A DNA stretch of 64,000 nucleotides from Pseudomonadota bacterium (lineage in GTDB: Bacteria; Pseudomonadota; Gammaproteobacteria; Burkholderiales; Ferrovaceae): positions 44,794 to 108,793 of the forward strand of contig JAKBLB010000002.1 of the NCBI GenBank assembly GCA_021832305.1, in the 5' to 3' direction. Positions within the stretch are counted from its first letter, which is position 1. Each line of letters starts with the position of its first letter. Shown here one piece after another: positions 1 to 64,000 of the stretch. Both the position numbers and the translations under genes were made by a program. A model generated the notes under the pieces. It had not been told where the DNA came from and searched no databases. It saw only the letters and a program-made list of their open reading frames with translations.

Positions 1-1400
1 TCAAGGCGCCGATTCTGTGTTTGGTGGGGCCTCCGGGGGTCGGAAAAACTTCTTTGGGAAAATCCATCGCACGCGCCACCAATCGCAAATTTGTACGCAT
101 GGCGTTGGGAGGGGTGCGGGACGAAGCGGAGATCCGTGGACATCGACGGACCTATATCGGAGCCATGCCAGGGAAAATCCTGCAGAGTCTGACCAAGGTG
201 GCAGTGCGCAACCCTTTGTTTCTTCTGGATGAAGTGGACAAGATGGGGCAGGATTACCGGGGAGATCCTTCCTCGGCTTTGCTCGAGGTTCTGGATCCTG
301 AACAGAATCATACCTTTACCGATCACTATGTGGAGGTGGAGTATGACCTGTCCGATGTGATGTTCGTCGCGACGGCCAATACCCTGAACATTCCGTCTCC
401 CTTGCTGGATCGTATGGAGGTGATTCGACTGTCGGGGTATACGGAGGATGAAAAGATCAATATTGCGCGCCAATATCTCCTACCCAAACAGTTGAAGGCC
501 AATGGGTTGAAGGAAGATGAAATTTCGGTGGCAGAGGGCGCCCTGCGCCACATCGTCCAATACTACACCCGCGAGGCGGGCGTGCGGGCGCTCGATCGAG
601 AAATTGCGAAGATCTGCCGGAAAGTGGTCAAGTACCTGCTTCTGTCAAAGAAAACCGGGAAGGTGGCGGTGACTTCACGCAATCTGGAAAAATATCTGGG
701 CGTTCGTCCCTATACCTTTGGCGTGGCGGAAAAAACCAATCAGGTGGGCCAGGTGACAGGTTTGGCCTGGACCGAAGTGGGGGGGGAATTATTGACCATC
801 GAGGCGGCTCGGGTGAGTGGAAAAGGAAAAATGACCACCACCGGGAAACTGGGGGAGGTCATGCAGGAATCCATCCAGGCCGCGCTCAGCGTGGTGCGCA
901 GTCGCGCCACGCGCCTGGGCATTCCTTCCGATTTCTATGAAAAATCCGACATTCATATCCACTTGCCCGAGGGAGCGACGCCCAAGGACGGACCGAGTGC
1001 GGGGACGGCCATCACCACCGCCATGGTTTCCGTACTCACAGGCATACCGGTGCGGGCCGACGTGGCCATGACCGGTGAGATCACATTGCGTGGTGAGGTG
1101 CTGGCCATCGGCGGCCTCAAGGAAAAATTGCTGGCCGCGCATCGCGGGGGGATTCGGACCGTTTTGATTCCCCAGGAAAACTGCAAGGACCTGGTGGAAA
1201 TTCCGGACAACATCAAGGGGCGCCTGGAATTGCATCCGGTCCGTTGGATCGATCAGGTTCTGGCCCTGGCATTGGAGCGCGAACCGGTGCCTTTACCGGA
1301 GGCAGGTACAGGAGAATCTCTTCCGCCCGTTCCTGCGGCAACGACTCCCTTGAAGCCCCACGGGGAAGCGGTGGTCCCCCCTGCGGGCATCACGCATTGA
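1..1400 (+). CDS. lon: ATP-dependent protease La (Lon), 5'-truncated by window edge
   Basis: Walker [16 protein letters not shown] Walker B, catalytic PKDGPSAG motif; frame is open from the window start. Confidence 0.98.
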
Positions 1401-1426
1401 ATTTGTCACAACTCACTGAAAAACGG

Positions 1427-1455
1427 TTGACAGAGGACGCATTGCCCCTTATAAA
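1427..1455 (+). promoter_or_regulatory. sigma70 promoter for hupB-tRNA unit
   Basis: TTGACA (1427-1432), 17-nt spacer, TATAAA (1450-1455). Confidence 0.75.
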
Positions 1456-1547
1456 GGGCGATGCATCCTGAACTGAAGCATCCCCCGTGCAGGATAAGAG
1501 TGAAGAGGTCTGTTGTTGTTCCTAACTAACAATAAGGGGTATTCCAG

Positions 1548-1820
1548 GTGAACAAAAGTGAACTGATCGAACAGATGGCTGATGCGGCTGATATTTCCAA
1601 AGCGGCTGCAGGGCGGGCTCTGGAAGGGGCTATCAGCGCCATTCAGTCGACGCTTAAGAAAGGAGGACAGGTTTCTCTGGTCGGGTTTGGGACGTTCCAC
1701 GTAGGGAAACGGGCGGCACGCACTGGGCGTAACCCCAGCACTGGGGAGACCATCCAGATCGAAGCCGCCAAAGTTCCCAAATTCAGGGCTGGCAAAGTGC
1801 TCAAGGATAGTGTAAACTAG
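1548..1820 (+). CDS. hupB: DNA-binding protein HU
   Basis: MNKSELI...GFGTF...RTGRNPSTG...PKFRAGK; lon-hupB synteny. Confidence 0.97.
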
Positions 1821-1828
1821 CGGTCTTT

Positions 1829-1904
1829 GGGTGCTTAGCTCAGTTGGTAGAGCGTCGCCCTTACAAGGCGAATGTCGGGGGTTCGAGCCCCTCAGCACCC
1901 ACCA
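1829..1904 (+). tRNA. tRNA-Val(TAC)
   Basis: GGGTGCTTAGCTCAGTTGGTAGAGC...anticodon loop CTTACAA...GTTCGAGCCCCTCAGCACCCACCA, 76 nt. Confidence 0.97.
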
Positions 1905-1934
1905 GAACCGGGTCATTCGTCGGTCGAAAGTCAA

Positions 1935-2011
1935 GGAGTGGTAGTTCAGTTGGTTAGAATACCGGCCTGTCACGCCGGGGGTCGCGGGTTCGAGTCCCGT
2001 CCACTCCGCCA
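1935..2011 (+). tRNA. tRNA-Asp(GTC)
   Basis: GGAGTGGTAGTTCAGTTGGTTAGAATACCGGCCTGTCACGCCGG...GTTCGAGTCCCGTCCACTCCGCCA, 77 nt. Confidence 0.97.
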
Positions 2012-2018
2012 GCAAACC

Positions 2019-2053
2019 AAACGGGTCAGCAGTTTTTCTGCTGGCCCGTTTTC
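2019..2053 (+). terminator. Intrinsic terminator after tRNA-Asp, possibly bidirectional
   Basis: AAACGGGTCAGCAG-TTTTT-CTGCTGGCCCGTTTT hairpin with A/T flanks. Confidence 0.75.
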
Positions 2054-2127
2054 CATTGATATGGGAAAAGTTCGAGAATGTCTGTGGTTAAGTATCTGGT
2101 GTAACGACCCAGCGTTGATCTATTTCA

Positions 2128-2487
2128 TCAGTCATGGGCCGGACTGATTTTGGTCACGGTGTATTGGTCTTTACCCGACCGTACAAGGTCGAAATCGATT
2201 TTTTCCCCAGCGGTTACCTGACGGAGCATCTGTTTGTCCTTCACGGCAAATGTCATGGTCATGGGGGGCCATGGAATGCTGTTGATCGGGCCGTGCGAAA
2301 TCGTTACCTGACCGGCAGATGCATCCATTTTTTTTACAATCCCGGTTGCATGGTGAACCTTTCCTGTCATTTTGTCAGCCCTTGGGCCCGACATCGACAT
2401 GTCTTTCATGTTCATATCGTCAGCCAAAGCCAAATCAGTGGCAGAGAGCAAAGCCAGAGCCATTGTCGTGATGCGAAGCGTATTCAT
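2128..2487 (-). CDS. cusF: Periplasmic Cu/Ag-binding protein, CusF family
   Basis: Signal peptide, Met-rich N-terminus, ISHGPI...WPPMTMTF motif; last gene of RND operon. Confidence 0.88.
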
Positions 2488-5400
2488 GGTGATCTGTTCC
2501 TTTCAGTAGTGGAGGTGTTGCGGTTGAAGAAATGCCAGTGCCTGCCGAATCTGTGGGGTTGGCGCAGTAATAAATAGCCCACTGGAATGATAAACATGGA
2601 CAGTAGTGGCGCCGTCACCATTCCGCCCAGCATGGGCGCGGCAATTCGACTCATGATCTCGGATCCTGTGCCCTGTCCCCACAAAAGAGGCATGAGACCA
2701 GCCAGAATTACAGTTACGGTCATGGCCTTGGGGCGGACCCGCAAGACGGCCCCTTCGCGAATCGCTTCCAGAAGCAATGCGCGGGTGAGCGTTTGGCCCC
2801 CGCTCAAGCGAGCATCCAGTGCCTGGCGCAGGTAGATCAGCATCACCACGCCAAATTCGGCGGAGACACCAGCCAACGCAATGAACCCCACTCCCGTGGC
2901 TACGGAGAAGTTGTAATGTAATCCATAGAGCAGCCAAATTCCTCCAGTCAAGGCAAAGGGCAATGTCAGCAGGATCAGCGCCGCCTCGTCCAACCGCTCG
3001 AATATCAGGGTGAGCAATACAAAAATGATCAGCAAGGTGATCGGGACCACAATCTTCAGTCGTGCATTGGCGCGTTCCATGTACTCGAACTGACCGGAGT
3101 AAGTCATGCTCACTCCGGAAGGCAGAGGGATCTCACGCGTCACCGCTCGGCGTAAATCCCCCACCACCGAAGCCAGATCTCGTCCCCGCACATCCACATA
3201 AACCCAACTCGCCAGACGCGCATTTTCACTTTTCAGCATGGGGGGGCCCTGGGCGTAGTTTACCTGGGCCACCGTTCCCAGGGTGATCCACTGCCCACTG
3301 GGCGTGAACAGGGGCAATTGGCGCAGAGCATGCAGCGAATCCCGGTCCGCACGGGGATAGCGCACATTGATAGGAAAACGTGCCGTTCCCTCGACAGTTT
3401 CTCCGATGGCGTCACCACCGACCAAAGTGGTCACTGCGGCTTGAATGGTATCGATGTTGAGACCATAACGCGCTGCTGCCACACGATCGATGTTCACCGT
3501 AAGGTATCGCCCCCCGGTCAGACGCTCGGCAAAGGCGGAGGTCACGCCCGGGATTGCCTGCGCCACCTTTTCCACGGCCATGGCGACGGATTCCACCGTG
3601 GCCAGATCCGGTCCTGAAACCTTCACTCCGATGGGGCTCTTGATTCCTGTGGCCAACATGTCGATGCGGTTGCGAATGGGGGGAACCCAGAAATTGGACA
3701 ATCCGGGAATACGAACCGTGCGATCAAGTTCCGCCACCAACTTCTCTGGAGTCATGCCTGGACGCCACTGGTCGCGAGGTTTGAACTGGACCGTGGTTTC
3801 AAACATTTCCAAGGGAGCGGGATCTGTCGCCGTATCGGCTCGCCCTGCCTTGCCAAAGACACGCTTCACCTCGGGCACGGTCTTGATAAGGCGGTCGGTT
3901 TGTTGAAGCAACTCGGCAGCCTTGGCAGCAGATAAGCCAGGCAGCGCAGAGGGCATATAGAGCAGGTCTCCCTCGTCAAGGGGAGGGAGAAATTCCCCCC
4001 CCAGTTGGGAGACGGGCCATATGCTCGTCAGCAGCACCACCAGTGCGATGGCCAAAGTCGCTTTGGGATGCTGCAAGGCTCTGTTCAGCAGAGGTTGGTA
4101 CAGCGCAATCAATCCGCGATTCAGGGGGTTGGCTCGTTCCTCGGGGATCCTGCCACGAATCCAGTACCCCATCAGGATGGGGATCAAGGTCACCGCCAGC
4201 CCCGCTGCCCCTGCCATGGCATAACTTTTTGTAAAGGCCAGCGGAGCAAAGAGGCGTCCTTCCTGTGCTTCCAGTGTGAACACGGGCACGAACGACAGGG
4301 TGATGATGAGCAAACTGAAAAACAGTGCGGGCCCGACCTCTACGGCTGCTTCTGTCACTACCGCCCAGTGGGCGGCACCTTCCAGAAGTAATCCTGGGTG
4401 GTGGTGCTGCCAATGTTCGATTTTTTTATGGGCATTTTCGATCATGACCACGGCGGCGTCCACCATGGCTCCTACCGCAATGGCGATTCCTCCCAAAGAC
4501 AGGATATTGCCGTTGATGCCCTGGTAGCGCATCATGACAAAAGCCGCCAACACCCCCAAGGGTAAAGAGATGATGGCGACCAGAGCGGATCGGAAATGGC
4601 GCAGAAATAATCCGCAGACCAGCGCCACTACGATAAATTCCTCGATCAGTTTATGTTCCAGGTTGGCTGTGGCACGGTCGATCAACTGACTGCGGTCATA
4701 AGTGGGGACGATCTCCACCCCGGAGGGCAGGCTTTTTTGCAGAGAGATCAATTTCTCTTTCACGGCGGTGAGGGTGTCTCGCGCATTTTTCCCTGATCGT
4801 AAAATCACCACCCCGCCCGCGACTTCCCCCTGCCCATCGAGTTCGGCTATCCCCCGGCGCATTTGTGGACCTGTTTGAACCCGCGCCACATCTCCCAAAC
4901 GCACAGAAAAACCGTCATGGGTCGTCAAAGGGATCGTCCTGAAATCTTCCAGTGTCTTGAGATAACCTGTGGCGCGCACCATGTACTCCGCCTCACCCTG
5001 CTCCACCACGCCCCCTCCGGCTTCCTGATTTCCGCCACGCAGGGCTGCCACAATCTGATCCCCTGTGATGTGGTAGGCCGCAAGTTTGGCCGGATCTGGT
5101 ACCACTTGGTACTCGCGTACCATGCCGCCGATGGAGGCTACTTCGGCCACATTCGGCAAACTTTTGAGTTCATACTTGAGAAACCAGTCCTGTAGGGCGC
5201 GCAGGTCTCCTAGATCATGCTGACCGCTGTGATCCACCAACGCATATTCATAAATCCAACCGATTCCTGTGGCATCGGGACCCATGGAGGATTTGGCCGT
5301 GACTGGCAAGCGATTTTGAATCTGGTTGAGATATTCGAGAACCCTGGAACGGGCCCAGTAAAGATCCGTCCCGTCCTCAAACAGGACATAGACAAAAGAA

Positions 5401-5669
5401 TCGCCGAAGAAAGAATAACCCCGTACGGTTTTTGCCCCAGGAACGGACAGCATGGTGGTGGTCAGGGGATAGGTGACTTGATCCTCCACAATCTGGGGGG
5501 CTTGCCCCGGAAATGAGGTACGGATGATTACCTGAACATCGGAGAGATCCGGCAAGGCGTCCACAGGATTGGTGCGGACTGCCCATAGTCCTCCCAACAG
5601 TAGCAGCAAAGTAGCCAGCAAAACCAAAAAGCGATGGCTGATCGACCAGCGGATGAGCCGGGCGATCAT
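2484..5669 (-). CDS. cusA: Heavy-metal efflux RND permease, CusA/CzcA family
   Basis: [28 protein letters not shown] motifs; start set at the ATG overlapping the cusB stop. Confidence 0.95.
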
Positions 5670-6922
5670 TGTGGCGTCCCCGTTTTTTCCATGCGCGTCC
5701 ATACGCCCTTGAGGCTGGCTTCTGAATCGATCAGGAATTGTCCGGAAGTCACTATTTTTTGACCCTCCTGCAATCCAGAGAGGATTTCGGTTTTACCCTT
5801 GCCCTCCCGTCCCGGCACCACTTCCACAGGCAAAAAATGTCCTTCCTTCCCCATCGTGATGACCACATAGCGTTTCCCCGTGACGATGACTGCTTCTGCA
5901 GGTACCATGAGGACGTGGCTTTGGGTATGCTGTTCGATCCGAACCTTGGCGTACATCCCGGGGCGTAATAGCCTCCCCGGATTGGTCCATTCGATCCGCA
6001 ACCGTAGTGTTCGGGTATCCACATTCAAAACAGGCAGTACGGTTATGATTCTTCCAGTGAAGGTCTGTCCCGGTAGTCCTGTGAAGGTTGCTGATACCGA
6101 TTGCCCCACTGCGATTCCCTGCCCCAGTGCTTCCGGGATTTCTGTATCCATCCAGATCGTGCCCAGACCATTGATGCGCGCCAGTGTTTGACCGGGAGTG
6201 ACCGTCATTCCTGCGCGTACCCCCAACTCGCTCAAGACGCCTCCCTGTGGGGCCGTTACCGTCACCACAGCCTGGGGCGCATCGCTGTGATCCAGGAGGG
6301 TAACCTGTTCTTCAGTCATCCCCAATTGCTTCAAACGGTTTCGTGCCGCAGCGGTCAAATCAGGTTCATTGGCCTTTCGCAGGGCAATAAACTCCATCTG
6401 TGCGCCATACCATTCGGGAATACGCAAATCTGCCAAGGGCGCACCTGCGCCAATTACATCGTTGGGCGCAAGGGCATAGACCCGTTCCACCAACCCCGCA
6501 GAACGAGCTTGTATGATCGTTACCTGGCGTTCATCAAAAGTCAGCGTGCCTTCTGCTTCAACCGTAAGGTCCAGAGGACCTCGCTCCACCAGGGCCAGTT
6601 TAACCCCCGTATTTTGAAGTAGACGGGGATCGATCCTCACGCCTTCATCGATTTCCTTTGGATTCTCAGTGGCTACCATGGGGACGAGGTCCATGTCCAT
6701 GAAGGGCGATTTGCCCGGCTTGTCAAAGTGCTGGTCTGGTTTCATGGGGTCATACCAGTACACGATTCGCTGTCCCGTTTGATTGGGCTGGGTTTGGGCT
6801 GAAGGAATTTCCATCGGTGGGCGGTTGGAAGTACGCTGTCCCAGTCTGTACCCTGCGAGACCGCCCATCGTCATCAATCCCGCGATGGCTGCGATGAGTG
6901 CCCATACGCTTTTTCGATTCAT
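5666..6922 (-). CDS. cusB: RND membrane fusion protein, CusB family
   Basis: [27 protein letters not shown] heavy-metal motif; MFP-like body. Confidence 0.93.
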
Positions 6923-8199
6923 GGTTGCACCTCTTCGGACAGATAGCGTAAGACAGTTTCCGCGTTGCCCCGCCGCTCTTCCAGATCAACTCGTTTCATT
7001 TTGATGTCCAGTATCGAACGGCGGGAGTCGAGTACGGCTGTCAACGAACCTTTGCCGGAACGATAGGCGGCCATTGCCAAGCGAAACTTTTCCTGAGAAA
7101 GGGGGAGCCATTCCTGATCGACGCGCTCAATCTGATGCGACAGAGAAGTTTGCTCGGCCAGTTGGGTTTCCAGTTCCATGGTATGTTGGCGCAACATGGT
7201 TTCCCTTTCCTCGGCGACCTGTTCCAATTCCTGTCGCTGGGCCGCGATCTGGGGGTTTTGTCGGGTTCGAGCAAATATGGGCAAATCGATGGTGAACTGA
7301 ACGTTTACCATGTCACCAAAGGGGGGACCTAGGTGCTCATAGTCCAATTCCACGCCCCAATCCGGTCGTTTGGCGGCTTCCGCCAGGTCCACAGCCGCCT
7401 GGGCTGAAGCCTTCTGAGCCTCAAATACGGCAATATCCGGATGTTTATCCAGCGTATGGTGCAAATACTCCGTAGGCTCCAACTTGGCAGGAGGGCCGCC
7501 CGTCAAGGGTTGGTCGGCCACCACTCCGATCCATCGGGACAACTCGACGCGGGCAGTGGCAATGTCGCGTACCAGTTCATCCTTGCGGTCAGCCAGGGTA
7601 GCCGCTTCGCTTCGGGCTTGCAGGCTTTCCTCGGCGGTGCTCTGGGCGGCTGCCAATCGTGCAGTCGAAGCCAATGATTGGAGATGATTTTCTGCTTCCA
7701 ATTGGTCCAGCACCTTATACCGTTGCTCTGCGTAATAGACCTTTAGCCAGGCTAAGAGCGTTTGGCGCCGGATCGTCAAGCGTTCCACTTCCAACTCCAG
7801 GTCAGCACGGCTTACATTGGCCTGAGCCATGTGACGGGCCGCTTCCCGCTTTCCTCCGTTGGTCATTTCCTGCCGCACACCGATCACCTCCATGGTCAGG
7901 AAGTTCTGGCCTGTACTCCAGGCCTGCTCGCCTTGCACGGGCATGTTATTTATTCCTGTGACCAGTTTCGGGTCAGGTAACTCCCCGGCTGAGATCTGTC
8001 GTTGTTGTGCGGCCGCCAACGAATTTTGACGGGCTTTGAGTTCCGAGGCGTGGATTTCCGCCTGATCGATGGCCTCTTGATAACTCAGGGCATGACAGGA
8101 TGCGCTCCAGGCAAGAAGGGACAATGAGGATACAACATGCCTCAACAGAAAATGTTTTGACTTGAACAAGGGTGAACTCCTCCAGAATAATGCAAGCAC
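6919..8199 (-). CDS. cusC: TolC-family outer membrane factor, CusC-like (start uncertain)
   Basis: GELPDPKL, PDWGVELDY, helical OMF repeats; first structural gene of cusCBAF. Confidence 0.85.
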   Translation of the reverse strand: MLALFWRSSPLFKSKHFLLRHVVSSLSLLAWSASCHALSYQEAIDQAEIHASELKARQNSLAAAQQRQISAGELPDPKLVTGINNMPVQGEQAWSTGQNFLTMEVIGVRQEMTNGGKREAARHMAQANVSRADLELEVERLTIRRQTLLAWLKVYYAEQRYKVLDQLEAENHLQSLASTARLAAAQSTAEESLQARSEAATLADRKDELVRDIATARVELSRWIGVVADQPLTGGPPAKLEPTEYLHHTLDKHPDIAVFEAQKASAQAAVDLAEAAKRPDWGVELDYEHLGPPFGDMVNVQFTIDLPIFARTRQNPQIAAQRQELEQVAEERETMLRQHTMELETQLAEQTSLSHQIERVDQEWLPLSQEKFRLAMAAYRSGKGSLTAVLDSRRSILDIKMKRVDLEERRGNAETVLRYLSEEVQP

Positions 8200-8245
8200 C
8201 AGTTTCGTGGCGCTCCACGAAACTGCTCGTCATCAGGAAGAAAAA

Positions 8246-8656
8246 CTAGATACGGAAGACTTGATGCTGAATGCGGAGGGGAGGGGGTGAGATGATCAGA
8301 AAACGAAGAGAACGATGAAGATAGGACGTTCGTTGTGGAACCCTCTGCATGTCCGTGTGCACTACTCCCAGAAAAATCTGGGGCACTGCACAGGATGAGT
8401 CGGGAACCGATGTCTGGTGGGACTGGGATGATTGTTTACAGTGGTCAAGGCAGAGCAGGGGGGACATATCCTTGCGAGGCTGACTCATCTGGCTCATTTG
8501 TGCACAATCCGGAGGCATGGATGACACGGACATCGGTGCTGGGGGCTGGACCATGACCTCTTGTGGGCAGGCATGGGCCGCCAGCATGAACTGACTGAAG
8601 ATCAGCATCAGCAGGGCGATCCAGGAGATTCTGCGGTGGTTGCCATTTTTTCGCAT
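8246..8656 (-). CDS. Small exported Cys/His/Met-rich protein (DUF2946-like) upstream of cus operon
   Basis: Signal-like segment, AHACP, LCLDHC motifs, C-terminal PPPLR; start chosen at MRKNGN. Confidence 0.6.
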   Translation of the reverse strand: MRKNGNHRRISWIALLMLIFSQFMLAAHACPQEVMVQPPAPMSVSSMPPDCAQMSQMSQPRKDMSPLLCLDHCKQSSQSHQTSVPDSSCAVPQIFLGVVHTDMQRVPQRTSYLHRSLRFLIISPPPLRIQHQVFRI

Positions 8657-8667
8657 GAGGGAGATGG

Positions 8668-8679
8668 TACCACGTGGTA
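8668..8679. promoter_or_regulatory. Perfect palindrome TACCACGTGGTA, candidate operator for cus operon
   Basis: 12-bp dyad between putative minus-strand -35 TTGCTC and -10 TACCAT (18-nt spacer). Confidence 0.4.
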
Positions 8680-8786
8680 TGTTGCGAGAGCAAGGTTCAT
8701 GTAGAAACACTGTAACCTTATGTGTCTGGCTAGTCGTTGCGCTTCGTGTGTACAATGAGCGGGCGCAAACACTTGGGAGATCCGTG

Positions 8787-9542
8787 ATGAACGAGAAAAT
8801 CGTTGCCGTGTGCGTGTTCAGTGCCCTGGTCATCCTGTCCGGTTGTTCGAGCACCGATAGCATGAAAGAAACCGCGGCCGATGAGGCCGCTGCCGTGAAA
8901 ATCCATACGCAGGCTGCCGCAGATCAGCGGGCGGCCGAACAGAAGCGCCTTGAAACCAATATTTCCAAGATTCCAGAGTGGGCGATAAAGGCCCCGCCCC
9001 CTGACGATGACGGGGTTTATGCCGTGGGTATCGGCGAGGCCGACAAGATACGTCTGGCCATCCGCAAAGCCATGCTGGATGGCGAATACGGATTGGCGAA
9101 GAACTACAACCAACTTCTCTCGGGTTCGGAGCGACAGTATTCGCAGAACGACAGCGGCAACTATAGCCAGTCGCAATACACACAACTGATCGACAGCCTG
9201 GTCGGCCAGGTACCCATTGTGGGCTTCGAAGTCGTCCATCAAAATGTACGTCCGGTCGATGGGGCGTATACGGCGTATGTTCTACTGAAACTGCCTTACA
9301 ATCAGGTGAATCGCGTCCTTCAGGAACGCGGGGCCAGCGCATCGAGCGGGGATATCAAGCACGCTTTCGATGAACTGTCCGGTCGACTGGATAAATTGCA
9401 AAAACAGAATGCGCAACAGGCTACTCAACCCGCTCAGGGACTCTCTTCGGGAATTCCCTTCACTACTACAACCGTGATCGAGTCGCCGGGCCCGAATACC
9501 CCGTTGCCTCCTCCTCCAAACGCCGATCATGCGGGTAACTAA
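8787..9542 (+). CDS. LPP20-family-like lipoprotein
   Basis: Lipobox LSGC; PEWA...VYAVGIG...AIRKAMLDG...LAK pattern; Pro-rich tail. Confidence 0.7.
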   Translation: MNEKIVAVCVFSALVILSGCSSTDSMKETAADEAAAVKIHTQAAADQRAAEQKRLETNISKIPEWAIKAPPPDDDGVYAVGIGEADKIRLAIRKAMLDGEYGLAKNYNQLLSGSERQYSQNDSGNYSQSQYTQLIDSLVGQVPIVGFEVVHQNVRPVDGAYTAYVLLKLPYNQVNRVLQERGASASSGDIKHAFDELSGRLDKLQKQNAQQATQPAQGLSSGIPFTTTTVIESPGPNTPLPPPPNADHAGN

Positions 9543-9879
9543 CCTGTTGATCGCGCTCCTCGGGGGAGTCGCCCTGAGCGCGCAAGCCGGGTGGGAGTCG
9601 GCAACCCAGGGGGTCCTGTTCTCCGGGCGCATGGCTTTTCCGGGTTGCGCCCCGGCGCGTTATCCGGACGCGCGCCAGCGCGCGATCATCGATGCACGGC
9701 GCAATATGGCCCGGGCCAGGGGCCTCTCGGTGGGCGGGCGCGAACGGGTCAGCGGCGAGACCTACACCCGTACCATCCACGAAGTTGCAGAAGGGGATGT
9801 GCCCCCCGTGGAGATACTGGAAGAAAAAACCATGACCGGGCAGGAAGGGAGCCTGTATTGCGTGCTGCTGGGGAAATGA
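9529..9879 (+). CDS. Exported hypothetical protein, LPP20/FlgT-N-like
   Basis: Signal peptide (ALSAQA), ARQRAIIDARRNMAR helix; overlaps upstream stop. Confidence 0.55.
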   Translation: MRVTNLLIALLGGVALSAQAGWESATQGVLFSGRMAFPGCAPARYPDARQRAIIDARRNMARARGLSVGGRERVSGETYTRTIHEVAEGDVPPVEILEEKTMTGQEGSLYCVLLGK

Positions 9880-9882
9880 ATT

Positions 9883-10455
9883 TTGATCGCCCCTCTGAGA
9901 TTCGGAGCAACGGGGGCAGCGGTTCTGCTCTCCCTGTGCGCATTTCCTGCGGATGCGGGAACCTGGACCCGCAATTATACCGTGCAGTACGACATGGGTG
10001 AGACAGACAGTCGCCGCATGGCCCGGCAAAATATCATGGATGAGATTCGTGCCCGGGCGCTACGCGAAGTCGGTGCGTACATCGAAACCCGGACCACTCT
10101 CAAGAACGACGATCTTCAGGAGGAAACCAAGGTCATTACGGCGTCCATGGTCCAAATAGTCGAAACCAGCGAGCATTTCTCGTTGCTGAAAGACGGGCAC
10201 GAGCAACTGTCCGTGACCGCGCGGGTCACCGTTGACGAGAGTGAACTCAAAGCCCGGATCATGGCCGCGCAGCATGACCGGGCCGAAAAACAGGTGCTCC
10301 AGGACCAACTGACGGCACAGGAACGCGAAAATGCCGTCCTGGAAGCGCAATTGGGTCGGTCGAGGGCCTCCTCGATGAATATTCCGCCGCCCCCGCCGGG
10401 TTGGTGGTCTGGAGAGAGCCGTCAAAAATCGAATGCCCCCCCGCCGCCGCCTTAA
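9883..10455 (+). CDS. Exported hypothetical protein, LPP20/FlgT-N-like with coiled coil and poly-Pro tail
   Basis: Signal peptide (FPADA), ARQNIMDEIRARALREVGAYIET pattern; TTG start 3 nt after previous stop. Confidence 0.6.
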   Translation: MIAPLRFGATGAAVLLSLCAFPADAGTWTRNYTVQYDMGETDSRRMARQNIMDEIRARALREVGAYIETRTTLKNDDLQEETKVITASMVQIVETSEHFSLLKDGHEQLSVTARVTVDESELKARIMAAQHDRAEKQVLQDQLTAQERENAVLEAQLGRSRASSMNIPPPPPGWWSGESRQKSNAPPPPP

Positions 10456-10497
10456 TTTTCGACCAAACCTCATGCCGGGATGGGGAGAGGGGGTGTG

Positions 10498-10526
10498 TTG
10501 TCTTTGGACCATGAAACGGCTATAAT
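10498..10526 (+). promoter_or_regulatory. sigma70 promoter upstream of tRNA remnant/ppiD
   Basis: TTGTCT, 17-nt spacer, TATAAT. Confidence 0.7.
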
Positions 10527-10551
10527 CGCCAGAATTCAATGAGTTTTGGAG

Positions 10552-10601
10552 TCGGCCTATCACGTTGGAGAGTGCGGGCTCGGGTCTCATGCGCTCTGCC
10601 A
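10552..10601 (+). pseudogene. Decayed copy of tRNA-Asp 3' portion (anticodon arm to CCA)
   Basis: 35/50 gapless identity to 1962-2011; 13 of 15 mismatches are transitions; ends in GCCA. Confidence 0.75.
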
Positions 10602-10611
10602 AAACAACAAA

Positions 10612-10641
10612 GGCCGTTGAGAAATCAACGGTTTTTTGTTT
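10612..10641 (+). terminator. Intrinsic terminator between tRNA remnant and ppiD
   Basis: GGCCGTTGA-GAAA-TCAACGGTT followed by TTTTGTTT. Confidence 0.7.
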
Positions 10642-10653
10642 CGAGAGGTTCTC

Positions 10654-12570
10654 ATGCTGGATGGTTTTCGTTCGTTGTCTCAAACCTGGGTTGCCAAGGT
10701 GGTGCTCGCTCTGATCACCGTGCCTTTTGCTTTATTTGGCCTGGAATATTACCTGCGCCAGGGCGGTGGGGGAGGTGCGGTACTGAAGGTGGACGGCGTG
10801 GCCATTTCGCAGTCGGAGTTCCGTGACGCCCTGCGCAACCAGCAACAACAGATGCAGAGTGCGGGGGGCGGGGATTCCGCATCCCTGAGTTCTCCGGCAT
10901 TGCGTTATGAAGCCATGAATGCGCTGGTCAATCGCCAGTTATTGCTCAAATACGCTACCGATCACCATCTGACCATCCCGGATCAATTGTTGGTGGATGA
11001 AATTTCACGGGTAGAGGTGTTCCAGGAAAACGGCAAGTTTTCTCAATCCCGTTATGAGCAGGTGCTACGCACTCAAGGGATGACTCCGGCCCAGTTCGAA
11101 AAGCGCTTGCGCGCCGACCTGAAATTGCAACTGGAACAGGAATCCCTGACCACGACGGCCTGGGTGCCCGAGCAAACCCTCGATGCCTTTCTCGAACTGG
11201 ATGGGCAGATCCGTGCCGTGTCGACCGCAACCCTGAGTTCGGGCCAATTTTTGGGTGAGGTCAAACTTGCTGCCGATGCGGTCAGGAAATACTATGAAGC
11301 GCACCCGGATGAATTCCGTATTCCCGAACAGGTATCCATTCAATACGTGGTATTGGCGGCGGATCAATTGGCTGCCGGGGTGACGGTCCTTCCCGAAGAA
11401 TTACGCAAGGCGTACGCGGATCCCGCCAACCAAAGCCGTTGGGCCGGACAGGAAATGCGCCGGGCCCGTCATATTCTGCTCACCGTCCCCAATGGGGCCA
11501 GCCCTGCCCAACGGCAGTCGATCAAACAGCATGCGCAACAGTTGGTGACACGTTTGCAGGCTCATCCCGAACAGTTTGCGGAGGTTGCCAAGGCAGAGTC
11601 CCAGGACCCGGGATCGGCCCGTCAGGGCGGAGATCTGGGGTTTTTTGCCCGGGGAACCATGACCCCTCCCTTCGAGAAAGCCGTGTTTGCCTTGAATAAG
11701 GGAGAATTTTCCGGACCCGTCGAAACGGACTTTGGTTACCACGTGATTCAGGTGACGGACATCCATGAGGCGAAGCATTTGAGTCTCGAGGAGGTCACGC
11801 CCCAACTGACCGTAGAGATCCGTCGTCAGAAGGCCACCCAGAAATTTTCCGAGGAGGCCGAGGGTTTCACCACTCTGGTCTATGAGCAGTCCGGCAGTTT
11901 GCAGCCTGCTGCCGACAAATTTCACCTGACCGTGCAGACGGCCAACGGGGTCAGCAAAGGCCAGAAAACCGGGATCTGGTCCAATCCGAAATTGCAGGAG
12001 GCATTGTTTTCTTCGGCGGTGATCAGAGATCATCGCAATACGCCCGCCATCGAGGTGGCCCCCGGTTTGCTGATCTCCGCCCGGGTTACCATGGATCAAG
12101 CGCCGATGCTGAAACCGCTGGAACAGGCAGCCCCTTCCATCGAGCAACGGCTCGAGACCCAGCAGGCGGCAGTGTTGGCCCGTCAGGCGGGAGAAGAAAA
12201 ACTCAAGGAACTACAGGCAGGCAAGGCGGACACTGCCCTGACCTGGTCAGGAGAGCGGCTTTTGACACGCCAGCAGGCCTATGGCGGGGGCTTGCCGTCT
12301 GCGGTGGTGACTCCTGCCTTCCGGGTGGACGGACGACATTTGCCTGGTTATGCCGGGGCATCCACCCCCGATGGCGGCTTTGTCCTGGTGCGGGTCACCC
12401 AGGTTCAGCCAGGACGTACCGATGAGCCTGCCGCGCGCAAAGAAGCCGAAACCGGTCTGACGCGCGCCTATGGGGATGAAGCCATGGGAGAGTTCATGGC
12501 CGCTTTGCGTCAAAAGGCCAACATTCAGGTCGTGGATAAAAGCGTACTGGAAGAGTCTCCCCAGCGCTGA
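10654..12570 (+). CDS. ppiD: Periplasmic chaperone/peptidyl-prolyl isomerase PpiD
   Basis: N-terminal TM anchor, SurA_N-like region, parvulin motifs RARHILL, SQDPGSARQGGDLG, VETDFGYHVI. Confidence 0.93.
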   Translation: MLDGFRSLSQTWVAKVVLALITVPFALFGLEYYLRQGGGGGAVLKVDGVAISQSEFRDALRNQQQQMQSAGGGDSASLSSPALRYEAMNALVNRQLLLKYATDHHLTIPDQLLVDEISRVEVFQENGKFSQSRYEQVLRTQGMTPAQFEKRLRADLKLQLEQESLTTTAWVPEQTLDAFLELDGQIRAVSTATLSSGQFLGEVKLAADAVRKYYEAHPDEFRIPEQVSIQYVVLAADQLAAGVTVLPEELRKAYADPANQSRWAGQEMRRARHILLTVPNGASPAQRQSIKQHAQQLVTRLQAHPEQFAEVAKAESQDPGSARQGGDLGFFARGTMTPPFEKAVFALNKGEFSGPVETDFGYHVIQVTDIHEAKHLSLEEVTPQLTVEIRRQKATQKFSEEAEGFTTLVYEQSGSLQPAADKFHLTVQTANGVSKGQKTGIWSNPKLQEALFSSAVIRDHRNTPAIEVAPGLLISARVTMDQAPMLKPLEQAAPSIEQRLETQQAAVLARQAGEEKLKELQAGKADTALTWSGERLLTRQQAYGGGLPSAVVTPAFRVDGRHLPGYAGASTPDGGFVLVRVTQVQPGRTDEPAARKEAETGLTRAYGDEAMGEFMAALRQKANIQVVDKSVLEESPQR

Positions 12571-12605
12571 CCTCCAGGGGCCTGTCCCCTGGCGTGTCCC
12601 AAAAA

Positions 12606-13391
12606 TCAACTGGCCATGCCCGGGACGGTGCTGGAAAACCCCCCGTCTACGTGAACGATTTCTCCCGTCACGCCGGAAGCCAGGGAACTGCACAGAAAAG
12701 CGGCCACATTTCCCACTTCTTCAATGCTGACATTGCGGCGCAGGGGGGAGGTTTGCTCCACATAGCCCAGAATTTTGCCGAAATCACCGATGCCGGCGGC
12801 GGCCAGGGTTTTGATGGGGCCCGCAGAAATACCGTTGACCCGAATGCCCTTGGGTCCCAAACTTTGCGCCAGATAACGGACATTGGCTTCGAGACTGGCC
12901 TTGGCCAGTCCCATGACATTGTAGTTTTGTACGGAACGCTCGGCGCCCAGATAGGTCAGCGTCAGCAGGGCGCCCTGACGACCGGCCATGAGGGGCGCGC
13001 CGGCCTTGGCCAGGGCCGAAAAACTATAGGAACTGATGTCATGGGCGATGCGGAAGTTTTCCCGGGTCACGGAATCCAGAAAAGTACCGCTGAGGGCTTC
13101 GCGCGGGGCAAAGGCAATGGAGTGAACGATGCCGTCCAGTCCGTCCCAGCGTTGCCCCAGCGAATGGAAGAGGGCCTCGATTTGATCGTCCTGCGCCACA
13201 TCACAGGGATAAATCGCACTTACCCCCAATTCCGTGGCCAGTTTCTCCACTCGCCCGCGCACCGCGTCACCTTGATAGGTGAGCGCCAACTGGGCGCCTT
13301 CCCTTTGCATGGCCTGGGCGATTCCCCAAGCGATGGAACGATTGCTCAACAATCCGGTGATGAGTATGTTCTTGTTTGCCAAAAATCCCAT
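12606..13391 (-). CDS. fabI: Enoyl-ACP reductase
   Basis: [36 protein letters not shown]. Confidence 0.97.
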
Positions 13392-13553
13392 GGGTCGCTC
13401 TCCTATGTCAGGGCGTCATGATAAACCATTCCCTTCGGAAAGGCGCAGTCGGACGCGATAGAATGGCGGATGGCGAAGATGAGACCCGGCATGGGGCAAT
13501 GGGTGGGTTTTGCAGGGATGATCGAGAGGAAAGGGTATGAAAGAGGGCGGCGG

Positions 13554-15320
13554 ATGAAGGTGAAAAGCGTGTGGGTGCTTTGGCTGGCCCTGTGGATGTC
13601 CCCGCTGCAGGCCCAGGAAAAGGTTCTGCATGTGGCGTTTTCTGCCTCTGAAACGGGGTTCGATCCGGTCCAGACTTCTGACCTCAATACGGCAGCCGTC
13701 GAACAGCAACTGTTTGAATCGTTGCTGACTTATGATTACCTGGCACGACCTGCCAAACTGGTTCCCCGTCTGGCAGCCACCATGCCCAGCGTGAGCGGGC
13801 AGGGGCGCATCTGGACCTTTACCCTGAAAAAAGGCGTGTATTTTTCCCCCGATCCGGTTTTTCAGGGTAGAAAGCGGGAAGTGACGGCGGCCGATGTGGT
13901 CTATACCCTGATGCGTTTCATGGATCCCAAGAATCGCTCCCCCTACAAGTTTTTGCTGGAAGGAAAAATCGAAGGACTGGATGAGCGAGCAGATCAAGCC
14001 CGGGTGACGGGGCATTTTGATTATGACACGCCCGTGGCGGGATTGACGGTACTCGATCCCTGGCATGTGCGCGTGCACCTGAAAACTACCGACTATGATT
14101 TTGGGCATGCCATGGCCCAGCCCATGATGGGAATCGTGGCCCGGGAGGTGATCGAGGCGTATGCAGGGGACACGGCATCTCATCCGGTGGGCACCGGACC
14201 CTATCGTCTGGGACGGTGGGTGCGCTCAGCGCGCATCGAACTGATCCGTAATCCCAACTACCGCTCTGAAGTCTGGCATTTCTCTCCCGGCAACGATCCG
14301 GAGAATCAGCGTGTGGCGGCACAAATGGAAGGAAAAACGTTGCCTCGGATCGATCGGATCGATATTCAGATCATCGAGGAAGCCCAGTCGGCCTGGCTCA
14401 GTTTTGGCAAGGGAGAACTGGATATTCTGGGGATTCCGGCCCAGTTTTCTCCCCTGGCGCTGAGCGGGGACCAGTTGCGTCCGGAATGGGTCAGGCGCGG
14501 GATTCGTCTGGACCGGATCGTGGAACCCGCCATTGCCTACTATTTCATCAATCAGCAGGACCCCCTGTTGGGCGGCATGACCCCCGCCAGAATCGCTCTG
14601 CGGCGCGCCATTTTCTTGGCGATGAATGACGGCGAAATGATGCGGGTCATCGACAAAGGCCAGGCGATTCGGACGACTTATCCGATTCCACCGGGGGTGG
14701 CGGGCGCTGACGCCCAGTACCAGAGTTTGCTGAATTATGACCCGGAACTGGCCAATCAACTGCTCGATGCCTATGGATATCGGCGGGACAGAACGGGTTA
14801 TCGTCTTCAGCCGGATGGAAAACCCTTGGAAGTCCGGTATACGACGGGACTTTCATCACAGGATCGGGAACTGGACGAGGTGATGAAAAAATCCCTGGAC
14901 CGCATCGGCTTGCGTTTTTCCAGCAACAAACTCAAGTTTCCGGACATCATTCGGGCAGAACGCCAATGTCAGATCCAGTTCCGCTTGTCGGCCTGGATTG
15001 CCGATTATCCCGACGGAGACAATTTCATGCAACTCTGGTACGGACCGCATACCCATGAGAATAATGCCAGTTGTTATCAGGACCCGGAATGGGACCGATT
15101 GTACGAACAAACCCTCACCTTGCCTGATTCCCCCCGGCGGGATGCCTTGTACCATCGTTTGGCGCGACGCCTGGAACTGTATGGGGTGACCAAGGTCAGT
15201 ACGTCAGCCTTGCGCAATGTCCTGTCCCAACCCTGGGTACTGGGTTATCGGGCGCATCCCATCTTGCCTTCGGTGTGGAATTACCTGGATGTGGAGGAGC
15301 GGCATGAAGCAACCCCTTGA
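13554..15320 (+). CDS. Peptide ABC transporter substrate-binding protein (family 5)
   Basis: Signal peptide, ETGFDP, HPVGTGPY; heads ABC operon. Confidence 0.9.
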   Translation: MKVKSVWVLWLALWMSPLQAQEKVLHVAFSASETGFDPVQTSDLNTAAVEQQLFESLLTYDYLARPAKLVPRLAATMPSVSGQGRIWTFTLKKGVYFSPDPVFQGRKREVTAADVVYTLMRFMDPKNRSPYKFLLEGKIEGLDERADQARVTGHFDYDTPVAGLTVLDPWHVRVHLKTTDYDFGHAMAQPMMGIVAREVIEAYAGDTASHPVGTGPYRLGRWVRSARIELIRNPNYRSEVWHFSPGNDPENQRVAAQMEGKTLPRIDRIDIQIIEEAQSAWLSFGKGELDILGIPAQFSPLALSGDQLRPEWVRRGIRLDRIVEPAIAYYFINQQDPLLGGMTPARIALRRAIFLAMNDGEMMRVIDKGQAIRTTYPIPPGVAGADAQYQSLLNYDPELANQLLDAYGYRRDRTGYRLQPDGKPLEVRYTTGLSSQDRELDEVMKKSLDRIGLRFSSNKLKFPDIIRAERQCQIQFRLSAWIADYPDGDNFMQLWYGPHTHENNASCYQDPEWDRLYEQTLTLPDSPRRDALYHRLARRLELYGVTKVSTSALRNVLSQPWVLGYRAHPILPSVWNYLDVEERHEATP

Positions 15321-15332
15321 CGAGAAAAAAAC

Positions 15333-16277
15333 ATGAGCGGATTGCTTTTTCTGGTCCGGCGTCTGGGACAGGCCCTGTTGACTTTACTGGGGGTGATCCT
15401 GCTGGTTTTCGTCCTGTTCAATTGGGTGGGGGGGGATCCCGCCCTGATCCTGGCCGGCAAAATGGCCAGCGCGCAGGACCTGGCCAACGTGCGTCACCAA
15501 CTGGGCCTCGACCGCCCGCTCTGGCAACAGTTTCTGGATTTTGTCGGGCAGGTGTTACGCGGAGATTATGGGGAAAGTTGGGCCACCCATGAGCCTGTCT
15601 CCGCCATTTTCCGCTCCCGGTTGGGACCCTCTCTGACGCTTCTGATCCCCATGCTGGTTCTGGAAACCCTGGTGGCCGTTGCAGTGGCCCTGCTGGTGGC
15701 GGCGTTGAGGGGTTCCTGGCTGGATCAGGGGGTGCGCATGGTGAGCACGGTGGCCATGTCCGTCAGTTTATTGGTCTACATCATCGTGGGACAATACGTC
15801 TTTGCGTATCTGTGGGGATGGTTTCCGGTCAAGGGGTGGAGTGATTCCGTTCTGACCAATCTGCGGGTCTACGCGCTTTTGCCTGTGTTGCTGGGACTTT
15901 TTGTGAGTGTCGCCCCCTCGATCCGGCTCTATCGCTCCTTCATACTGGAAGAGATCGATCAGGATTTTGTGCGGACGGCGCGTGCCAAGGGCTTGTCGGA
16001 AACGCGCATCCTTTTCGTGCATGTTCTGCGCAATGCAGCCATTCCCATCGTCACCAATGTTCTGATGGGACTGCCCGGATTGTTGACCGGCGCTTTTCTG
16101 CTGGAACGGTTTTTTGCCATTCCCGGCATCGGACGGGAAATCATTCTGGCCGTGGAGCGCAGTGATTTCCCCTTGATCAAGGCGATCACCGTGTATGTGG
16201 CCATGGCCACCCTGGCAGTCAACTTGCTGGGGGATCTGTGTTACCGTTGGCTGGATCCCCGGGTACGTCTGGAGTAG
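15333..16277 (+). CDS. Peptide ABC transporter permease (DppB/OppB-like)
   Basis: LGLDRPL, DFVRTARAKGL EAA loop. Confidence 0.92.
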   Translation: MSGLLFLVRRLGQALLTLLGVILLVFVLFNWVGGDPALILAGKMASAQDLANVRHQLGLDRPLWQQFLDFVGQVLRGDYGESWATHEPVSAIFRSRLGPSLTLLIPMLVLETLVAVAVALLVAALRGSWLDQGVRMVSTVAMSVSLLVYIIVGQYVFAYLWGWFPVKGWSDSVLTNLRVYALLPVLLGLFVSVAPSIRLYRSFILEEIDQDFVRTARAKGLSETRILFVHVLRNAAIPIVTNVLMGLPGLLTGAFLLERFFAIPGIGREIILAVERSDFPLIKAITVYVAMATLAVNLLGDLCYRWLDPRVRLE

Positions 16278-16286
16278 GACGGAAGG

Positions 16287-17324
16287 ATGGCTAAAATTTA
16301 TTCACTGAAGCGTTCGGAGAATGCCTGGAACCTCGCCCTGCGCCGTTTATGGCGCGACCCGGTGGGACGTTTTTCCCTGGGCGTGGTGATGGGTTATCTG
16401 GTGCTGGTAGGGATGGTGCTGGCCGGGTGGCTGGGTGCGCGCTGGAATGACCCGGTGGCCGTCAATTACGCACCTCCGACATGGTGTGCCTCTGCCGCAA
16501 ATCGGGTGACCCGGCCGGCTGGGGAGGCCTGGGATCGTCGTTCGGTCATTCCTTTGTATGGTTGGACCGATCCGCTCGAACCGATCTGGAGCGAAGCGCG
16601 GGCCGCGGCGCAACGGATCCAGCCCGAGCCTGTGTCGTATCGCCTGACCCTGTTTTTCGGGGCGGATAAATGGGGACGGGATGTGGGGCAAAAGGTGCTC
16701 AAGGGGACCCAGACCTCGGTTTGGGTAGGACTGGTCGCAGCTTTTGTGGCCACGTTCATCGGGACCGTCCTGGGGGCTCTGGCGGGTTATTACGGGCGGT
16801 GGGTCGATGACCTGTTGAATGGCTTTTATGGGGTATTGACCTCCATTCCTTACCTGTTGCTGGTTTTTGCGGTCGCTGCCGTATTTCAGCAGAAGGGGGT
16901 GGGCACCCTCATCCTGATTCTTGGCCTGACGGGGTGGACGGGGGTCTTTCGCCTGGTCCGGGCCGAATATCTGAAGCACCGCACCCGGGAATATGTACTG
17001 GCTGCCGGCGCGTTGGGCGCTTCCCATGGGCGGCGCGTGTGGGTCCATATCCTGCCCAATGTCAGCCATGTGATTTTGGTTCAGTTTTCCCAGAATCTGG
17101 TGGGGTTCATCAAATCGGAAGTGATTCTCAGTTTCCTGGGGTTTGGCGTCCCCGTCAGTTCGGTGTCCTGGGGCAGCATGTTGAACGAGGCGCAGAATGA
17201 ACTGATTCTGGGTAAATGGTGGCAGTTGGGGGTTACCACGGTGGCCATGGCCATTTTTGTCACCGCCTCGAGTTTGCTGACCGATGCTTTGCGGGATGCG
17301 CTCGATCCGAGGTTGAATTCGTGA
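16287..17324 (+). CDS. Peptide ABC transporter permease (DppC/OppC-like)
   Basis: FGADKWGRD, REYVLAAGALGA, HILPN, SWGSML. Confidence 0.92.
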   Translation: MAKIYSLKRSENAWNLALRRLWRDPVGRFSLGVVMGYLVLVGMVLAGWLGARWNDPVAVNYAPPTWCASAANRVTRPAGEAWDRRSVIPLYGWTDPLEPIWSEARAAAQRIQPEPVSYRLTLFFGADKWGRDVGQKVLKGTQTSVWVGLVAAFVATFIGTVLGALAGYYGRWVDDLLNGFYGVLTSIPYLLLVFAVAAVFQQKGVGTLILILGLTGWTGVFRLVRAEYLKHRTREYVLAAGALGASHGRRVWVHILPNVSHVILVQFSQNLVGFIKSEVILSFLGFGVPVSSVSWGSMLNEAQNELILGKWWQLGVTTVAMAIFVTASSLLTDALRDALDPRLNS

Positions 17325-19006
17325 AATCCTTGCCTTTGCTGGAGGTGCGTGACCTCGAGGTGGCGTTTCGCCAGGCCGGAGAGGTTCCCCTGGCAGCGGT
17401 GCGCGGCGTGGATTTTACCGTGCCCCACTGCGCCACCGTCGCTTTGGTGGGGGAGTCGGGGAGTGGAAAATCGGTGACTGCGCTCTCCATTCTGCGCCTC
17501 CTCCCGGAATCCCATGCCCATCTCCATGAGCGCAGTCGCATCTTGTGGGAAGGGCGCAATCTTCTGGAGTTTTCACCTCAAGCCATGCGGACCCTGCGCA
17601 GACATTCCCTGGGGATGATCTTTCAGGACCCCCTGGGTGCGCTCAACCCGGTATTCACCATCGGGATGCAACTGGGCGAATCCGTGCGCCGCGCGGAAGG
17701 GATGGGGTCCGCGCGGCAGGTACGTCGACGCTCCCTCGAACTTCTGGCGCAGGTGGGCATTGCAAACCCTGCGGCGCGACTGTCCGCCTATCCCCACCAA
17801 CTGTCCGGGGGGCAACAGCAACGAGTCATGATTGCCATGGCGATCAGTACCCATCCCCAATTGCTGATTGCCGATGAACCGACCACTGCCCTGGATGTGA
17901 CCGTGCAACGTCAGATCATGACCCTGTTGCGGGAACTGCAACGCGAACTGTCCATGGCCATCCTGTTCATCACCCATGATCTGGCGCTGGTGGGAGAAAT
18001 TGCCGATGAGGTGGTGGTGATGCGCCAGGGACGGGTGGTGGAGCAGGGGCGCTGTTCCGAGGTGCTGGTGACCCCTCGCCATGACTATACCCGGGCGCTG
18101 CTGACCTGTCGTCCTACCCTGGGCAATCTACCTGCGCGTTTGCCCATGATCGATGACCAGGGAAATTTGATGCCTGCCCGGGATTCTTCCGCTCCCCGCT
18201 CTCCGGAACCGTTATCGGTGGCGCTGGAAGTGGAGGGAGTCAGCAAGTCCTTCGTGGTGCAGGGAGCGGGCTGGCGACGTGCTCGTTTTCAAGCTCTGGA
18301 ACCCCTGGGATTTGTCTTGAAAACCGGGCGTACCTTGGGCGTGGTGGGCGAATCCGGTTCCGGCAAATCCACCCTGGCGCGGATGGTGGCCGGCATCCTG
18401 GCCCCCGACACGGGTCGGATTCATTTCCCCGGGGCGGGAGTTCCCGGCAGAAGCGGAAGGGCAACCCAGGTGCAGATGGTGTTTCAGAATCCCTTTGCTT
18501 CCCTCAATCCGCGTTTTACCATCGCCCAATTGCTGACCGAACCCCTCATGCTCCAGGGACCGGGTTCCCATGCGGACGAACGACTGGCATTGGCGGTGCG
18601 CTGGTTGGAGCGCGTGGGGCTGAACGAACGGGCATTGAATCGCTACCCTCATGAGTTCTCTGGAGGGCAACGCCAACGGATTGCGATTGCGCGTTGTCTG
18701 ACCGTGAATCCGCGCGTGCTGATCTGTGACGAATCCGTTTCCGCCCTGGATGTGTCGGTTCAGGCTCAGGTGTTGAATCTGTTGCGGGATTTACAGGATG
18801 AACTGGACCTCAGCCTCCTGTTCATTTCCCATGACCTCGCCGTGGTTCGGTTCATGGCCGATGAAATCCTGGTCCTGTACGCCGGGCAGGTCGTGGAGCG
18901 GGGAAAAGCGGAAGATGTCTATGCGCGCCCACGACACCCCTATACCCGGCAGTTGCTCAAAGCCATCCCTCAGGGTATTCCGCTCTCCTCTCAAGGGGAG
19001 GAATGA
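17321..19006 (+). CDS. Peptide ABC transporter fused dual ATPase (DppD/F-like)
   Basis: Two GESGSGKS Walker A motifs and two LSGGQ/FSGGQ signatures; GTG start overlaps previous stop. Confidence 0.92.
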
Positions 19007-20412
19007 GGCGGAGAGGCGGTTGGGTGATGGGTTTTGTGAAGGGCAGAATGCGTTCGGACGGGAGTGTTGCGGGCCGATTTTGAGTGGCTCTTGCTGGGGA
19101 GGGCATGCGCCCGATTGGTTTTTTTGCGGGCCCGTCGTTCATGCGCGGGAGGATGCTTCGTCGGCAGCGTGGAGAGTTCGGCTTCCGGAGGGCTGGCAGG
19201 AAGGTCGGGGGTGGGCGCTGGGGGAGCGGTTTCTGCGGTTTTTGAAAAGGGGACCAGAATGACCCCGCCACTGGCAATCCTGCGGTTGGACGCAATGCCG
19301 TTGATGCGTTTCAATTCTTCACCGCTCATCCCGTATTCGTGGGCCACATGATCGATGGCTTCGCCCCGTTGCAACTGGCGGGTTTGCCAGGATACCAGGG
19401 TGATGTCCGGGTCATCCAGGCGCGCGATGAAAGAATTGGCTGCGGACACAGGGACCAGGATCGTCGTGTTCCGACTGGAATCGAGTTGAATCAGGGGGCG
19501 ATTGAACCCGGGGTTCAACATCAGAAAATCCTCTTCGCTCAGTCCCGCCAGTTGAGCGGCTACTTTGGTGTCCAGTCTCTTGTGGGTAGTAATGGCAGAA
19601 AAGTAAGGCTCATCGGGAATGGGGGGAAGAATGAGACCGTAATGTTCCGGAGACAGGACGATGGCTTTGGCAGCCAGAAGACGCGGGATGTAATTACGGG
19701 TTTCATCGGATAAATTGAGGTGACCAAAGTCGATAGGCAACTGGCGCGCCCGATTGTAGGCGATTTCGCGGCGAATTTTCCCCTCCCCGCAATTGTAGGC
19801 TGCCAGTGCCAGGTCCCAGGAGTGAAACTCGTCATACAGGCGCTGGAGGTAATCCAGGGCGCTGTATGTGGTCGCGACCACATCCTTCTGTCCGTCGTAC
19901 CACCAATCCTTGTGCAAACCGAAGAGACGGGCGGTAGAGGGGATGAACTGCCATATGCCCGAGGCCTGGCTGCGTGACAGGGCGTGGGGATTGTAGGCGC
20001 TTTCCACCACGGGGAGAAGCGCGATTTCGGTGGGCATGCCACGGCGCTGTACTTCGTCGACAATGAAATACAGATACATCCGACTGCGGTTGAGGGTTCT
20101 TTCCACATAATCCGGGCGGGCGGCAAACCAGGCGATATGTTTGGCGATCAGTCGGTCATCCCGCTCATCTGTCAGGTCGGGCAGGGCGAATCCACTGCGG
20201 ATCCGGTCCCAGACCTCCCCCGGCGGGGCCTGATCACTGGCTTGAGGCGGTAATTCTGGATCGAGGGGCAGATCGAGGTCATCCAGGTCGGGAGTCTGTG
20301 GGGCCTCTTCGCCCAGGGTGGGCGAGGGCGCAGAAGCGTGGGGTGGGTCCTGGGCCCAGCCCAGCCCCATCCAGCACAAGAAAGTCAAAAGCCCCAGTAT
20401 TCTGGTCAGCAC
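18991..20412 (-). CDS. mltD: Membrane-bound lytic murein transglycosylase D (SLT + LysM)
   Basis: LPVVESAYNP, GIWQFIPST, LAAYNCGEG, ETRNYIP; LysM-like segment; downstream of gloB. Confidence 0.9.
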   Translation of the reverse strand: MLTRILGLLTFLCWMGLGWAQDPPHASAPSPTLGEEAPQTPDLDDLDLPLDPELPPQASDQAPPGEVWDRIRSGFALPDLTDERDDRLIAKHIAWFAARPDYVERTLNRSRMYLYFIVDEVQRRGMPTEIALLPVVESAYNPHALSRSQASGIWQFIPSTARLFGLHKDWWYDGQKDVVATTYSALDYLQRLYDEFHSWDLALAAYNCGEGKIRREIAYNRARQLPIDFGHLNLSDETRNYIPRLLAAKAIVLSPEHYGLILPPIPDEPYFSAITTHKRLDTKVAAQLAGLSEEDFLMLNPGFNRPLIQLDSSRNTTILVPVSAANSFIARLDDPDITLVSWQTRQLQRGEAIDHVAHEYGMSGEELKRINGIASNRRIASGGVILVPFSKTAETAPPAPTPDLPASPPEAELSTLPTKHPPAHERRARKKTNRAHALPSKSHSKSARNTPVRTHSALHKTHHPTASPPHSSP

Positions 20413-21185
20413 TGGTTCTTCCAGGTGCGTAACACGGTGAAGCGGGTCAATGGGTCGTTGCCCACGGGGGATCCCAGGTAATGATCCAGCGCCGGGGTCA
20501 GGGCGGGATCGGCGCTGCGCAGAAAAGGATTGGCCCGTCGTTCCCGACCGATCCGGCTGGGCAGGGTGGGTTCTCCCCGTTTGCGTTGAGCCCGGGCCTC
20601 TTTTGCCCAATTCTGAAGTTCCGGATTGTGCGGGTCTGCCCTCAAGGCGAAGTCCAGGTTACTCACCGTGTATTCATGGGCGCAGTAGACAGCGGTTTCG
20701 TCGGGCAGGGCAGCCAGTCGCTCCAGGGAGCGAAGCATCTGGGCGGGCGTCCCTTCAAAGATTCGACCGCAGCCGGCGGCAAACAGGGTATCGCCACAAA
20801 AGAGACAATCCTGACCTACATAGGCCACATGTCCCAGGGTATGTCCGGGAACTTCCAGCACGGTCAGGGTCAAATCCAGGGAGGTCAGGGTGATTTCGTC
20901 TCCTGTGCGAAGGGGGTGGGTCGTGCCCGGGATGGGTTCCCCCGCAGGGCCGTAAACCGTCAGGTCGGGAAAGCGGGCACGCAATTCCATCACCCCGCCG
21001 CAATGATCGGCGTGGTGATGGGTGAGCAGGATGCCCTCCAGTTCCCAATGTCCCCTTCCGAGAGTGGTCAGGACGGGGGCGGCGTCTCCGGGGTCGACCA
21101 CCCAGGCCTTGCGGTCATTGTGGATCAACCACAGGTAATTGTCGGCGAAGGCGGAGATCGGAACGATAGAAAAAGATTTAGGCAT
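20406..21185 (-). CDS. gloB: Hydroxyacylglutathione hydrolase (glyoxalase II)
   Basis: THHHADH, PGHTLGH, GDTLF...GCGR, CAHEYT. Confidence 0.96.
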   Translation of the reverse strand: MPKSFSIVPISAFADNYLWLIHNDRKAWVVDPGDAAPVLTTLGRGHWELEGILLTHHHADHCGGVMELRARFPDLTVYGPAGEPIPGTTHPLRTGDEITLTSLDLTLTVLEVPGHTLGHVAYVGQDCLFCGDTLFAAGCGRIFEGTPAQMLRSLERLAALPDETAVYCAHEYTVSNLDFALRADPHNPELQNWAKEARAQRKRGEPTLPSRIGRERRANPFLRSADPALTPALDHYLGSPVGNDPLTRFTVLRTWKNQC

Positions 21186-21222
21186 TTTCCACAAAGAGAC
21201 AGATTTGGACTACAATTTTGTC

Positions 21223-22023
21223 ATGGAACAGAAAAACCTGCACGCTTGGCTCGAGACTCCGCTGGGACAGTACGTCCTCCGGATGGAGCAGGACATGCTG
21301 GATGAGGCGGTGGCGAACCTCTTCGGCTTCAATGCGCTGCAGATCAGTTGGCCGCACCTGGATGGGTTGCGGACCAACCGGATTCCGCATCATATGACGT
21401 TGAGCGCCCGTCCGGGCGGGACCATCCAGGCCGAACCCTGTGCCCTGCCGCTTGCTTCCCAGAGCCTGGATCTCGTGGTCATGCCCCATGCTCTGGAATT
21501 TACGGAACATCCTCATGCCCTGCTGCGGGAGGTGGATCGGGTCATGCGCCCCGAGGGGCGGTTGGTCATCGTGGGTTTCAATCCCCACAGTTTGTGGGGC
21601 GTGCGCCAGTTGTTCACCCTGAACCGACGGGTATCCCCATGGTCGGGACGTTTCATCAGTATCTCGCGTCTCAAGGATTGGCTGGCCCTGTTGAGTTTCG
21701 ATATGGATGGTGGGCGATTTGGCGCCTATGCCCCGCCTTTTACCAGCGCTCGCTGGCTGCATCGTTTCCGGTTCATGGAACTGGCGGGCGATCGCTGGTG
21801 GGGGGTGGGCGGAGGCATTTATCTGCTGCAGGCAGTCAAGCGCGTGCACGCCCTGCGCCTGATCACGCCCCGCTGGCAACCTCAAAACAGGGTGGAACCT
21901 TCCCTGGCTGCCGCAGTGCGGAGCGGGGGGGTACGCCGGCAAGGAGTTCAACCCTCTGCGAAGGATAACGTGGTCCCCCTGCTGCCCCGTCCCAAAGCCG
22001 TGCCGGTATCGCCCCAGTCATGA
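21223..22023 (+). CDS. Class I SAM-dependent methyltransferase (YafS-like)
   Basis: [26 protein letters not shown]; gloB/rnhA synteny. Confidence 0.88.
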
Positions 22024-22469
22024 GTGTGGTGCGGATCTATACGGACGGGGCCTGCAGTGGCAACCCCGGACCGGGGGGCTGGGGCGTCTGGTTGCACAGT
22101 TCGGGGGGAGAGCGCGAACTCTGGGGGGGGGTTGCGCAAACCACCAATAATCGTATGGAACTGCAGGCGGTCATCGAAGGATTGGCCGCCTTGACGAGGC
22201 CCTGCCAGGTGGAACTGTATACGGATTCCCAATATGTCCAGAAAGGCATCCAGGAATGGATTCATGCCTGGCGCCGCAATGGTTGGCTCACTTCTGCCCG
22301 CAAGCCGGTGCGGAACGCCGATTTATGGCAGACACTCTGGGAGGCGACCCAGCGTCACCAGATTTCCTGGCACTGGGTCAAAGGTCATGCAGGGGATCTG
22401 GGCAACGAGCGGGCCGATGCGTTGGCGCGGCGCGGCCTGGAAGAAAAGGGGCGGGTATGCGCTGGGTGA
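22020..22469 (+). CDS. rnhA: Ribonuclease HI
   Basis: [34 protein letters not shown]. Confidence 0.97.
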
Positions 22470-23188
22470 TGCTCGACACCGAGACCACCGGGTTGGATCC
22501 GCGTCAGGGGCATCGCCTGGTGGAAATCGGGTTGGTGGAAATCGTTGCCCGACGTCGTACGCGCACCTGGCATCACTACCTCAACCCAGGGCGAGACAGT
22601 GATCCGGGCGCCCTGGAAAAGCATGGTCTGACGACGGATTTTTTGAAGGACAAACCTCCCTTCGGCGGAGTGGTTGAAAGTCTCATCGAATTTTTGTGCA
22701 ATCCTCCACAAAGCACGCCACTGAACGGTTTGGTCATCCACAATGCCGCTTTTGATCTGGGGTTTCTCGATCATGAGTTGAGTCTGTTGGGAAGGCCGGC
22801 GTTGCTTGCCCATCTGCCGGAGGGGGTGTTGGTGGATTCCCTCAAGGTGGCGCGCGAATTGTTTCCGGGCAAACGCAACAGTCTGGATGCGCTCTGCGAA
22901 CGGTATGAAATCGATCATGCCCACCGCACGTTCCATGGTGCGCTGCTGGATGCCGAGTTGTTGGGGGAAGTCTACCTGGCCATGACGCGCGGCCAGGAAA
23001 ATCTGTGGATACCCGAAGAAACTTCCCGGGATGCGCTGCAGATGTCCGGTTACGTCGCCTCGACTTCGGCGCATCGATTGCGCGTACTGCAGGCCACTGA
23101 AGCGGAAATGGAGGCTCACCGTAGCCAATTGGAACGAATCGATCAAGCCAGTGGCGGGCGTATGCTGTGGCGGTCCGAGGTGCCCTGA
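22457..23188 (+). CDS. dnaQ: DNA polymerase III epsilon subunit
   Basis: [21 protein letters not shown] exonuclease motifs. Confidence 0.96.
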
Positions 23189-23622
23189 GGGGAAGACAGG
23201 GTGGCTTGCAGTAACTGGAGGTAACGCGCCTGGTCCGGCGGGGTCCCCTGGCGTTGGGATTCCCACAGGACCTGCCCCAGACAGTCCAGAAGGCGGTGGC
23301 GAGCTTCATGTTCGTCGCGGGTGGTCTGGCACAGGCGCTGAAAAATTGCGCTGATACCCGGGGGGTGATCGATCCCCAGTTGTTCTTCGAGAGCAAGGTG
23401 CAGGGACAGATGCAAAAAGGGGTTCATGCCCCCATCCTCCGGGCCCCAGGTGCGTCCCAGCGTTTCTTCGGAAGCCGATTCGAGCAGCGGATGAAATTCC
23501 GGGTGGTGTTGAATGACTTCTGCAGCCAGTGCCTCCAGCGGGCTCAGCAAGCGTCCGTTGCGTTGCCCTTGCCAGGTTTCCATAAAAAATTTCCGGACTT
23601 CTGCGCGGCTGGGATCAAACAT
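23143..23622 (-). CDS. DUF1841 family protein
   Basis: [28 protein letters not shown]; follows nth. Confidence 0.85.
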   Translation of the reverse strand: MFDPSRAEVRKFFMETWQGQRNGRLLSPLEALAAEVIQHHPEFHPLLESASEETLGRTWGPEDGGMNPFLHLSLHLALEEQLGIDHPPGISAIFQRLCQTTRDEHEARHRLLDCLGQVLWESQRQGTPPDQARYLQLLQATLSSPQGTSDRHSIRPPLA

Positions 23623-24247
23623 GGATTTTCCCCATGTCACAGAGATCCTGGATCGGGCAGGCACTGCAGCGGGGTGCGCGTGCCTGGCAGACATGTCGAC
23701 CCTGCAGGATCAACCAGTGATGGGCATGCTGCAGAAAAGGCGCGGGAACGACGCGCAGCAGGGCCTGCTCCACCGCCAGGGGCGTGGTTCCGCGGGCCAG
23801 TCCGGTCCGGTTGGCAACCCGAAAGACATGGGTGTCCACGGCGATGGTGGGATGACCGTAGAGGATGTTGAGGACGACATTGGCGGTTTTGCGTCCTACG
23901 CCGGGTAAGGCTTCCAGTTCGCCTCGGGTCCCGGGCACCCGTCCCTCATGTCGTTCCACCAGAAGTCTGGCCATTTCAAGGGCATGGCGCGCCTTTGCCC
24001 GGTACAGTCCCAAGGTGCGGATGGCTCGTTCAAAGGCCGCCAATCCCAGCGCCAGCAGGTCCTGCGGGGTCTGCAGGGTGGGAAACAGAGGCGCGGTGGC
24101 CCGGTTGACTCCCACATCGGTAGACTGGGCCGACAGGAGAACTGCCAGGAGCAACTGAAAAGGGGTATGCCAGACCAGTTCAGTGGCGGGGTGGGGATTG
24201 GCGTGCGCCAATCGCTCAAACAACTGTTGGCGTTGGGCAGGAGTCAT
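23615..24247 (-). CDS. nth: Endonuclease III
   Basis: [45 protein letters not shown]. Confidence 0.96.
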
Positions 24248-24464
24248 CGAGCGGGGCAGCGGGTAAAAAGGTAATGCAATTTTCCGGGCAGGGGGAAAGG
24301 CAATTTTCACAACCGGTGCACAGTGCGTGCAGGATGGTATGCATCCAGCGTGCGGCACCCACGATGGCTTGTTCGGGACAGGCGCGCAGGCACTTGAAAC
24401 AACCGATGCAGCGTGTCTCGTCGATCAGTGCGATTTGTCGGCGGGTGGCCAGGGTGGGATTCAT
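24216..24464 (-). CDS. N-terminally truncated RnfB/RsxB-like 2x[4Fe-4S] ferredoxin
   Basis: [12 protein letters not shown] and [12 protein letters not shown]; [11 protein letters not shown] RnfB-like; upstream of nth. Confidence 0.75.
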
Positions 24465-25477
24465 GTCGGGCGGTCACTTTCCAGAATCTCGCGGATCAGG
24501 TCCGGCCCTCGATAGATCAGGCCGGTGTAGACCTGGACCAACTGGGCGCCGGCGGCCAGCATGGCCTGGGCGCGCGCTGCGCTGGTGATGCCGCCGACAC
24601 CGATGATGGGCAGAGCCCCGTCCAGCACGTGGGCCAGATGGGCCACCACGGCCAGGGATTGTTCGTGGAGGGGGCTCCCGCTCAATCCCCCGGTTTCCTG
24701 CCCATGGGGCAAGTGCAGGACGGAAGCGCGGGTAATCGTGGTATTGGTGGCGATCACCGCATCCATGCGCTCTTCCACCAGAATCTGTGCAATGTCTGTC
24801 AGAGCTGCGGGGGTGAGGTCGGGGGCGATCTTGATGGCAATGGGTAAGGGACGTCCCAGCCGTTCCACCCACCGGAGTCGTTCTTCATGAAGGGCGCGCA
24901 GGAGCGGGGGCAGGGCCTCGGTTCCCTGCAGTTGGCGCAGGTTTTGGGTATTGGGGGAGGAGATATTGACCGTGACATAATCGGCGTGGGGCGCCACCGC
25001 GCTGAGTGCGGACCGATAATCCTCCACTGCGTGTTCCAGGGGAGTATCGAAATTTTTGCCGATATTGATGCCGAGGAGGGCGGACGGGCGCCATTGGCGG
25101 ACCTGTTCCACCAGTGCGGCCACGCCATGGTTGTTGAACCCCAGGCGGTTGATCAATCCTGCCACGGCGGGGAGGCGAAAGACACGGGGGCGGGGGTTGC
25201 CGCTTTGGGGGCGCGGGGTGACCGTACCGACTTCGATGAACCCGACACCGAGGGCGGCAAGACCCCGAAGGTAGGCCCCGTTTTTGTCCAGGCCTGCGGC
25301 AATCCCCAGGGGGTTGGCAAAGGTCAGACCCATGACGGTACGCGGGCGGGTGGCGACCAGGTGTCCGGGCTGGACCAGGCCACACCGGGCAGCCCGGTCC
25401 AGGGCGGTCAGGGAGAGGATGTGGGCGGTTTCGGGGTCGAGGCGAAACAGCAGGGATCGAGCAATGGGATAGAGCAT
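24461..25477 (-). CDS. pyrD: Dihydroorotate dehydrogenase (quinone, class 2)
   Basis: [32 protein letters not shown]. Confidence 0.96.
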
Positions 25478-25486
25478 CAGTGGGGG

Positions 25487-26242
25487 TCAGCGTATCGGCG
25501 AGTCAAGGGATTCAAGGAGTTCAGTGAAAGAGATCCAGGCCCCTGAAACCCTGGCTTCGAGGGGCTGGAAGCGGCTTTTGTACGCCATTTTGGCGCAGGA
25601 ACGGATCCAGTATCCCAGATAGAGCCAGGGAAGTCCCTGAGTCCGGCATTCCTCGATCTGCCAGAGGATGTTATAGGTACCGTAGGAAGTTCCGGGCATG
25701 TCCGGCTCATAGAAGGTGTAAACCGAAGAAAGTCCCTGAGCCAGTTCATCGATCAGGCTGATCATGCGCAGGTGTCCCTTTTCGCGAAATTCCACCAACC
25801 GGGTAGGCAGGGAGGATTGTAGCAGGAATTGGCGGTACTGGTCTTCTCCGGTGCGATCCTGGGTGACTTCTCGATGGCGTGCATGCTGGTATCGGGTATA
25901 GAGCGAAAAATGCTCCGGTTCGAAACGCAAGGGCAGTGAGCGTGCCTCCAGACCTCGGTGCTGTTTCCACACCCGGCGCTGAACACGCGAGGGGGAAAAG
26001 TCCCGTACCCGGATCCGTACGGGAATACAGGCGCGGCAACGGGGACAGTGGGGACGGTAGGTAAAGAGTCCGCTACGGCGAAAACCGTTTTCCACCAGGA
26101 TGCTGTACAGTTCCTGATCGATCTGGGGGCCGGGGGCCACGACCTGAGAGCGTGCGTTCTGCCCCGCCAGATAACTGCAGGGATAACTGGCCGTGACGTA
26201 ACACTGCACGGGTTGGGTCGGAAGGTCGTAAAGATGCGTCAC
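25487..26242 (-). CDS. ate: Aspartate/glutamate leucyltransferase (ATE/Bpt family)
   Basis: PCSYL, GFRRSG...YRPHC..C.AC, LSSVYTFYEP, YLGYWI. Confidence 0.92.
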   Translation of the reverse strand: MTHLYDLPTQPVQCYVTASYPCSYLAGQNARSQVVAPGPQIDQELYSILVENGFRRSGLFTYRPHCPRCRACIPVRIRVRDFSPSRVQRRVWKQHRGLEARSLPLRFEPEHFSLYTRYQHARHREVTQDRTGEDQYRQFLLQSSLPTRLVEFREKGHLRMISLIDELAQGLSSVYTFYEPDMPGTSYGTYNILWQIEECRTQGLPWLYLGYWIRSCAKMAYKSRFQPLEARVSGAWISFTELLESLDSPIR

Positions 26243-26406
26243 GGGGACACTCCAGGCGCGTCGTTCACGGGTTTTTGGGCAAAGCACGCAAGAAATCGGT
26301 AGCGTTCATGACCCCTAGTATAATACGAGGTTCTGGCCGTGCAAAATCATTGAGAGGGGCGGCGGTAAAATCGTGAAGGAGAGATCGGCATGAGAAGAGG
26401 TGGAAC

Positions 26407-28038
26407 GTGATCGGTTCCATGATGGGACGTCCGTTGCTGGTTTCTGCCTTGCTGGAACATGCGGCCCGCTGGCATGGAAAAACCGCCGTGGTTTCCCAAC
26501 GCGCGCCCGGGGAAGGGGTGAGCCTTGATTGGGCTGGCATCGATCAGCGAGCCCGCCGTCTGGCTCAGGCCCTGATTCGTCTGGGCGTGCGTCCGGGAGA
26601 TCGGGTCGGGACGCTGGGCTGGAATCATCACCGCCATCTGGAAGCCTATTACGCGATCCCGGGCATCGGGGCGATTTGTCATACCCTCAATCCGCGCCTG
26701 TTTCCGGAACAACTGGTCCAAATCCTGCAAGATGCGGAAGACGTGGGTTTGCTGGTGGATTCCGGGCATCTTTCCCTGTTGCCGATCCTTGAAAACCTGG
26801 GCGTGCGTCTGCCCTGGGTGATCGTGATGGGCGAACCCGGTGACGCGACTGTGCCGGTCCTGGGGACGTGGTTCGACTATGAAACCCTGCTGGCCGGAGA
26901 AAATGGAGGTTTCGACTGGCCTGACTGGCCGGAGGAGCAAGCCGCCGGTCTCTGTTTTACCTCGGGAACCACGGGGCGACCCAAAGGGGTCGCGTACTCC
27001 CACCGTTCCACCGTGCTTCACGCCATGAGTGTGGCTTTGCCCGACAGTCTCGGGTTTTCGGCTTGTGATTCGGTATTGCCGGTGGTTCCGCTGTTCCATG
27101 CCAATGCCTGGGGATTTCCTCATGCGGCCGCTCTGGTAGGGGCAAAACTGGTGTTGCCCGGCCCCTGGCTGGATGGCGCAACCCTGTATGCCCTGTTGGA
27201 GCGCGAAGAGGTCACGATCAGTGCGGGAGTCCCCACGGTGTGGCGGGGTTTGATGACCTTTCTTCAGGCGCAGGGGGTGACATTGCATCATCTGCGCCTG
27301 CTCGGGGTGGGAGGAGCGGCTTGCCCTTCGACGCTGGTGCGTTATTTCGAGCGTGAACAGAAAGTGACGGTGCGGCCGGGGTGGGGAATGACGGAAACCA
27401 GTCCGGTGGCGGCGCTCATGAGCCCCAAACGGGCACAGACAGGGTTATCCGGTGAGGCGCGCTGGCGCTGGTTGGATAAGGCGGGGCGTCCTCCCTTTGG
27501 TGTGGATATGCGGTTGGTGGACAGTGAGGGGCGGGAAGTGATCCGGGATGGAATGACCTCCGGTCATCTGGAGGTGCGCGGCCCGTGGATTTGTGAATAC
27601 TACTGGAAAGAGGCACGGGGGACGGGGCGGGCCTGGTTTCCGACCGGCGATGTGGCCACTCTGGATGAAGAGGGATTCCTGCAGATTACGGATCGTGTCA
27701 AGGATTTGATCAAGAGTGGGGGAGAATGGATCAGTTCGGTTCAGGTGGAACAGGCGGCCTTACTTCATCCTGCCCTGCGGGAAGCGGCGGTGATCGGATT
27801 CCCTGACCCGCATTGGGGGGAACGACCGCTGTTGATCATGGTGCTGGAAGCGGGAAAGGCGGTGGAGGAAAAAGAATTACGACGACACCTGGCCCGGCAT
27901 GTGGCGCGCTGGTGGGTGCCCGATCGCTTTCTGACCGTGGACGGTCTGCCTTATACCGCTACGGGCAAGGTGGACAAGGTGGCTTTGCGCCAGCGTCATG
28001 GCGGATGTGGGGTTGATTTGCCCGGGGTTCGGACATAA
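26407..28038 (+). CDS. Long-chain fatty acid-CoA ligase (AlkK/DmdB-like)
   Basis: [38 protein letters not shown]. Confidence 0.88.
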
Positions 28039-28088
28039 AAAAGACCAGATTCGACCGCGTGGGCGGAAGAAACCTGGTCCAAATGACT

Positions 28089-28108
28089 ACGGGGCATTCA
28101 AGCCCCGT
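28089..28108 (-). terminator. Hairpin downstream of cold-shock gene
   Basis: ACGGGGC-ATTCAA-GCCCCGT; weak U-tract. Confidence 0.4.
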
Positions 28109-28116
28109 TCACGCAC

Positions 28117-28320
28117 CTAGGCGTTTTGAATGTTTGAGGCTTGCTTTCCCTTGGGTCCCTGGGTGACATCGAAGGAGACTTTCTGACCTTCCTTCAGGGT
28201 TTTGAACCCGCCCATCTGGATGGCGGAAAAATGCGCGAAGAGATCTTCGCTTCCGTCATCGGGGGTGATGAAACCGTAACCTTTAGAATCGTTGAACCAC
28301 TTGACTGTACCTGTTGCCAT
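28117..28320 (-). CDS. Cold-shock protein (CspA/CspD family)
   Basis: [27 protein letters not shown]; divergent from clpS. Confidence 0.96.
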
Positions 28321-28655
28321 GTTTGCTTTCCTGTTGATGATTTGGGCCTTAAAACCCGGATAAGGTTTGAGTTTCAAGGCCAGCAAACGGCAAAACCGGT
28401 GATGCAGACAACTTGGAACCAAACTCCAGTTGCACTTTTACGCGAGTTTGGGTCTGATCGTCAAGAGGGAATCCGGGTTTTTTTGGGAAAAAGGTCGGTT
28501 TTGTATAAAAAATGATCAGAAATGGATTTTTTGAGTAAAGGGGTTGCGAAAATTCTTGAAAAGTTTAGACTGAAACCATATCTTCGAAGGCAGTGGGAAG
28601 GGGAGATCGGGGGCGGTGAGTTTCCTCACGGTTGACTGGATCCGGTGGGGGGGAG

Positions 28656-28964
28656 ATGAGTCGGGAATTGACAACGGTGCTGGAAAGAAGGGAGATCCGG
28701 GCGAATCCGCCACCGCTCTTCGATGTCCTGTTGCTGAATGACGATTACACCCCCATGGAATTTGTGGTGGACGTGCTCGGACGGGTGTTCGGTCTGGGGC
28801 AGGAGGCGGCAGTACGGGTCATGTTGCAGGTTCATACGGAGGGTCGTGGACTCTGTGGCACTTATCCGCACGATATTGCCGCAACGCGGGTGGCGCGCGT
28901 CGTCACTCTGGCGCGCGCAGCGCAACATCCTTTGCAATGTATCATGGAGGAACGAGGATCATGA
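28656..28964 (+). CDS. clpS: Clp protease adaptor ClpS
   Basis: [26 protein letters not shown]. Confidence 0.96.
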
Positions 28965-31234
28965 TTGCCCAAGAACTGGAAGTCAGTCTACACATGGCCT
29001 TCGTGGACGCACGTCAGAAGCGCCACGAGTTTATCACTGTGGAGCATCTGTTGTTGTCCCTGACGGAAAATGCCGCCGCACTGGAGGTATTGCAGGCCTG
29101 TGGTGCCGATGTCGGGGGGTTGCGCGAAAAGTTGAGCACGTTCATCCAGGAAAACAATCCTCAGACCGGGGGAACCGGGACAGTGGATACCCAGCCCACG
29201 CTGGGCTTTCAGCGGGTCATTCAGCGCGCTATCCTGCATGTTCAATCCTCGGGAAAAAAGGAGGTGACCGGTGCCAACGTTCTGGTGGCCATCTGCGGGG
29301 AAAAGGATTCCCATGCCGTGTTTTTCCTCAACCAGCAGGGCATTACCCGTCTGGACATGGTGAACTTCATGATTCACGGCGTGAGCAAGGTGAAGAGTTC
29401 CGCGTCTCTCCAAAAAGAAGAGGCAACCGCCGATGGAGAGAGCGAGGTAGTCGCCGGACGGGAATTACAAAACTTCACAGTTGATCTCAATGCGCAGGTG
29501 GTTGCGGGAAAAATCGACCCCCTCATTGGACGGGATCGGGAAGTGGAGCGAGTCGTCCAGATCCTGTGCCGCCGCCGCAAGAACAATCCTCTCCTGGTGG
29601 GAGAAGCCGGGGTGGGTAAAACCGCCATCGCCGAAGGACTGGCCTCGCGCATCGTGGGCGGGGAAGTCCCCGAAATTCTCAAGTCTGCCACGGTTTACAG
29701 CCTCGACATGGGGGCTTTGCTGGCGGGGACCAAATACCGGGGGGATTTCGAACAACGGCTCAAGGCGGTGCTCAGACAGTTGAAGGAAGACCCCCACAGC
29801 ATCCTGTTCGTTGACGAGATTCATACGCTGATCGGCGCAGGCGCCTCTTCAGGAGGGACTCTGGATGCTTCCAACCTGCTGAAGCCTGCGCTTTCGAGGG
29901 GGAATCTGCGCTGCATCGGTGCGACGACCTACACCGAGTTTCGCGGTGTTTTCGAGAAGGATCATGCCTTGGCCCGGCGGTTCCAGAAGGTGGATGTGAG
30001 CGAGCCCTCCGTGGAGGATACGGTGCAGATCCTGCGCGGGTTGAAGTCTCGTTTCGAGGTCCACCACGGGGTTCGCTACAGTGATGCGGCCATCACCAGT
30101 GCGGCGGAACTGGCGGCCCGTTTCATCAACGATCGTCATCTGCCGGACAAGGCCATCGATGTGATCGACGAGGCGGGGGCGGCGCAACGCATTCTCCCCA
30201 AGTCCCGGCAACGCAAGTGGATCGGCAAGGCGGAAATCGAGGATATCGTGGCCAAGATTGCCCGTATTCCCGTGCACAACATCACCCGTTCCGACCGCAC
30301 CGCGCTCAAGACGCTGGATCGCGACCTGAAAGCGGTGGTCTTTGGTCAGGATCGGGCCATCGATGCCTTGAGTGCCGCCATCAAAATGGCGCGTAGTGGG
30401 TTGGGGAATCCCCAAAAACCCGTGGGTTCTTTTCTGTTTTCCGGACCGACGGGGGTGGGCAAGACGGAAGTGGCTCGCCAACTGGCTTATGTCCTGAAAG
30501 TGGAACTGATCCGTTTCGACATGTCCGAGTACATGGAGCCCCATGCCGTCTCCCGTCTCATTGGCGCGCCACCGGGATATGTGGGGTTCGACCAGGGGGG
30601 GTTGTTGACGGAAGCCATCACCAAAAACCCGTACTCGGTCCTGTTGCTGGACGAAATTGAAAAAGCGCACCCCTCCATCACCAACATACTGCTTCAGGTG
30701 ATGGACCATGGAACTTTGACGGACAACAATGGGCGCAAGGCAGATTTTCGGAATACCATTCTGATCATGACCACCAATGCGGGGGCCGAGGCCCTGACCC
30801 GTACCAGCATCGGTTTCATGAGCGCACAAACCCAGGGCGGGCAGGGCGAGGAAGAAAAGGAGATCAAGCGCCTGTTTTCTCCCGAATTTCGCAATCGGCT
30901 GGATGCGCGAATCTCCTTCGCGGCTCTGGACAGCGACATCATTCTGCGGGTGGTGGACAAGTTCCTCATGCAACTCGAGTCCCAATTGCATGAAAAACGT
31001 GTGGAAGCCACCTTCACCGAACGCTTGCGGGCCTATTTGGCGCGCCAGGGCTTCGATCCCCTGATGGGCGCGCGTCCCATGGCGCGCTTGATACAGGATA
31101 CGATCCGGCGCGCCCTGGCGGACGAATTGCTGTTCGGGCGTCTGGCTCAGGGAGGGAAGGTGGTGGTGGATCTGAACGAGGAAAACAAGATTCGACTCGA
31201 GTTTGAAGAAAACCTGGCTGAAAGCGTGCATTGA
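28961..31234 (+). CDS. clpA: ATP-dependent Clp protease ATP-binding subunit ClpA
   Basis: [27 protein letters not shown], two AAA+ modules. Confidence 0.97.
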
Positions 31235-31247
31235 CCCGTTAAAAACC

Positions 31248-31277
31248 TTCCTCCCCCCGCAGTCTGGCCTTTATAAT
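31248..31277 (+). promoter_or_regulatory. Putative promoter for xfp-ackA-atpG-atpC
   Basis: TATAAT at 31272-31277 in the clpA-xfp gap; weak -35. Confidence 0.45.
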
Positions 31278-31309
31278 GGCCCCACCAAGTCTAACGGGGG
31301 GAGGGGTTT

Positions 31310-33667
31310 ATGGATCCATTTTCTGATGCTGAAGAGTTGGCGCGCATGGATGCGTGGTGGCGGGCCGCCAACTACCTGTCCGTGGGTCAAATCTATCTGA
31401 AGGACAACCCGCTACTCGAGCGTCCGCTGACGCTGGAGGACATCAAACCCCGTCTGCTGGGGCACTGGGGGACGACGCCCGGACTCAATTTCATCTACGT
31501 TCACATGAATCGGGTCATTCTGGCGCGGGACCTGTCCATGATCTACCTGGCGGGACCGGGTCACGGCGGACCGGGAATGGTGGCCAACACCTGGCTGGAA
31601 GGCACCTACAGCGAAATTTATCCGCAGGTTTCCCGGGACCGGGCGGGGATGCGCCGCCTGTTCAGGCAGTTCTCCTTTCCGGGCGGGATCCCCAGTCATG
31701 TGGCGCCGGAAACGCCCGGTTCGATCCATGAGGGCGGGGAGTTGGGGTATGCCCTTTCTCATGCCTACGGGGCCGTGTTTGACAATCCGGACCTGATCGC
31801 CTGCTGTGTGATAGGGGATGGGGAAGCCGAGACCGGGCCCATGGCCGCCTCCTGGCATTCCAATAAATTTCTCGATCCGCGCCGGGATGGGGCTGTGCTG
31901 CCGATCCTGCATCTGAACGGTTACAAGATCGCCAATCCCACGATATTGGGGCGGATGCCCGAGGAAGAAGTGACAGCCCTGTTCCAGGGCTATGGTTACC
32001 AACCTCACTGGGTGTCGGGCGATGATCCCATGACCATGCATGCGCAGATGCGCGCTACGCTGAACCAGGTGCTGGATGACATCCGGGAGATACAACGGGT
32101 CGCTCGTTCGGGACGGGGAGCGATCCTCCGGACGCATTGGCCCATGATCATCCTGCGCAGTCCGAAGGGGTGGACCGGTCCAAAGACCGTGGATGGACAG
32201 AAAACCGAAGGGTTCTGGCGCGCGCATCAGGTTCCCTTGTCTGAACTGCGCTCACGCCCCGACCATCTCCAACTTCTGGAAGACTGGATGCGTTCTTACC
32301 GCCCTCAGGAACTGTTTGATGCCGAGGGACATCTGCGTCCCTCCCTGGCGGCCCTGGCCCCTCTGGGTACGCGCCGTATGAGCGCCAATCCGCACGCCAA
32401 TGGGGGGCTTTTGCGGCGCGATCTGGTCTTGTCCGATTGGCGCACCCATGCCCTGTCGGTACCCCAGGCAGGACAACAGGAAGCCGAAGCAACCCGGATC
32501 ATGGGGCGTTTTCTGAGGGATGTCATGGCTTCCAATCAAGACAACTTCCGTTTGTTCGGCCCGGATGAAACGGCGTCCAATCGCCTGAATGCCGTATTTG
32601 AAGTGACGGACCGGACCTGGGAACTGCCCGTGCTTCCCGAGGATGACCATCTGGCGGCAGATGGACGGGTCATGGAAATTCTCTCCGAGCACACTTGCCA
32701 AGGCTGGCTGGAAGGCTATCTGCTGACGGGGCGCCATGGCGTGTTCTCGTGCTATGAGGCGTTTATCCATCTGGTGGATTCCATGTTCAACCAGCATGCC
32801 AAGTGGCTCAAGACCACGGCGCACCTGCCCTGGCGTCCTCCCCTGGCCTCGCTCAATTATCTGTTGACTTCCCATGTCTGGCGCCAGGACCACAATGGGT
32901 TTTCCCATCAGGACCCCGGTTTTCTGGATCATGTGGTCAACAAGAAGGCCGATGTCATTCGGGTCTATCTTCCGCCGGATGCCAACACCCTGTTGTGTGT
33001 GACCGATCATTGCCTGCGTAGCCTGCATCGGGTCAATGTGATCGTGGCCGGCAAGCAGCCTGCCTTGCAGTGGCTGGATCGGGATGCCGCCGCCGCCCAT
33101 GTGGCGGCAGGGATCGGCCGGTGGGACTGGGCCAGTTCCGAAGGTAACGGCGTCCCTGATGTGGTCATGGCCTGCTGTGGTGACGTGCCCACTCTGGAGA
33201 CCCTGGCAGCAGTGGATATTTTGCGCCGCGAATTGCCGGATCTGCGGATACGGGTCGTGAACGTGGTGGACCTGATGACCCTTCAACCCCATGAAGAACA
33301 TTCCCATGGGCTCTCGGCGCCGGATTTCGAGGCCCTGTTCACGCCCCATTGCCCGGTCATCTTTGCTTTCCATGGCTATCCCTGGCTGATCCATCGTCTC
33401 ATTTATCGCCATGCCAACAGTGCCCATTTTCATGTGCGCGGGTACAAGGAAGAAGGGACCACCACCACGCCCTTCGACATCACCGTGCTCAATGAGTTGG
33501 ACCGTTTCCATCTGGTCATGGATGTGCTCGACCGGGTGGCTGTTCCGGCGGAGCGGGGTGCGCTCTTGCGGCAACAGATGGTGGATTATCTGACGGCCCA
33601 TCGTGCCTATGTGTGCGAGTTTGGTGAAGATCAAGCGGAAATTCAGGAATGGCGGTGGCCCCACTAA
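31310..33667 (+). CDS. xfp: Phosphoketolase (XFP family)
   Basis: [53 protein letters not shown]. Confidence 0.96.
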
Positions 33668-34728
33668 CTCTTCTGGTTCTCAACAGTGGTTCCTCTTCTT
33701 TGCGTGCCACCCTGTTTCGGGGGGGAGAGGGAATCCGTCACTGGCATTTTTCCGGAACCACGGATCACGAAGGCGCGCTTCAGTCCCTGCTGAACGATCT
33801 GGAAGGCCAGCGCCCGGATGGCGTGGTTCACCGGCTGGTGCATGGGGGCGCCGTCGCGGAGGGGGCACGGGTGATCGATGGGGTGGAGCGGAGTCGTCTC
33901 GAGGCATTGGTGCCTCTGGCCCCGCTTCATCTGCCTGCCAATCTGAGGGGCGTAGACCTCTGCACGGCCTGTTTTCCCGTACCCCAGATCGCCTGTTTCG
34001 ATACGGCCTTTCATGCCACCTTGCCCGCCCTGGCCATGCGCCTGCCCGTTCCTGCCCGTTTTCATCTGCGCAAATTCGGTTTTCATGGCTTGAGTTATGC
34101 TCATCTGGCGCGGCGCCTGCCTGGGGTTCTGGGTCTGCGGCGCGCCCTGGGGAGGATCGTGGGGCTGCATCTCGGACAAGGGGCCAGTGCCTGTCTCCTG
34201 CATCACTTGACGTCCGTCGAGACGACCATGGGATATAGCCCGGCGGGAGGGCTGGTGATGGGGACGCGCAGCGGGGATCTGGACCCGGGGGTCATGCTGG
34301 CACTGGGGCTGGAGTTGACATGGGATGAACTGGCCCAGGTGGTTTACCATGAGATGGGCTTATGGGCCTTGTCCGGGGGAATCAGCGCCGACATGAAAAC
34401 CTTGTTGGCGGATGGTCGGGAAGAGGCCCGTTTTGCCGTGGAATTTTTTTGTCGGCGGGTGGCGCAGAGCGTGGGCGCCATGGCCACCCTGTTGGGCGGG
34501 CTGGATGCGCTGGTCTTTACCGGCGGCATTGGAGAGCATGCCGGGGCAGTTCGGTCGCTCATCGTGCAGTCCTTGTCTTTTCTCGGGTTTACCCTGGACG
34601 AGGGCGCCAATCAGGAAAATGCGCCCTTCATTTCCACGGCGCAGAGTCTTCCCGTCCTGATCATTCCCGCCGACGAGGAAGACCTGATGCGTGAGGTGGC
34701 GACACCGCTCTTCACGCTCCGGCACTGA
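33649..34728 (+). CDS. ackA: Acetate/propionate kinase
   Basis: [51 protein letters not shown]. Confidence 0.93.
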
Positions 34729-34738
34729 GGCAGGGGCC

Positions 34739-35614
34739 ATGGCCAATCTCCAGGAAATCCGGAGCAAAATCGGGACCGTACAGAATTTGCAGAAGTTGAC
34801 GCGAGCCATGGAGATGGTGGCGCGTAGCAAGATCGGCAAGATCATGATGCGCATGGAGGCAGCCCGTCCCTTTGGCGAGAAGGTGCGCGTCATTGCGGCC
34901 CATATGCACCATGCCCGTCTCGAGTACCACTCTCCCTACCTGACCCAGCGCATGCCCATGAAACGGGTGGGACTGATTCTGGTGACCACCGACAAGGGGA
35001 TGTGTGGCGGTTTGAATACCCGCTTGTTCCGCCAATTGGGAGAGCATCTGAGGGAATGGAGCCGGAACGGGATGGTACCGGAAGTGTGCGTGATCGGCAA
35101 TCAGGGGTTGAGTTTCATGCGCCGTCTGGGTTTGCCGGTGGTTGCGCAGGTGGTGGGACTGGGAGACACGCCCCGGATGGAACGACTGGTCGGGCCTCTG
35201 GATGTGGTCCTCAAGAAATTTCGGGAAGGTCGGATCGATGGCGTATTCCTGGCCTATTCGCATTTTGTCAACGTGCTGGTTCAGCGCCCCGTGGTGGAAG
35301 TCCTGTTGCCGCTCTCGGGTGAGCGACTGGGCGCGCCGACGGGAGCCTGGGACTACCTGTACGAACCGGATCCATCGACGGTCGTGGATCGCATGCTGCG
35401 CCGCTACCTGGAAACCTTGATCTGGCTGGCGGTGGCCGAGAACATGGCTTCCGAGCAAGGGGCGCGGATGATGGCGATGAAGGCGGCCAGTGACAATGCC
35501 CGGGAAGCAATGGAAGACCTTCAGCACCTCTACCACCGTTCCCGTCAGGAACAAATCACCCGCGAACTGGTCGAGATCACCTCCGGGGCGGCAGCGACGG
35601 GAGGGGTAGGATGA
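34739..35614 (+). CDS. atpG: F1 ATP synthase gamma subunit paralog (orphan)
   Basis: EIRSKI, AMEMVA, TTDKGMCGGLN, WDYLYEPD, ENMASEQGARMMAMKAASDN, ITRELVEITSGAAA. Confidence 0.9.
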   Translation: MANLQEIRSKIGTVQNLQKLTRAMEMVARSKIGKIMMRMEAARPFGEKVRVIAAHMHHARLEYHSPYLTQRMPMKRVGLILVTTDKGMCGGLNTRLFRQLGEHLREWSRNGMVPEVCVIGNQGLSFMRRLGLPVVAQVVGLGDTPRMERLVGPLDVVLKKFREGRIDGVFLAYSHFVNVLVQRPVVEVLLPLSGERLGAPTGAWDYLYEPDPSTVVDRMLRRYLETLIWLAVAENMASEQGARMMAMKAASDNAREAMEDLQHLYHRSRQEQITRELVEITSGAAATGGVG

Positions 35615-36039
35615 AGTTGTTCCAGGTGGATATCGTCAGTCTGGAACGATCGGTTTTTTCGGGGCAGGCTTCCTTCGTGGTGATCCCGGGGGAACAGGGC
35701 GATTTGGGAATTTTGCCGGGCCATGCTCCGCTCATGGCGGAATTGCGTCCGGGCTGGGTGCGGGTGGATCAGGGAGATCCCGTGGCCGAAGAGCATTTTT
35801 ATGTTTCCGGTGGCGCGGTGGAGGTCCAGCCGGAACGGGTAACCATCCTGCTCGATTTCGTCCTGGCAGCGCCGGAAGACACCGGCGGGGAAGAGCAGGA
35901 GAGGCAGCAGGCCCGGGAGAATTTGTTGCGTGCGCGGGTATCGGCGCTCGAATATGCCCAGATGGAAGCGGCTCTCTACAAGGCCTTGAATGGCTTGCAG
36001 AGTGGGCAACATCCCCTGCGGCGCAAGAGAATCCGTTGA
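35611..36039 (+). CDS. atpC: F1 ATP synthase epsilon subunit paralog (orphan)
   Basis: DIVSLERSVFSG, GDLGILPGHAPL, YVSGGAVEVQP; helical C-terminal domain ending RRKRIR. Confidence 0.9.
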   Translation: MKLFQVDIVSLERSVFSGQASFVVIPGEQGDLGILPGHAPLMAELRPGWVRVDQGDPVAEEHFYVSGGAVEVQPERVTILLDFVLAAPEDTGGEEQERQQARENLLRARVSALEYAQMEAALYKALNGLQSGQHPLRRKRIR

Positions 36040-36115
36040 AATGGGCGGTCCTGACAGGAAAATCGGGTAAAATCCGGGGTTCTATCCAACCTTTTACCTT
36101 CAGTCGAAACGGATC

Positions 36116-38719
36116 ATGAAATCTTCCGCCCTGCGTACGCGTTTTCTGCAGTTCTTTGCCCGGCACGGACATACCATCGTGCCTTCCAGTTCCCTGGTGC
36201 CCGCTCATGACCCGACCCTGCTCTTCACCAACTCGGGCATGGTCCAGTTCAAGGATGTCTTTCTCGGCAAGGAACAGCGTCCTTACACGCGCGCCACCAG
36301 CAGCCAGCGCAGCGTGCGTGCGGGGGGGAAGCACAATGATCTGGAGAACGTGGGCTATACGGCACGCCACCATACTTTCTTCGAGATGCTGGGCAATTTC
36401 AGTTTTGGCGACTATTTCAAACGCGCTGCCATCGGGTATGCCTGGCAGTTTCTGACGGAGGAACTGGGGCTGCCCAAGGAGCGTTTGTGGGTGACGGTCT
36501 ACCATGACGATGAAGAAGCCGCCACGATCTGGCTCGACGAGATCGGCGTGGATCCCGCCCGTTTTACCCGCATTGCCACGGCAGACAACTTCTGGCAAAT
36601 GGGCGATACGGGGCCCTGCGGACCCTGCAGCGAAATTTTTTATGATCATGGCCCCGATGTGGCGGGAGGCCCCCCGGGGTCGGCCGAGTCCGAGGGCGAT
36701 CGGTACATCGAAATCTGGAATCTGGTGTTCATGCAGTTCAATCGCGATGAACAGGGGGTATTGCACCCCTTGCCCCGTCCTTCGGTGGATACGGGAATGG
36801 GGCTGGAACGAATTGCGGCGATTTTGCAGGGCGTACACAGCAACTACGAGATCGATCTGTTTCGTGACCTGATTGCGGCGGCCCAACGTCATACGGGGAC
36901 TTCGGACTCTGCCAGCCAGTCCTTGCGCGTCATTGCGGACCATATCCGGGCCTGTGCCTTTCTGATCGTGGATGGCATCGTTCCGGGAAACGAGGGGCGG
37001 GGTTATGTGCTGCGCCGGATCATCCGGCGTGCCATTCGTCATGGTTATCGACTGGGTCAGAAACAGCCCTTCTTTTACCGTTTGGTGGAGGATCTGGTGA
37101 CGGTGATGGGAGACGCCTATCCCGAACTCGTGGCGGCGCAGGAGCGGGTGAAGGCCGTGCTTCTGCAGGAAGAGGAACGTTTTGCTGAAACGCTCGAGCA
37201 TGGATTGGCCGTGCTGGATGAGGCGCTGCGTCTGAACGCCGAACATCTCTCCGGCGAGGTGATCTTTCGCCTTGCGGATACCTATGGATTCCCCATGGAC
37301 CTGACCGCAGACATTGCGCGTGAACGGGGAGCGACGCTGGACCGGGAGGGTTTCGAGCAGGCCATGGCGCAACAACGTGAACGGGCTCGTGCAGCTTCCC
37401 GCTTCACGGCACACAGTGGCGTGGATTATGACGGACCCGCGACGACATTTGTCGGATATGACCTGCTCCAGGAGTCGAGCGTGGTGCAGGCTCTCTATCA
37501 TGAAGGAAGTCCGGTGACACGACTGGAGGCGGGTCAGGAAGGGATCGTGGTGCTCGATCGCACCCCGTTCTACGCCGAAGCAGGGGGGCAAGTGGGGGAT
37601 CGGGGGCGGCTGGAAGGGAGCACCAGTCATTTCGAGGTGAGCGATACCCAAAAAATCCAGGCCCAGGTTTTTGGTCATCAGGGGCGCCTGCTCGAGGGAA
37701 CCTTGAGCGTGGGTGACCCCGTGTCGGGACACGTCGACGAAACTGCGCGCCAGCAGGCCGCCCTCAACCATTCGGCCACCCACCTGCTACATGCAGCCTT
37801 GCGTGCGGTGTTGGGTAGCCATGTGGCTCAGCGGGGTTCGTTGGTGGATGCCCAGCGCACCCGTTTTGACTTTTCCCATGGCGAATCCTTGACGAACGAG
37901 CAGATGCAGGCGGTGGAAACGCTGGTCAACGGTGAGATTCGGCGGAATGTGCCAGTTTCCGTTCGGACGATGAACTACGATGAGGCCCTGCGGCAGGGGG
38001 CCATGGCCTTGTTTGGCGAAAAATATGGCGCCGAGGTGCGGGTCATCGGCATGGGCGCGTTTTCCACCGAACTGTGTGGGGGAACGCATGTCACCCGGAC
38101 GGGGGACCTCGGATTGTTTCGCCTGGTGGCCCAGTCCGGCGTGGCGGCAGGGACCCGGCGCGTGGAGGGGGTAACGGGCGCAGCGGCTTTGCTCTGGACC
38201 CAACAGGAACAGCGCCAACTGTACGATCTTGCGCAACGACTCCATGCCACGCCCCAGGAAGCCGCCAAACGCCTGCAGCAACTGCTGGAGCATGGTCAGG
38301 CGCGGGAACGGGAATTGACCCGCCTGAAGACGCAGGTCGCGGCGCGGGCCGGGGTGGCCCTGCTCGATCAGGCGCTGGCCGTGGATGGCGTGCGGGTTCT
38401 GGCGACCTCTTTGCCCGATACTGATGCCAAAGGCCTCCGTGAGGCCTGGGATGCCCTCAAGGGGCAAGCCGGCTCTGCGGTGATCGTGCTGGCGGCGGTA
38501 CAGGAAGGACGCGTGGCGATGCTGGCGGGCGTGACCGCCGACCTGATCCCGCGCATCAAGGCCGGGGAACTGGTGGGCTATCTTGCGCAGCAGGTGGGAG
38601 GGAAGGGAGGCGGGCGTGCCGACCTGGCCCAGGCCGGAGGGACCCGACCCGAGGCATTACCGGCGGCGTTGGCCTCGGTTCTGCCCTGGGTCGGCGCACG
38701 TCTTCAAGGGTCAGCGTGA
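36116..38719 (+). CDS. alaS: Alanine--tRNA ligase
   Basis: [53 protein letters not shown]. Confidence 0.98.
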
Positions 38720-39532
38720 CACCTCGAGGTTGTCGATGAGGCGTGTGCGCCCCAGGCGTGCGGCCCCCAAAACCACCAGGGAACGATCCTCCGGGGTGGG
38801 TTCGCTCAGGTCCCGGGCACGGCGCACGACCATATAATCCGTCGACCAGCAGGTGGGATCGAGGGGGCTTCGCTCCAGACTTTCTTGCGGCGTTTTTCCC
38901 TGTTTCAAGGCTTCGGCCACGGCCTCGAGGGCTCGGTAGAGTTCGGGAGCGCGCTCCCGTTCCGCCGGACTCAGGTAACTGTTGCGCGAACTGAGCGCCA
39001 GACCATCGGGAGCCCGTACCGTTTCAGCCGCCAGGAGCGTGACGGGTAGCGCCAGTTGGCGCACCATGGTGCGCAGAATCAGGGTTTGCTGATAATCCTT
39101 CTTGCCGAAGATGGCCACCTGAGGCTGAACCATATGGAACAGTTTCAGGACCACGGTGGCCACCCCCCGAAAATGTCCGGGCCGGAAGGCTCCTTCCAGT
39201 TCGTTCTGAAGCGGGGAAGGGTCGACGGTGACACTTTGAGGTTCGGGATACATCTCGTTTTCCGAGGGGGCGAAGACCACGGAGCAACCGACCTGTTCCA
39301 AACGGGCGCAGTCTTCCGCCAGGGAGCGCGGATAACGGGAGAAGTCTTCCTGCGGACCGAATTGCAGGGGATTGACGAAAATGCTGGCCACCACGCAGGT
39401 GGCCCGAGGCTGGACACGGCGGACCAGGTCGATATGCCCGTCATGGAGGTGTCCCATGGTGGGCACCAGGGCAACCGTGGGTTCTTGGGCGAGACGGTCG
39501 CGCAGGGCGCTGAGGGTATGCAGAATATCCAT
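38711..39532 (-). CDS. panC: Pantoate--beta-alanine ligase
   Basis: [47 protein letters not shown]. Confidence 0.96.
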
Positions 39533-39550
39533 GGAACGTTCAGGAGCGGG

Positions 39551-40066
39551 TCATAGGGGCAGGGCCATGGGGCCGGGACAGTTGGACAGCAACCGGGCAA
39601 TGGTGCCCTGTCCGGGGATCACGAGGGTTTCCGGGGCCACGTCGAGCCAGGGCAGGAGCACGAAGGAACGTTGGGCAAGGCGTGGATGAGGGAGGGTCAA
39701 ATGCGCATTCTGGAGGCATTCCGTCCCATACATCAGGATATCCAGATCCAGGGTGCGCGGCCCATTGGCAAACAGCCGCACCCGTCCATGGGCCTGTTCC
39801 AGGCGCAACAATTCAGACAGCAAGGTTTCGGGGTCGAGGGCCGTTTCGATGTGCGCGACGGCATTGATGAAATCCGGCTGATCCGGATGTCCGAAGGGAG
39901 GGCTCCGGTACAGGTGCGAACGGGCAATCAGACGGGTCCCGGGGAAAGATCCCAGGCTATCGAGGGCCGACGTGACCTGGTGGACCGGGTCGGCCAGATT
40001 GCTGCCCACGCCGATGTACGCCGTGACGGGAGTGAGGTGCCGGGCGGGAAGGGAAGCCGGGTTCAT
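39551..40066 (-). CDS. folK: 2-amino-4-hydroxy-6-hydroxymethyldihydropteridine diphosphokinase
   Basis: AYIGVGSN, QPDFINAV, GPRTLDLDIL, LPHPRL. Confidence 0.95.
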   Translation of the reverse strand: MNPASLPARHLTPVTAYIGVGSNLADPVHQVTSALDSLGSFPGTRLIARSHLYRSPPFGHPDQPDFINAVAHIETALDPETLLSELLRLEQAHGRVRLFANGPRTLDLDILMYGTECLQNAHLTLPHPRLAQRSFVLLPWLDVAPETLVIPGQGTIARLLSNCPGPMALPL

Positions 40067-41370
40067 GGGGAACGACGGCGACGCGACCGTGGTTTGCGGG
40101 TCTCCTGCACCAGAAGGGAAGTGCGGGTGTCGGGGTCGGCTTCCTGAAAGGTTTGCCACCAAACGCTCAACTCTGGCGTGACATCGCCGCTGGCGGACCG
40201 GAGCAACAGAAAATCGTATCCCGCCCGGAAGCGGGGGGTTTCCAGCAGACGGAAAGGGCGCTGACCGTTGCGTTGCTCGAAACGGGGCTGAAGACCCCAA
40301 ATTTCCTTCATGGTGCCATCGAATCGGTGCGGGATGGGCAGGGTTTTGCGCTGCGCATCGAGGACCGTTTCCATGGCCCCAAACAGGGCGGGATAGAGGG
40401 GTTCTCCCTGGGCTTGGCGGGCCTGCCAAAGGGTATGAACCGAAGGCCAGAACAGGGCAGCCAGCAGAAAGCCCGGAGAAACCGTTTTTTTGGCCTGTAA
40501 CCGTTCGTCGGTATCGTTCAACGCCAGCGTGATGAAACGCGCATGGTCCGGGTTGGATTGCAGGGCGTCGAGATGGGGCAGGATATGGCGATGCAGCCCG
40601 AACTGGCGAAGCAGCTCGAGGCAGGTCCGGGCTTGCCCGGACAACAGTAATTTGAGTAATTCATCGAACAGGCGAGATTCGGGAATGGGGGCCAGCAGAT
40701 CGCCCAGGTCATGCAGGGGAGCGATCAGGGTAGGATCCAGGGTGAAACCCAACTTGGCGCTGAAGCGGATGGCGCGCAGCAAGCGTACCGGATCTTCACG
40801 AAACCGGTGGACGGGGTCTCCAATCATGACCAGACGGCGAGCGGCGATGTCTTCGGCTCCGGAGAAATAATCCAGCAGGAGGTTGTGGACCGGATCGTAG
40901 AACAATGCGTTGGCGGTGAAGTCGCGGCGGGCAGCATCTTCTTCCAGGGTACCAAAGACATTGTCACGGGTCAGGCGACCATGCTCATCGGTCTGGGAAT
41001 GATGGTCATGGGGCGCATGGCCCCGAAAGGTGGTGACTTCAACGATTTCATCGTGACAGGGGACATGGATGATCTGGAAGCGCCGTCCGATGATGCGCGA
41101 GCGCCGGATCAGGCGCCGGATCTGTTCGGGCGTGGCATTGGTGGCGACATCGAAGTCCTTGGGGGGGTGCTGGAGGAGCAGGTCGCGCACGGCGCCTCCC
41201 ACCACATAGGCTTGAAAACCGTTTTCCTGGAGGGTCTTGATCACGCGCAAAGCGCAGGGGCTGATGGCCTGGGGGCGCAGGGAGTGCTGCGATGCGGTCA
41301 GCGTATGCAATTTTCCGCTACGGCGGGATTTTTTGGGTCCGAAGACCTTGTTCAGAAAACGCCGGATCAT
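40063..41370 (-). CDS. pcnB: Poly(A) polymerase I
   Basis: VGGAVRDLLL, PKDFDVAT, RIIGRRF, RRDFTANAL, EDPVRLLRA. Confidence 0.95.
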   Translation of the reverse strand: MIRRFLNKVFGPKKSRRSGKLHTLTASQHSLRPQAISPCALRVIKTLQENGFQAYVVGGAVRDLLLQHPPKDFDVATNATPEQIRRLIRRSRIIGRRFQIIHVPCHDEIVEVTTFRGHAPHDHHSQTDEHGRLTRDNVFGTLEEDAARRDFTANALFYDPVHNLLLDYFSGAEDIAARRLVMIGDPVHRFREDPVRLLRAIRFSAKLGFTLDPTLIAPLHDLGDLLAPIPESRLFDELLKLLLSGQARTCLELLRQFGLHRHILPHLDALQSNPDHARFITLALNDTDERLQAKKTVSPGFLLAALFWPSVHTLWQARQAQGEPLYPALFGAMETVLDAQRKTLPIPHRFDGTMKEIWGLQPRFEQRNGQRPFRLLETPRFRAGYDFLLLRSASGDVTPELSVWWQTFQEADPDTRTSLLVQETRKPRSRRRRSP

Positions 41371-41371
41371 G

Positions 41372-42040
41372 TCAGGATTTCCAATAATAGACGGGCCAAC
41401 CTCGTTGTCTGGCCAGATCAGAGAGAACGGGGTCGGGATTCACAACCACGGGTTCGCTGGCCCGCTCCAGCAAGGGGAGGTCGTTCTGGGAATCGCTGTA
41501 GAATGCAGTTTCCGTAAAGTCCTGCCAGCGGTGGCCCAGATCCGCCAGCCACTCATCCACCCGCGTGATCTTGCCTGCCCGAAAACTGGGGGTGCCCCGT
41601 ACTTTGCCGGTGAATTGGCCGGCTTCATTCAAGGCAGGTTCGGTGGCAATCAAATGGTCGACTCCGAACAGGGTGGCAATGGGGCCTGTGACAAAACGAT
41701 TGGTGGCGGTGACGATGGCTACCAGGTGAGCCTGCGCCTTTTCTGCCTGGACGCGTTCGAGCGCCGCCGGACTCACCAGCGGGAGGATGCGTTCGGTCAT
41801 GAAGCGGTGATGCCACTGATCCAGTTGGGCACGGGGAAAGCGGGCCAGGGGTTCCAGCTGGAAGGCCAAAAACGCGTCGATGTCCAGCGTTCCTGCCTTG
41901 TAATCGTCATAAAAGGCCTGGTTTTTGGCTTCATAGTGAACGCGGTCCAGCACCCCTTGAGCAGCCAGAAATCGACCCCATTCAAAATCGCTGTCGCCGG
42001 ACAGCAGGGTATGGTCTAGATCAAAAAGGGCAAGGCGCAT
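41372..42040 (-). CDS. HAD-IB family hydrolase
   Basis: FDLDHTL, IVTATN, YSDSQNDLPLL. Confidence 0.9.
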   Translation of the reverse strand: MRLALFDLDHTLLSGDSDFEWGRFLAAQGVLDRVHYEAKNQAFYDDYKAGTLDIDAFLAFQLEPLARFPRAQLDQWHHRFMTERILPLVSPAALERVQAEKAQAHLVAIVTATNRFVTGPIATLFGVDHLIATEPALNEAGQFTGKVRGTPSFRAGKITRVDEWLADLGHRWQDFTETAFYSDSQNDLPLLERASEPVVVNPDPVLSDLARQRGWPVYYWKS

Positions 42041-42050
42041 GAAGGTCGGT

Positions 42051-42704
42051 TCAAGAGTGAGGGGTTCCAAGGATTTCGCGTACCATCGGCAAGGTGATGG
42101 TGGCACGGTGCGTGGCCAGGGTCCAGTGATGAAATTCTTTCATGAGCGAAAAAAGATAGTCATTGCGACGCGGGCAATGGGTGAGCAGGTACTGGGCGAC
42201 TGCCGGGGGAAGCGTGAGTCCAAGGGACTGGGCGTGGGTATGCAGGGCTGTAATTTTTTCTTCATCGTTCAATGGGGAAATTCTCAACACCAACCCCCAG
42301 GCCAGACGGGTCTTCAGGTCGGGAAAGAGGGGCAGGCGGGCCGGGGGGCAGGAACCACTGACCAGCAGCCCCAGTCCCTGATCTCGTCGCTCATTATACC
42401 GATGAAACAGGTCCAAAGCACCTTCCTTGCCCAAAAGATGCACGTCGTCCACGGCCAGACACGGGTTTTGATCGGGTTCGAAGCGGGTGTCCGGCGTGGT
42501 GCGCACAAATTCTTCGGGGCGGACCAGGGCACGCAGGAGATGGGTTTTTCCGGTACCCGACTCTCCCCAGAGATAGATCTGACGTTCTCCTTCGCCCTGT
42601 TGCCAGCGTTGTAAGGCGCTCACTACTTCTCCGTTGCTGCCTTTCACAAAATCGTCCAGGCACGGACGCAGATCGGGGGTCAGGTCGAGAATCTGCTGGC
42701 GCAT
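42051..42704 (-). CDS. hda: DnaA regulatory inactivator Hda
   Basis: YLWGESGTGKTHLL, DDVH, DLKTRLAWG. Confidence 0.9.
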   Translation of the reverse strand: MRQQILDLTPDLRPCLDDFVKGSNGEVVSALQRWQQGEGERQIYLWGESGTGKTHLLRALVRPEEFVRTTPDTRFEPDQNPCLAVDDVHLLGKEGALDLFHRYNERRDQGLGLLVSGSCPPARLPLFPDLKTRLAWGLVLRISPLNDEEKITALHTHAQSLGLTLPPAVAQYLLTHCPRRNDYLFSLMKEFHHWTLATHRATITLPMVREILGTPHS

Positions 42705-43759
42705 CAGACGGCAGTCTCCTTCGCCCACCAGATCCGGTGGAGATGCCGCAACAGGATGCGGGCGACGGCTGAGGTGGGCAAGGCGATCACGATGCCAAAA
42801 AACCCCAGCAGTTGACCAAAAGACAGCAAGGCCAGGATGACCATGACCGGGTGTAACCCGATGCGCTCTCCCACCAGACGGGGCGTGATGACCGAGCCCT
42901 CCAGCACATGGCCGGCGGCAAATACCCCGCACACGGGAAGCAGCAGGGAAGGGTCCTGGATCAGGGCGGTGAGAACTGCCAGAACAAATCCGATGAAGAC
43001 CCCCACGTAAGGAATGAAGACCAGCAATCCTGCGGTGATGCCCAAAGCCAGCCCCGAGGACAGTCCTGTGAAATGCAGACCCAGGCCATAGAACGTCGCC
43101 ATGCAGGTCATGACCAGGATCTGTCCGCGCAGGAACTGGCCCAGTACGGCATCGATTTCATGGGCCAGTTGGCGCAGGGGGGCAGCATTGCGCGGGGGAA
43201 GTTTCTGGGCCAGAGTCTGAATCAGACGGTCCCAGTCCTTGAGCAGGTAGAAGGTGACGACGGGAATCAACAACAGGGTCAGGAACAGATGAATCAGTAC
43301 CGATCCGCCGTGGCGGGCGGACAGGAGCAGGTTCTGGAGGGCGTCACTGATCGATCCCAGGTGTTGTTGCAGTAATTCGCGCCAGGTGCTCAGACTGGTA
43401 TTCCAGTCGACGCCGAGGTTCCTGGGGAGGTAGGGGATGAGGGCGGCTTGCCAGGCGTCCGTCGTGTTGGGCAAGCGTGCAATCAGTTGCAGGAGGTCAT
43501 GGGCCAGGAGCGGAAAGAGCAAGACCAGAAACCCCAATCCCAGCCCCAGAAAACTGCCCACGATGACCAGCGCCGCCAGGGGGCGGGGAAACCAGGAACG
43601 ACTCAGACGGCGAACCAGAGGGTGTCCGAGATAGGCCAGCAGGAGACCGGCCACGAAAGGCGCCAAAATATCGGCCAGGGTATAGATCAGCGCACCCAGT
43701 GCAAGCAGGGCAAGCCAAATTTCAGGGCGTTGGGTGAACCTGGGGCGTGACAGGGGCAT
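42704..43759 (-). CDS. perM: AI-2E family transporter (PerM-like)
   Basis: Multi-[27 protein letters not shown]; hda/purM synteny. Confidence 0.85.
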
Positions 43760-43872
43760 TTGGGTTAAAATCTGCAGGTGGAAAGAATTCGGAAGTTCCG
43801 GTCCATGACTTGACGATTTTAACAGGTCGGCATCCTTCTGGAAGGTATCCGATCCTACTTTGGAGAATTTTT

Positions 43873-44937
43873 GTGACTGTTTCCAACCCATTCAATGCCG
43901 GACTGTCCTATCGGAGTGCCGGGGTGGATATCGATGCGGGCGATGCCCTGGTGGAACGCATCAAGCCGTTTGCCCGGCGTACCCTGCGCCCGGAGGTGGT
44001 CAGCGGGATCGGTGGTTTTGCGGCTTTGGTGGAGATCAGCCAGCGGTACAAGGAGCCGGTACTCGTTTCGGGCACCGATGGCGTGGGCACCAAATTGCGT
44101 CTGGCTTTCGAGTTGAACCGCCATTCAGAGGTGGGTATCGATCTGGTGGCCATGAGCGTCAATGACATCCTGGTTCAGGGAGCGGAACCCCTGTTTTTTC
44201 TGGATTACTTTGCCTGCGGTCGGCTCGATGTGGAACAGGCGGCGACCGTGATCGAAGGGATTGCGCGCGCTTGTGAGGAAGCCGGTTGTGCACTGATCGG
44301 GGGGGAAACCGCAGAGATGCCTGATTCCTATCCGGCAGGGGAATATGATCTGGCGGGATTTGCCGTGGGTGTGGCGGAAAAGTCCGCCTTGATCGATGGC
44401 TCCACCCTGCAGGCGGGGGATTGCGTCATCGGCGTGGCTTCGAGTGGCGCTCATTCCAACGGTTTTTCCCTGATCCGCAAAATCCTCTCCCGGAGTGGGG
44501 CAGACCTGAAGGCTCCTTTTCCCGGGGGGGCGTATGGTACCGCCACGTTGGCCGATGTATTGATGACCCCCACCCGCCTCTATGTAAAACCCGTTCTGGC
44601 CCTCATGAAACAGGTGACCCTCAAGGGCATGGCCCATATTACCGGAGGGGGACTGGTGGACAATTTGCCACGGGTGCTCCCTGCAGGACTGGCTGCTCGC
44701 CTGGAGCGCGCGCGCTGGCCCCGCACCCCGCTGTTCGAGTGGCTGCAACGTAGCGGTGCCGTGACCGAGGAAGAGATGTTGCGGGTATTCAATTGCGGGG
44801 TGGGGTTGACCCTGGTGGTGGACCCTCGGGACGAAAAAGCCGTGCTGGAACATTTTGGAGCCTGGGGTTGGGAGGCCTGGACCATCGGTGAGATCGTGCC
44901 GCGCCTCGAGGCCGCGCCAGCGACCTGGGTCGCGTGA
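43873..44937 (+). CDS. purM: Phosphoribosylformylglycinamidine cyclo-ligase
   Basis: [39 protein letters not shown]. Confidence 0.97.
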
Positions 44938-45596
44938 GGACCATGGGTGCCGAGCGACGGGTCGTCGTTCTGATCTCCGGCCGAGGATCCAATCTGGGTG
45001 CTTTGCTGGAGGCTCGATTGCCGCTGCAGGTGGTGGCCGTCATCAGCCACAGGGCAGAGGCGGAAGGGTTGGGTTTGGCTCTGGCGCGAGGGATCCCCAC
45101 CCGCGTCATTCCCGCCGGGGCATATGCCGGGCGAACGGACTTTGACCGTGCCCTGCAGCAGGCCATCGATGATTTTACGCCCGATCTGGTGGTGCTGGCG
45201 GGTTTCATGCGGATTCTGACGCCGGAATTCGTGGCGCACTACGAGGGGCGCCTGCTCAATATCCATCCCTCCTTGTTGCCCGCTTTCCCGGGGCTGCATA
45301 CCCATCGTCGGGCCCTTGCGGAGGGGGTGGCGGTGCATGGGTGTACCGTGCATTTCGTCACGTCGGAACTGGATCGCGGACCCATCGTGGCTCAAGGGGT
45401 CGTGCCGGTATGGGCGGAGGATGATGAAGCAAGCCTGGCCGCGCGGGTTCTGCACATGGAACATCGGTTGTTTCCCCATGTGTTGCGGGGCTGGGCGGAA
45501 AATCGCTGGGTCTTGGGGGCGGACGGTCGAGTCCGGTGGCGCGATGATTCGCAAGAACAAAATTTACGCCTGCTCTGGGCTGGAGCCTCTCGATGA
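44934..45596 (+). CDS. purN: Phosphoribosylglycinamide formyltransferase
   Basis: [29 protein letters not shown]. Confidence 0.96.
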
Positions 45597-46936
45597 CAAA
45601 AAATTCTTCTCCCCTGCGGAGATCCGCCCGTCCTTCTCTCCAACCGCCGAAACCGAAGGAAGAAGTGGAAAGTGGCGGGGTGAGGACTCCCCTCTTCGAG
45701 GCTCTGGTGGAAGTGCTGCGCATCCTGTTGGCAGGAACCCGTCCGGCGGACCGGGTGCTCCATGATTTTTTTCGTGATCAGTCCCAACTGGGCGTGCGGG
45801 ATCGCGCCTGGGTCACGGACCATTTTTATGATCTGCTGCGCCACTGGGAATCGGTCACGGCCCTGGCTCCACCCACGGCTCCCCGCCGTCTGGTGCTGGC
45901 CAGTCTGCAACGTGGCGGCGGACGCAGTACGCGCGAATTGCAGGGACTATGCCGGGGAGATGAGGAACGGGACTGGTTGGCGGCATTGGCGGCGCAGCGT
46001 CTGCCTGATACTCCCTCGGTGCGGGCCCATCTGCCGGAATGGGTCGTGGGTGCGGTGCAGGAAGTCCTGCCGGAAGGCGAGTGGCTGGCGCTTGGGTGGG
46101 CTCTGCAGAAATCGGCCCCTCTGGATTTGCGCGTCAATCTGCTCAAGGCCGAGCGACCGGCAGTGTTGGCGGCGTTGGCGGCTGCGGGAATCGTTGCCGA
46201 GGCGACGCCTTTGTCTCCCTGGGGTGTGCGGGTGCAGGGACGTCCCCTGCTGAATCGATTGCCCTTGTTCACCGAGGGCTGGGTAGAGATCCAGGATGAG
46301 GGCAGTCAGTTGCTGGCCGCTCTGGTGGCTCCCCGGCGCCGTGACATGGTGGTGGATTTTTGTGCCGGATCGGGCGGAAAAGCGTTGCATCTGGCAGCGT
46401 TGATGCATAACCAGGGACGTCTTTATGCCTTTGACGTGGCTGCGCGCCGCCTGGAACAACTCAAGCCACGGCTCAAGCGTTCGGGCGTCTCCAATCTCAT
46501 GCCGGTGGTGATTGCCCGTGAAACCGATGACCGGGTACGGCGTCTCGCCGGCAAGATCGATCGGGTACTGGTGGATGCGCCGTGCAGCGGAATGGGCACC
46601 TTGCGCCGCAATCCGGACCTGAAATTACGCCAGACCCCGGAGGGATTGCCGGCGTTGCTCGACAAGCAGCGCAATATCCTGGAAGCCGCGGCCCAACTGG
46701 TCAAACCCGGTGGCCGTCTGGTCTATGCCACCTGTAGTCTCCTGCCTGCGGAGAATCAGGTCCAGGCCCAGGAATTCAGCGCACGGCACCCTGAATTCAT
46801 TCCGCTGGCCGCCTCTCGGGTTTTGGCAGAGCAGGGGATCACCGTGCCCGCTCTGGAGGATCCCTGGTTCCAGCTCTGGCCCCAGCGCCACGGAACCGAC
46901 GGTTTTTTTGCGGCACTCTGGCAGCGCCAGGAGTAA
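45593..46936 (+). CDS. RsmB/NOP family class I SAM-dependent RNA methyltransferase
   Basis: QDEGSQL, DFCAGSGGK, VDAPCSG, YATCS, DGFF. Confidence 0.9.
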   Translation: MTKNSSPLRRSARPSLQPPKPKEEVESGGVRTPLFEALVEVLRILLAGTRPADRVLHDFFRDQSQLGVRDRAWVTDHFYDLLRHWESVTALAPPTAPRRLVLASLQRGGGRSTRELQGLCRGDEERDWLAALAAQRLPDTPSVRAHLPEWVVGAVQEVLPEGEWLALGWALQKSAPLDLRVNLLKAERPAVLAALAAAGIVAEATPLSPWGVRVQGRPLLNRLPLFTEGWVEIQDEGSQLLAALVAPRRRDMVVDFCAGSGGKALHLAALMHNQGRLYAFDVAARRLEQLKPRLKRSGVSNLMPVVIARETDDRVRRLAGKIDRVLVDAPCSGMGTLRRNPDLKLRQTPEGLPALLDKQRNILEAAAQLVKPGGRLVYATCSLLPAENQVQAQEFSARHPEFIPLAASRVLAEQGITVPALEDPWFQLWPQRHGTDGFFAALWQRQE

Positions 46937-46939
46937 CCG

Positions 46940-48193
46940 ATGGAACCGGCGGGAGAGCCCTTTGCTGATCTGATCGAGTTTTTTCAGTCGCTGAGCCAAT
47001 ACCGGCATATCTGGCAAGTGCCCGTCCTGGGTGCGGCCCTTGCGGTGGGATTCGGGGCTGCCCAGCTCCTGGGGAAACGTCTGGCCCATCAGACGGAAGG
47101 CGAAAAACTGAAACGCCTCAAGGGGATTTTATTTGCGGGAAGCAGCGCTGCGGCCCTGATTCTGCTGCGTCACTATTTTGGTCAGGGGCGCCATGCGCCT
47201 TTGCTGCATATGGCCCTGGCCCTGGCCCTGGCCTTGGCTGTGGCGCGCATGGGGGTGTATGTCCTGCACTACGGGGTGGGGTCCAAACGGCTGGTTTTTG
47301 TCCAGACCCTGTTCCTGCGCCTGGTATGGGTGGTCTTTGCCCTGCATGTCACCGGACTCCTCGATCCGGTACGGGTCTGGTTGGGGGAAACGGACTTCAG
47401 CATGGGCGGAACCCGGATGACACTGTGGCAGTTGTTGCAGGGGACCCTGGCCATCGGCCTGTTGGGGGTGGCGGCCTTGTGGCTGGGTTCCTGGTTGGAG
47501 CGACGCCTGAGTCGGGCCGAATCCCTGGATCCCCATGTGCGCGTCATCGTGACCAAATTGACGCGGGGTTTCCTGTTCTTTTTTGCGGTGTTGATGGCTT
47601 TCCCTCTGGTGGGAATCAACGCCACTTTTCTGTCGGTGCTGGGCGGTGCGCTGGGCGTAGGCCTGGGGTTTGCCCTGCAAAAGGTGGCGAGCAACTATGT
47701 GAGCGGGTTCATTCTGCTCATGGATCGTTCCGTGCGCATGGGAGACGTGATCACCGTGGAAGGACGGCAAGGCACGGTGATCCGTCTGGATGCGCGCTGC
47801 ATCACCCTGTCGGGCACGGATGGAACGGCGTTCATCGTGCCCAATGAAACCTTTTTGACACAGACCATCATCAATCATTCGCGCATGGGGATCGGCGTCT
47901 GTCATGGCCTGACCATCGAAGTGTCCTATGAATCGGATCTGGTCGCGGTACAGACCTTGATGGAAGAAGTCGCCCGTCGTCAAAGCCGCATCCTGACCGA
48001 CCCGGCACCGGGTGCGGTGGTGGGCAAGATGACGGGGCATGGGTTCGAAGTGACCCTGTATTACTGGATACCGGACCCCGGAAAAAGCGACTCGGGGCTG
48101 CGCTCCGTTCTGATGCAGGAGATTCGCCAGGGCTTGCGCGCGGCGGGTATCACGGTTCCCCTCCGGGATGGTGCGCAGGCGGTCTTGCCCTGA
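46940..48193 (+). CDS. Small-conductance mechanosensitive channel (MscS family)
   Basis: GALGVGLGFALQ, NYVSGFILL, GDVI, IVPNE. Confidence 0.9.
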   Translation: MEPAGEPFADLIEFFQSLSQYRHIWQVPVLGAALAVGFGAAQLLGKRLAHQTEGEKLKRLKGILFAGSSAAALILLRHYFGQGRHAPLLHMALALALALAVARMGVYVLHYGVGSKRLVFVQTLFLRLVWVVFALHVTGLLDPVRVWLGETDFSMGGTRMTLWQLLQGTLAIGLLGVAALWLGSWLERRLSRAESLDPHVRVIVTKLTRGFLFFFAVLMAFPLVGINATFLSVLGGALGVGLGFALQKVASNYVSGFILLMDRSVRMGDVITVEGRQGTVIRLDARCITLSGTDGTAFIVPNETFLTQTIINHSRMGIGVCHGLTIEVSYESDLVAVQTLMEEVARRQSRILTDPAPGAVVGKMTGHGFEVTLYYWIPDPGKSDSGLRSVLMQEIRQGLRAAGITVPLRDGAQAVLP

Positions 48194-48246
48194 TCTGTTA
48201 TAATAGGCCCTTTGCCTGCAATTTTTCCTTCTTTGGAGGAGCGCAC

Positions 48247-49434
48247 ATGATCTATTCCGGTATGCTGTCCCTGTCCTGGGTGGGCGAGGTGGTCGTTGCC
48301 CTGGTGTTGACCCATATCACCATTGCCAGCGTCACCATCTTTCTGCATCGCCATCAGGCCCACCGCGCCCTGGAGTTGGGGCGCGTGGCCAGCCATTTTT
48401 TTCGTTTCTGGCTGTGGTTGACCACGGGCATGGTCACCCGGCAATGGGCGGCCATCCACCGCAAACACCACGCCAAATGCGAAACGCCGGAAGATCCCCA
48501 CAGCCCGCAGGTATTGGGCTTGGCGCGGGTACTGTGGGGAGGGGTGTTCCTCTACGTCAAGGAAAGCCGCAATGCGGAAACCATGGCGCGGTTTGGGCAT
48601 GGTACCCCCAACGACTGGCTTGAAAACCATGTTTACGCGGCCCATGAACGTCTGGGCGTGACCCTCATGGCGCTGGTGGACATGGCGTTGTTCGGCCTGG
48701 TGCCCGGACTGTTGATCTGGCTGGTCCAGATGGTGTGGATTCCTTTCTGGGCGGCGGGCGTCGTGAATGGGGTGGGCCATTTCTGGGGATACCGCAATTT
48801 CAATTGCAAGGATGCCAGTACCAATCTCGTTCCCTGGGGAATTTTGATCGGCGGTGAAGAGTTGCACAACAACCATCATACTTTTGCGACCTCGGCCAAA
48901 CTTTCCCACCACTGGTATGAATTCGATATCGGCTGGATGTATATTCGCATCCTGCAGGCCCTCGGACAGGCTCGGGTCAAGTCGGTGGCCCCCCAGGTGC
49001 GATTTGATCAGGCCAAGCGTGAATGTGATCTGGTGACCCTCAATGCCATCATCCGCAACCGTTATGATGTCATGAGACGCTATACCCGGGAACTTGCCAC
49101 GACCTGTGCGCGAGAACTCCATCATCTCGGGGAATCCGCCAAATTGCCCTCGCTCTCCCGGCGTGAGGTGACCGCCATGGTCGGACGCTGGCTGCACCAT
49201 CCCGATCACGAATTGCCCGGGGCTGAACGCCACACATTGGCCCAGGCGATGGAAATCAGTCACCCGCTCGGCACGGTGGTTCAAATGCGCCGCGAACTGG
49301 AACAGTTATGGACGCGCACCAATGCCAGCGCCGAACAGTTGCTGGAACAGTTGCGCGATTGGTGTCGGCGTGCCGAGGCCAGCGGAATTCAGGAATTGAT
49401 GGGATTTTCGCGGACCTTGCGGGCCTATGCCTGA
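48247..49434 (+). CDS. Acyl-CoA (delta-9-like) fatty acid desaturase
   Basis: His boxes HRHQAH, HRKHH, HNNHH. Confidence 0.92.
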   Translation: MIYSGMLSLSWVGEVVVALVLTHITIASVTIFLHRHQAHRALELGRVASHFFRFWLWLTTGMVTRQWAAIHRKHHAKCETPEDPHSPQVLGLARVLWGGVFLYVKESRNAETMARFGHGTPNDWLENHVYAAHERLGVTLMALVDMALFGLVPGLLIWLVQMVWIPFWAAGVVNGVGHFWGYRNFNCKDASTNLVPWGILIGGEELHNNHHTFATSAKLSHHWYEFDIGWMYIRILQALGQARVKSVAPQVRFDQAKRECDLVTLNAIIRNRYDVMRRYTRELATTCARELHHLGESAKLPSLSRREVTAMVGRWLHHPDHELPGAERHTLAQAMEISHPLGTVVQMRRELEQLWTRTNASAEQLLEQLRDWCRRAEASGIQELMGFSRTLRAYA

Positions 49435-49505
49435 GCGTATTATTTATATTTGTTATAACAGTCCAACTTTATATTCTTTGTTTGAATAAAGAGCGCTCGT
49501 TAGAA
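49435..49505. promoter_or_regulatory. AT-rich upstream region of cys operon, candidate LysR/CysB site
   Basis: Strong AT island (TATTATTTATATTTGTTATAAC...) in GC-rich context; regulator identity is inference. Confidence 0.35.
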
Positions 49506-49539
49506 TGGTCTTCATTCCGATGAAGTGGAGAAGACGATC

Positions 49540-51216
49540 ATGTACCAATATGATGAAATAGACCAGCGTCTGGTCGAGGAACGGGTAGCCCGTTTTCGGG
49601 ACCAGACCCGGCGCTTTCTGGCGGGAGAATTGTCTGAAGATGATTTTCGCCCCTTTCGTCTTCAGAACGGTCTGTATATTCAGCGGCATGCGCCCATGTT
49701 GCGGGTGGCCATTCCCTACGGTGTGCTGAGCGCTTCCCAGTTGAGGCGCCTGGCCTGGATCGCGCGCACCCATGACCGGGGCGTGGGCCATTTCACCACC
49801 CGTCAGAATATTCAGTACAACTGGGTCAAACTGCCCGAAGTTCCGGACATTCTGGCCGCGCTGGCTGAAGTCCAGATGCATGCCACGCAAACCAGCGGGA
49901 ATTGTGTGCGCAATACCACCACCGACCATTTCGCCGGTGTGGCTGCAGACGAACTGGTCGATCCGCGCGTCACCTGCGAACTGATTCGTCAATGGTCTAC
50001 CGGGCATCCGGAGTTTGCCTTCTTGCCGCGCAAGTTCAAGATTGCCGTCAATGGGGCGCGCGCAGACCGTGCTGCGACGGGGGTTCATGACATCGGGTTG
50101 CAGGCGGTGCAGGATGCAGTGCAGGGTCTGGGGTATCGGGTGCAGGTGGGGGGCGGGTTGGGACGGACCCCCATGGTGGGCGAGGTCGTCCGGGAGTTCC
50201 TGCCGGCCCGTCATCTATTGACCTATCTCGATGCCATCCTGCGCGTGTACAACCGCTATGGGCGACGGGACAACAAGTACAAGGCGCGTATCAAAATTCT
50301 CGTCAAAGCCATGACCGTGGAGCGTTTTCGGCGGGAAGTGGAAACGGAATGGGAGCACTGGAAGGATGGTCCTGCCACTTTGGTGGAGGAGGAAGTGGCG
50401 CGGATCGAAGCGCGGCTCAAGAAACCGGCCTATCGGGTTCTCCCGGCGGGGATTCCGGCTGCGCTGGCCGCGCGTCTGCATCACGATACGGACTTTGCCA
50501 CCTGGTTCCGCCAGAATCTTCATCCCCACAAGGTGCCGGGGTATACCAACGTCGTCCTGTCTCTCAAAAGCCCGGATCAGCCTCCGGGGGACGCCAGCGC
50601 CGCGCAGATGGATGCGATTGCCGACTGGTCGGAACGCTTCGGCTTCGGAGAAATCCGGGTCAGCCACGAGCAGAACCTGATCTTGCCCGATGTGGCCCTG
50701 AGCGACCTGCCGGCACTGTACGATGCCCTATGCCCCTGGAAACTGGCGACTCCCAATGTGGGATTGCTCACCAACATCATCGCCTGCCCCGGGGGAGATT
50801 ACTGCGCCCTGGCCAATGCGCGCTCCCTGCCGTTGGCCCAGGCCCTGCAGGACAAGTTTGCCGACGCGGCCTGGGTGCGTGCCCTGGGTCCCGTCGATCT
50901 CAATATTTCCGGGTGCATGAATTCCTGTGGACACCACCATGTGGGTCATATCGGCATTCTGGGCGTGGACAAGCATGGGCGCGAGTACTACCAGATTTCC
51001 ATTGGCGGGGCGCAGGCGCCGGCACGCCTGGGCAAGGTCATCGGTCCCTCCCTCGCTCCGGAAGAAGTCCCGGATGCCCTCCAGGCCATGCTCGAGGCAT
51101 ACCTGAAACTACGACTGAGCGACGCAGAAAAATTTGTGGATACGGTGGAAAGAGTGGGGATTGTACCTTTCCGTGACGCCGTCTATGCACCCAATCAGGA
51201 GGCGGCCTGTGCGTGA
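49540..51216 (+). CDS. cysI: Nitrite/sulfite reductase hemoprotein (CysI-like)
   Basis: FRLQNG, HFTTRQN, TSGNCVRN, LPRKFK, ACPGGDYC, SGCMNSCG. Confidence 0.93.
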   Translation: MYQYDEIDQRLVEERVARFRDQTRRFLAGELSEDDFRPFRLQNGLYIQRHAPMLRVAIPYGVLSASQLRRLAWIARTHDRGVGHFTTRQNIQYNWVKLPEVPDILAALAEVQMHATQTSGNCVRNTTTDHFAGVAADELVDPRVTCELIRQWSTGHPEFAFLPRKFKIAVNGARADRAATGVHDIGLQAVQDAVQGLGYRVQVGGGLGRTPMVGEVVREFLPARHLLTYLDAILRVYNRYGRRDNKYKARIKILVKAMTVERFRREVETEWEHWKDGPATLVEEEVARIEARLKKPAYRVLPAGIPAALAARLHHDTDFATWFRQNLHPHKVPGYTNVVLSLKSPDQPPGDASAAQMDAIADWSERFGFGEIRVSHEQNLILPDVALSDLPALYDALCPWKLATPNVGLLTNIIACPGGDYCALANARSLPLAQALQDKFADAAWVRALGPVDLNISGCMNSCGHHHVGHIGILGVDKHGREYYQISIGGAQAPARLGKVIGPSLAPEEVPDALQAMLEAYLKLRLSDAEKFVDTVERVGIVPFRDAVYAPNQEAACA

Positions 51217-51706
51217 AGTCGTGGTGAATCGTCAGATCGTGCCGGATACCTGGGTCCGGTTCAGCCCGGAGCAAAGTGAGGCAGGCGGGGATCGGCTGTA
51301 TCGTCTCGAGGAATGGCTGGCGGTACGGGCACAGGCCAGGGAGGGGCGGGTCGGGTTATGGGTGGAGACTGACCAGGAGCCGGAGGCTCTGCGCCCCTAT
51401 CTGCCGGAGGTGGCCCTGATCGCGATCCATATCGACAGTTTTACCGATGGACGGGGACATAGCCTGGGACGCTTGTTGCGCGAGGTTTATGGCTATCGAG
51501 GCGAGATTCGGGCGGTGGGCGACGTGATCCAGGATACGGTCAATGAACTGGAACGCTGTGGCTTCAACGGGTTTTCACCCCGACCGGGAGAAACGGCCGA
51601 CCATCTCCTGCGCGGTCTGGGACTGTTCAGCGAGGCCTATCAAATCTCGGTGGAACGACCCGAGCCCTTGTTTCGGCGGCGGTTGTCCCACCGTTCCGGA
51701 GGTTGA
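51209..51706 (+). CDS. DUF934 family protein
   Basis: FTDGRGHSLGRLLR, GEIRAVGDV, RCGF; between cysI and cysH. Confidence 0.88.
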   Translation: MREVVVNRQIVPDTWVRFSPEQSEAGGDRLYRLEEWLAVRAQAREGRVGLWVETDQEPEALRPYLPEVALIAIHIDSFTDGRGHSLGRLLREVYGYRGEIRAVGDVIQDTVNELERCGFNGFSPRPGETADHLLRGLGLFSEAYQISVERPEPLFRRRLSHRSGG

Positions 51707-51707
51707 C

Positions 51708-52412
51708 ATGCCGATTTCCCGAATCGATCAGTTGGAACGAGATTTGCGGGCGTGGTCGTTGCGTACGCCGGCCTTGTCGTTGGCCAGCAGTCTGGGTGCC
51801 GAGGACATGGTGATCACCGACCTGATTTGCCGTAAAAATTTGCCGATCCGTATTTTTACCCTGGATACGGGGCGTTTGCCGGAGGCGACCTATCGCCTGT
51901 TGGACCGGATTTTCGAGCATTATGGACGACGCATCGAAGTATTCTGGCCCACCCCGGAGGATGTGGAGGCATTGGTCAAGGAACAGGGCGTCAACGGGTT
52001 CTATCATGGTTTGGCAGCGCGTCGTGCCTGTTGCGCCGCGCGTAAGGTGAAGCCGCTGGCCCGTGCCCTGTCCGGGCAGCAGGGCTGGATCACCGGGTTG
52101 AGGCGGGATCAGTCACCCACGCGTGGTGATCTCGTCACTGAAACCTGGGACGAAGGGCATCGATTGATGAAATACAGTCCCTTGTTGGACTGGAGTCGGG
52201 AAGAGGTCTGGGCTGTACTGGAAGAATACCGGGTGCCCTATAACGCATTGCATGACCAGCACTATGCCAGCATCGGTTGTGCTCCCTGTACGCGCGCGAT
52301 CCAGCCGGGGGAGGATGAGCGGGCCGGACGGTGGTGGTGGGAATCTTCCGACAGCAAGGAATGTGGATTACATGTGGCCTCGGAAGCAGAAAAGGCCACC
52401 CAGGCATCATGA
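51708..52412 (+). CDS. cysH: Phosphoadenylyl/adenylyl-sulfate reductase
   Basis: LDTGRLP, CCAARKV, TGLRRDQS, SIGCAPCT, KECGLH; Fe-S Cys motifs suggest APS-type. Confidence 0.93.
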   Translation: MPISRIDQLERDLRAWSLRTPALSLASSLGAEDMVITDLICRKNLPIRIFTLDTGRLPEATYRLLDRIFEHYGRRIEVFWPTPEDVEALVKEQGVNGFYHGLAARRACCAARKVKPLARALSGQQGWITGLRRDQSPTRGDLVTETWDEGHRLMKYSPLLDWSREEVWAVLEEYRVPYNALHDQHYASIGCAPCTRAIQPGEDERAGRWWWESSDSKECGLHVASEAEKATQAS

Positions 52413-52429
52413 AAGGAGAAAGCGGTTCC

Positions 52430-53386
52430 ATGAAGTCACCCCAAGCAGCAACACTTACTTCCCTCACTTCGTCCGGCGGTGGCGCCTGGGCGCCCTGGGA
52501 TCATCTCGACCGGCTGGAGTCGGAAGCCATTCATATCCTGCGTGAAGTGGTGGCTCAATGCACCCGCCCGGTCCTCCTCTTTTCGGGAGGCAAGGATTCC
52601 ATGGTGCTCCTGCATCTGGCGCGCAAGGCCTTTCACCCTCAGCGCATTCCCTTCCCATTGATGCATGTGGATACCGGGCATAATTTTCCGGAAGTCATCG
52701 TCTTTCGCGATCAGGTCGTCAAAAGTTTGGGGGCGGACCTGATCGTGCGCTCGGTGGAAGAGTCCATTCGGCAGGGCCGTGCACGTGTGCGCTTCGAGTC
52801 GGACAGCCGGAATGCGTTGCAGGCGGTCACCCTGGTGGATGCCATCCATGAGTTCGGATTCGATGCCTGCCTGGGGGGGGCTCGTCGGGATGAGGAAAAG
52901 GCACGGGCCAAGGAAAGAATTTTTTCCTTCCGGGATGAATTCGGCGGCTGGGACCCGAAAAACCAGCGGCCCGAGTTATGGGACCTTTACAACGCCCACG
53001 TCCATCCCGGTGAAAACATGCGGGTTTTCCCCATCAGCAACTGGACCGAGGCCGATGTCTGGGAGTATATCGCCCGTGAGCGATTGGACCTGCCTTCCCT
53101 GTATTTTGCCCATCGCCGGGAAGTCGTGGCGCGCGGAGATCAGTGGATCCCCGTCACGCCCCTGACTCAGCCGAAGGCGGGAGAACAGGTGGAGGAACGC
53201 TGGGTACGTTTCCGTACCGTGGGGGATATGACCTGCACCTGCCCGGTCCCCTCCGAGGCCCATACCCTGGAGGACATCTTGCGCGAGACGGCCACCAGTA
53301 CCCTGACCGAACGGGGCGCGACTCGTACCGACGATCAGACTTCCGAAGCTTCCATGGAACTGCGTAAGAAACAAGGTTATTTTTGA
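52430..53386 (+). CDS. cysD: Sulfate adenylyltransferase subunit 2
   Basis: LFSGGKDS, HVDTGHNF, GGARRDEEKARAKER, RFRTVGD, KKQGYF. Confidence 0.95.
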   Translation: MKSPQAATLTSLTSSGGGAWAPWDHLDRLESEAIHILREVVAQCTRPVLLFSGGKDSMVLLHLARKAFHPQRIPFPLMHVDTGHNFPEVIVFRDQVVKSLGADLIVRSVEESIRQGRARVRFESDSRNALQAVTLVDAIHEFGFDACLGGARRDEEKARAKERIFSFRDEFGGWDPKNQRPELWDLYNAHVHPGENMRVFPISNWTEADVWEYIARERLDLPSLYFAHRREVVARGDQWIPVTPLTQPKAGEQVEERWVRFRTVGDMTCTCPVPSEAHTLEDILRETATSTLTERGATRTDDQTSEASMELRKKQGYF

Positions 53387-53409
53387 AGAAAAATATTGGA
53401 ATCAGTGAC

Positions 53410-54675
53410 ATGGAAAATAAACTGAAGAACTGTCAAGAACTTTTGAGATTCATTACTTGCGGTTCCGTGGATGATGGAAAAAGTACCCTGATCGGACGTT
53501 TGCTGCTCGACAGCCGGTCGGTACTGGCGGATCAATGGGCCGCCATCGAAGCTACCTCCACGCGCCGTGGCCAGTCTCAGGTGGATTTGTCCCTGCTGAC
53601 CGATGGACTGCAGGCGGAGCGCGAGCAAGGGATTACCATCGACGTGGCATATCGTTACTTCAGTACGCCGGCGCGCCGTTTCATCATCGCGGATACCCCG
53701 GGTCATGCCCAGTACACGCGCAACATGGTGACGGGGGCCAGCACGGCGGATTTGGCGATTCTGTTGCTGGATGTGCGCAAGGGCGTGGTGGAACAAACTC
53801 GTCGGCATGCGCAGATCGTACGCTTGCTGGGGATTCGCAAGGTGGTGATCGCCGTCAACAAGATGGATCTGGTGGCGTATGGCCAGGAGGCTTTTGAGCG
53901 GGTCAAGCAGGAATTTCTGAATTTTTCGGAACCCCTGGATTTCCGGGATATCGTTTTTATCCCGTTGAGCGCATTGAATGGCGATGGCGTAGTGCTCCAT
54001 GGGGAGCACATGCCCTGGTATGCCGGTCCAACCCTGCTTGAATTGCTGGAGACGGTGGTTCTGGACGAAGAGATTTTGAACACAAGTTTTAGATTTCCAA
54101 TTCAGTTGGTTACGAGACTTTCTGAAGAAAACGGGGAAGAGCGGCGGGGCGCGCAGGGGCGGGTGGAAAGTGGCACGGTGGCGGTGGGAGACGAGGTCCT
54201 CCTGCTGCCCTCCGGGCGAACGAGCCGTGTTTCCGCAATCGAGACCTACGCCGGACGAATTTCCCAAGCGCGGGCAGGACAGTCGATCACCCTGGTGCTG
54301 ACCGATCAGATCGATATGTCGCGTGGGGATATGATTGCCAGTGTCGCGCATCCGCCCAGGATCGGCAAAAACTTCGAAGCCCTGGTGTGCTGGTTTTCCC
54401 ACCTGCCTTATGATTCGGCACGCCGTCTCCTGATCCAGCAAACCACCCGTTGCATACAAGGCAAGATAGAGACCGTCAGCGCCCGTCTGGATATCCAGAC
54501 CTCCCAATTGATCCCCTCTCCGGCGCAGGTGACCATGAACGACCTGGTGCATATGGGGTTCAAGGTTCAGCAGCCCTTGGCTTTTGACCGCTATGAGGAC
54601 AATCGCACGACGGGCAGTTTCATCCTCGTCGATGCGCTGACCCATGATACGGTGGCGGCGGGCATGATCGTTTAA
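53410..54675 (+). CDS. cysN: Sulfate adenylyltransferase subunit 1
   Basis: TCGSVDDGKST, EREQGITID, DTPGH, NKMD, TGSFILVD. Confidence 0.95.
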   Translation: MENKLKNCQELLRFITCGSVDDGKSTLIGRLLLDSRSVLADQWAAIEATSTRRGQSQVDLSLLTDGLQAEREQGITIDVAYRYFSTPARRFIIADTPGHAQYTRNMVTGASTADLAILLLDVRKGVVEQTRRHAQIVRLLGIRKVVIAVNKMDLVAYGQEAFERVKQEFLNFSEPLDFRDIVFIPLSALNGDGVVLHGEHMPWYAGPTLLELLETVVLDEEILNTSFRFPIQLVTRLSEENGEERRGAQGRVESGTVAVGDEVLLLPSGRTSRVSAIETYAGRISQARAGQSITLVLTDQIDMSRGDMIASVAHPPRIGKNFEALVCWFSHLPYDSARRLLIQQTTRCIQGKIETVSARLDIQTSQLIPSPAQVTMNDLVHMGFKVQQPLAFDRYEDNRTTGSFILVDALTHDTVAAGMIV

Positions 54676-54745
54676 GGAAGCCTGCGCACAGCACGGCTCG
54701 AATCGAGTACCATGACAGTTGGGCCATCACCGAGGAATTTTGCTC

Positions 54746-54955
54746 ATGAAAATCGCATTCTGTGGAGGAGTTCTCGCTCTGCTGTTGTTGACGGCGTGTG
54801 AGAACACCAAGACCAAGGAGTATTACCTGGATCATCCCGATGAGATTGCTTCAGACCTTTCCGAATGCCAGAAATCGGGCAAAAATACTTACAACTGTAA
54901 CCAGGCGACTCTCGCCCAATATCAATTGAAACCCAAGGCTCCACAGACACCATGA
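54746..54955 (+). CDS. Small lipoprotein, EexN (entry exclusion)-like
   Basis: Lipobox LTAC; TKEYYLDHPDE...C...NC.QA pattern recalled as EexN-like. Confidence 0.65.
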   Translation: MKIAFCGGVLALLLLTACENTKTKEYYLDHPDEIASDLSECQKSGKNTYNCNQATLAQYQLKPKAPQTP

Positions 54956-57522
54956 GCAAGAGCGTCACCGACGCATCCCGGGAAGTGGAGTCCCTCCAGG
55001 AAGATATTTGGGCTGTGGCGAGGGAAAAACGCATGCATGAGATCATCCTGAAAATTGCCAGTGATGGTCTCCATGTTCTGGACGCCAAAGGCCTTCTGGT
55101 CACCATGAGTGACTCCTTTTGTGCGTCTTTGGGTTATGAACGCAGTGAATTGCTGGGAAAGCACATTTCCTTCTGGGATGCGTCCTTCCAGCCGGGGGCT
55201 TTTGAGGAGCGCGTGGGTTCATTGCAGGAAATGAATGACCTGACCTTTGAAAGTCAGCACCGACGCAAGAATGGTCAGGTCATCGATGTGGAAGTGCATG
55301 CGCGTGGATTTCAGGTGGAGGGAGAGGGTCTGTTGTTCTGTTCTTCCCGCGATATTTCTGCGCGCAAGCAATCCGAATCCCTGATCCGGCTTCAGGCTGG
55401 GGCCCTGAACAACAGCGTCAATGCCATTGCCATTGCCGATGCCACCTTGCCCGATTTTCCCCTGGTGTATGTCAACCCGGCTTTTGAACGGATTACGGGT
55501 TATTCGTCGGTGGAGGCCATCGGGCGCAACTGCCGCTTTCTCCAAAGGGATGATCGCGCCCAGCCGGAGTTGATGGCCGTGCGCGTCGCCCTGACGAGCG
55601 GGGTTCCCGTCAAGGCGACGGTGCGTAATTACCGCAAGGATGGCGGCATGTTCTGGAATCGTTTCCAGATTGCGCCCGTCCACGATAAAGACGGTGGATT
55701 GACTCACTTTGTGGCCATCATCAACGATGTGACCGAGCGCAAGTTATCCGATGATTACATTCGTCTGGTTTCGCAGGTATTTCTGCATGCCGACGAAAGC
55801 ATCTTCATCACGGATCCCGAGGGGCATATCATCGAGGCCAACCCGGCTTTTACGCGGACCACCGGTTACAGTCGTGCGGAGGTGCTGGGACGAACCCCCG
55901 GATTTCTTCAGTCAGGACATCACGATCCGGATTTTTTCTCCAATTTGTGGACCAAGGTTCTGGAACAGGGGCATTGGTCCGGGGAAATCTGGAATCGGCG
56001 CAAGAACGGCGAAATCTATCCGGATAAACTGACCTTGTCGGTGGTGCGCAATGAGGATGAGACCATCCTCAGTATCGTCTGCGTGTCCTCCGATATCACG
56101 GTGCTCAAGGCACACCAGAACGAATTGGAAATGATTGCGCTGCACGATGTTCTGACCGGACTACCCAACCGTGCCCTGCTCAACGATCGGCTGAGCATGG
56201 CTCTGGCCGACGCCCGCCGTTTCGGTAAAAAAATGGCCCTCTGTTTCATCGATCTGGATGGGTTCAAACCGATCAATGACCAGTTTGGTCATGACCGGGG
56301 AGATCAAGTCCTGGTGACCGTGGCCCAGCGCATGACCGCCACCCTGCGCGCCACGGATACCGTGGCGCGGTTGGGCGGCGACGAATTCGTGGTGGTATTG
56401 TCCGAGGTCAGCAACGACCAGGAATTGATCGCCACCCTGCAACGGATCATGGCTGCCATTGCCTTGCCCCATACCTTTGGGGATCAGGAAGTGGTGGTGT
56501 CTTCAAGTTTGGGCGTGACGGTTTACCCGGATGACGAGGTGGATGCCGAAACCCTTTTGCGCCATGCCGATCAGGCCATGTATCGAGCCAAGGGGAAAGG
56601 GCGCAACTGTTTTCATTTCTTCGATGTGGTCGACGAGCGTAACGCGCATCTGCGCACGGAAGGACGAACCCGGGTGGAGCAGGCTCTGGAGAGTCATGAA
56701 TTTGAACTGTATTATCAACCCAAGGTGAATCTCGGCACGGGACAAATACTGGGGGTGGAAGCCCTGATTCGCTGGAATCATCCGCAGCAGGGCGTACTGC
56801 TGCCCAAGGAATTCCTGCCCATGATAGAAAATACAGACGTTGAAACACGGATTTCCGAGTGGGTCATCGAAAGTGCCTTCAAACAACGGGAAGACTGGAA
56901 GGCCGTCGGACTGGACTTTGGGGTCAGCGTCAATCTGCCGGCCCGTCATTTGCATACGCCTGGATTTTCCGAATTCATCGGTCGGATGATGCAACGCTAT
57001 CCCACCGACCGGACCCTCAATTTTGAACTTGAAGTGCTTGAGTCCATGGCCTTGTGGGATATTCCCCAAGTCACTCAGGCCATGGAAGCCTGCCGTCGGC
57101 ATGGGGTGAGTTTTGCCATCGATGACTTTGGGACAGGGTATGCGTCGCTGGATTATCTCCGGCGTTTGCCGGTGAACGTGATCAAGATAGATCAGAGTTT
57201 CATTCGGGACATGTTGACCGATCGGGAGGATCTTGCGATCGTGGAAGTGGTGATCAACCTGGCTGAGGTGTTTCGCAAGGAGGCCATTGCGGAGGGCGTG
57301 GAGACGGAAGAGCAGGGAATTGCCCTGATTTGCCTCGGCTGTACTCAGGCCCAGGGTTTCGGTATTGCCCGACCCATGCCGGCACAGCGGGTGGCGGACT
57401 GGTGTCGACAATACCAGCCGCCCGTGTCCTGGCAGGAGGCCAGCAAAAATCGACCTGCACGGTTGACTTCCTTGCCCGACAAAATCGACTGGTCACAGTA
57501 CACCCTGAGTTCCGCACGCTGA
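54952..57522 (+). CDS. PAS-LOV-PAS-GGDEF-EAL c-di-GMP enzyme
   Basis: GRNCRFLQ (55522-55545), GGDEF with RATD I-site, EAL, DDFGTGY, KIDQSF, AEGVE. Confidence 0.93.
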   Translation: MSKSVTDASREVESLQEDIWAVAREKRMHEIILKIASDGLHVLDAKGLLVTMSDSFCASLGYERSELLGKHISFWDASFQPGAFEERVGSLQEMNDLTFESQHRRKNGQVIDVEVHARGFQVEGEGLLFCSSRDISARKQSESLIRLQAGALNNSVNAIAIADATLPDFPLVYVNPAFERITGYSSVEAIGRNCRFLQRDDRAQPELMAVRVALTSGVPVKATVRNYRKDGGMFWNRFQIAPVHDKDGGLTHFVAIINDVTERKLSDDYIRLVSQVFLHADESIFITDPEGHIIEANPAFTRTTGYSRAEVLGRTPGFLQSGHHDPDFFSNLWTKVLEQGHWSGEIWNRRKNGEIYPDKLTLSVVRNEDETILSIVCVSSDITVLKAHQNELEMIALHDVLTGLPNRALLNDRLSMALADARRFGKKMALCFIDLDGFKPINDQFGHDRGDQVLVTVAQRMTATLRATDTVARLGGDEFVVVLSEVSNDQELIATLQRIMAAIALPHTFGDQEVVVSSSLGVTVYPDDEVDAETLLRHADQAMYRAKGKGRNCFHFFDVVDERNAHLRTEGRTRVEQALESHEFELYYQPKVNLGTGQILGVEALIRWNHPQQGVLLPKEFLPMIENTDVETRISEWVIESAFKQREDWKAVGLDFGVSVNLPARHLHTPGFSEFIGRMMQRYPTDRTLNFELEVLESMALWDIPQVTQAMEACRRHGVSFAIDDFGTGYASLDYLRRLPVNVIKIDQSFIRDMLTDREDLAIVEVVINLAEVFRKEAIAEGVETEEQGIALICLGCTQAQGFGIARPMPAQRVADWCRQYQPPVSWQEASKNRPARLTSLPDKIDWSQYTLSSAR

Positions 57523-57984
57523 TCAGTGTATGGTGCCCGTGTTGCTTTCATCCGGGCCGGTCATCTCTCCTTCTTCTGCCGAGGCGGGAGAAGAACTCTC
57601 GAAAACCACGATGGTGGGACTCCCGGTGACCATGGGTGTTTTTTCTTCGGAAACGTTCAGGTGGGTCAGGACGGATTGAATCAGTTTCAGTTGAAAAATG
57701 GTGAGCGCCTGCAGAGTGGCCACCAGGACGACTGGAGAGGTCTGAGCTGAAAGGGGCGAGGTCAGGCGTGACAGGGCTTCGTCCAGGGGGACGGCAGGAT
57801 CCTGGGCACCGGTCTGCAACGGATCGCAAGCCGCAGGAGCCAGGAGGGTGGCACTCACCTGGGGAGACTGGCAATAGGGGCAGGTGACATACCCGCGCCC
57901 ACGCTGGGCTGAAAAACTCTCTTCAGAAGCAAACCAGCCTTCAAACCCATGCCCCAAAGCACACTTCAGCGAATAAAGAACCAT
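57523..57984 (-). CDS. DUF1178 family protein
   Basis: LKCALGHGFEGWFAS...CPYCQS. Confidence 0.82.
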   Translation of the reverse strand: MVLYSLKCALGHGFEGWFASEESFSAQRGRGYVTCPYCQSPQVSATLLAPAACDPLQTGAQDPAVPLDEALSRLTSPLSAQTSPVVLVATLQALTIFQLKLIQSVLTHLNVSEEKTPMVTGSPTIVVFESSSPASAEEGEMTGPDESNTGTIH

Positions 57985-58073
57985 AAACCACACACCCAGA
58001 AAATGGACTGCCCATTTTAGCACGGATTTTATGCTCTCCCTCCTGAGCAAACGGATGCACGATGGGGTCCATG

Positions 58074-59408
58074 TTAACGATGGAGATTGAGGGCGACAAT
58101 CCCTCCGTTTGGGGGAGGTGGGAACGAGACCTGAAAACAGGATCCCTGTCCCGGTGCAGACTTCACCGATATTCTGGCCCCCATGAGTTTTGTCAGGCGA
58201 CGGACGATGGACAGACCCAGGCCTGTTCCTTCTTCGGAATGGTTGATTTGATAGAACTCCCTGAATATGAGCTCCTGCTCTGTGTCGGCAATGCCCTGTC
58301 CGGTATCCGCCACATAGAGCAATGGATCTCCCTCTTGGGATGATGAAGTCGTGACATGAACTTCTCCCTGTTCGGTGAACTTGATGGCATTGTCGATCAA
58401 GTTGCGCGCGATTCGAGCCACCGCCAATTTGTCCCCGGAAATTTTGACAGGGTTGAGCGTTCGCCGAATTTTCAAACCCTTGGCAGAAGCACTCGAATCA
58501 AATTCATCGCAAATATCGGCAACAGCGGTGTCCAATGAAAACACATTCTGTTGCGTCGGGTAATTTCCCGCAGAGATTTTTGAGAGATCCAGTACGTCGG
58601 CCAGCATTCGTTCCAGATCCCGGACGATATGATCGATGTTTTTTCGGGTTTCCTGGAGGGTTTGTGCCGAAGGGTGGGAGACCAGCACGGCACCATAAAG
58701 AGACAGTGCATGAAGGGGTTGGCGCAGATCATGGCTGACGGTTGAAATGATGCGATCACGTTCCTGGCGGATCAGAACAGAGCGATAGAGCAAGCGTTCG
58801 CTTTCGGTGGCCACCCGGATCAGAAATAACCAATAAACGAGGGTCAGGCCCATAACGGCCCAACTTTTGTCCGGGTGCAGTCCTATCCAGGGGATCGTTG
58901 CGCCCAGCAATACCAGGAACGAATACGCTGCCGTCATGTATCTGGAGGAGACTGCCACGGACACCCCGGCAGCGGCAACGGAGAACAGGATGATCTCGAT
59001 CAGCGACTGGGATACGAAAGAAAGATGGCGCAGGAAGAGAACGGCGGATAAACCGGTACTGGCGCCAGCCAAGGCATCCAAAGTCATGAATGCGGCATGG
59101 AGCCGCTTCGGGTCCAGTTTGTCGACACGAGGCAGAACCCACCACGCAAGGGCAGCACGGAGCAATTCCACGCCCAGCGCCAGCGCACACCATAATATAA
59201 AGGTTGAGAGAGGTACGGACGGGTAGACGATCCAGCCCACTCCGCCAATGAAAAATAATTGAACGAGGGGCATGTGCAGCAGTACCCTTGCGTGAAGGGT
59301 CACGACCTCCCGTGTCATTTCCTGCTTCAATGGGGAGGTGGGGGGATGGTCAGTCAATGCATGATTTGGGCCGAACCATGTGCGCAGCCAGCAGGGAAAG
59401 ACACTCAT
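58074..59408 (-). CDS. Membrane sensor histidine kinase
   Basis: Several TM helices, H-box SHDLRQPL, NLIDNAIKFT, DTGQGI, GTGLGL. Confidence 0.92.
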   Translation of the reverse strand: MSVFPCWLRTWFGPNHALTDHPPTSPLKQEMTREVVTLHARVLLHMPLVQLFFIGGVGWIVYPSVPLSTFILWCALALGVELLRAALAWWVLPRVDKLDPKRLHAAFMTLDALAGASTGLSAVLFLRHLSFVSQSLIEIILFSVAAAGVSVAVSSRYMTAAYSFLVLLGATIPWIGLHPDKSWAVMGLTLVYWLFLIRVATESERLLYRSVLIRQERDRIISTVSHDLRQPLHALSLYGAVLVSHPSAQTLQETRKNIDHIVRDLERMLADVLDLSKISAGNYPTQQNVFSLDTAVADICDEFDSSASAKGLKIRRTLNPVKISGDKLAVARIARNLIDNAIKFTEQGEVHVTTSSSQEGDPLLYVADTGQGIADTEQELIFREFYQINHSEEGTGLGLSIVRRLTKLMGARISVKSAPGQGSCFQVSFPPPPNGGIVALNLHR

Positions 59409-59409
59409 T

Positions 59410-60021
59410 TCATTGGGGACGCAGGTACAAGAGGTTGGTCTTGGTGATGGCCTCGACTCGGTTCTTTACCCCGAGAATCCGAAAAAGGTCGGATATATGA
59501 TCCTTGACCGTATATTCGGAGAGGGACAGTTCCTTGGCGATCGATTTTGTGGAAAAACCGCGACTGAGGGCATACAGAACTTCACGTTGGCGGGGGGTCA
59601 GGTTGGGCAGGCCGGAGGAGAGAGGGATATCATCCTCATCATGGGGGAAAAAGAACTTCCCCTCCAGAGTATGTTTCAGGGCATCCAGAAATTCTTCGGA
59701 AGACAGACTTTTGGGAATGTAACTCATGGCCCCGGCTTCCATACAGGCACGCACGGTCGAGGGATCATCCGAACCTGAAACGATGATTACGGGCACGTCA
59801 GGGGATTCGAGTCTGATTCTTTTTAAAACGGGTAGTCCACGTTCTTGTCCGAGGTTGAGGTCGAGGAGACAGGAGGTTAGATCGGGGTGTTTCGCCAGCA
59901 TGGACAATGCGTCAACAACCGTATCTGCCTCGAAGAGCATGGCATCAGGACGGATAGAGGACAGCAACAGGCGCAACCCGTCACGAAAAAGTGCATGATC
60001 ATCCACCATGAGCACCTTCAT
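59410..60021 (-). CDS. NarL/LuxR-family response regulator
   Basis: VDDH, LLDLNL, YIPKS; LTPRQREVL...TVKDHISDLFRILGVKNR HTH. Confidence 0.93.
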   Translation of the reverse strand: MKVLMVDDHALFRDGLRLLLSSIRPDAMLFEADTVVDALSMLAKHPDLTSCLLDLNLGQERGLPVLKRIRLESPDVPVIIVSGSDDPSTVRACMEAGAMSYIPKSLSSEEFLDALKHTLEGKFFFPHDEDDIPLSSGLPNLTPRQREVLYALSRGFSTKSIAKELSLSEYTVKDHISDLFRILGVKNRVEAITKTNLLYLRPQ

Positions 60022-60255
60022 GGAATCCCCATCTTCATTGATTGGCCATCGTCGCTTTCACCGACTTCCTTCTCCTGCGTTGATTTTCCCATCATTTTTC
60101 GCTTGATGGAAGCGATCGGGTTGTCTGAGATTATAAGCAAAAACGATGCCGTGATTTGCAACACGTTGAAATATCGTTGTAAATTCTTTCAGCTGAAAAA
60201 TTTCCGGTCAAGAATGTAATAAAATCTGACACCTCCGTGTGAAAGATCTGGGGGG

Positions 60256-62079
60256 TCACCGGGCCTTGTCGTATTTCTGCTGGAGTTCCTCCCAACGCAG
60301 GAATGCCTGTTCCAGTTGGTGGGTGAGTTCACTTTGCTGCTGACTCAGGCGCTTGACCTCATCGGGTGCATGACGGTAGAGAGACCCGTCTGCCAGTTGC
60401 CGGGCCAGTTCGATTTCCTCGTTTTCCAGGCGGGCGATGGTGTCTGGAAGGGTTTCCAGTTCCTTTTGCTCCTTGTAGGACAATCGATCGGCCGGGGCTT
60501 TACGGGGTTTGATCGAAGGGGGAGGGTTCGTTTTGGCAGTTTCAGGGGATGCACTGACGGGAGAATCCTTGTTTTCCCGAGTTTTTTTTCGTTGGGCCAA
60601 GTAACGGATCCAGTCGCTGTAACCCCCGGCATTCTCCGTGACGATGCCCTGACCCTCCAGGACCATGACCTGGGTGACGACCGCATCCAGAAAGGCGCGG
60701 TCGTGGCTGACCAGGAACAGGGTGCCGGGATACTCGATGAGCAGGGACTCCAGCAATTCCAGGGTTTCGATGTCCAGGTCGTTGGTGGGTTCGTCCAGGA
60801 CCAGCACATTGGACGGGCGGGCAAACAGGCGCGCCAGGAGCAGGCGGTTGCGTTCCCCCCCGGACAGGGAGGCTACTTTGGCGCGCGCGCGTTCGGGCGG
60901 AAACAAAAAGTCACCAAGATAACTGATGACATGTTTGCGCGTGCCGCCGATCTCGATAAAGTCGGACCCCGGACTGATGGTTTCCACCAAAGTGGCCGAA
61001 GAGTCCAACTGTTCGCGCCATTGGTCGAAGTAGGCAATGTTCAGGCGGGTGCCGCTGCGCACGGTTCCTTCATCGGGGACGTGCAAACCCAACAAGGTTC
61101 TCAGCAGCGTGGTTTTTCCTACCCCGTTGGGTCCCATGATGCCGATCTTGTCGCCGCGCTGGATGCGTGTGGAAAAGCCTTGCACGAGGATATGGTTGTC
61201 GTAGCGCAACGTCACCTCCTGCAATTCGGCGATCAGTTCCCCGGAACGGTCCCCGGAATCCACGGCCAGACGGACCGACCCGATCTGATCCCGGCGCAGG
61301 GCGCGCTCGCGGCGCAGTTCTTCGAGCCGTCGTACCCGTCCCTCATTGCGGGTGCGACGTGCCTGGACCCCCTTGCGGATCCATACCTCTTCCTGACTGA
61401 GCAACTTGTCGAAACGACGCTGTTCGAGGGCCTCGGAGGCCAGTTGCTCGGCCTTGCGGCGCAGGTAGTCGGCAAAGGACGTACCGAAAGTCGATAATTT
61501 TCCTCGATCCAACTCCACCACGCGGGTGACGACCTGATCCAGGAAATGCCGGTCATGGGTGATGAACAGTACGGCACCGGGAAAATTTCTCAAGGCCCCT
61601 TCCAGCCGTTCGATGGCCGCCACATCCAGATGGTTGGTGGGTTCATCCAGGATCAGCAGATCCGGTTCGCCGACCAGGGCGCGGGCCAGGGCGACACGTT
61701 TTTTCCATCCCCCCGACAGTTGGCCGACTCGTCCTTCCGGGTCGAGCCCCATTTGGGAAAGTTGCCGTTCCACCTGATAAGACGCCACGGGCAATCCGCC
61801 TTCGGTCAGCCCTTGGGCCACCGCGTCAAAGATCGACGATTCGGGGTCCAGTTCGGGTTCCTGCGGAACATACCCCATCCTGAGGCCGGGCTGGCGCCAG
61901 ACCTTGCCCTCGTCCGGGGTGAGGGTGCCCAGTACGATGCGCAAGAGGGTGGATTTTCCGCCGCCGTTGCGACCGATCAGACCGATACGTTCGCCGGGGT
62001 CGATCTGAAAGTCGATGTGATCGAGCAAGGGGTCCAGCCCGAAGGCCAGGGACACAGCATCAAGGAGGATGAGGGGCAT
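60256..62079 (-). CDS. uup: ABC-F ATP-binding protein Uup
   Basis: GRNGGGKST, LSGGWKKR, DEPTNHLD, GVQARRTRNEGRVRRL, LSYKEQKEL C-terminal domain. Confidence 0.94.
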   Translation of the reverse strand: MPLILLDAVSLAFGLDPLLDHIDFQIDPGERIGLIGRNGGGKSTLLRIVLGTLTPDEGKVWRQPGLRMGYVPQEPELDPESSIFDAVAQGLTEGGLPVASYQVERQLSQMGLDPEGRVGQLSGGWKKRVALARALVGEPDLLILDEPTNHLDVAAIERLEGALRNFPGAVLFITHDRHFLDQVVTRVVELDRGKLSTFGTSFADYLRRKAEQLASEALEQRRFDKLLSQEEVWIRKGVQARRTRNEGRVRRLEELRRERALRRDQIGSVRLAVDSGDRSGELIAELQEVTLRYDNHILVQGFSTRIQRGDKIGIMGPNGVGKTTLLRTLLGLHVPDEGTVRSGTRLNIAYFDQWREQLDSSATLVETISPGSDFIEIGGTRKHVISYLGDFLFPPERARAKVASLSGGERNRLLLARLFARPSNVLVLDEPTNDLDIETLELLESLLIEYPGTLFLVSHDRAFLDAVVTQVMVLEGQGIVTENAGGYSDWIRYLAQRKKTRENKDSPVSASPETAKTNPPPSIKPRKAPADRLSYKEQKELETLPDTIARLENEEIELARQLADGSLYRHAPDEVKRLSQQQSELTHQLEQAFLRWEELQQKYDKAR

Positions 62080-62187
62080 GAGCAGAGGATCTTCAAAGTG
62101 ACGGGCAACAACGCGCGCGGGAGAGAATGGTACCGCAACGGGTGGGGAGCGCGGGATTTTTGTTTGAGGGGGAACTTCGACTCATGC

Positions 62188-63408
62188 TCAGAGGTAGCCC
62201 ACGGGAATGGCATCGATTTCCGCCGACAGGGGGATATCCTGCTGGCGTAGACACAGTACGGCTCCGTGGCCGACAGGTTGGTTGAGTTTGGCAAGCAAGC
62301 CAAAATGATGGGTGGAATTTTGGCTGGGGGTAGCGGATTTTTTGATTTCTATGGGATAAAGGGTATTGTCTTGTTCAATCAGAAGGTCGATTTCTTTTTG
62401 GTCCTTGTCACGATAGAAATAAAAATTGGGGGTTTTGCCGTTGTACCAATAACTCTTCAGCAGTTCAGAGATTACCCAGGTTTCGAGGATGGCTCCGGAA
62501 AAGGCCCCGGCTTCCAAGGCTTGCGAGGTTGACCATCGGGTGAGGTAGGCACAAAGTCCGGTATCCAGGAAATATATCTTGGGCGTTTTGATCAGTCGAT
62601 GGGTCAGGTTGTTATGGTAGGGTTGCAAGAGGTAAACCAGTCCTGAGGCTTCCAGAGCGGACAGCCAGGCCTTGGTGGTTTTTTGGTCGATGCCGACATC
62701 GCGTGCGATATCGGCATGATTCAGAAGTTGACTGGTGCGGGCAGCGATGACCTGGATGAATCGGTAAAACGCACTTTCATTGGTGATTTTGATCATCTCC
62801 CTGATATCTCGTTGAATGTAGGTTTGAATATACGAGTTATAGAACAGATCGGTGGAGAGTTCCGGTTCCGAGACGACCCTGGGGTAACTGCCGCGCCAGA
62901 TGCTGTGATAAAGGGTTTTCAGATCGGTTTCATGCGCTTGGCGACGCGCTTGACGAAGCCACTCCGTGGTGGGTAGGAAAGGAGGGGCAGGATCATCGCG
63001 TCCCTGGATTTCTGCCTGAGAAAAGCCGTTGAGTTCAAGAATGGCGACGCGCCCGGCGAGACTTTCCGTGACGGAGTGCATGAGGTGGAACTTTTGTGAG
63101 CCCGTCAACCAAAACAGCCCATTGGTCTGACTCCGGTCGACGATCACTTTTATGTGGTGAAACAGGTTTGGCGCGTATTGCACTTCATCGATGAGGATGG
63201 GTGGGGGGTATCGCTGCAAAAACAGGGCAGGATCCGATTCGGCCAAGGTCCTGGCATCCCGGTCATCCAGAGTGACGTAATTTCTTTCTGCCCCGGCAAT
63301 GCTTTTGAGCAATGTGGTTTTTCCCACCTGACGCGGTCCGGTCAATAAAACCACAGGAAATGTGCGGCTGGCCAACAGGAGGTGTGCTTTGAGCGTTCTT
63401 GAACGCAT
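62188..63408 (-). CDS. AAA_14/DUF4143-type ATP-binding protein
   Basis: LTGPRQVGKTT, IDEVQYAP, LTGSQ, KTPKIYFLDTGL, YFYRDKDQKEID, PIEIK. Confidence 0.9.
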   Translation of the reverse strand: MRSRTLKAHLLLASRTFPVVLLTGPRQVGKTTLLKSIAGAERNYVTLDDRDARTLAESDPALFLQRYPPPILIDEVQYAPNLFHHIKVIVDRSQTNGLFWLTGSQKFHLMHSVTESLAGRVAILELNGFSQAEIQGRDDPAPPFLPTTEWLRQARRQAHETDLKTLYHSIWRGSYPRVVSEPELSTDLFYNSYIQTYIQRDIREMIKITNESAFYRFIQVIAARTSQLLNHADIARDVGIDQKTTKAWLSALEASGLVYLLQPYHNNLTHRLIKTPKIYFLDTGLCAYLTRWSTSQALEAGAFSGAILETWVISELLKSYWYNGKTPNFYFYRDKDQKEIDLLIEQDNTLYPIEIKKSATPSQNSTHHFGLLAKLNQPVGHGAVLCLRQQDIPLSAEIDAIPVGYL

Positions 63409-63423
63409 AACATGATCCCGACG

Positions 63424-63446
63424 ATAATGGAATTGGTTTCCATTAT
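63424..63446. promoter_or_regulatory. Inverted repeat ATAATGGAA-N5-TTCCATTAT
   Basis: Perfect 9-bp arms just upstream of the 63408 start codon. Confidence 0.55.
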
Positions 63447-63700
63447 TGGCTATTTTTTGCGGATCATCAAGTTCTCTAACGGGCACTGCAGTTGCCACCT
63501 CTGGAAGGTCAGAACAAACGAAGGATATTTCCCCCAGAAATTTGTTCTGGAATCCCTACGACGGGTTCATCGTAGAGGCAGAGCCATTGGATTCTGTCGC
63601 CCAAGGATCAGAAAGGTGCACTGTTGGCGGACGCGGAAGTATCGATAACTTGTGAAACTCCCGTTACCAAGCGCGTAATAACCGTCTTTTTGTAAGTGTA

Positions 63701-63728
63701 TTGCAAAAAAGTCGCGACTATTATGCAA
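63701..63728. promoter_or_regulatory. Palindrome TTGCAAAAAAGTCGCGACTATTATGCAA
   Basis: 24/28 self-complementary; TATACT at 63735-63740 followed by ATG at 63747. Confidence 0.55.
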
Positions 63729-63746
63729 TGATTGTATACTCCAATC

Positions 63747-64000
63747 ATGAAACGTTACCTCGATGATCTGCTGCTGAACGATCTTGCTGCCAAGGCGGTG
63801 GTGTTGACCGGCCCGCGTCAGGTTGGCAAGACCACCTTGAGCAGGCAGTTGATGCAATCCTTTGACCGTGCCCAGTATTTGAACTGGGATGTAGCGGCAG
63901 ATCGCGCGGTATTGCAACGGCAGTCCTGGAATCCCCGTGCCGGACTGTTGGTGATGGATGAGATTCACAAGATGTCGGGTTGGAAGGCATGGCTCAAGGG
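63747..64000 (+). CDS. Second AAA_14-type ATP-binding protein, 3'-truncated by window edge
   Basis: Read manually (absent from ORF track): MKRYLDDLLLNDLAAKAVVLTGPRQVGKTT...YLNWD...LLVMDEIHK. Confidence 0.88.
   Translation, partial: MKRYLDDLLLNDLAAKAVVLTGPRQVGKTTLSRQLMQSFDRAQYLNWDVAADRAVLQRQSWNPRAGLLVMDEIHKMSGWKAWLK

Follow-up and report, generated by a model that had tools for sequence, protein, structure and literature searches.

An orphan F1 gamma-epsilon pair in a phosphoketolase-acetate kinase cassette of a Ferrovum-like bacterium: a possible alternative ATP synthase rotor

The window, which is the whole 64 kb stretch of betaproteobacterial DNA analysed here, carries a tight cassette of four genes in the order xfp-ackA-atpG-atpC on the forward strand (31310-36039; Table 1). 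ORF and domain calls find all four reading frames intact. The last two genes encode F1 gamma and epsilon subunits of an orphan clade and are called atpG' and atpC' below, with the products gamma' and epsilon'. The junctions agree with those reported in a preliminary description of this DNA. As read from the sequence, xfp and ackA overlap by 19 nt with the ackA ATG at 33649, or by 13 nt if translation of ackA begins at the GTG at 33655, which is better spaced and corresponds to the start in orthologue L001. The atpG' gene starts 10 nt after the ackA stop codon (34726-34728), and atpG' and atpC' overlap by 4 nt in a common ATGA (35611-35614). The GTG at 34691, given as the atpG start in the ORF listing, was rejected, since the family models and all orthologues start at 34739. 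Downstream, alaS stands apart, with its start at 36116 after a 76-nt spacer. The gene overlaps imply translational coupling, and the four genes probably form one transcription unit in several lineages.

Table 1. Features of the xfp-ackA-atpG'-atpC' cassette in window coordinates
Feature	Position	Strand	Remarks
TATAAT, -10-like hexamer	31273..31278	+	in the 75-nt clpA-xfp spacer; a G-rich ribosome-binding site follows
xfp, xylulose-5-P/fructose-6-P phosphoketolase, 785 aa	31310..33667	+	XFP_N, XFP, XFP_C; NF003619
ackA-like compact acetate/propionate-family kinase, 359 aa	33649..34728	+	PF00871; start may be GTG 33655
atpG', orphan-clade F1 gamma subunit, 291 aa	34739..35614	+	PF00231, TIGR01146
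atpC', orphan-clade F1 epsilon subunit, 142 aa	35611..36039	+	PF02823, TIGR01216

The preliminary description had also placed a -10 box before xfp. A perfect TATAAT does lie 31 nt upstream of the ATG, but it has no acceptable -35, and because a matching -35 is absent the two-hexamer consensus scan calls no plus-strand promoter there. The reported lack of alpha, beta, delta and Fo genes holds for the entire window. The alpha/beta P-loop motif is found in none of its frames, and AtpA, AtpD and AtpH of a canonical operon, used as tblastn queries, have no other match in it.

The two upstream genes encode a phosphoketolase and a putative acetate/propionate-family kinase. Xfp is full length, with all three XFP domains and 1435.5 bits against a cutoff of 962 on NF003619, and its orthologues are 78-86% identical. 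AckA passes the Pfam model PF00871 (250 bits, cutoff 22) and falls below the NCBIfam cutoffs (TIGR00016, 249 vs 293; NF005462, 270 vs 486). It is shortened by three deletions in the N-domain but retains the catalytic residues N10, R91, H123, D150, H182, R243 and E387 (E. coli numbering). In the established pathway, Xfp and AckA together convert xylulose 5-phosphate or fructose 6-phosphate via acetyl phosphate to ATP and acetate. The pair is known from the bifid shunt, and the cyanobacterial phosphoketolase serves energy maintenance in the dark or under anoxia. The window genes resemble such a substrate-level phosphorylation module in that they adjoin and retain the catalytic residues of both enzymes. 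They differ from it in the ATP synthase subunit genes attached and in the shortened AckA below the NCBIfam cutoffs. We know of no Xfp-AckA module with ATP synthase subunits, and literature searches found none.

Gamma' is a full-length F1 gamma subunit. It passes PF00231 (281.7 vs 39.9 bits) and TIGR01146 (280.9 vs 194.45), lies just under the cutoff of the proteobacterial equivalog NF004144 (370 vs 372) and scores 80.4 bits on the N-ATPase gamma model TIGR03323, for which the cutoff is 282.35. Its length equals that of canonical gamma without a redox-cysteine insertion, and in the alignment it keeps the N- and C-terminal helices, the foot domain and DKGxCG. Its gene lies between ackA and atpC' rather than between atpA and atpD. 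Identity to 79 canonical betaproteobacterial gammas is 49-56%; these are 62-84% identical to the reference gamma P0079, with a mean pairwise identity of 0.69. Alignment with canonical gammas gives nine family-specific positions. T17, A29, A35, Q36 and L87 are invariant in 80 canonical gammas, R40, N60, H65 and S241 are kept in 80-99% of them, and both groups are replaced in nearly all orphans. The substitutions cluster in the N-terminal helix and the EQSARM segment.

Epsilon' is the more changed of the two. Its N-terminal beta-sandwich is readily recognized (PF02823, 94.7 vs 27 bits; TIGR01216, 101 vs 67.25) and retains the GHAP motif. The C-terminal domain model PF00401 is reported for canonical neighbours and not for the window epsilon' or any orphan epsilon. 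The alignment shows a C-terminal segment of helix-hairpin length with an EYAQxEA motif. In the C-terminal domain, epsilon' shares an identity of 0.21 with canonical epsilons, which reach 0.57 among themselves. A12, I46, A81, T83, the RGxDLDEA linker, A102, A118 and Q128 are replaced, and the basic tail is 3 residues longer than in canonical epsilon. The family-specific substitutions cluster in the C-terminal regulatory domain and the linker.

Gamma' and epsilon' belong to a wider family. The orphan gammas are monophyletic in 100 of 100 neighbour-joining bootstraps, and so are the orphan epsilons (100/100). Canonical gammas are monophyletic in only 12 of 100 replicates, and the orphan clade nests inside the betaproteobacterial gammas. 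The orphan gammas share VQN[LM]QK, MVA[RQ]SK, DKGMCG and EQGARM, and the orphan epsilons have IVS[LMI]E, a lost ADTAxRGxDLDEA and an extended basic tail; the window proteins carry both signatures, and their genes show the adjacency of atpG and atpC without atpD that defines the clade. Across Betaproteobacteria, members without alpha or beta occupy nine or more different genomic contexts, in genomes of sulfur oxidisers and of soil or groundwater organisms (pairs lacking atpA/atpD: L005, L007, L010-12, L014, L094, L099 and L100/101). These contexts include rnr-rlmB, a beta-CASP RNase, yicC-...-kup-gmk-rpoZ-spoT, soe-like genes, the vicinity of glg/sox, and pairs standing alone; three of them adjoin RNases. 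In Sulfuriferula, the orphan gamma and epsilon genes lie 3.4 kb apart in separate units. The order atpH-A-G-D-C is intact in 79 of the 80 betaproteobacterial genomes sampled for comparison. These data support the view that gamma'-epsilon' is an additional, divergent set and not a fragment of the housekeeping operon. The preliminary description knew of no account of such a module and literature searches found none either, so the stand-alone rotor-pair family is apparently new and undescribed.

Ferrovum-like lineages that carry the cassette number at least four at species level, with two different chromosomal settings. Three relatives (L001-L003) keep the four-gene order with a gamma 81% identical to that of the window, and L004 keeps it with 80% identity and other flanks (lexA-CitMHS). 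In L096/L097, the order ackA-G-C-alaS is seen with a gamma 91% identical. Since the four-gene order recurs in independent contigs, it is not a chance arrangement. The link to xfp-ackA that the preliminary description proposed is therefore conserved among several Ferrovum-like lineages, but it is absent from L094, the deepest member of the Ferrovum clade, and from all other orphans; in the nearest relatives, the pair has other neighbours. Because most orphan members lack xfp-ackA, the link is specific to one sublineage. The Ferrovum-like host is an iron bacterium of acid mine drainage.

All four cassette genes are under strong purifying selection. Their dN/dS values of 0.04-0.16 (xfp 0.05-0.09, ackA 0.12-0.16, atpG' 0.04-0.08, atpC' 0.10-0.16) resemble that of clpA (0.05) and are approximate, because dS exceeds 1.3 and is saturated. 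In the metatranscriptome X21, 75% of the atpG-atpC words are present, contigs span xfp, ackA, atpG and atpC continuously, and one RNA contig covers 34986-35508 within atpG' with zero mismatches. Another extends from clpA into xfp, and transcription might therefore read through from clpA. RNA depth declines along the operon from 30-440 in xfp to 9-20 in atpC, although contig depth is a poor measure of expression, and DNA carry-over may contribute to the signal over the cassette. A silent or neutrally evolving pair, which was raised at the outset as a way in which the idea could fail, does not agree with the RNA contigs and the dN/dS values.

We favour, with a probability of about one half, the reading that gamma'-epsilon' is a paralogous extra rotor pair which is swapped into a fraction of F1Fo and coupled to xfp-ackA. 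The window organism, a Ferrovum-like acidophilic betaproteobacterium, would have a normal atp operon with its own gamma and epsilon, and it would possess in addition a co-evolving central-stalk pair whose translation is coupled to that of xfp-ackA within a single operon. The older stand-alone family would have arisen within canonical betaproteobacterial gamma and epsilon and then have been retained as a two-gene unit while the genomic neighbourhood changed. Both orphan proteins keep the residues that are invariant in rotor subunits and apparently also their complete fold, and gamma'-epsilon' may substitute for gamma-epsilon in some F1Fo complexes. Judging from E. coli F1 (PDB 3OAA), the closest solved relative, the N-terminal gamma helix around M23 and EQxARM/R242 presumably lie opposite the DELSEED loop of beta and the epsilon C-terminal domain in its inserted state, and the changed positions appear to concentrate where gamma contacts that domain and the beta DELSEED collar. 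Changes at this interface most likely alter epsilon-dependent auto-inhibition and direction bias. The altered property would thus be the bias between hydrolysis and synthesis, together with auto-inhibition, rather than catalysis or docking on the c-ring. In this lineage, expression of the isoform would accompany that of Xfp and AckA, when the cell may gain its ATP at substrate level, at the expense of sugar phosphates from the Calvin cycle or from stores, and not from Fe(II) respiration. As to direction, we can offer only a weak guess, a mode in which ATP hydrolysis drives protons out of the cell and so keeps pH and pmf steady; a tighter brake may be the outcome instead. The general form of the proposal is somewhat more tentative: several betaproteobacterial lineages might switch the F1Fo central stalk between two isoforms, with gamma'-epsilon' changing the mode (pump versus synthase, or brake) and being hard-wired to Xfp-AckA in Ferrovum-like bacteria. 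The alternative rotor set of the preliminary description is supported in part: it is additional, divergent, conserved, selected and transcribed, its entry into the housekeeping alpha3beta3/c-ring and a blocking or retuning of hydrolysis in starvation are putative, and its tie to xfp-ackA is not family-wide.

That functional tie may be incidental because it is missing in L094 and the other orphans. Gamma'-epsilon' could be a true alternative rotor pair that hitch-hikes in the xfp-ackA operon, where any expressing promoter would do. The nine or more unrelated contexts of the family and the restriction of xfp-ackA to one sublineage speak for this possibility. Against it, the four genes have remained a unit while their synonymous sites diverged to saturation, they stayed together in the second chromosomal setting of L004, whether moved or retained, and the gene overlaps imply translational coupling. 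We consider incidental placement possible, but clearly less likely than a functional connection of the rotor pair with Xfp-AckA.

It is unlikely that the two proteins act outside F1Fo, for instance by sensing nucleotides as a free epsilon-type protein, by capping surplus c-rings or Fo, or by serving another hexameric ATPase. Such a role would suit the lack of neighbouring alpha, beta or Fo genes in all contexts, the separate units in Sulfuriferula and the three contexts beside RNases. However, full gamma and epsilon folds and the invariant F1 rotor residues are retained, and the two subunits co-diverge as a pair. Their best matches are genuine F1 rotor chains: among solved structures, these are the E. 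coli F1 entries 3OAA and 5T4O, with E values of about 2e-86 for gamma and about 6e-22 for epsilon.

An exchangeable rotor presupposes a complete canonical operon elsewhere in the genome, as the preliminary description recognized. No contig or closed genome examined carries a canonical operon as well as the orphan pair. In the protein database, no canonical gamma of Sulfuriferula or of the window organism was found, no Ferrovum genome is among the matches listed in the betaproteobacterial genome scan, and no Sulfuriferula-named canonical gamma is among the matches at least 80% identical to the Sulfuricella gamma. The orphan pair could accordingly be the sole gamma and epsilon of the organism, relocated from a split operon. 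This is improbable for several reasons. A metagenome contig carries atpA followed by a collinear canonical-type gamma (...MVAASKM), and its depth of 7.99 (X1), 1669 (X2) and 2153.8 (X4) tracks that of the window locus (about 6.5, about 1320 and about 1900). The ratio stays at 1.13-1.26 over a 300-fold range of abundance in three metagenomes, co-abundance being evidence of binning grade, and in X4 this contig has the only atpA type deep enough for the dominant organism. Ferrovum JA12 has an intact canonical atpC-D-G-A-H-F-E (FERRO_04440-04500; PMC4725956 supplement), and the gene order is also intact in nearly all sampled relatives. Sole copies of essential genes would, moreover, not be expected to evolve faster than canonical gamma and epsilon, as the orphans do. 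On co-abundance and the congener genome, a canonical atp operon very probably coexists with the orphan pair. Least credible is neutral decay after duplication or transfer of an atp operon, with atpGDC reduced by the loss of atpD: origin by partial duplication is plausible for a clade nested in betaproteobacterial gammas, but decay is already contradicted by intact ORFs in every lineage, low dN/dS with saturated dS, transcription, and the age, wide distribution and conserved family-specific residues of the clade.

Rotor substitution by gamma'-epsilon' would have several partial counterparts. Like the canonical F1 central stalk, the pair has the same folds, lengths and invariant residues, including the epsilon beta-sandwich, and probably a two-helix C-terminal domain. 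Unlike canonical AtpG and AtpC (atpIBEFHAGDC), it is encoded outside the atp operon without atpD in between, and otherwise-invariant positions are replaced. In Arabidopsis, ATPC1 and ATPC2 provide a second gamma paralogue for the same alpha3beta3, and the rotor is regulated differently by tissue or condition. The chloroplast case is eukaryotic and nuclear and concerns gamma only, with a redox-cysteine insertion, whereas here epsilon is duplicated as well and is the most changed. The N-ATPase (atpDCQRBEFAG) is likewise a second F-type subunit set in some Proteobacteria, but it forms an entire enzyme in its own right, alpha, beta and Fo included, and the window lacks these other genes. Extrinsic inhibitors of F1Fo hydrolysis include mitochondrial IF1, Paracoccus zeta and cyanobacterial AtpTheta. 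The function proposed for gamma'-epsilon' resembles theirs in condition-dependent control of direction. These inhibitors are small add-ons on a normal enzyme, whereas here the rotor subunits themselves are duplicated.

Direction control of bacterial ATP synthase is commonly attributed to the epsilon C-terminal domain, to Mg-ADP inhibition or to small add-on inhibitors. If rotor exchange takes place, it would be a new control layer, with changes sitting on those regulatory surfaces, and the first bacterial case of regulation by ATP synthase rotor isoforms. It would bear on the old question of how acidophiles and chemolithoautotrophs keep up cytoplasmic pH and pmf when donor or O2 runs out and ATP comes from stored carbon. 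The signature residues and the missing atpD make the family easy to recognize, so its distribution and regulation can be tested in existing genomes and metatranscriptomes, and the two genes, being small, lend themselves to expression alongside the F1Fo of E. coli or Bacillus.

The observations on the atpG and atpC genes of the window fit a paralogous central-stalk pair, whose members evolve together and are maintained by selection in addition to the housekeeping pair. These genes (gamma' and epsilon') are orphans, standing without atpA and atpD, and they close a run of five tandem genes on the plus strand, clpA, xfp, ackA, atpG and atpC, which is followed by alaS. The genes are tightly packed. 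xfp and ackA overlap by 19 nt if ackA starts at its ATG, and by 13 nt with the better-spaced GTG at 33655. The ackA stop codon is followed by atpG after 10 nt, and an ATGA is common to the end of atpG and the start of atpC. All of these junctions read as the preliminary description had stated. Its claim that no further atp genes flank the pair also holds, as the 64-kb window contains no alpha/beta P-loop, and tblastn with AtpA, AtpD and AtpH finds none of them there. The -10 box that it placed before xfp is a perfect TATAAT 31 nt upstream, but it lacks a -35 element and is not called by a promoter scan. An Rfam search of the cassette region revealed no riboswitch or leader upstream of xfp.

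Features of the cassette and of the remaining window
Feature	Position	Strand	Remarks
CusCBA-type operon	2484-8229	-	outer-membrane factor, membrane-fusion protein with HMBD domain, AcrB-family pump
cspA thermoregulator 5'UTR match	28038-28384	-	RF01766; 59.9 bits vs gathering score 78; E 2.5e-13
clpA	28937-31234	+	
xfp	31310-33667	+	all three XFP domains; NF003619 1435 bits
ackA-like kinase	33649-34728	+	
atpG	34739 (ATG)-35614	+	
atpC	35611-36039	+	
alaS	start 36116	+	3' of atpC
Desaturase domain, then transposase	47932-49434	+	single stop-to-stop frame

The order xfp-ackA-atpG-atpC is conserved in relatives. It is present in three contigs of Ferrovum metagenome-assembled genomes (L001-L003), where the clpSA and alaS flanks are also kept, and it recurs in the JGI contigs L096 and L097. 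A further contig, L004, has the same four-gene order with other flanks, namely lexA and CitMHS upstream and unrelated genes downstream. The dN/dS ratios are 0.05-0.09 for xfp, 0.12-0.16 for ackA, 0.04-0.08 for atpG and 0.10-0.16 for atpC, compared with 0.05 for the neighbouring clpA, at dS values of 1.4-3.6 among cassette lineages, where synonymous sites are saturated. The cassette AckA is a compact variant. Compared with E. coli AckA, its N-terminal domain lacks about 16, 9 and 6 residues at three places, and all Ferrovum orthologues share these deletions. The catalytic residues are kept, and the protein scores under the NCBIfam cutoffs for acetate and propionate kinases. The kinase may act on more than acetyl-P.

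The cassette is also found in RNA. The study that provided the DNA runs also has metatranscriptomes, and these contain the atpG-atpC stretch, with 75% of its words in run X21. The X21 contigs span clpA to alaS without a gap, and one mismatch-free contig lies inside atpG. RNA depth decreases from xfp to atpC, contig depth being a crude measure in which DNA carry-over is possible. Selection and expression together counter the reading of the pair as a pseudogene remnant. In another RNA run, X23, a single contig of 2591 nt (28865-31455) connects clpA, the 75-nt spacer and the initial 146 nt of xfp, and depth in this region is 1022 at first and about 390 at xfp. Read-through from clpA may thus be a further source of xfp transcripts.

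The preliminary description asked for confirmation of a complete canonical operon elsewhere in the genome. The gene table of Ferrovum sp. JA12 gives a contiguous atpC-D-G-A-H-F-E (FERRO_04440 to FERRO_04500) and no phosphoketolase (PMC4725956). Metagenome contigs were aligned to the Sulfuricella atp operon. One contig (2189 nt in X1, 1198 nt in X4) carries an atpA match and, 540 nt further on, the collinear start of a gamma gene, whose N-terminus (32 residues) is of the canonical type. Its depth in the DNA runs X1, X2 and X4 is 7.99, 1669 and 2153.8, against about 6.5, about 1320 and about 1900 for the window locus. The ratio thus stays at 1.13-1.26 while abundance varies 300-fold. Among the atpA types in X4, only that of this contig reaches a depth compatible with the dominant organism. 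Two further canonical gamma types (depth 1126 and 834 in X2) do not follow the window in depth and so belong to other organisms. A degenerate DNA pattern for a second canonical type (MASGREIK) had no match in the JGI metagenomes, and since neither X4 nor X1 contains this type either, it is another organism's. Depth co-variation is good, binning-grade evidence that the window organism has a canonical atp operon beside the orphan pair. The depth-tracking contig is separate from that of the window. The protein P0047, considered as a possible partner of the orphan P0016 from the same assembled genome, is of the canonical type, but the samples it derives from are different. The metagenome-derived gamma N-terminus of 50 amino acids had no exact match in the protein database, only short partial proteins.

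Orphan pairs are not restricted to the cassette. Ferrovum assembled genomes and acid-mine-drainage metagenomes supply the closest gamma proteins (71-91% identity), and the next-best matches (55-60%) likewise stand alone. Two Ferrovum assemblies, GCA_010435995.1 and GCA_010436015.1, are among the genomes with an orphan pair. On a 133-kb soil contig (L005), atpG-atpC follows a beta-CASP RNase gene. Other pairs are found alone near glgA/pgi and soxYZAB (L010-12), simply alone (L014, L099), after rnr-rlmB with a gamma inside the Ferrovum clade (L094), or between yicC and kup-gmk-rpoZ-spoT (L100/101). The pair is split in Sulfuriferula sp. GW1, whose genome is complete (L007; CP170197.1: 2688199-2709062). 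Its epsilon gene follows a Fer4_11-NrfD-molybdopterin (SoeBCA-like) operon, itself preceded by TauE and DsrE genes, and the isolated gamma gene lies 3.4 kb downstream of epsilon, after a two-component system. A protein-database search with the Sulfuricella canonical gamma gave none named Sulfuriferula in the best 120 matches, all with at least 80% identity. Since these contexts differ, xfp-ackA is not a general partner of the orphan family; the linkage to these two genes is kept across the Ferrovum-like cassette contigs but is missing in the other orphans. Three independent pairs lie directly 3' of ribonuclease genes (beta-CASP/RNase J-like in L005, RNase R-RlmB in L094/L095, YicC in L100/L101), which may be coincidence or shared regulation. 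The plasmid collection contained only ordinary or mislabelled chromosomal atpG, and thus gives no sign of a plasmid-borne orphan pair.

An intact atp order is the rule among relatives. In a gamma scan of the genome collection, atpH-A-G-D-C was found in 79 of 80 betaproteobacterial genomes among the matches listed; these matches comprised at least 79 canonical operons and at least one orphan, with no Ferrovum and no genome appearing twice. In neighbour-joining trees rooted on E. coli, the orphan gammas form one clade in 100 of 100 bootstraps, and so do the orphan epsilons. Canonical sequences do not form a clade of their own, so the orphan family arose inside Betaproteobacteria. Mean gamma identity is 69% among canonical sequences, 50% between these and the Ferrovum-clade orphans, and 58% between these and other orphans.

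Five gamma residues that are invariant in 80 canonical sequences are changed in every orphan: T17 (to L/M), A29 (R/Q), A35 (I/V), Q36 (M/K/I/R) and L87 (M). R40, N60 and H65, which are 80-94% conserved among canonical gammas, are also changed in every orphan, and S241 (99%) is G in most. In epsilon, A12, I46, A81 and T83 are changed, and the ADTAxRGxDLDEA linker, A102, A118 and Q128 are also replaced. The C-terminal domain shares 21-28% identity with canonical epsilons, compared with 57% among the latter; the N-terminal domain is far less altered. The C-terminal tail is longer by three residues and more basic, although canonical tails are basic as well. The closest solved structures for both proteins are the rotor chains of E. 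coli F1. In that enzyme, the epsilon C-terminal domain, when inhibiting, inserts into the passage through the DELSEED collar of beta, a passage lined by two gamma regions: the N-terminal helix around M23 and the EQxARM/R242 segment. Mapping from the E. coli enzyme would place the orphan gamma changes at this passage.

Judged from sequence, gamma' and epsilon' appear to keep everything that defines rotor subunits, and their changes seem concentrated in the regulatory epsilon domain and the gamma surface that meets it. The simplest mechanism would thus be isoform exchange, in which the pair enters F1Fo and changes how epsilon controls the direction of the enzyme. Translational coupling would tie the pair to Xfp and AckA in the Ferrovum sublineage. 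These enzymes need no respiration to make ATP from sugar phosphates of the Calvin cycle or of storage, and the coupling suggests a role during lack of Fe(II) or O2. The exchange would either free ATP-driven proton extrusion or tighten the brake.

The nearest analogues of the orphan pair, which bears on bioenergetics, are the N-ATPase and the plant gamma isoforms. The N-ATPase is a complete enzyme, and a reading of the pair as N-ATPase is rejected because the model score is far under the cutoff. A chloroplast-type redox gamma is likewise rejected, as its insertion is absent. As the preliminary description had supposed, literature searches on second gamma/epsilon copies (atpG2/atpC2), Ferrovum phosphoketolase and Sulfuriferula ATP synthase gave no description of stand-alone gamma-epsilon pairs. 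In the supplements of Ferrovum papers, the canonical operon of JA12 was the only relevant entry. The available part of a survey of atp transcription units gives 98.6% standard units in Betaproteobacteria, lists N-ATPase-type extra clusters and reports no gamma-epsilon unit.

The window sequence was found only in mine-drainage and wastewater metagenomes, and its population is dominant in two of them (depth about 1300 and about 1900). The remaining window is ordinary chromosome with lon, a Cus-type RND pump, an oligopeptide ABC transporter, pyrD, panC, pcnB, purM and purN. The heavy-metal efflux operon of CusCBA type fits a mine-drainage organism. An insertion sequence with an ISL3-family DDE transposase adjoins or interrupts a fatty-acid desaturase gene. 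The match to the cspA thermoregulator lies upstream of a minus-strand cold-shock gene, where X23 RNA depth is very high (1500-1900). In X2 and X4 DNA, a contig of low depth (10 and 3.7, versus about 1300-1900) leads from 38578 back to position 35683, with 19 additional letters at the join. It is a rare rearranged variant in which the 3' end of alaS is linked to atpC.

What the first reader, a model, noticed from the sequence alone, without database searches (positions are those of the whole stretch)
54952..57522. Blue-light LOV c-di-GMP enzyme that naturally lacks the signalling glutamine
Seen: the second PAS has GRNCRFLQ (photoadduct Cys), NYRKDG and FWN flavin-binding Asn residues. However, it reads HFVAIINDVT, with Ile (codon 55720-55722) where LOV domains have Gln (YtvA YFVGIQND). 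The third PAS resembles NifL-type redox PAS. GGDEF, the RxxD I-site and EAL motifs are intact. Established: Gln-deficient LOV receptors exist and can signal, but they are uncommon. Inference: this is a bifunctional enzyme integrating light and redox into c-di-GMP, plausibly controlling biofilm or streamer formation.
Basis: partly seen in the sequence, partly recalled or inferred. Interest (0 to 1): 0.62.

Follow-up and report, generated by a model that had tools for sequence, protein, structure and literature searches.

The report
Glutamine-less LOV light-sensor c-di-GMP enzyme
A Ferrovum (acid-mine iron oxidiser) gene encodes a probable blue-light sensor fused to domains that make and break the messenger c-di-GMP. 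Its sensor has isoleucine where a "signalling" glutamine normally sits, a variant already described in 2022, so this is a new example of a known kind.

Summary
ORF 54952-57522 (+) encodes an 856-aa PAS-LOV-PAS-GGDEF-EAL protein. The LOV domain keeps the adduct cysteine (C194) and the flavin-binding residues R195, Q198, R211, N226 and N236. Ile257 (ATC, 55720-55722) aligns without gaps to the active-site Gln of solved LOV structures.

The window comes from a Ferrovum genome. The substitution is not a one-off. Every Ferrovaceae orthologue examined, down to 60% LOV identity, has Ile (rarely Val or Met) at this position and keeps the Cys. The LOV domain and its flanking helices are among the best-conserved parts of the protein.

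On a quick tree the domain lies in a Gln-free proteobacterial LOV clade (Ile, Val, Ser, Met). Dietler et al. 2022 (PMC9098866) already reported about 350 natural Gln-deficient LOV receptors, mostly Leu or Ile. They also showed blue-light control of a Met-bearing LOV-GGDEF-EAL protein.

This scan has noted the same kind of protein three times before on other DNA.

The GGDEF, I-site and EAL motifs are intact, but which activity dominates is unknown. A redox role for PAS3 rests only on similarity to MmoS and NifL.

Verdict: real, probably functional, and a new member of a known kind. Interest is modest.

The parts
54746..54955 (+). 69-aa EexN-family lipoprotein gene whose TGA stop overlaps the ATG of the LOV gene (ATGA). 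Likely co-transcribed and translationally coupled.
   Evidence: ORF and sequence. NF033894 EexN family, 54.7 bits against a cut-off of 33. Found directly upstream of the orthologue in 13 Ferrovaceae loci.
54952..57522 (+). Whole gene: 856-aa PAS1-LOV-PAS3-GGDEF-EAL protein.
   Evidence: AlphaFold model with mean pLDDT 82.8.
55024..55356 (+). PAS1 (residues about 25-135), ligand unknown.
   Evidence: Best solved match is 3bwl, a sensor-protein PAS domain, E 1e-14. It is the least conserved sensor domain among orthologues, 59% mean identity.
55411..55731 (+). LOV domain (residues about 154-260).
   Evidence: 152 solved LOV and PAS chains match at E<=1e-5, best 3.8e-33. YtvA-family model matches residues 150-267. 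pLDDT is about 90.
55531..55533 (+). Cys194 codon (TGC), the photoadduct cysteine in GRNCRFLQ.
   Evidence: Cys is kept in all 17 orthologous loci, with synonymous TGC/TGT variation.
55720..55722 (+). Ile257 codon (ATC) at the position of the LOV active-site glutamine, on the last beta strand (model strand 250-259).
   Evidence: The orthologues have ATC or ATA (Ile) or GTC (Val), never a Gln codon.
55732..55785 (+). Helix 261-278 linking LOV to PAS3 (J-alpha-like linker after the DVTE motif).
   Evidence: Model helix H261-278. 85% mean identity among orthologues.
55786..56097 (+). PAS3 (residues about 279-382), similar to the MmoS and NifL FAD-binding PAS domains.
   Evidence: 3ewk (MmoS) E 1e-23, 2gj3 (NifL PAS1) E 1e-14. 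TIGR02938 scores 115 bits against a cut-off of 242.
56137..56607 (+). GGDEF domain (residues 396-552), with the RATD I-site (56347-56358) and GGDEF motif (56374-56388).
   Evidence: PF00990 E 4e-51. Motifs located.
56671..57375 (+). EAL domain (residues 574-808), with EALIR (56758-), NLPA, ELEVLE, DDFGTG, KID, EGVE and QGF.
   Evidence: PF00563 E 1e-64. Motifs located. 40% identical to the PA0575 GGDEF-EAL module 5m3c, E 3.8e-98.

Best explanation
The gene encodes a cytoplasmic, probably dimeric c-di-GMP turnover enzyme of Ferrovum, and its second PAS domain is a working LOV blue-light sensor of the glutamine-deficient (LOV-deltaQ) type. Inferred mechanism: blue light drives a Cys194-flavin C4a adduct. 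Without the Gln, flavin N5 protonation is passed to the beta sheet indirectly; Dietler et al. propose water molecules do this. The change then travels through helix 261-278, PAS3 and helix 383-397 to the GGDEF-EAL module, shifting the balance between c-di-GMP synthesis and hydrolysis. Shown here: the anatomy, intact cofactor and catalytic motifs, Ile at the Gln site, and family-wide conservation. Inferred: flavin binding, the photocycle, the direction of regulation, which catalytic activity dominates, and the downstream phenotype (biofilm or streamer matrix).
For: The LOV identity is clear and all flavin and adduct residues except Gln are present. Ile (1 Val, 1 Met among clustered proteins; 2 Val among family genomes) and Cys are kept in every orthologue, from 97% down to 60% LOV identity. 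The orthologue is found in 6 of 8 Ferrovaceae genera and 7 of 7 genomes of the window's own genus. The Cys codon varies synonymously, which indicates purifying selection. Among orthologues, the LOV domain (78% mean identity) and its flanking helices (92% and 85%) are more conserved than EAL (66%) and PAS1 (59%). In the YF1 receptor, all Gln123 substitutions except Pro, His, Trp, Tyr and Arg kept the light response. About 350 natural LOV-deltaQ receptors are known, mostly Leu or Ile. [quoted passage not shown] GGDEF, I-site and EAL catalytic motifs are complete. SL2, a LOV-GGDEF-EAL protein, is a light-activated phosphodiesterase (PMC8846402).
Against: There is no experimental datum for this protein or for any Ferrovum LOV; two literature searches found none. 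LOV is not adjacent to the output domains, because PAS3 lies between them, so coupling is unproven. Gln-less variants often signal more weakly (PMC9098866 abstract). Ferrovum is a chemolithotroph, and part of its habitat (mine workings) is dark. The genome has 22 GGDEF and about 16 full-length EAL matches, so the contribution of this one enzyme may be small or local.
Confidence: 0.68

Rival explanations
1. The Gln-less LOV domain works mainly as a dark redox or oxygen sensor, reading the oxidation state of its flavin. Light is at most a side input. With PAS3 it would report cellular redox state in an iron oxidiser.
For: Dietler et al. argue that Gln-independent signalling suggests descent of LOV from redox-active flavoproteins. 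In P. aeruginosa RmcA, a LOV-like, flavin-binding PAS domain that lacks the Cys is implicated in both light and phenazine/redox responses. The closest solved match to the output module here is the PA0575 GGDEF-EAL module (5m3c), which by my recollection is RmcA. PAS3 resembles the FAD-binding PAS domains of MmoS and NifL. Another Ferrovum c-di-GMP enzyme is a redox sensor.
Against: The adduct Cys is strictly conserved with synonymous codon variation in all orthologues. A pure redox sensor would not need it. Cys-less members occur only in a neighbouring clade of larger LOV proteins (P0034 has Ser, P0085 has Val).
Confidence: 0.15
2. The protein is in effect a phosphodiesterase only. The intact GGDEF domain serves as a GTP- or c-di-GMP-binding allosteric module, so the enzyme is not bifunctional, whatever the LOV domain senses.
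For: The best NCBIfam similarity is to phosphodiesterase DibA (609 bits) and DosP. The closest solved output modules are PA0575, MorA, PA0861 and DosP. The review read lists RmcA, RbdA and the E. coli heme enzyme PdeO as phosphodiesterases (PA0575 = RmcA, PA0861 = RbdA and DosP = PdeO by my recollection).
Against: All cyclase motifs are intact, including the I-site, which matters for cyclase feedback inhibition. MorA, the second-best structural relative, is labelled a tandem cyclase-phosphodiesterase. The DibA score is below the model's cut-off of 980.
Confidence: 0.4
3. The LOV domain is a decaying relic. Losing the Gln uncoupled it from the output, and it is now only a structural or dimerisation PAS module.
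For: The Gln was long considered essential. Gln replacements often weaken signalling.
Against: LOV and its linkers are more conserved than EAL and PAS1 across genera. All other flavin-pocket residues are invariant in 17 orthologues. Ile substitutions are among those compatible with signalling.
Confidence: 0.07

Closest known systems
Natural glutamine-deficient LOV receptors (LOV-deltaQ), in particular the Mesorhizobium loti LOV-deltaQ-GGDEF-EAL protein WP_140774521.1 (Dietler et al. 2022, PMC9098866)
   Same: A Cys-bearing LOV domain with all other conserved flavin residues but no active-site Gln. A hydrophobic replacement; Leu and Ile are the commonest classes in that survey. Fused to GGDEF-EAL output.
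   Different: Ile here instead of Met. The architecture is PAS-LOV-PAS-GGDEF-EAL, with a PAS domain between LOV and GGDEF. The host is a betaproteobacterial acidophile. This protein has not been tested.
SL2 of Synechococcus elongatus (LOV-GGDEF-EAL, blue-light-activated phosphodiesterase; PMC8846402 Table 1)
   Same: A LOV photosensor controlling a GGDEF-EAL tandem.
   Different: According to the review, SL2 has a canonical LOV. It has no flanking PAS domains as here.
PA0575 of Pseudomonas aeruginosa (PDB 5m3c, GGDEF-EAL; RmcA by my recollection)
   Same: Closest solved output module: 40% identity, E 3.8e-98. A multi-PAS protein. The review describes RmcA's LOV-like PASd domain as linked to flavin, and reports light and redox effects on biofilm.
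   Different: RmcA PASd lacks the adduct Cys, whereas this protein keeps the Cys and lacks the Gln. By my recollection RmcA is a periplasm-sensing membrane protein. I did not test this protein for membrane segments; the model shows only soluble PAS, GGDEF and EAL folds.
LOV-activated diguanylate cyclases (LadC, PDB 8c05; PMC10396304)
   Same: The LOV domain is 1.2e-28 similar. Both couple LOV to GGDEF through helical linkers.
   Different: In LadC, LOV is joined directly to GGDEF by a coiled coil, and there is no EAL (8c05 is a 321-aa chain named 'sensor domain-containing diguanylate cyclase').
NifL PAS1 (2gj3) and MmoS PAS-A (3ewk), FAD-binding redox PAS domains
   Same: PAS3 aligns to both over about 100 residues (E 1e-14 and 1e-23). 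It shares the W-x-G...NRRK signature.
   Different: PAS3 has Pro where NifL has Glu and MmoS has His, at the position of the LOV Cys. The functional role of that NifL residue is my recollection. FAD binding is untested.

Membership tests
LOV photosensor domain (canonical) | PAS fold with specific sequence similarity to LOV domains | tested here: met
   Best hits are solved LOV structures, E down to 3.8e-33. YtvA-family and LOV histidine-kinase NCBIfam models match residues 147-267.
LOV photosensor domain (canonical) | Adduct-forming cysteine in the GxNCRFLQ motif | tested here: met
   GRNCRFLQ at 191-198, Cys194. Conserved in all orthologues.
LOV photosensor domain (canonical) | Flavin-coordinating Arg, Gln, Arg, Asn, Asn set | tested here: met
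   R195, Q198, R211, N226 and N236 are present and invariant in 17 orthologues. Their assignment to the YtvA and AsLOV2 positions is by alignment and recollection.
LOV photosensor domain (canonical) | Active-site glutamine on the last beta strand (AsLOV2 Q513, YtvA Q123) | tested here: not met
   Ile257 aligns to that Gln in gap-free alignments.
LOV photosensor domain (canonical) | Flavin binding and a reversible 450/390 nm photocycle | not testable with these tools
   Needs purified protein.
Glutamine-deficient LOV receptors (LOV-deltaQ, Dietler 2022) | Conserved LOV residues present, active-site Gln absent, replacement within the tolerated set (not Pro, His, Trp, Tyr or Arg) | tested here: met
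   Ile257. The paper names Leu and Ile as the predominant natural replacements and gives the non-tolerated set for YF1.
Glutamine-deficient LOV receptors (LOV-deltaQ, Dietler 2022) | Listed in that paper's sequence set (Suppl. Data 3) | tested here: inconclusive
   The held copy of the supplement is a truncated, badly machine-read alignment. 'Ferrovum' does not occur in it.
Active diguanylate cyclase (GGDEF) | GG(D/E)EF active site, RxxD I-site five residues upstream, and the DxLT and ND substrate/metal motifs | tested here: met
   GGDEF 475-479, RATD 466-469, HDVLTGLPNR and KPINDQFGH are present. Enzyme activity not testable.
Active c-di-GMP phosphodiesterase (EAL) | EALxR, N, ExxE, DDFGTG, KxD, EGVE and QG motifs | tested here: met
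   EALIR 603-607, NLPA 661-664, ELEVLE 692-697, DDFGTG 724-729, KID 745-747, EGVE 781-784, QGF 801-803. Enzyme activity not testable.
NifL/MmoS-type FAD-binding redox PAS (for PAS3) | Sequence membership and a bound FAD | tested here: inconclusive
   MmoS and NifL are the top solved hits, but the NifL equivalog score of 115 is below the cut-off of 242. PAS3 has Pro at the Glu/His position. Cofactor binding not testable.
DibA phosphodiesterase (NF045675 equivalog) | Score above the curated cut-off | tested here: not met
   609 bits against a cut-off of 980.

The most novel reading that the evidence does not exclude
The Ferrovaceae protein belongs to an old, Gln-free lineage of proteobacterial LOV domains (Ile, Val or Met in Ferrovaceae c-di-GMP enzymes; Ser in hybrid kinases that sources label Methylobacter; Ala in others). 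This lineage has kept the adduct Cys for a long time. It would be a natural, evolutionarily stable alternative LOV signalling solution, perhaps a dual light-and-redox flavin sensor. In Ferrovum it would place matrix (acid streamer) production by a non-phototrophic iron oxidiser under blue-light control.
Probability: 0.2. Interest if true: 0.55.

Novelty: new member of a known kind. Interest (0 to 1): 0.3.

Why it matters
If it works as predicted, this is the only LOV photoreceptor in a 2.1-Mb genome of an acid-mine iron oxidiser, and it feeds into an unusually dense c-di-GMP network. That would give a concrete handle on whether light influences biofilm or streamer formation in acid mine drainage communities. 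For photoreceptor research it offers a natural Ile-bearing LOV-deltaQ lineage with many orthologues. That lineage is useful for testing the water-relay model of Gln-independent signalling and for studying signal passage through an intervening PAS domain. It does not change current concepts, because the principle was published in 2022.

Tried and rejected
- The whole-library representative search with the LOV domain ranked giant multi-PAS proteins first, because scores are summed over repeats. I used it only as a source of further LOV domains, not for frequency estimates.
- Residue tallies at the Gln site come from the query's own sequence neighbourhood. They are not an unbiased frequency of Gln loss among LOV domains.
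- The careful maximum-likelihood tree did not finish in 300 s. The quick tree (SH-aLRT only, 127 columns, many unresolved forks) was used, so the clade statements are provisional.
- A literature search for the NifL PAS1 residue roles (E70, W87) found nothing in the held library. Those statements are marked as recollection.
- The promoter and terminator scan of 54500-58200 gave no more sites than shuffled sequence, so it is uninformative.
- Sequencing error or a recent mutation as the cause of Ile257 is rejected. Three base changes separate ATC from CAA or CAG, and the residue is shared by all orthologues.
- A second, canonical LOV elsewhere in the genome is rejected. Only this locus matches strongly; the other hits are ordinary PAS domains at E>=9e-12.
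- The comparison of Gln and non-Gln LOV sets for co-varying positions is confounded by phylogeny and is reported only as a hint.
Full report
**1. The observation**

The + strand ORF 54952-57522 is open and encodes 856 residues.
- Pfam finds three PAS domains, one GGDEF (residues 396-552, E 4e-51) and one EAL (574-808, E 1e-64).
- NCBIfam matches the YtvA-family blue-light photoreceptor model and the LOV histidine-kinase model over residues 147-267.
- Searched against solved structures, residues 140-274 hit LOV domains almost exclusively. The best E-value is 3.8e-33, and 152 chains match at E<=1e-5.

- GRNCRFLQ at 191-198, with Cys194 = TGC at 55531-55533
- NYRKDG at 226-231
- FWN at 234-236
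- HFVAIINDVT at 252-261

Codon 55720-55722 is ATC, Ile257. In gap-free alignments it sits opposite the active-site Gln of solved LOV domains. For example, query THFVAIINDV aligns with THFVGIQSDV in 9vf7 and with THYIGYQLDV in 6hmj.

An AlphaFold model (mean pLDDT 82.8, about 90 over the LOV domain) places residue 257 in the last strand of the LOV fold, strand 250-259.

**2. Where the window comes from, and whether the substitution is a one-off**

The closest public loci are Ferrovum metagenome-assembled genomes (96% and 95% identity) and Ferrovum myxofaciens P3G (91%). More distant Ferrovaceae follow, down to 53%.

In every locus that carries the LOV domain, the Gln position is Ile. The one exception is a Val in L010. 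The Cys is always present.

The codons are ATC or ATA (Ile) or GTC (Val), never CAA or CAG. The Cys codon varies synonymously between TGC and TGT, which indicates purifying selection.

The clustered protein database gives the same picture: Ile in 25 close relatives, plus one Val and one Met.

A search of 33 Ferrovaceae genomes finds a LOV-type match at E<=1e-25 in 20 of them.
- These cover 6 of 8 genera, and 7 of 7 genomes in the window's own genus.
- The 18 orthologues with the Gln position covered have Ile (16) or Val (2) with the Cys. None has Gln.
- The second copy in G028 (L108, 58% identity) has Ser at the Gln position and keeps the Cys.
- The distant G001 match (L107, 50% identity) has Pro at the Cys position and Leu at the Gln position, so it is not a LOV domain.

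Conservation among 17 orthologues, as mean identity to the query:

| Region | Mean identity |
|---|---|
| Helix before LOV (136-153) | 92% |
| Helix after LOV (261-278) | 85% |
| LOV | 78% |
| PAS3 | 76% |
| GGDEF | 74% |
| EAL | 66% |
| PAS1 | 59% |

C194, R195, Q198, R211, N226 and N236 are invariant in these orthologues. The domain is therefore under constraint and is not decaying.

The genome holds no other LOV. The remaining hits to the LOV query are ordinary PAS domains at E>=9e-12.

**3. Wider relatives**

I collected 180 Cys-bearing LOV domains from the two protein searches and built a quick tree.
- The query falls in a clade of 25 rows with SH-aLRT support 98. Its members have Ile (19), Val (3), Ser (2) or Met (1).
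- That clade sits in a weaker group of 47 rows (support 88) with Ile, Ser, Ala, Val, Thr, Leu or Met, and no Gln.
- The Ser-bearing members are roughly 1275-aa hybrid histidine kinases. Several are labelled Methylobacter by their sources.

The tree is a short search on 127 columns, and the sample is biased toward the query. The idea of a single ancient Gln-free lineage is therefore a lead, not a result.

**4. What is known**

Dietler et al. 2022 (PMC9098866) report the following:
- The active-site Gln is generally dispensable.
- In the YF1 receptor, only Pro, His, Trp, Tyr and Arg at this position abolish the light response.
- About 350 natural LOV-deltaQ receptors exist, predominantly with Leu or Ile.

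The held supplement listing their sequences is truncated and poorly machine-read, and it does not contain the word Ferrovum. I could not establish whether this protein is already in their set.

No paper in the library links Ferrovum with a LOV domain. The only characterised Ferrovum c-di-GMP enzyme found is the hemerythrin HD-GYP redox sensor.

This scan has noted Gln-less LOV c-di-GMP enzymes three times before on other DNA, each with the same verdict.

**5. The rest of the protein**

*Output module.* It has every catalytic motif of an active cyclase and an active EAL phosphodiesterase:
- Cyclase: GGDEF 475-479, and the RATD I-site exactly five residues upstream.
- Phosphodiesterase: EALIR, NLPA, ELEVLE, DDFGTG, KID, EGVE and QGF.

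Its closest solved relatives are the GGDEF-EAL tandems of P. aeruginosa PA0575 (40% identity, E 3.8e-98), MorA and PA0861, and DosP. NCBIfam's best model is phosphodiesterase DibA, at 609 bits, below its cut-off of 980. Sequence alone cannot tell whether the enzyme is truly bifunctional or a phosphodiesterase with a regulatory GGDEF domain.

*PAS3.*
- Its best solved matches are MmoS (3ewk, E 1e-23) and NifL PAS1 (2gj3, E 1e-14). Both are FAD-binding by my recollection.
- It shares the W...WSG..NRRK pattern with them.
- It has Pro at the position that is Glu in NifL, His in MmoS and Cys in LOV.
- The NifL equivalog score is 115 against a cut-off of 242.

'NifL-like' is therefore fair as a resemblance. 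A redox function remains an inference.

*PAS1.* It matches only a structural-genomics PAS domain (3bwl), and its ligand is unknown.

*Linkers.* The model shows long helices between the domains: 136-153, 261-278, 383-397 and 562-580. This is consistent with helical signal transmission in a dimer. The relative domain placement is unreliable (pTM 0.41).

**6. Context**

A 69-aa EexN-family lipoprotein gene (54746-54955) ends in TGA overlapping the ATG of the LOV gene. The same small gene lies directly upstream of the orthologue in 13 Ferrovaceae loci. The two genes are probably co-transcribed and translationally coupled, and the meaning of the pairing is unknown.

Upstream lie two genes that look like CysD and CysN, judged by inspecting the translations without a family search. 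Downstream, on the opposite strand, lie a 175-aa ORF with no family match, a histidine kinase and a LuxR/NarL-type response regulator.

The 2.12-Mb genome has 22 GGDEF matches, about 16 full-length EAL matches, and a single PilZ match.

**7. Mechanism and rivals**

*Most likely (0.68).* A functional LOV-deltaQ blue-light sensor acts on c-di-GMP turnover through the helices and PAS3.

*Rivals.*
- A mainly redox-sensing flavin domain (0.15). The strict conservation of the Cys argues against it.
- A relic domain (0.07). The high conservation of the domain argues against it.

*Independent of the sensing question.* The enzyme may in effect be a phosphodiesterase only (0.4).

**8. Verdict**

The finding is real and accurately described. 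Gln loss is a lineage-wide trait of a kind published in 2022, so this is a new member of a known kind. Interest is 0.3.

Noticed in passing
window 54746-54955 (+); L001-L017 upstream of the match: An EexN-family lipoprotein gene (NF033894, 54.7 bits) overlaps the LOV gene start (ATGA). It is conserved directly upstream of the orthologue in 13 Ferrovaceae loci, with no conjugation genes evident nearby. This is a conserved gene pair of unknown meaning.
   Followed up: partly
P0014, P0016-P0021 (Ferrovaceae orthologues of other genera, about 1070 aa): Orthologues in other Ferrovaceae genera carry an extra N-terminal PAS domain and a C-terminal CZB (chemoreceptor zinc-binding) domain after EAL (PF13682, 40 bits in P0014). 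The window's 856-aa protein lacks both.
   Followed up: partly
whole genome G000: The c-di-GMP network is very dense for a 2.12-Mb genome: 22 GGDEF matches and about 16 full-length EAL matches. There is only one PilZ-domain match.
   Followed up: partly
window 55615-55617 (Ala222): Residue 222 lies four residues before Asn226, on the strand that carries it. It is Ala in all 17 orthologues and in 43 of 83 non-Gln LOV domains, but Val in 77 of 97 Gln-bearing LOV domains. This could be a co-adaptation of the pocket to Gln loss, but it is confounded by phylogeny.
   Followed up: partly
P0052, P0062, P0067, P0075, P0077, P0082, P0087, P0096, P0100, P0102, P0103 and others: A family of roughly 1275-aa hybrid histidine kinases, several labelled Methylobacter by their sources, has a Cys-bearing LOV domain with Ser at the Gln position (HFIGISDDVTE). 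On the quick tree it sits next to the Ferrovaceae Ile clade.
   Followed up: no
P0034, P0085 (about 1120-aa PAS...LOV-PAS-GGDEF proteins; related members P0050, P0057, P0060, P0061, P0069, P0093): A neighbouring clade of larger LOV-PAS-GGDEF proteins also lacks Gln (Ile, Val or Ser). One member (P0061) is labelled mine drainage metagenome. Two members have additionally lost the adduct Cys: GRNSRFLQ in P0034 and GRNVRFLQ in P0085.
   Followed up: no
window 57523-60021 (-): A 175-aa ORF with no NCBIfam match ends at the base next to the LOV gene's stop, in convergent orientation. Behind it lie a membrane histidine kinase (58074-59408) and a LuxR/NarL-type response regulator (59410-60021).
   Followed up: partly
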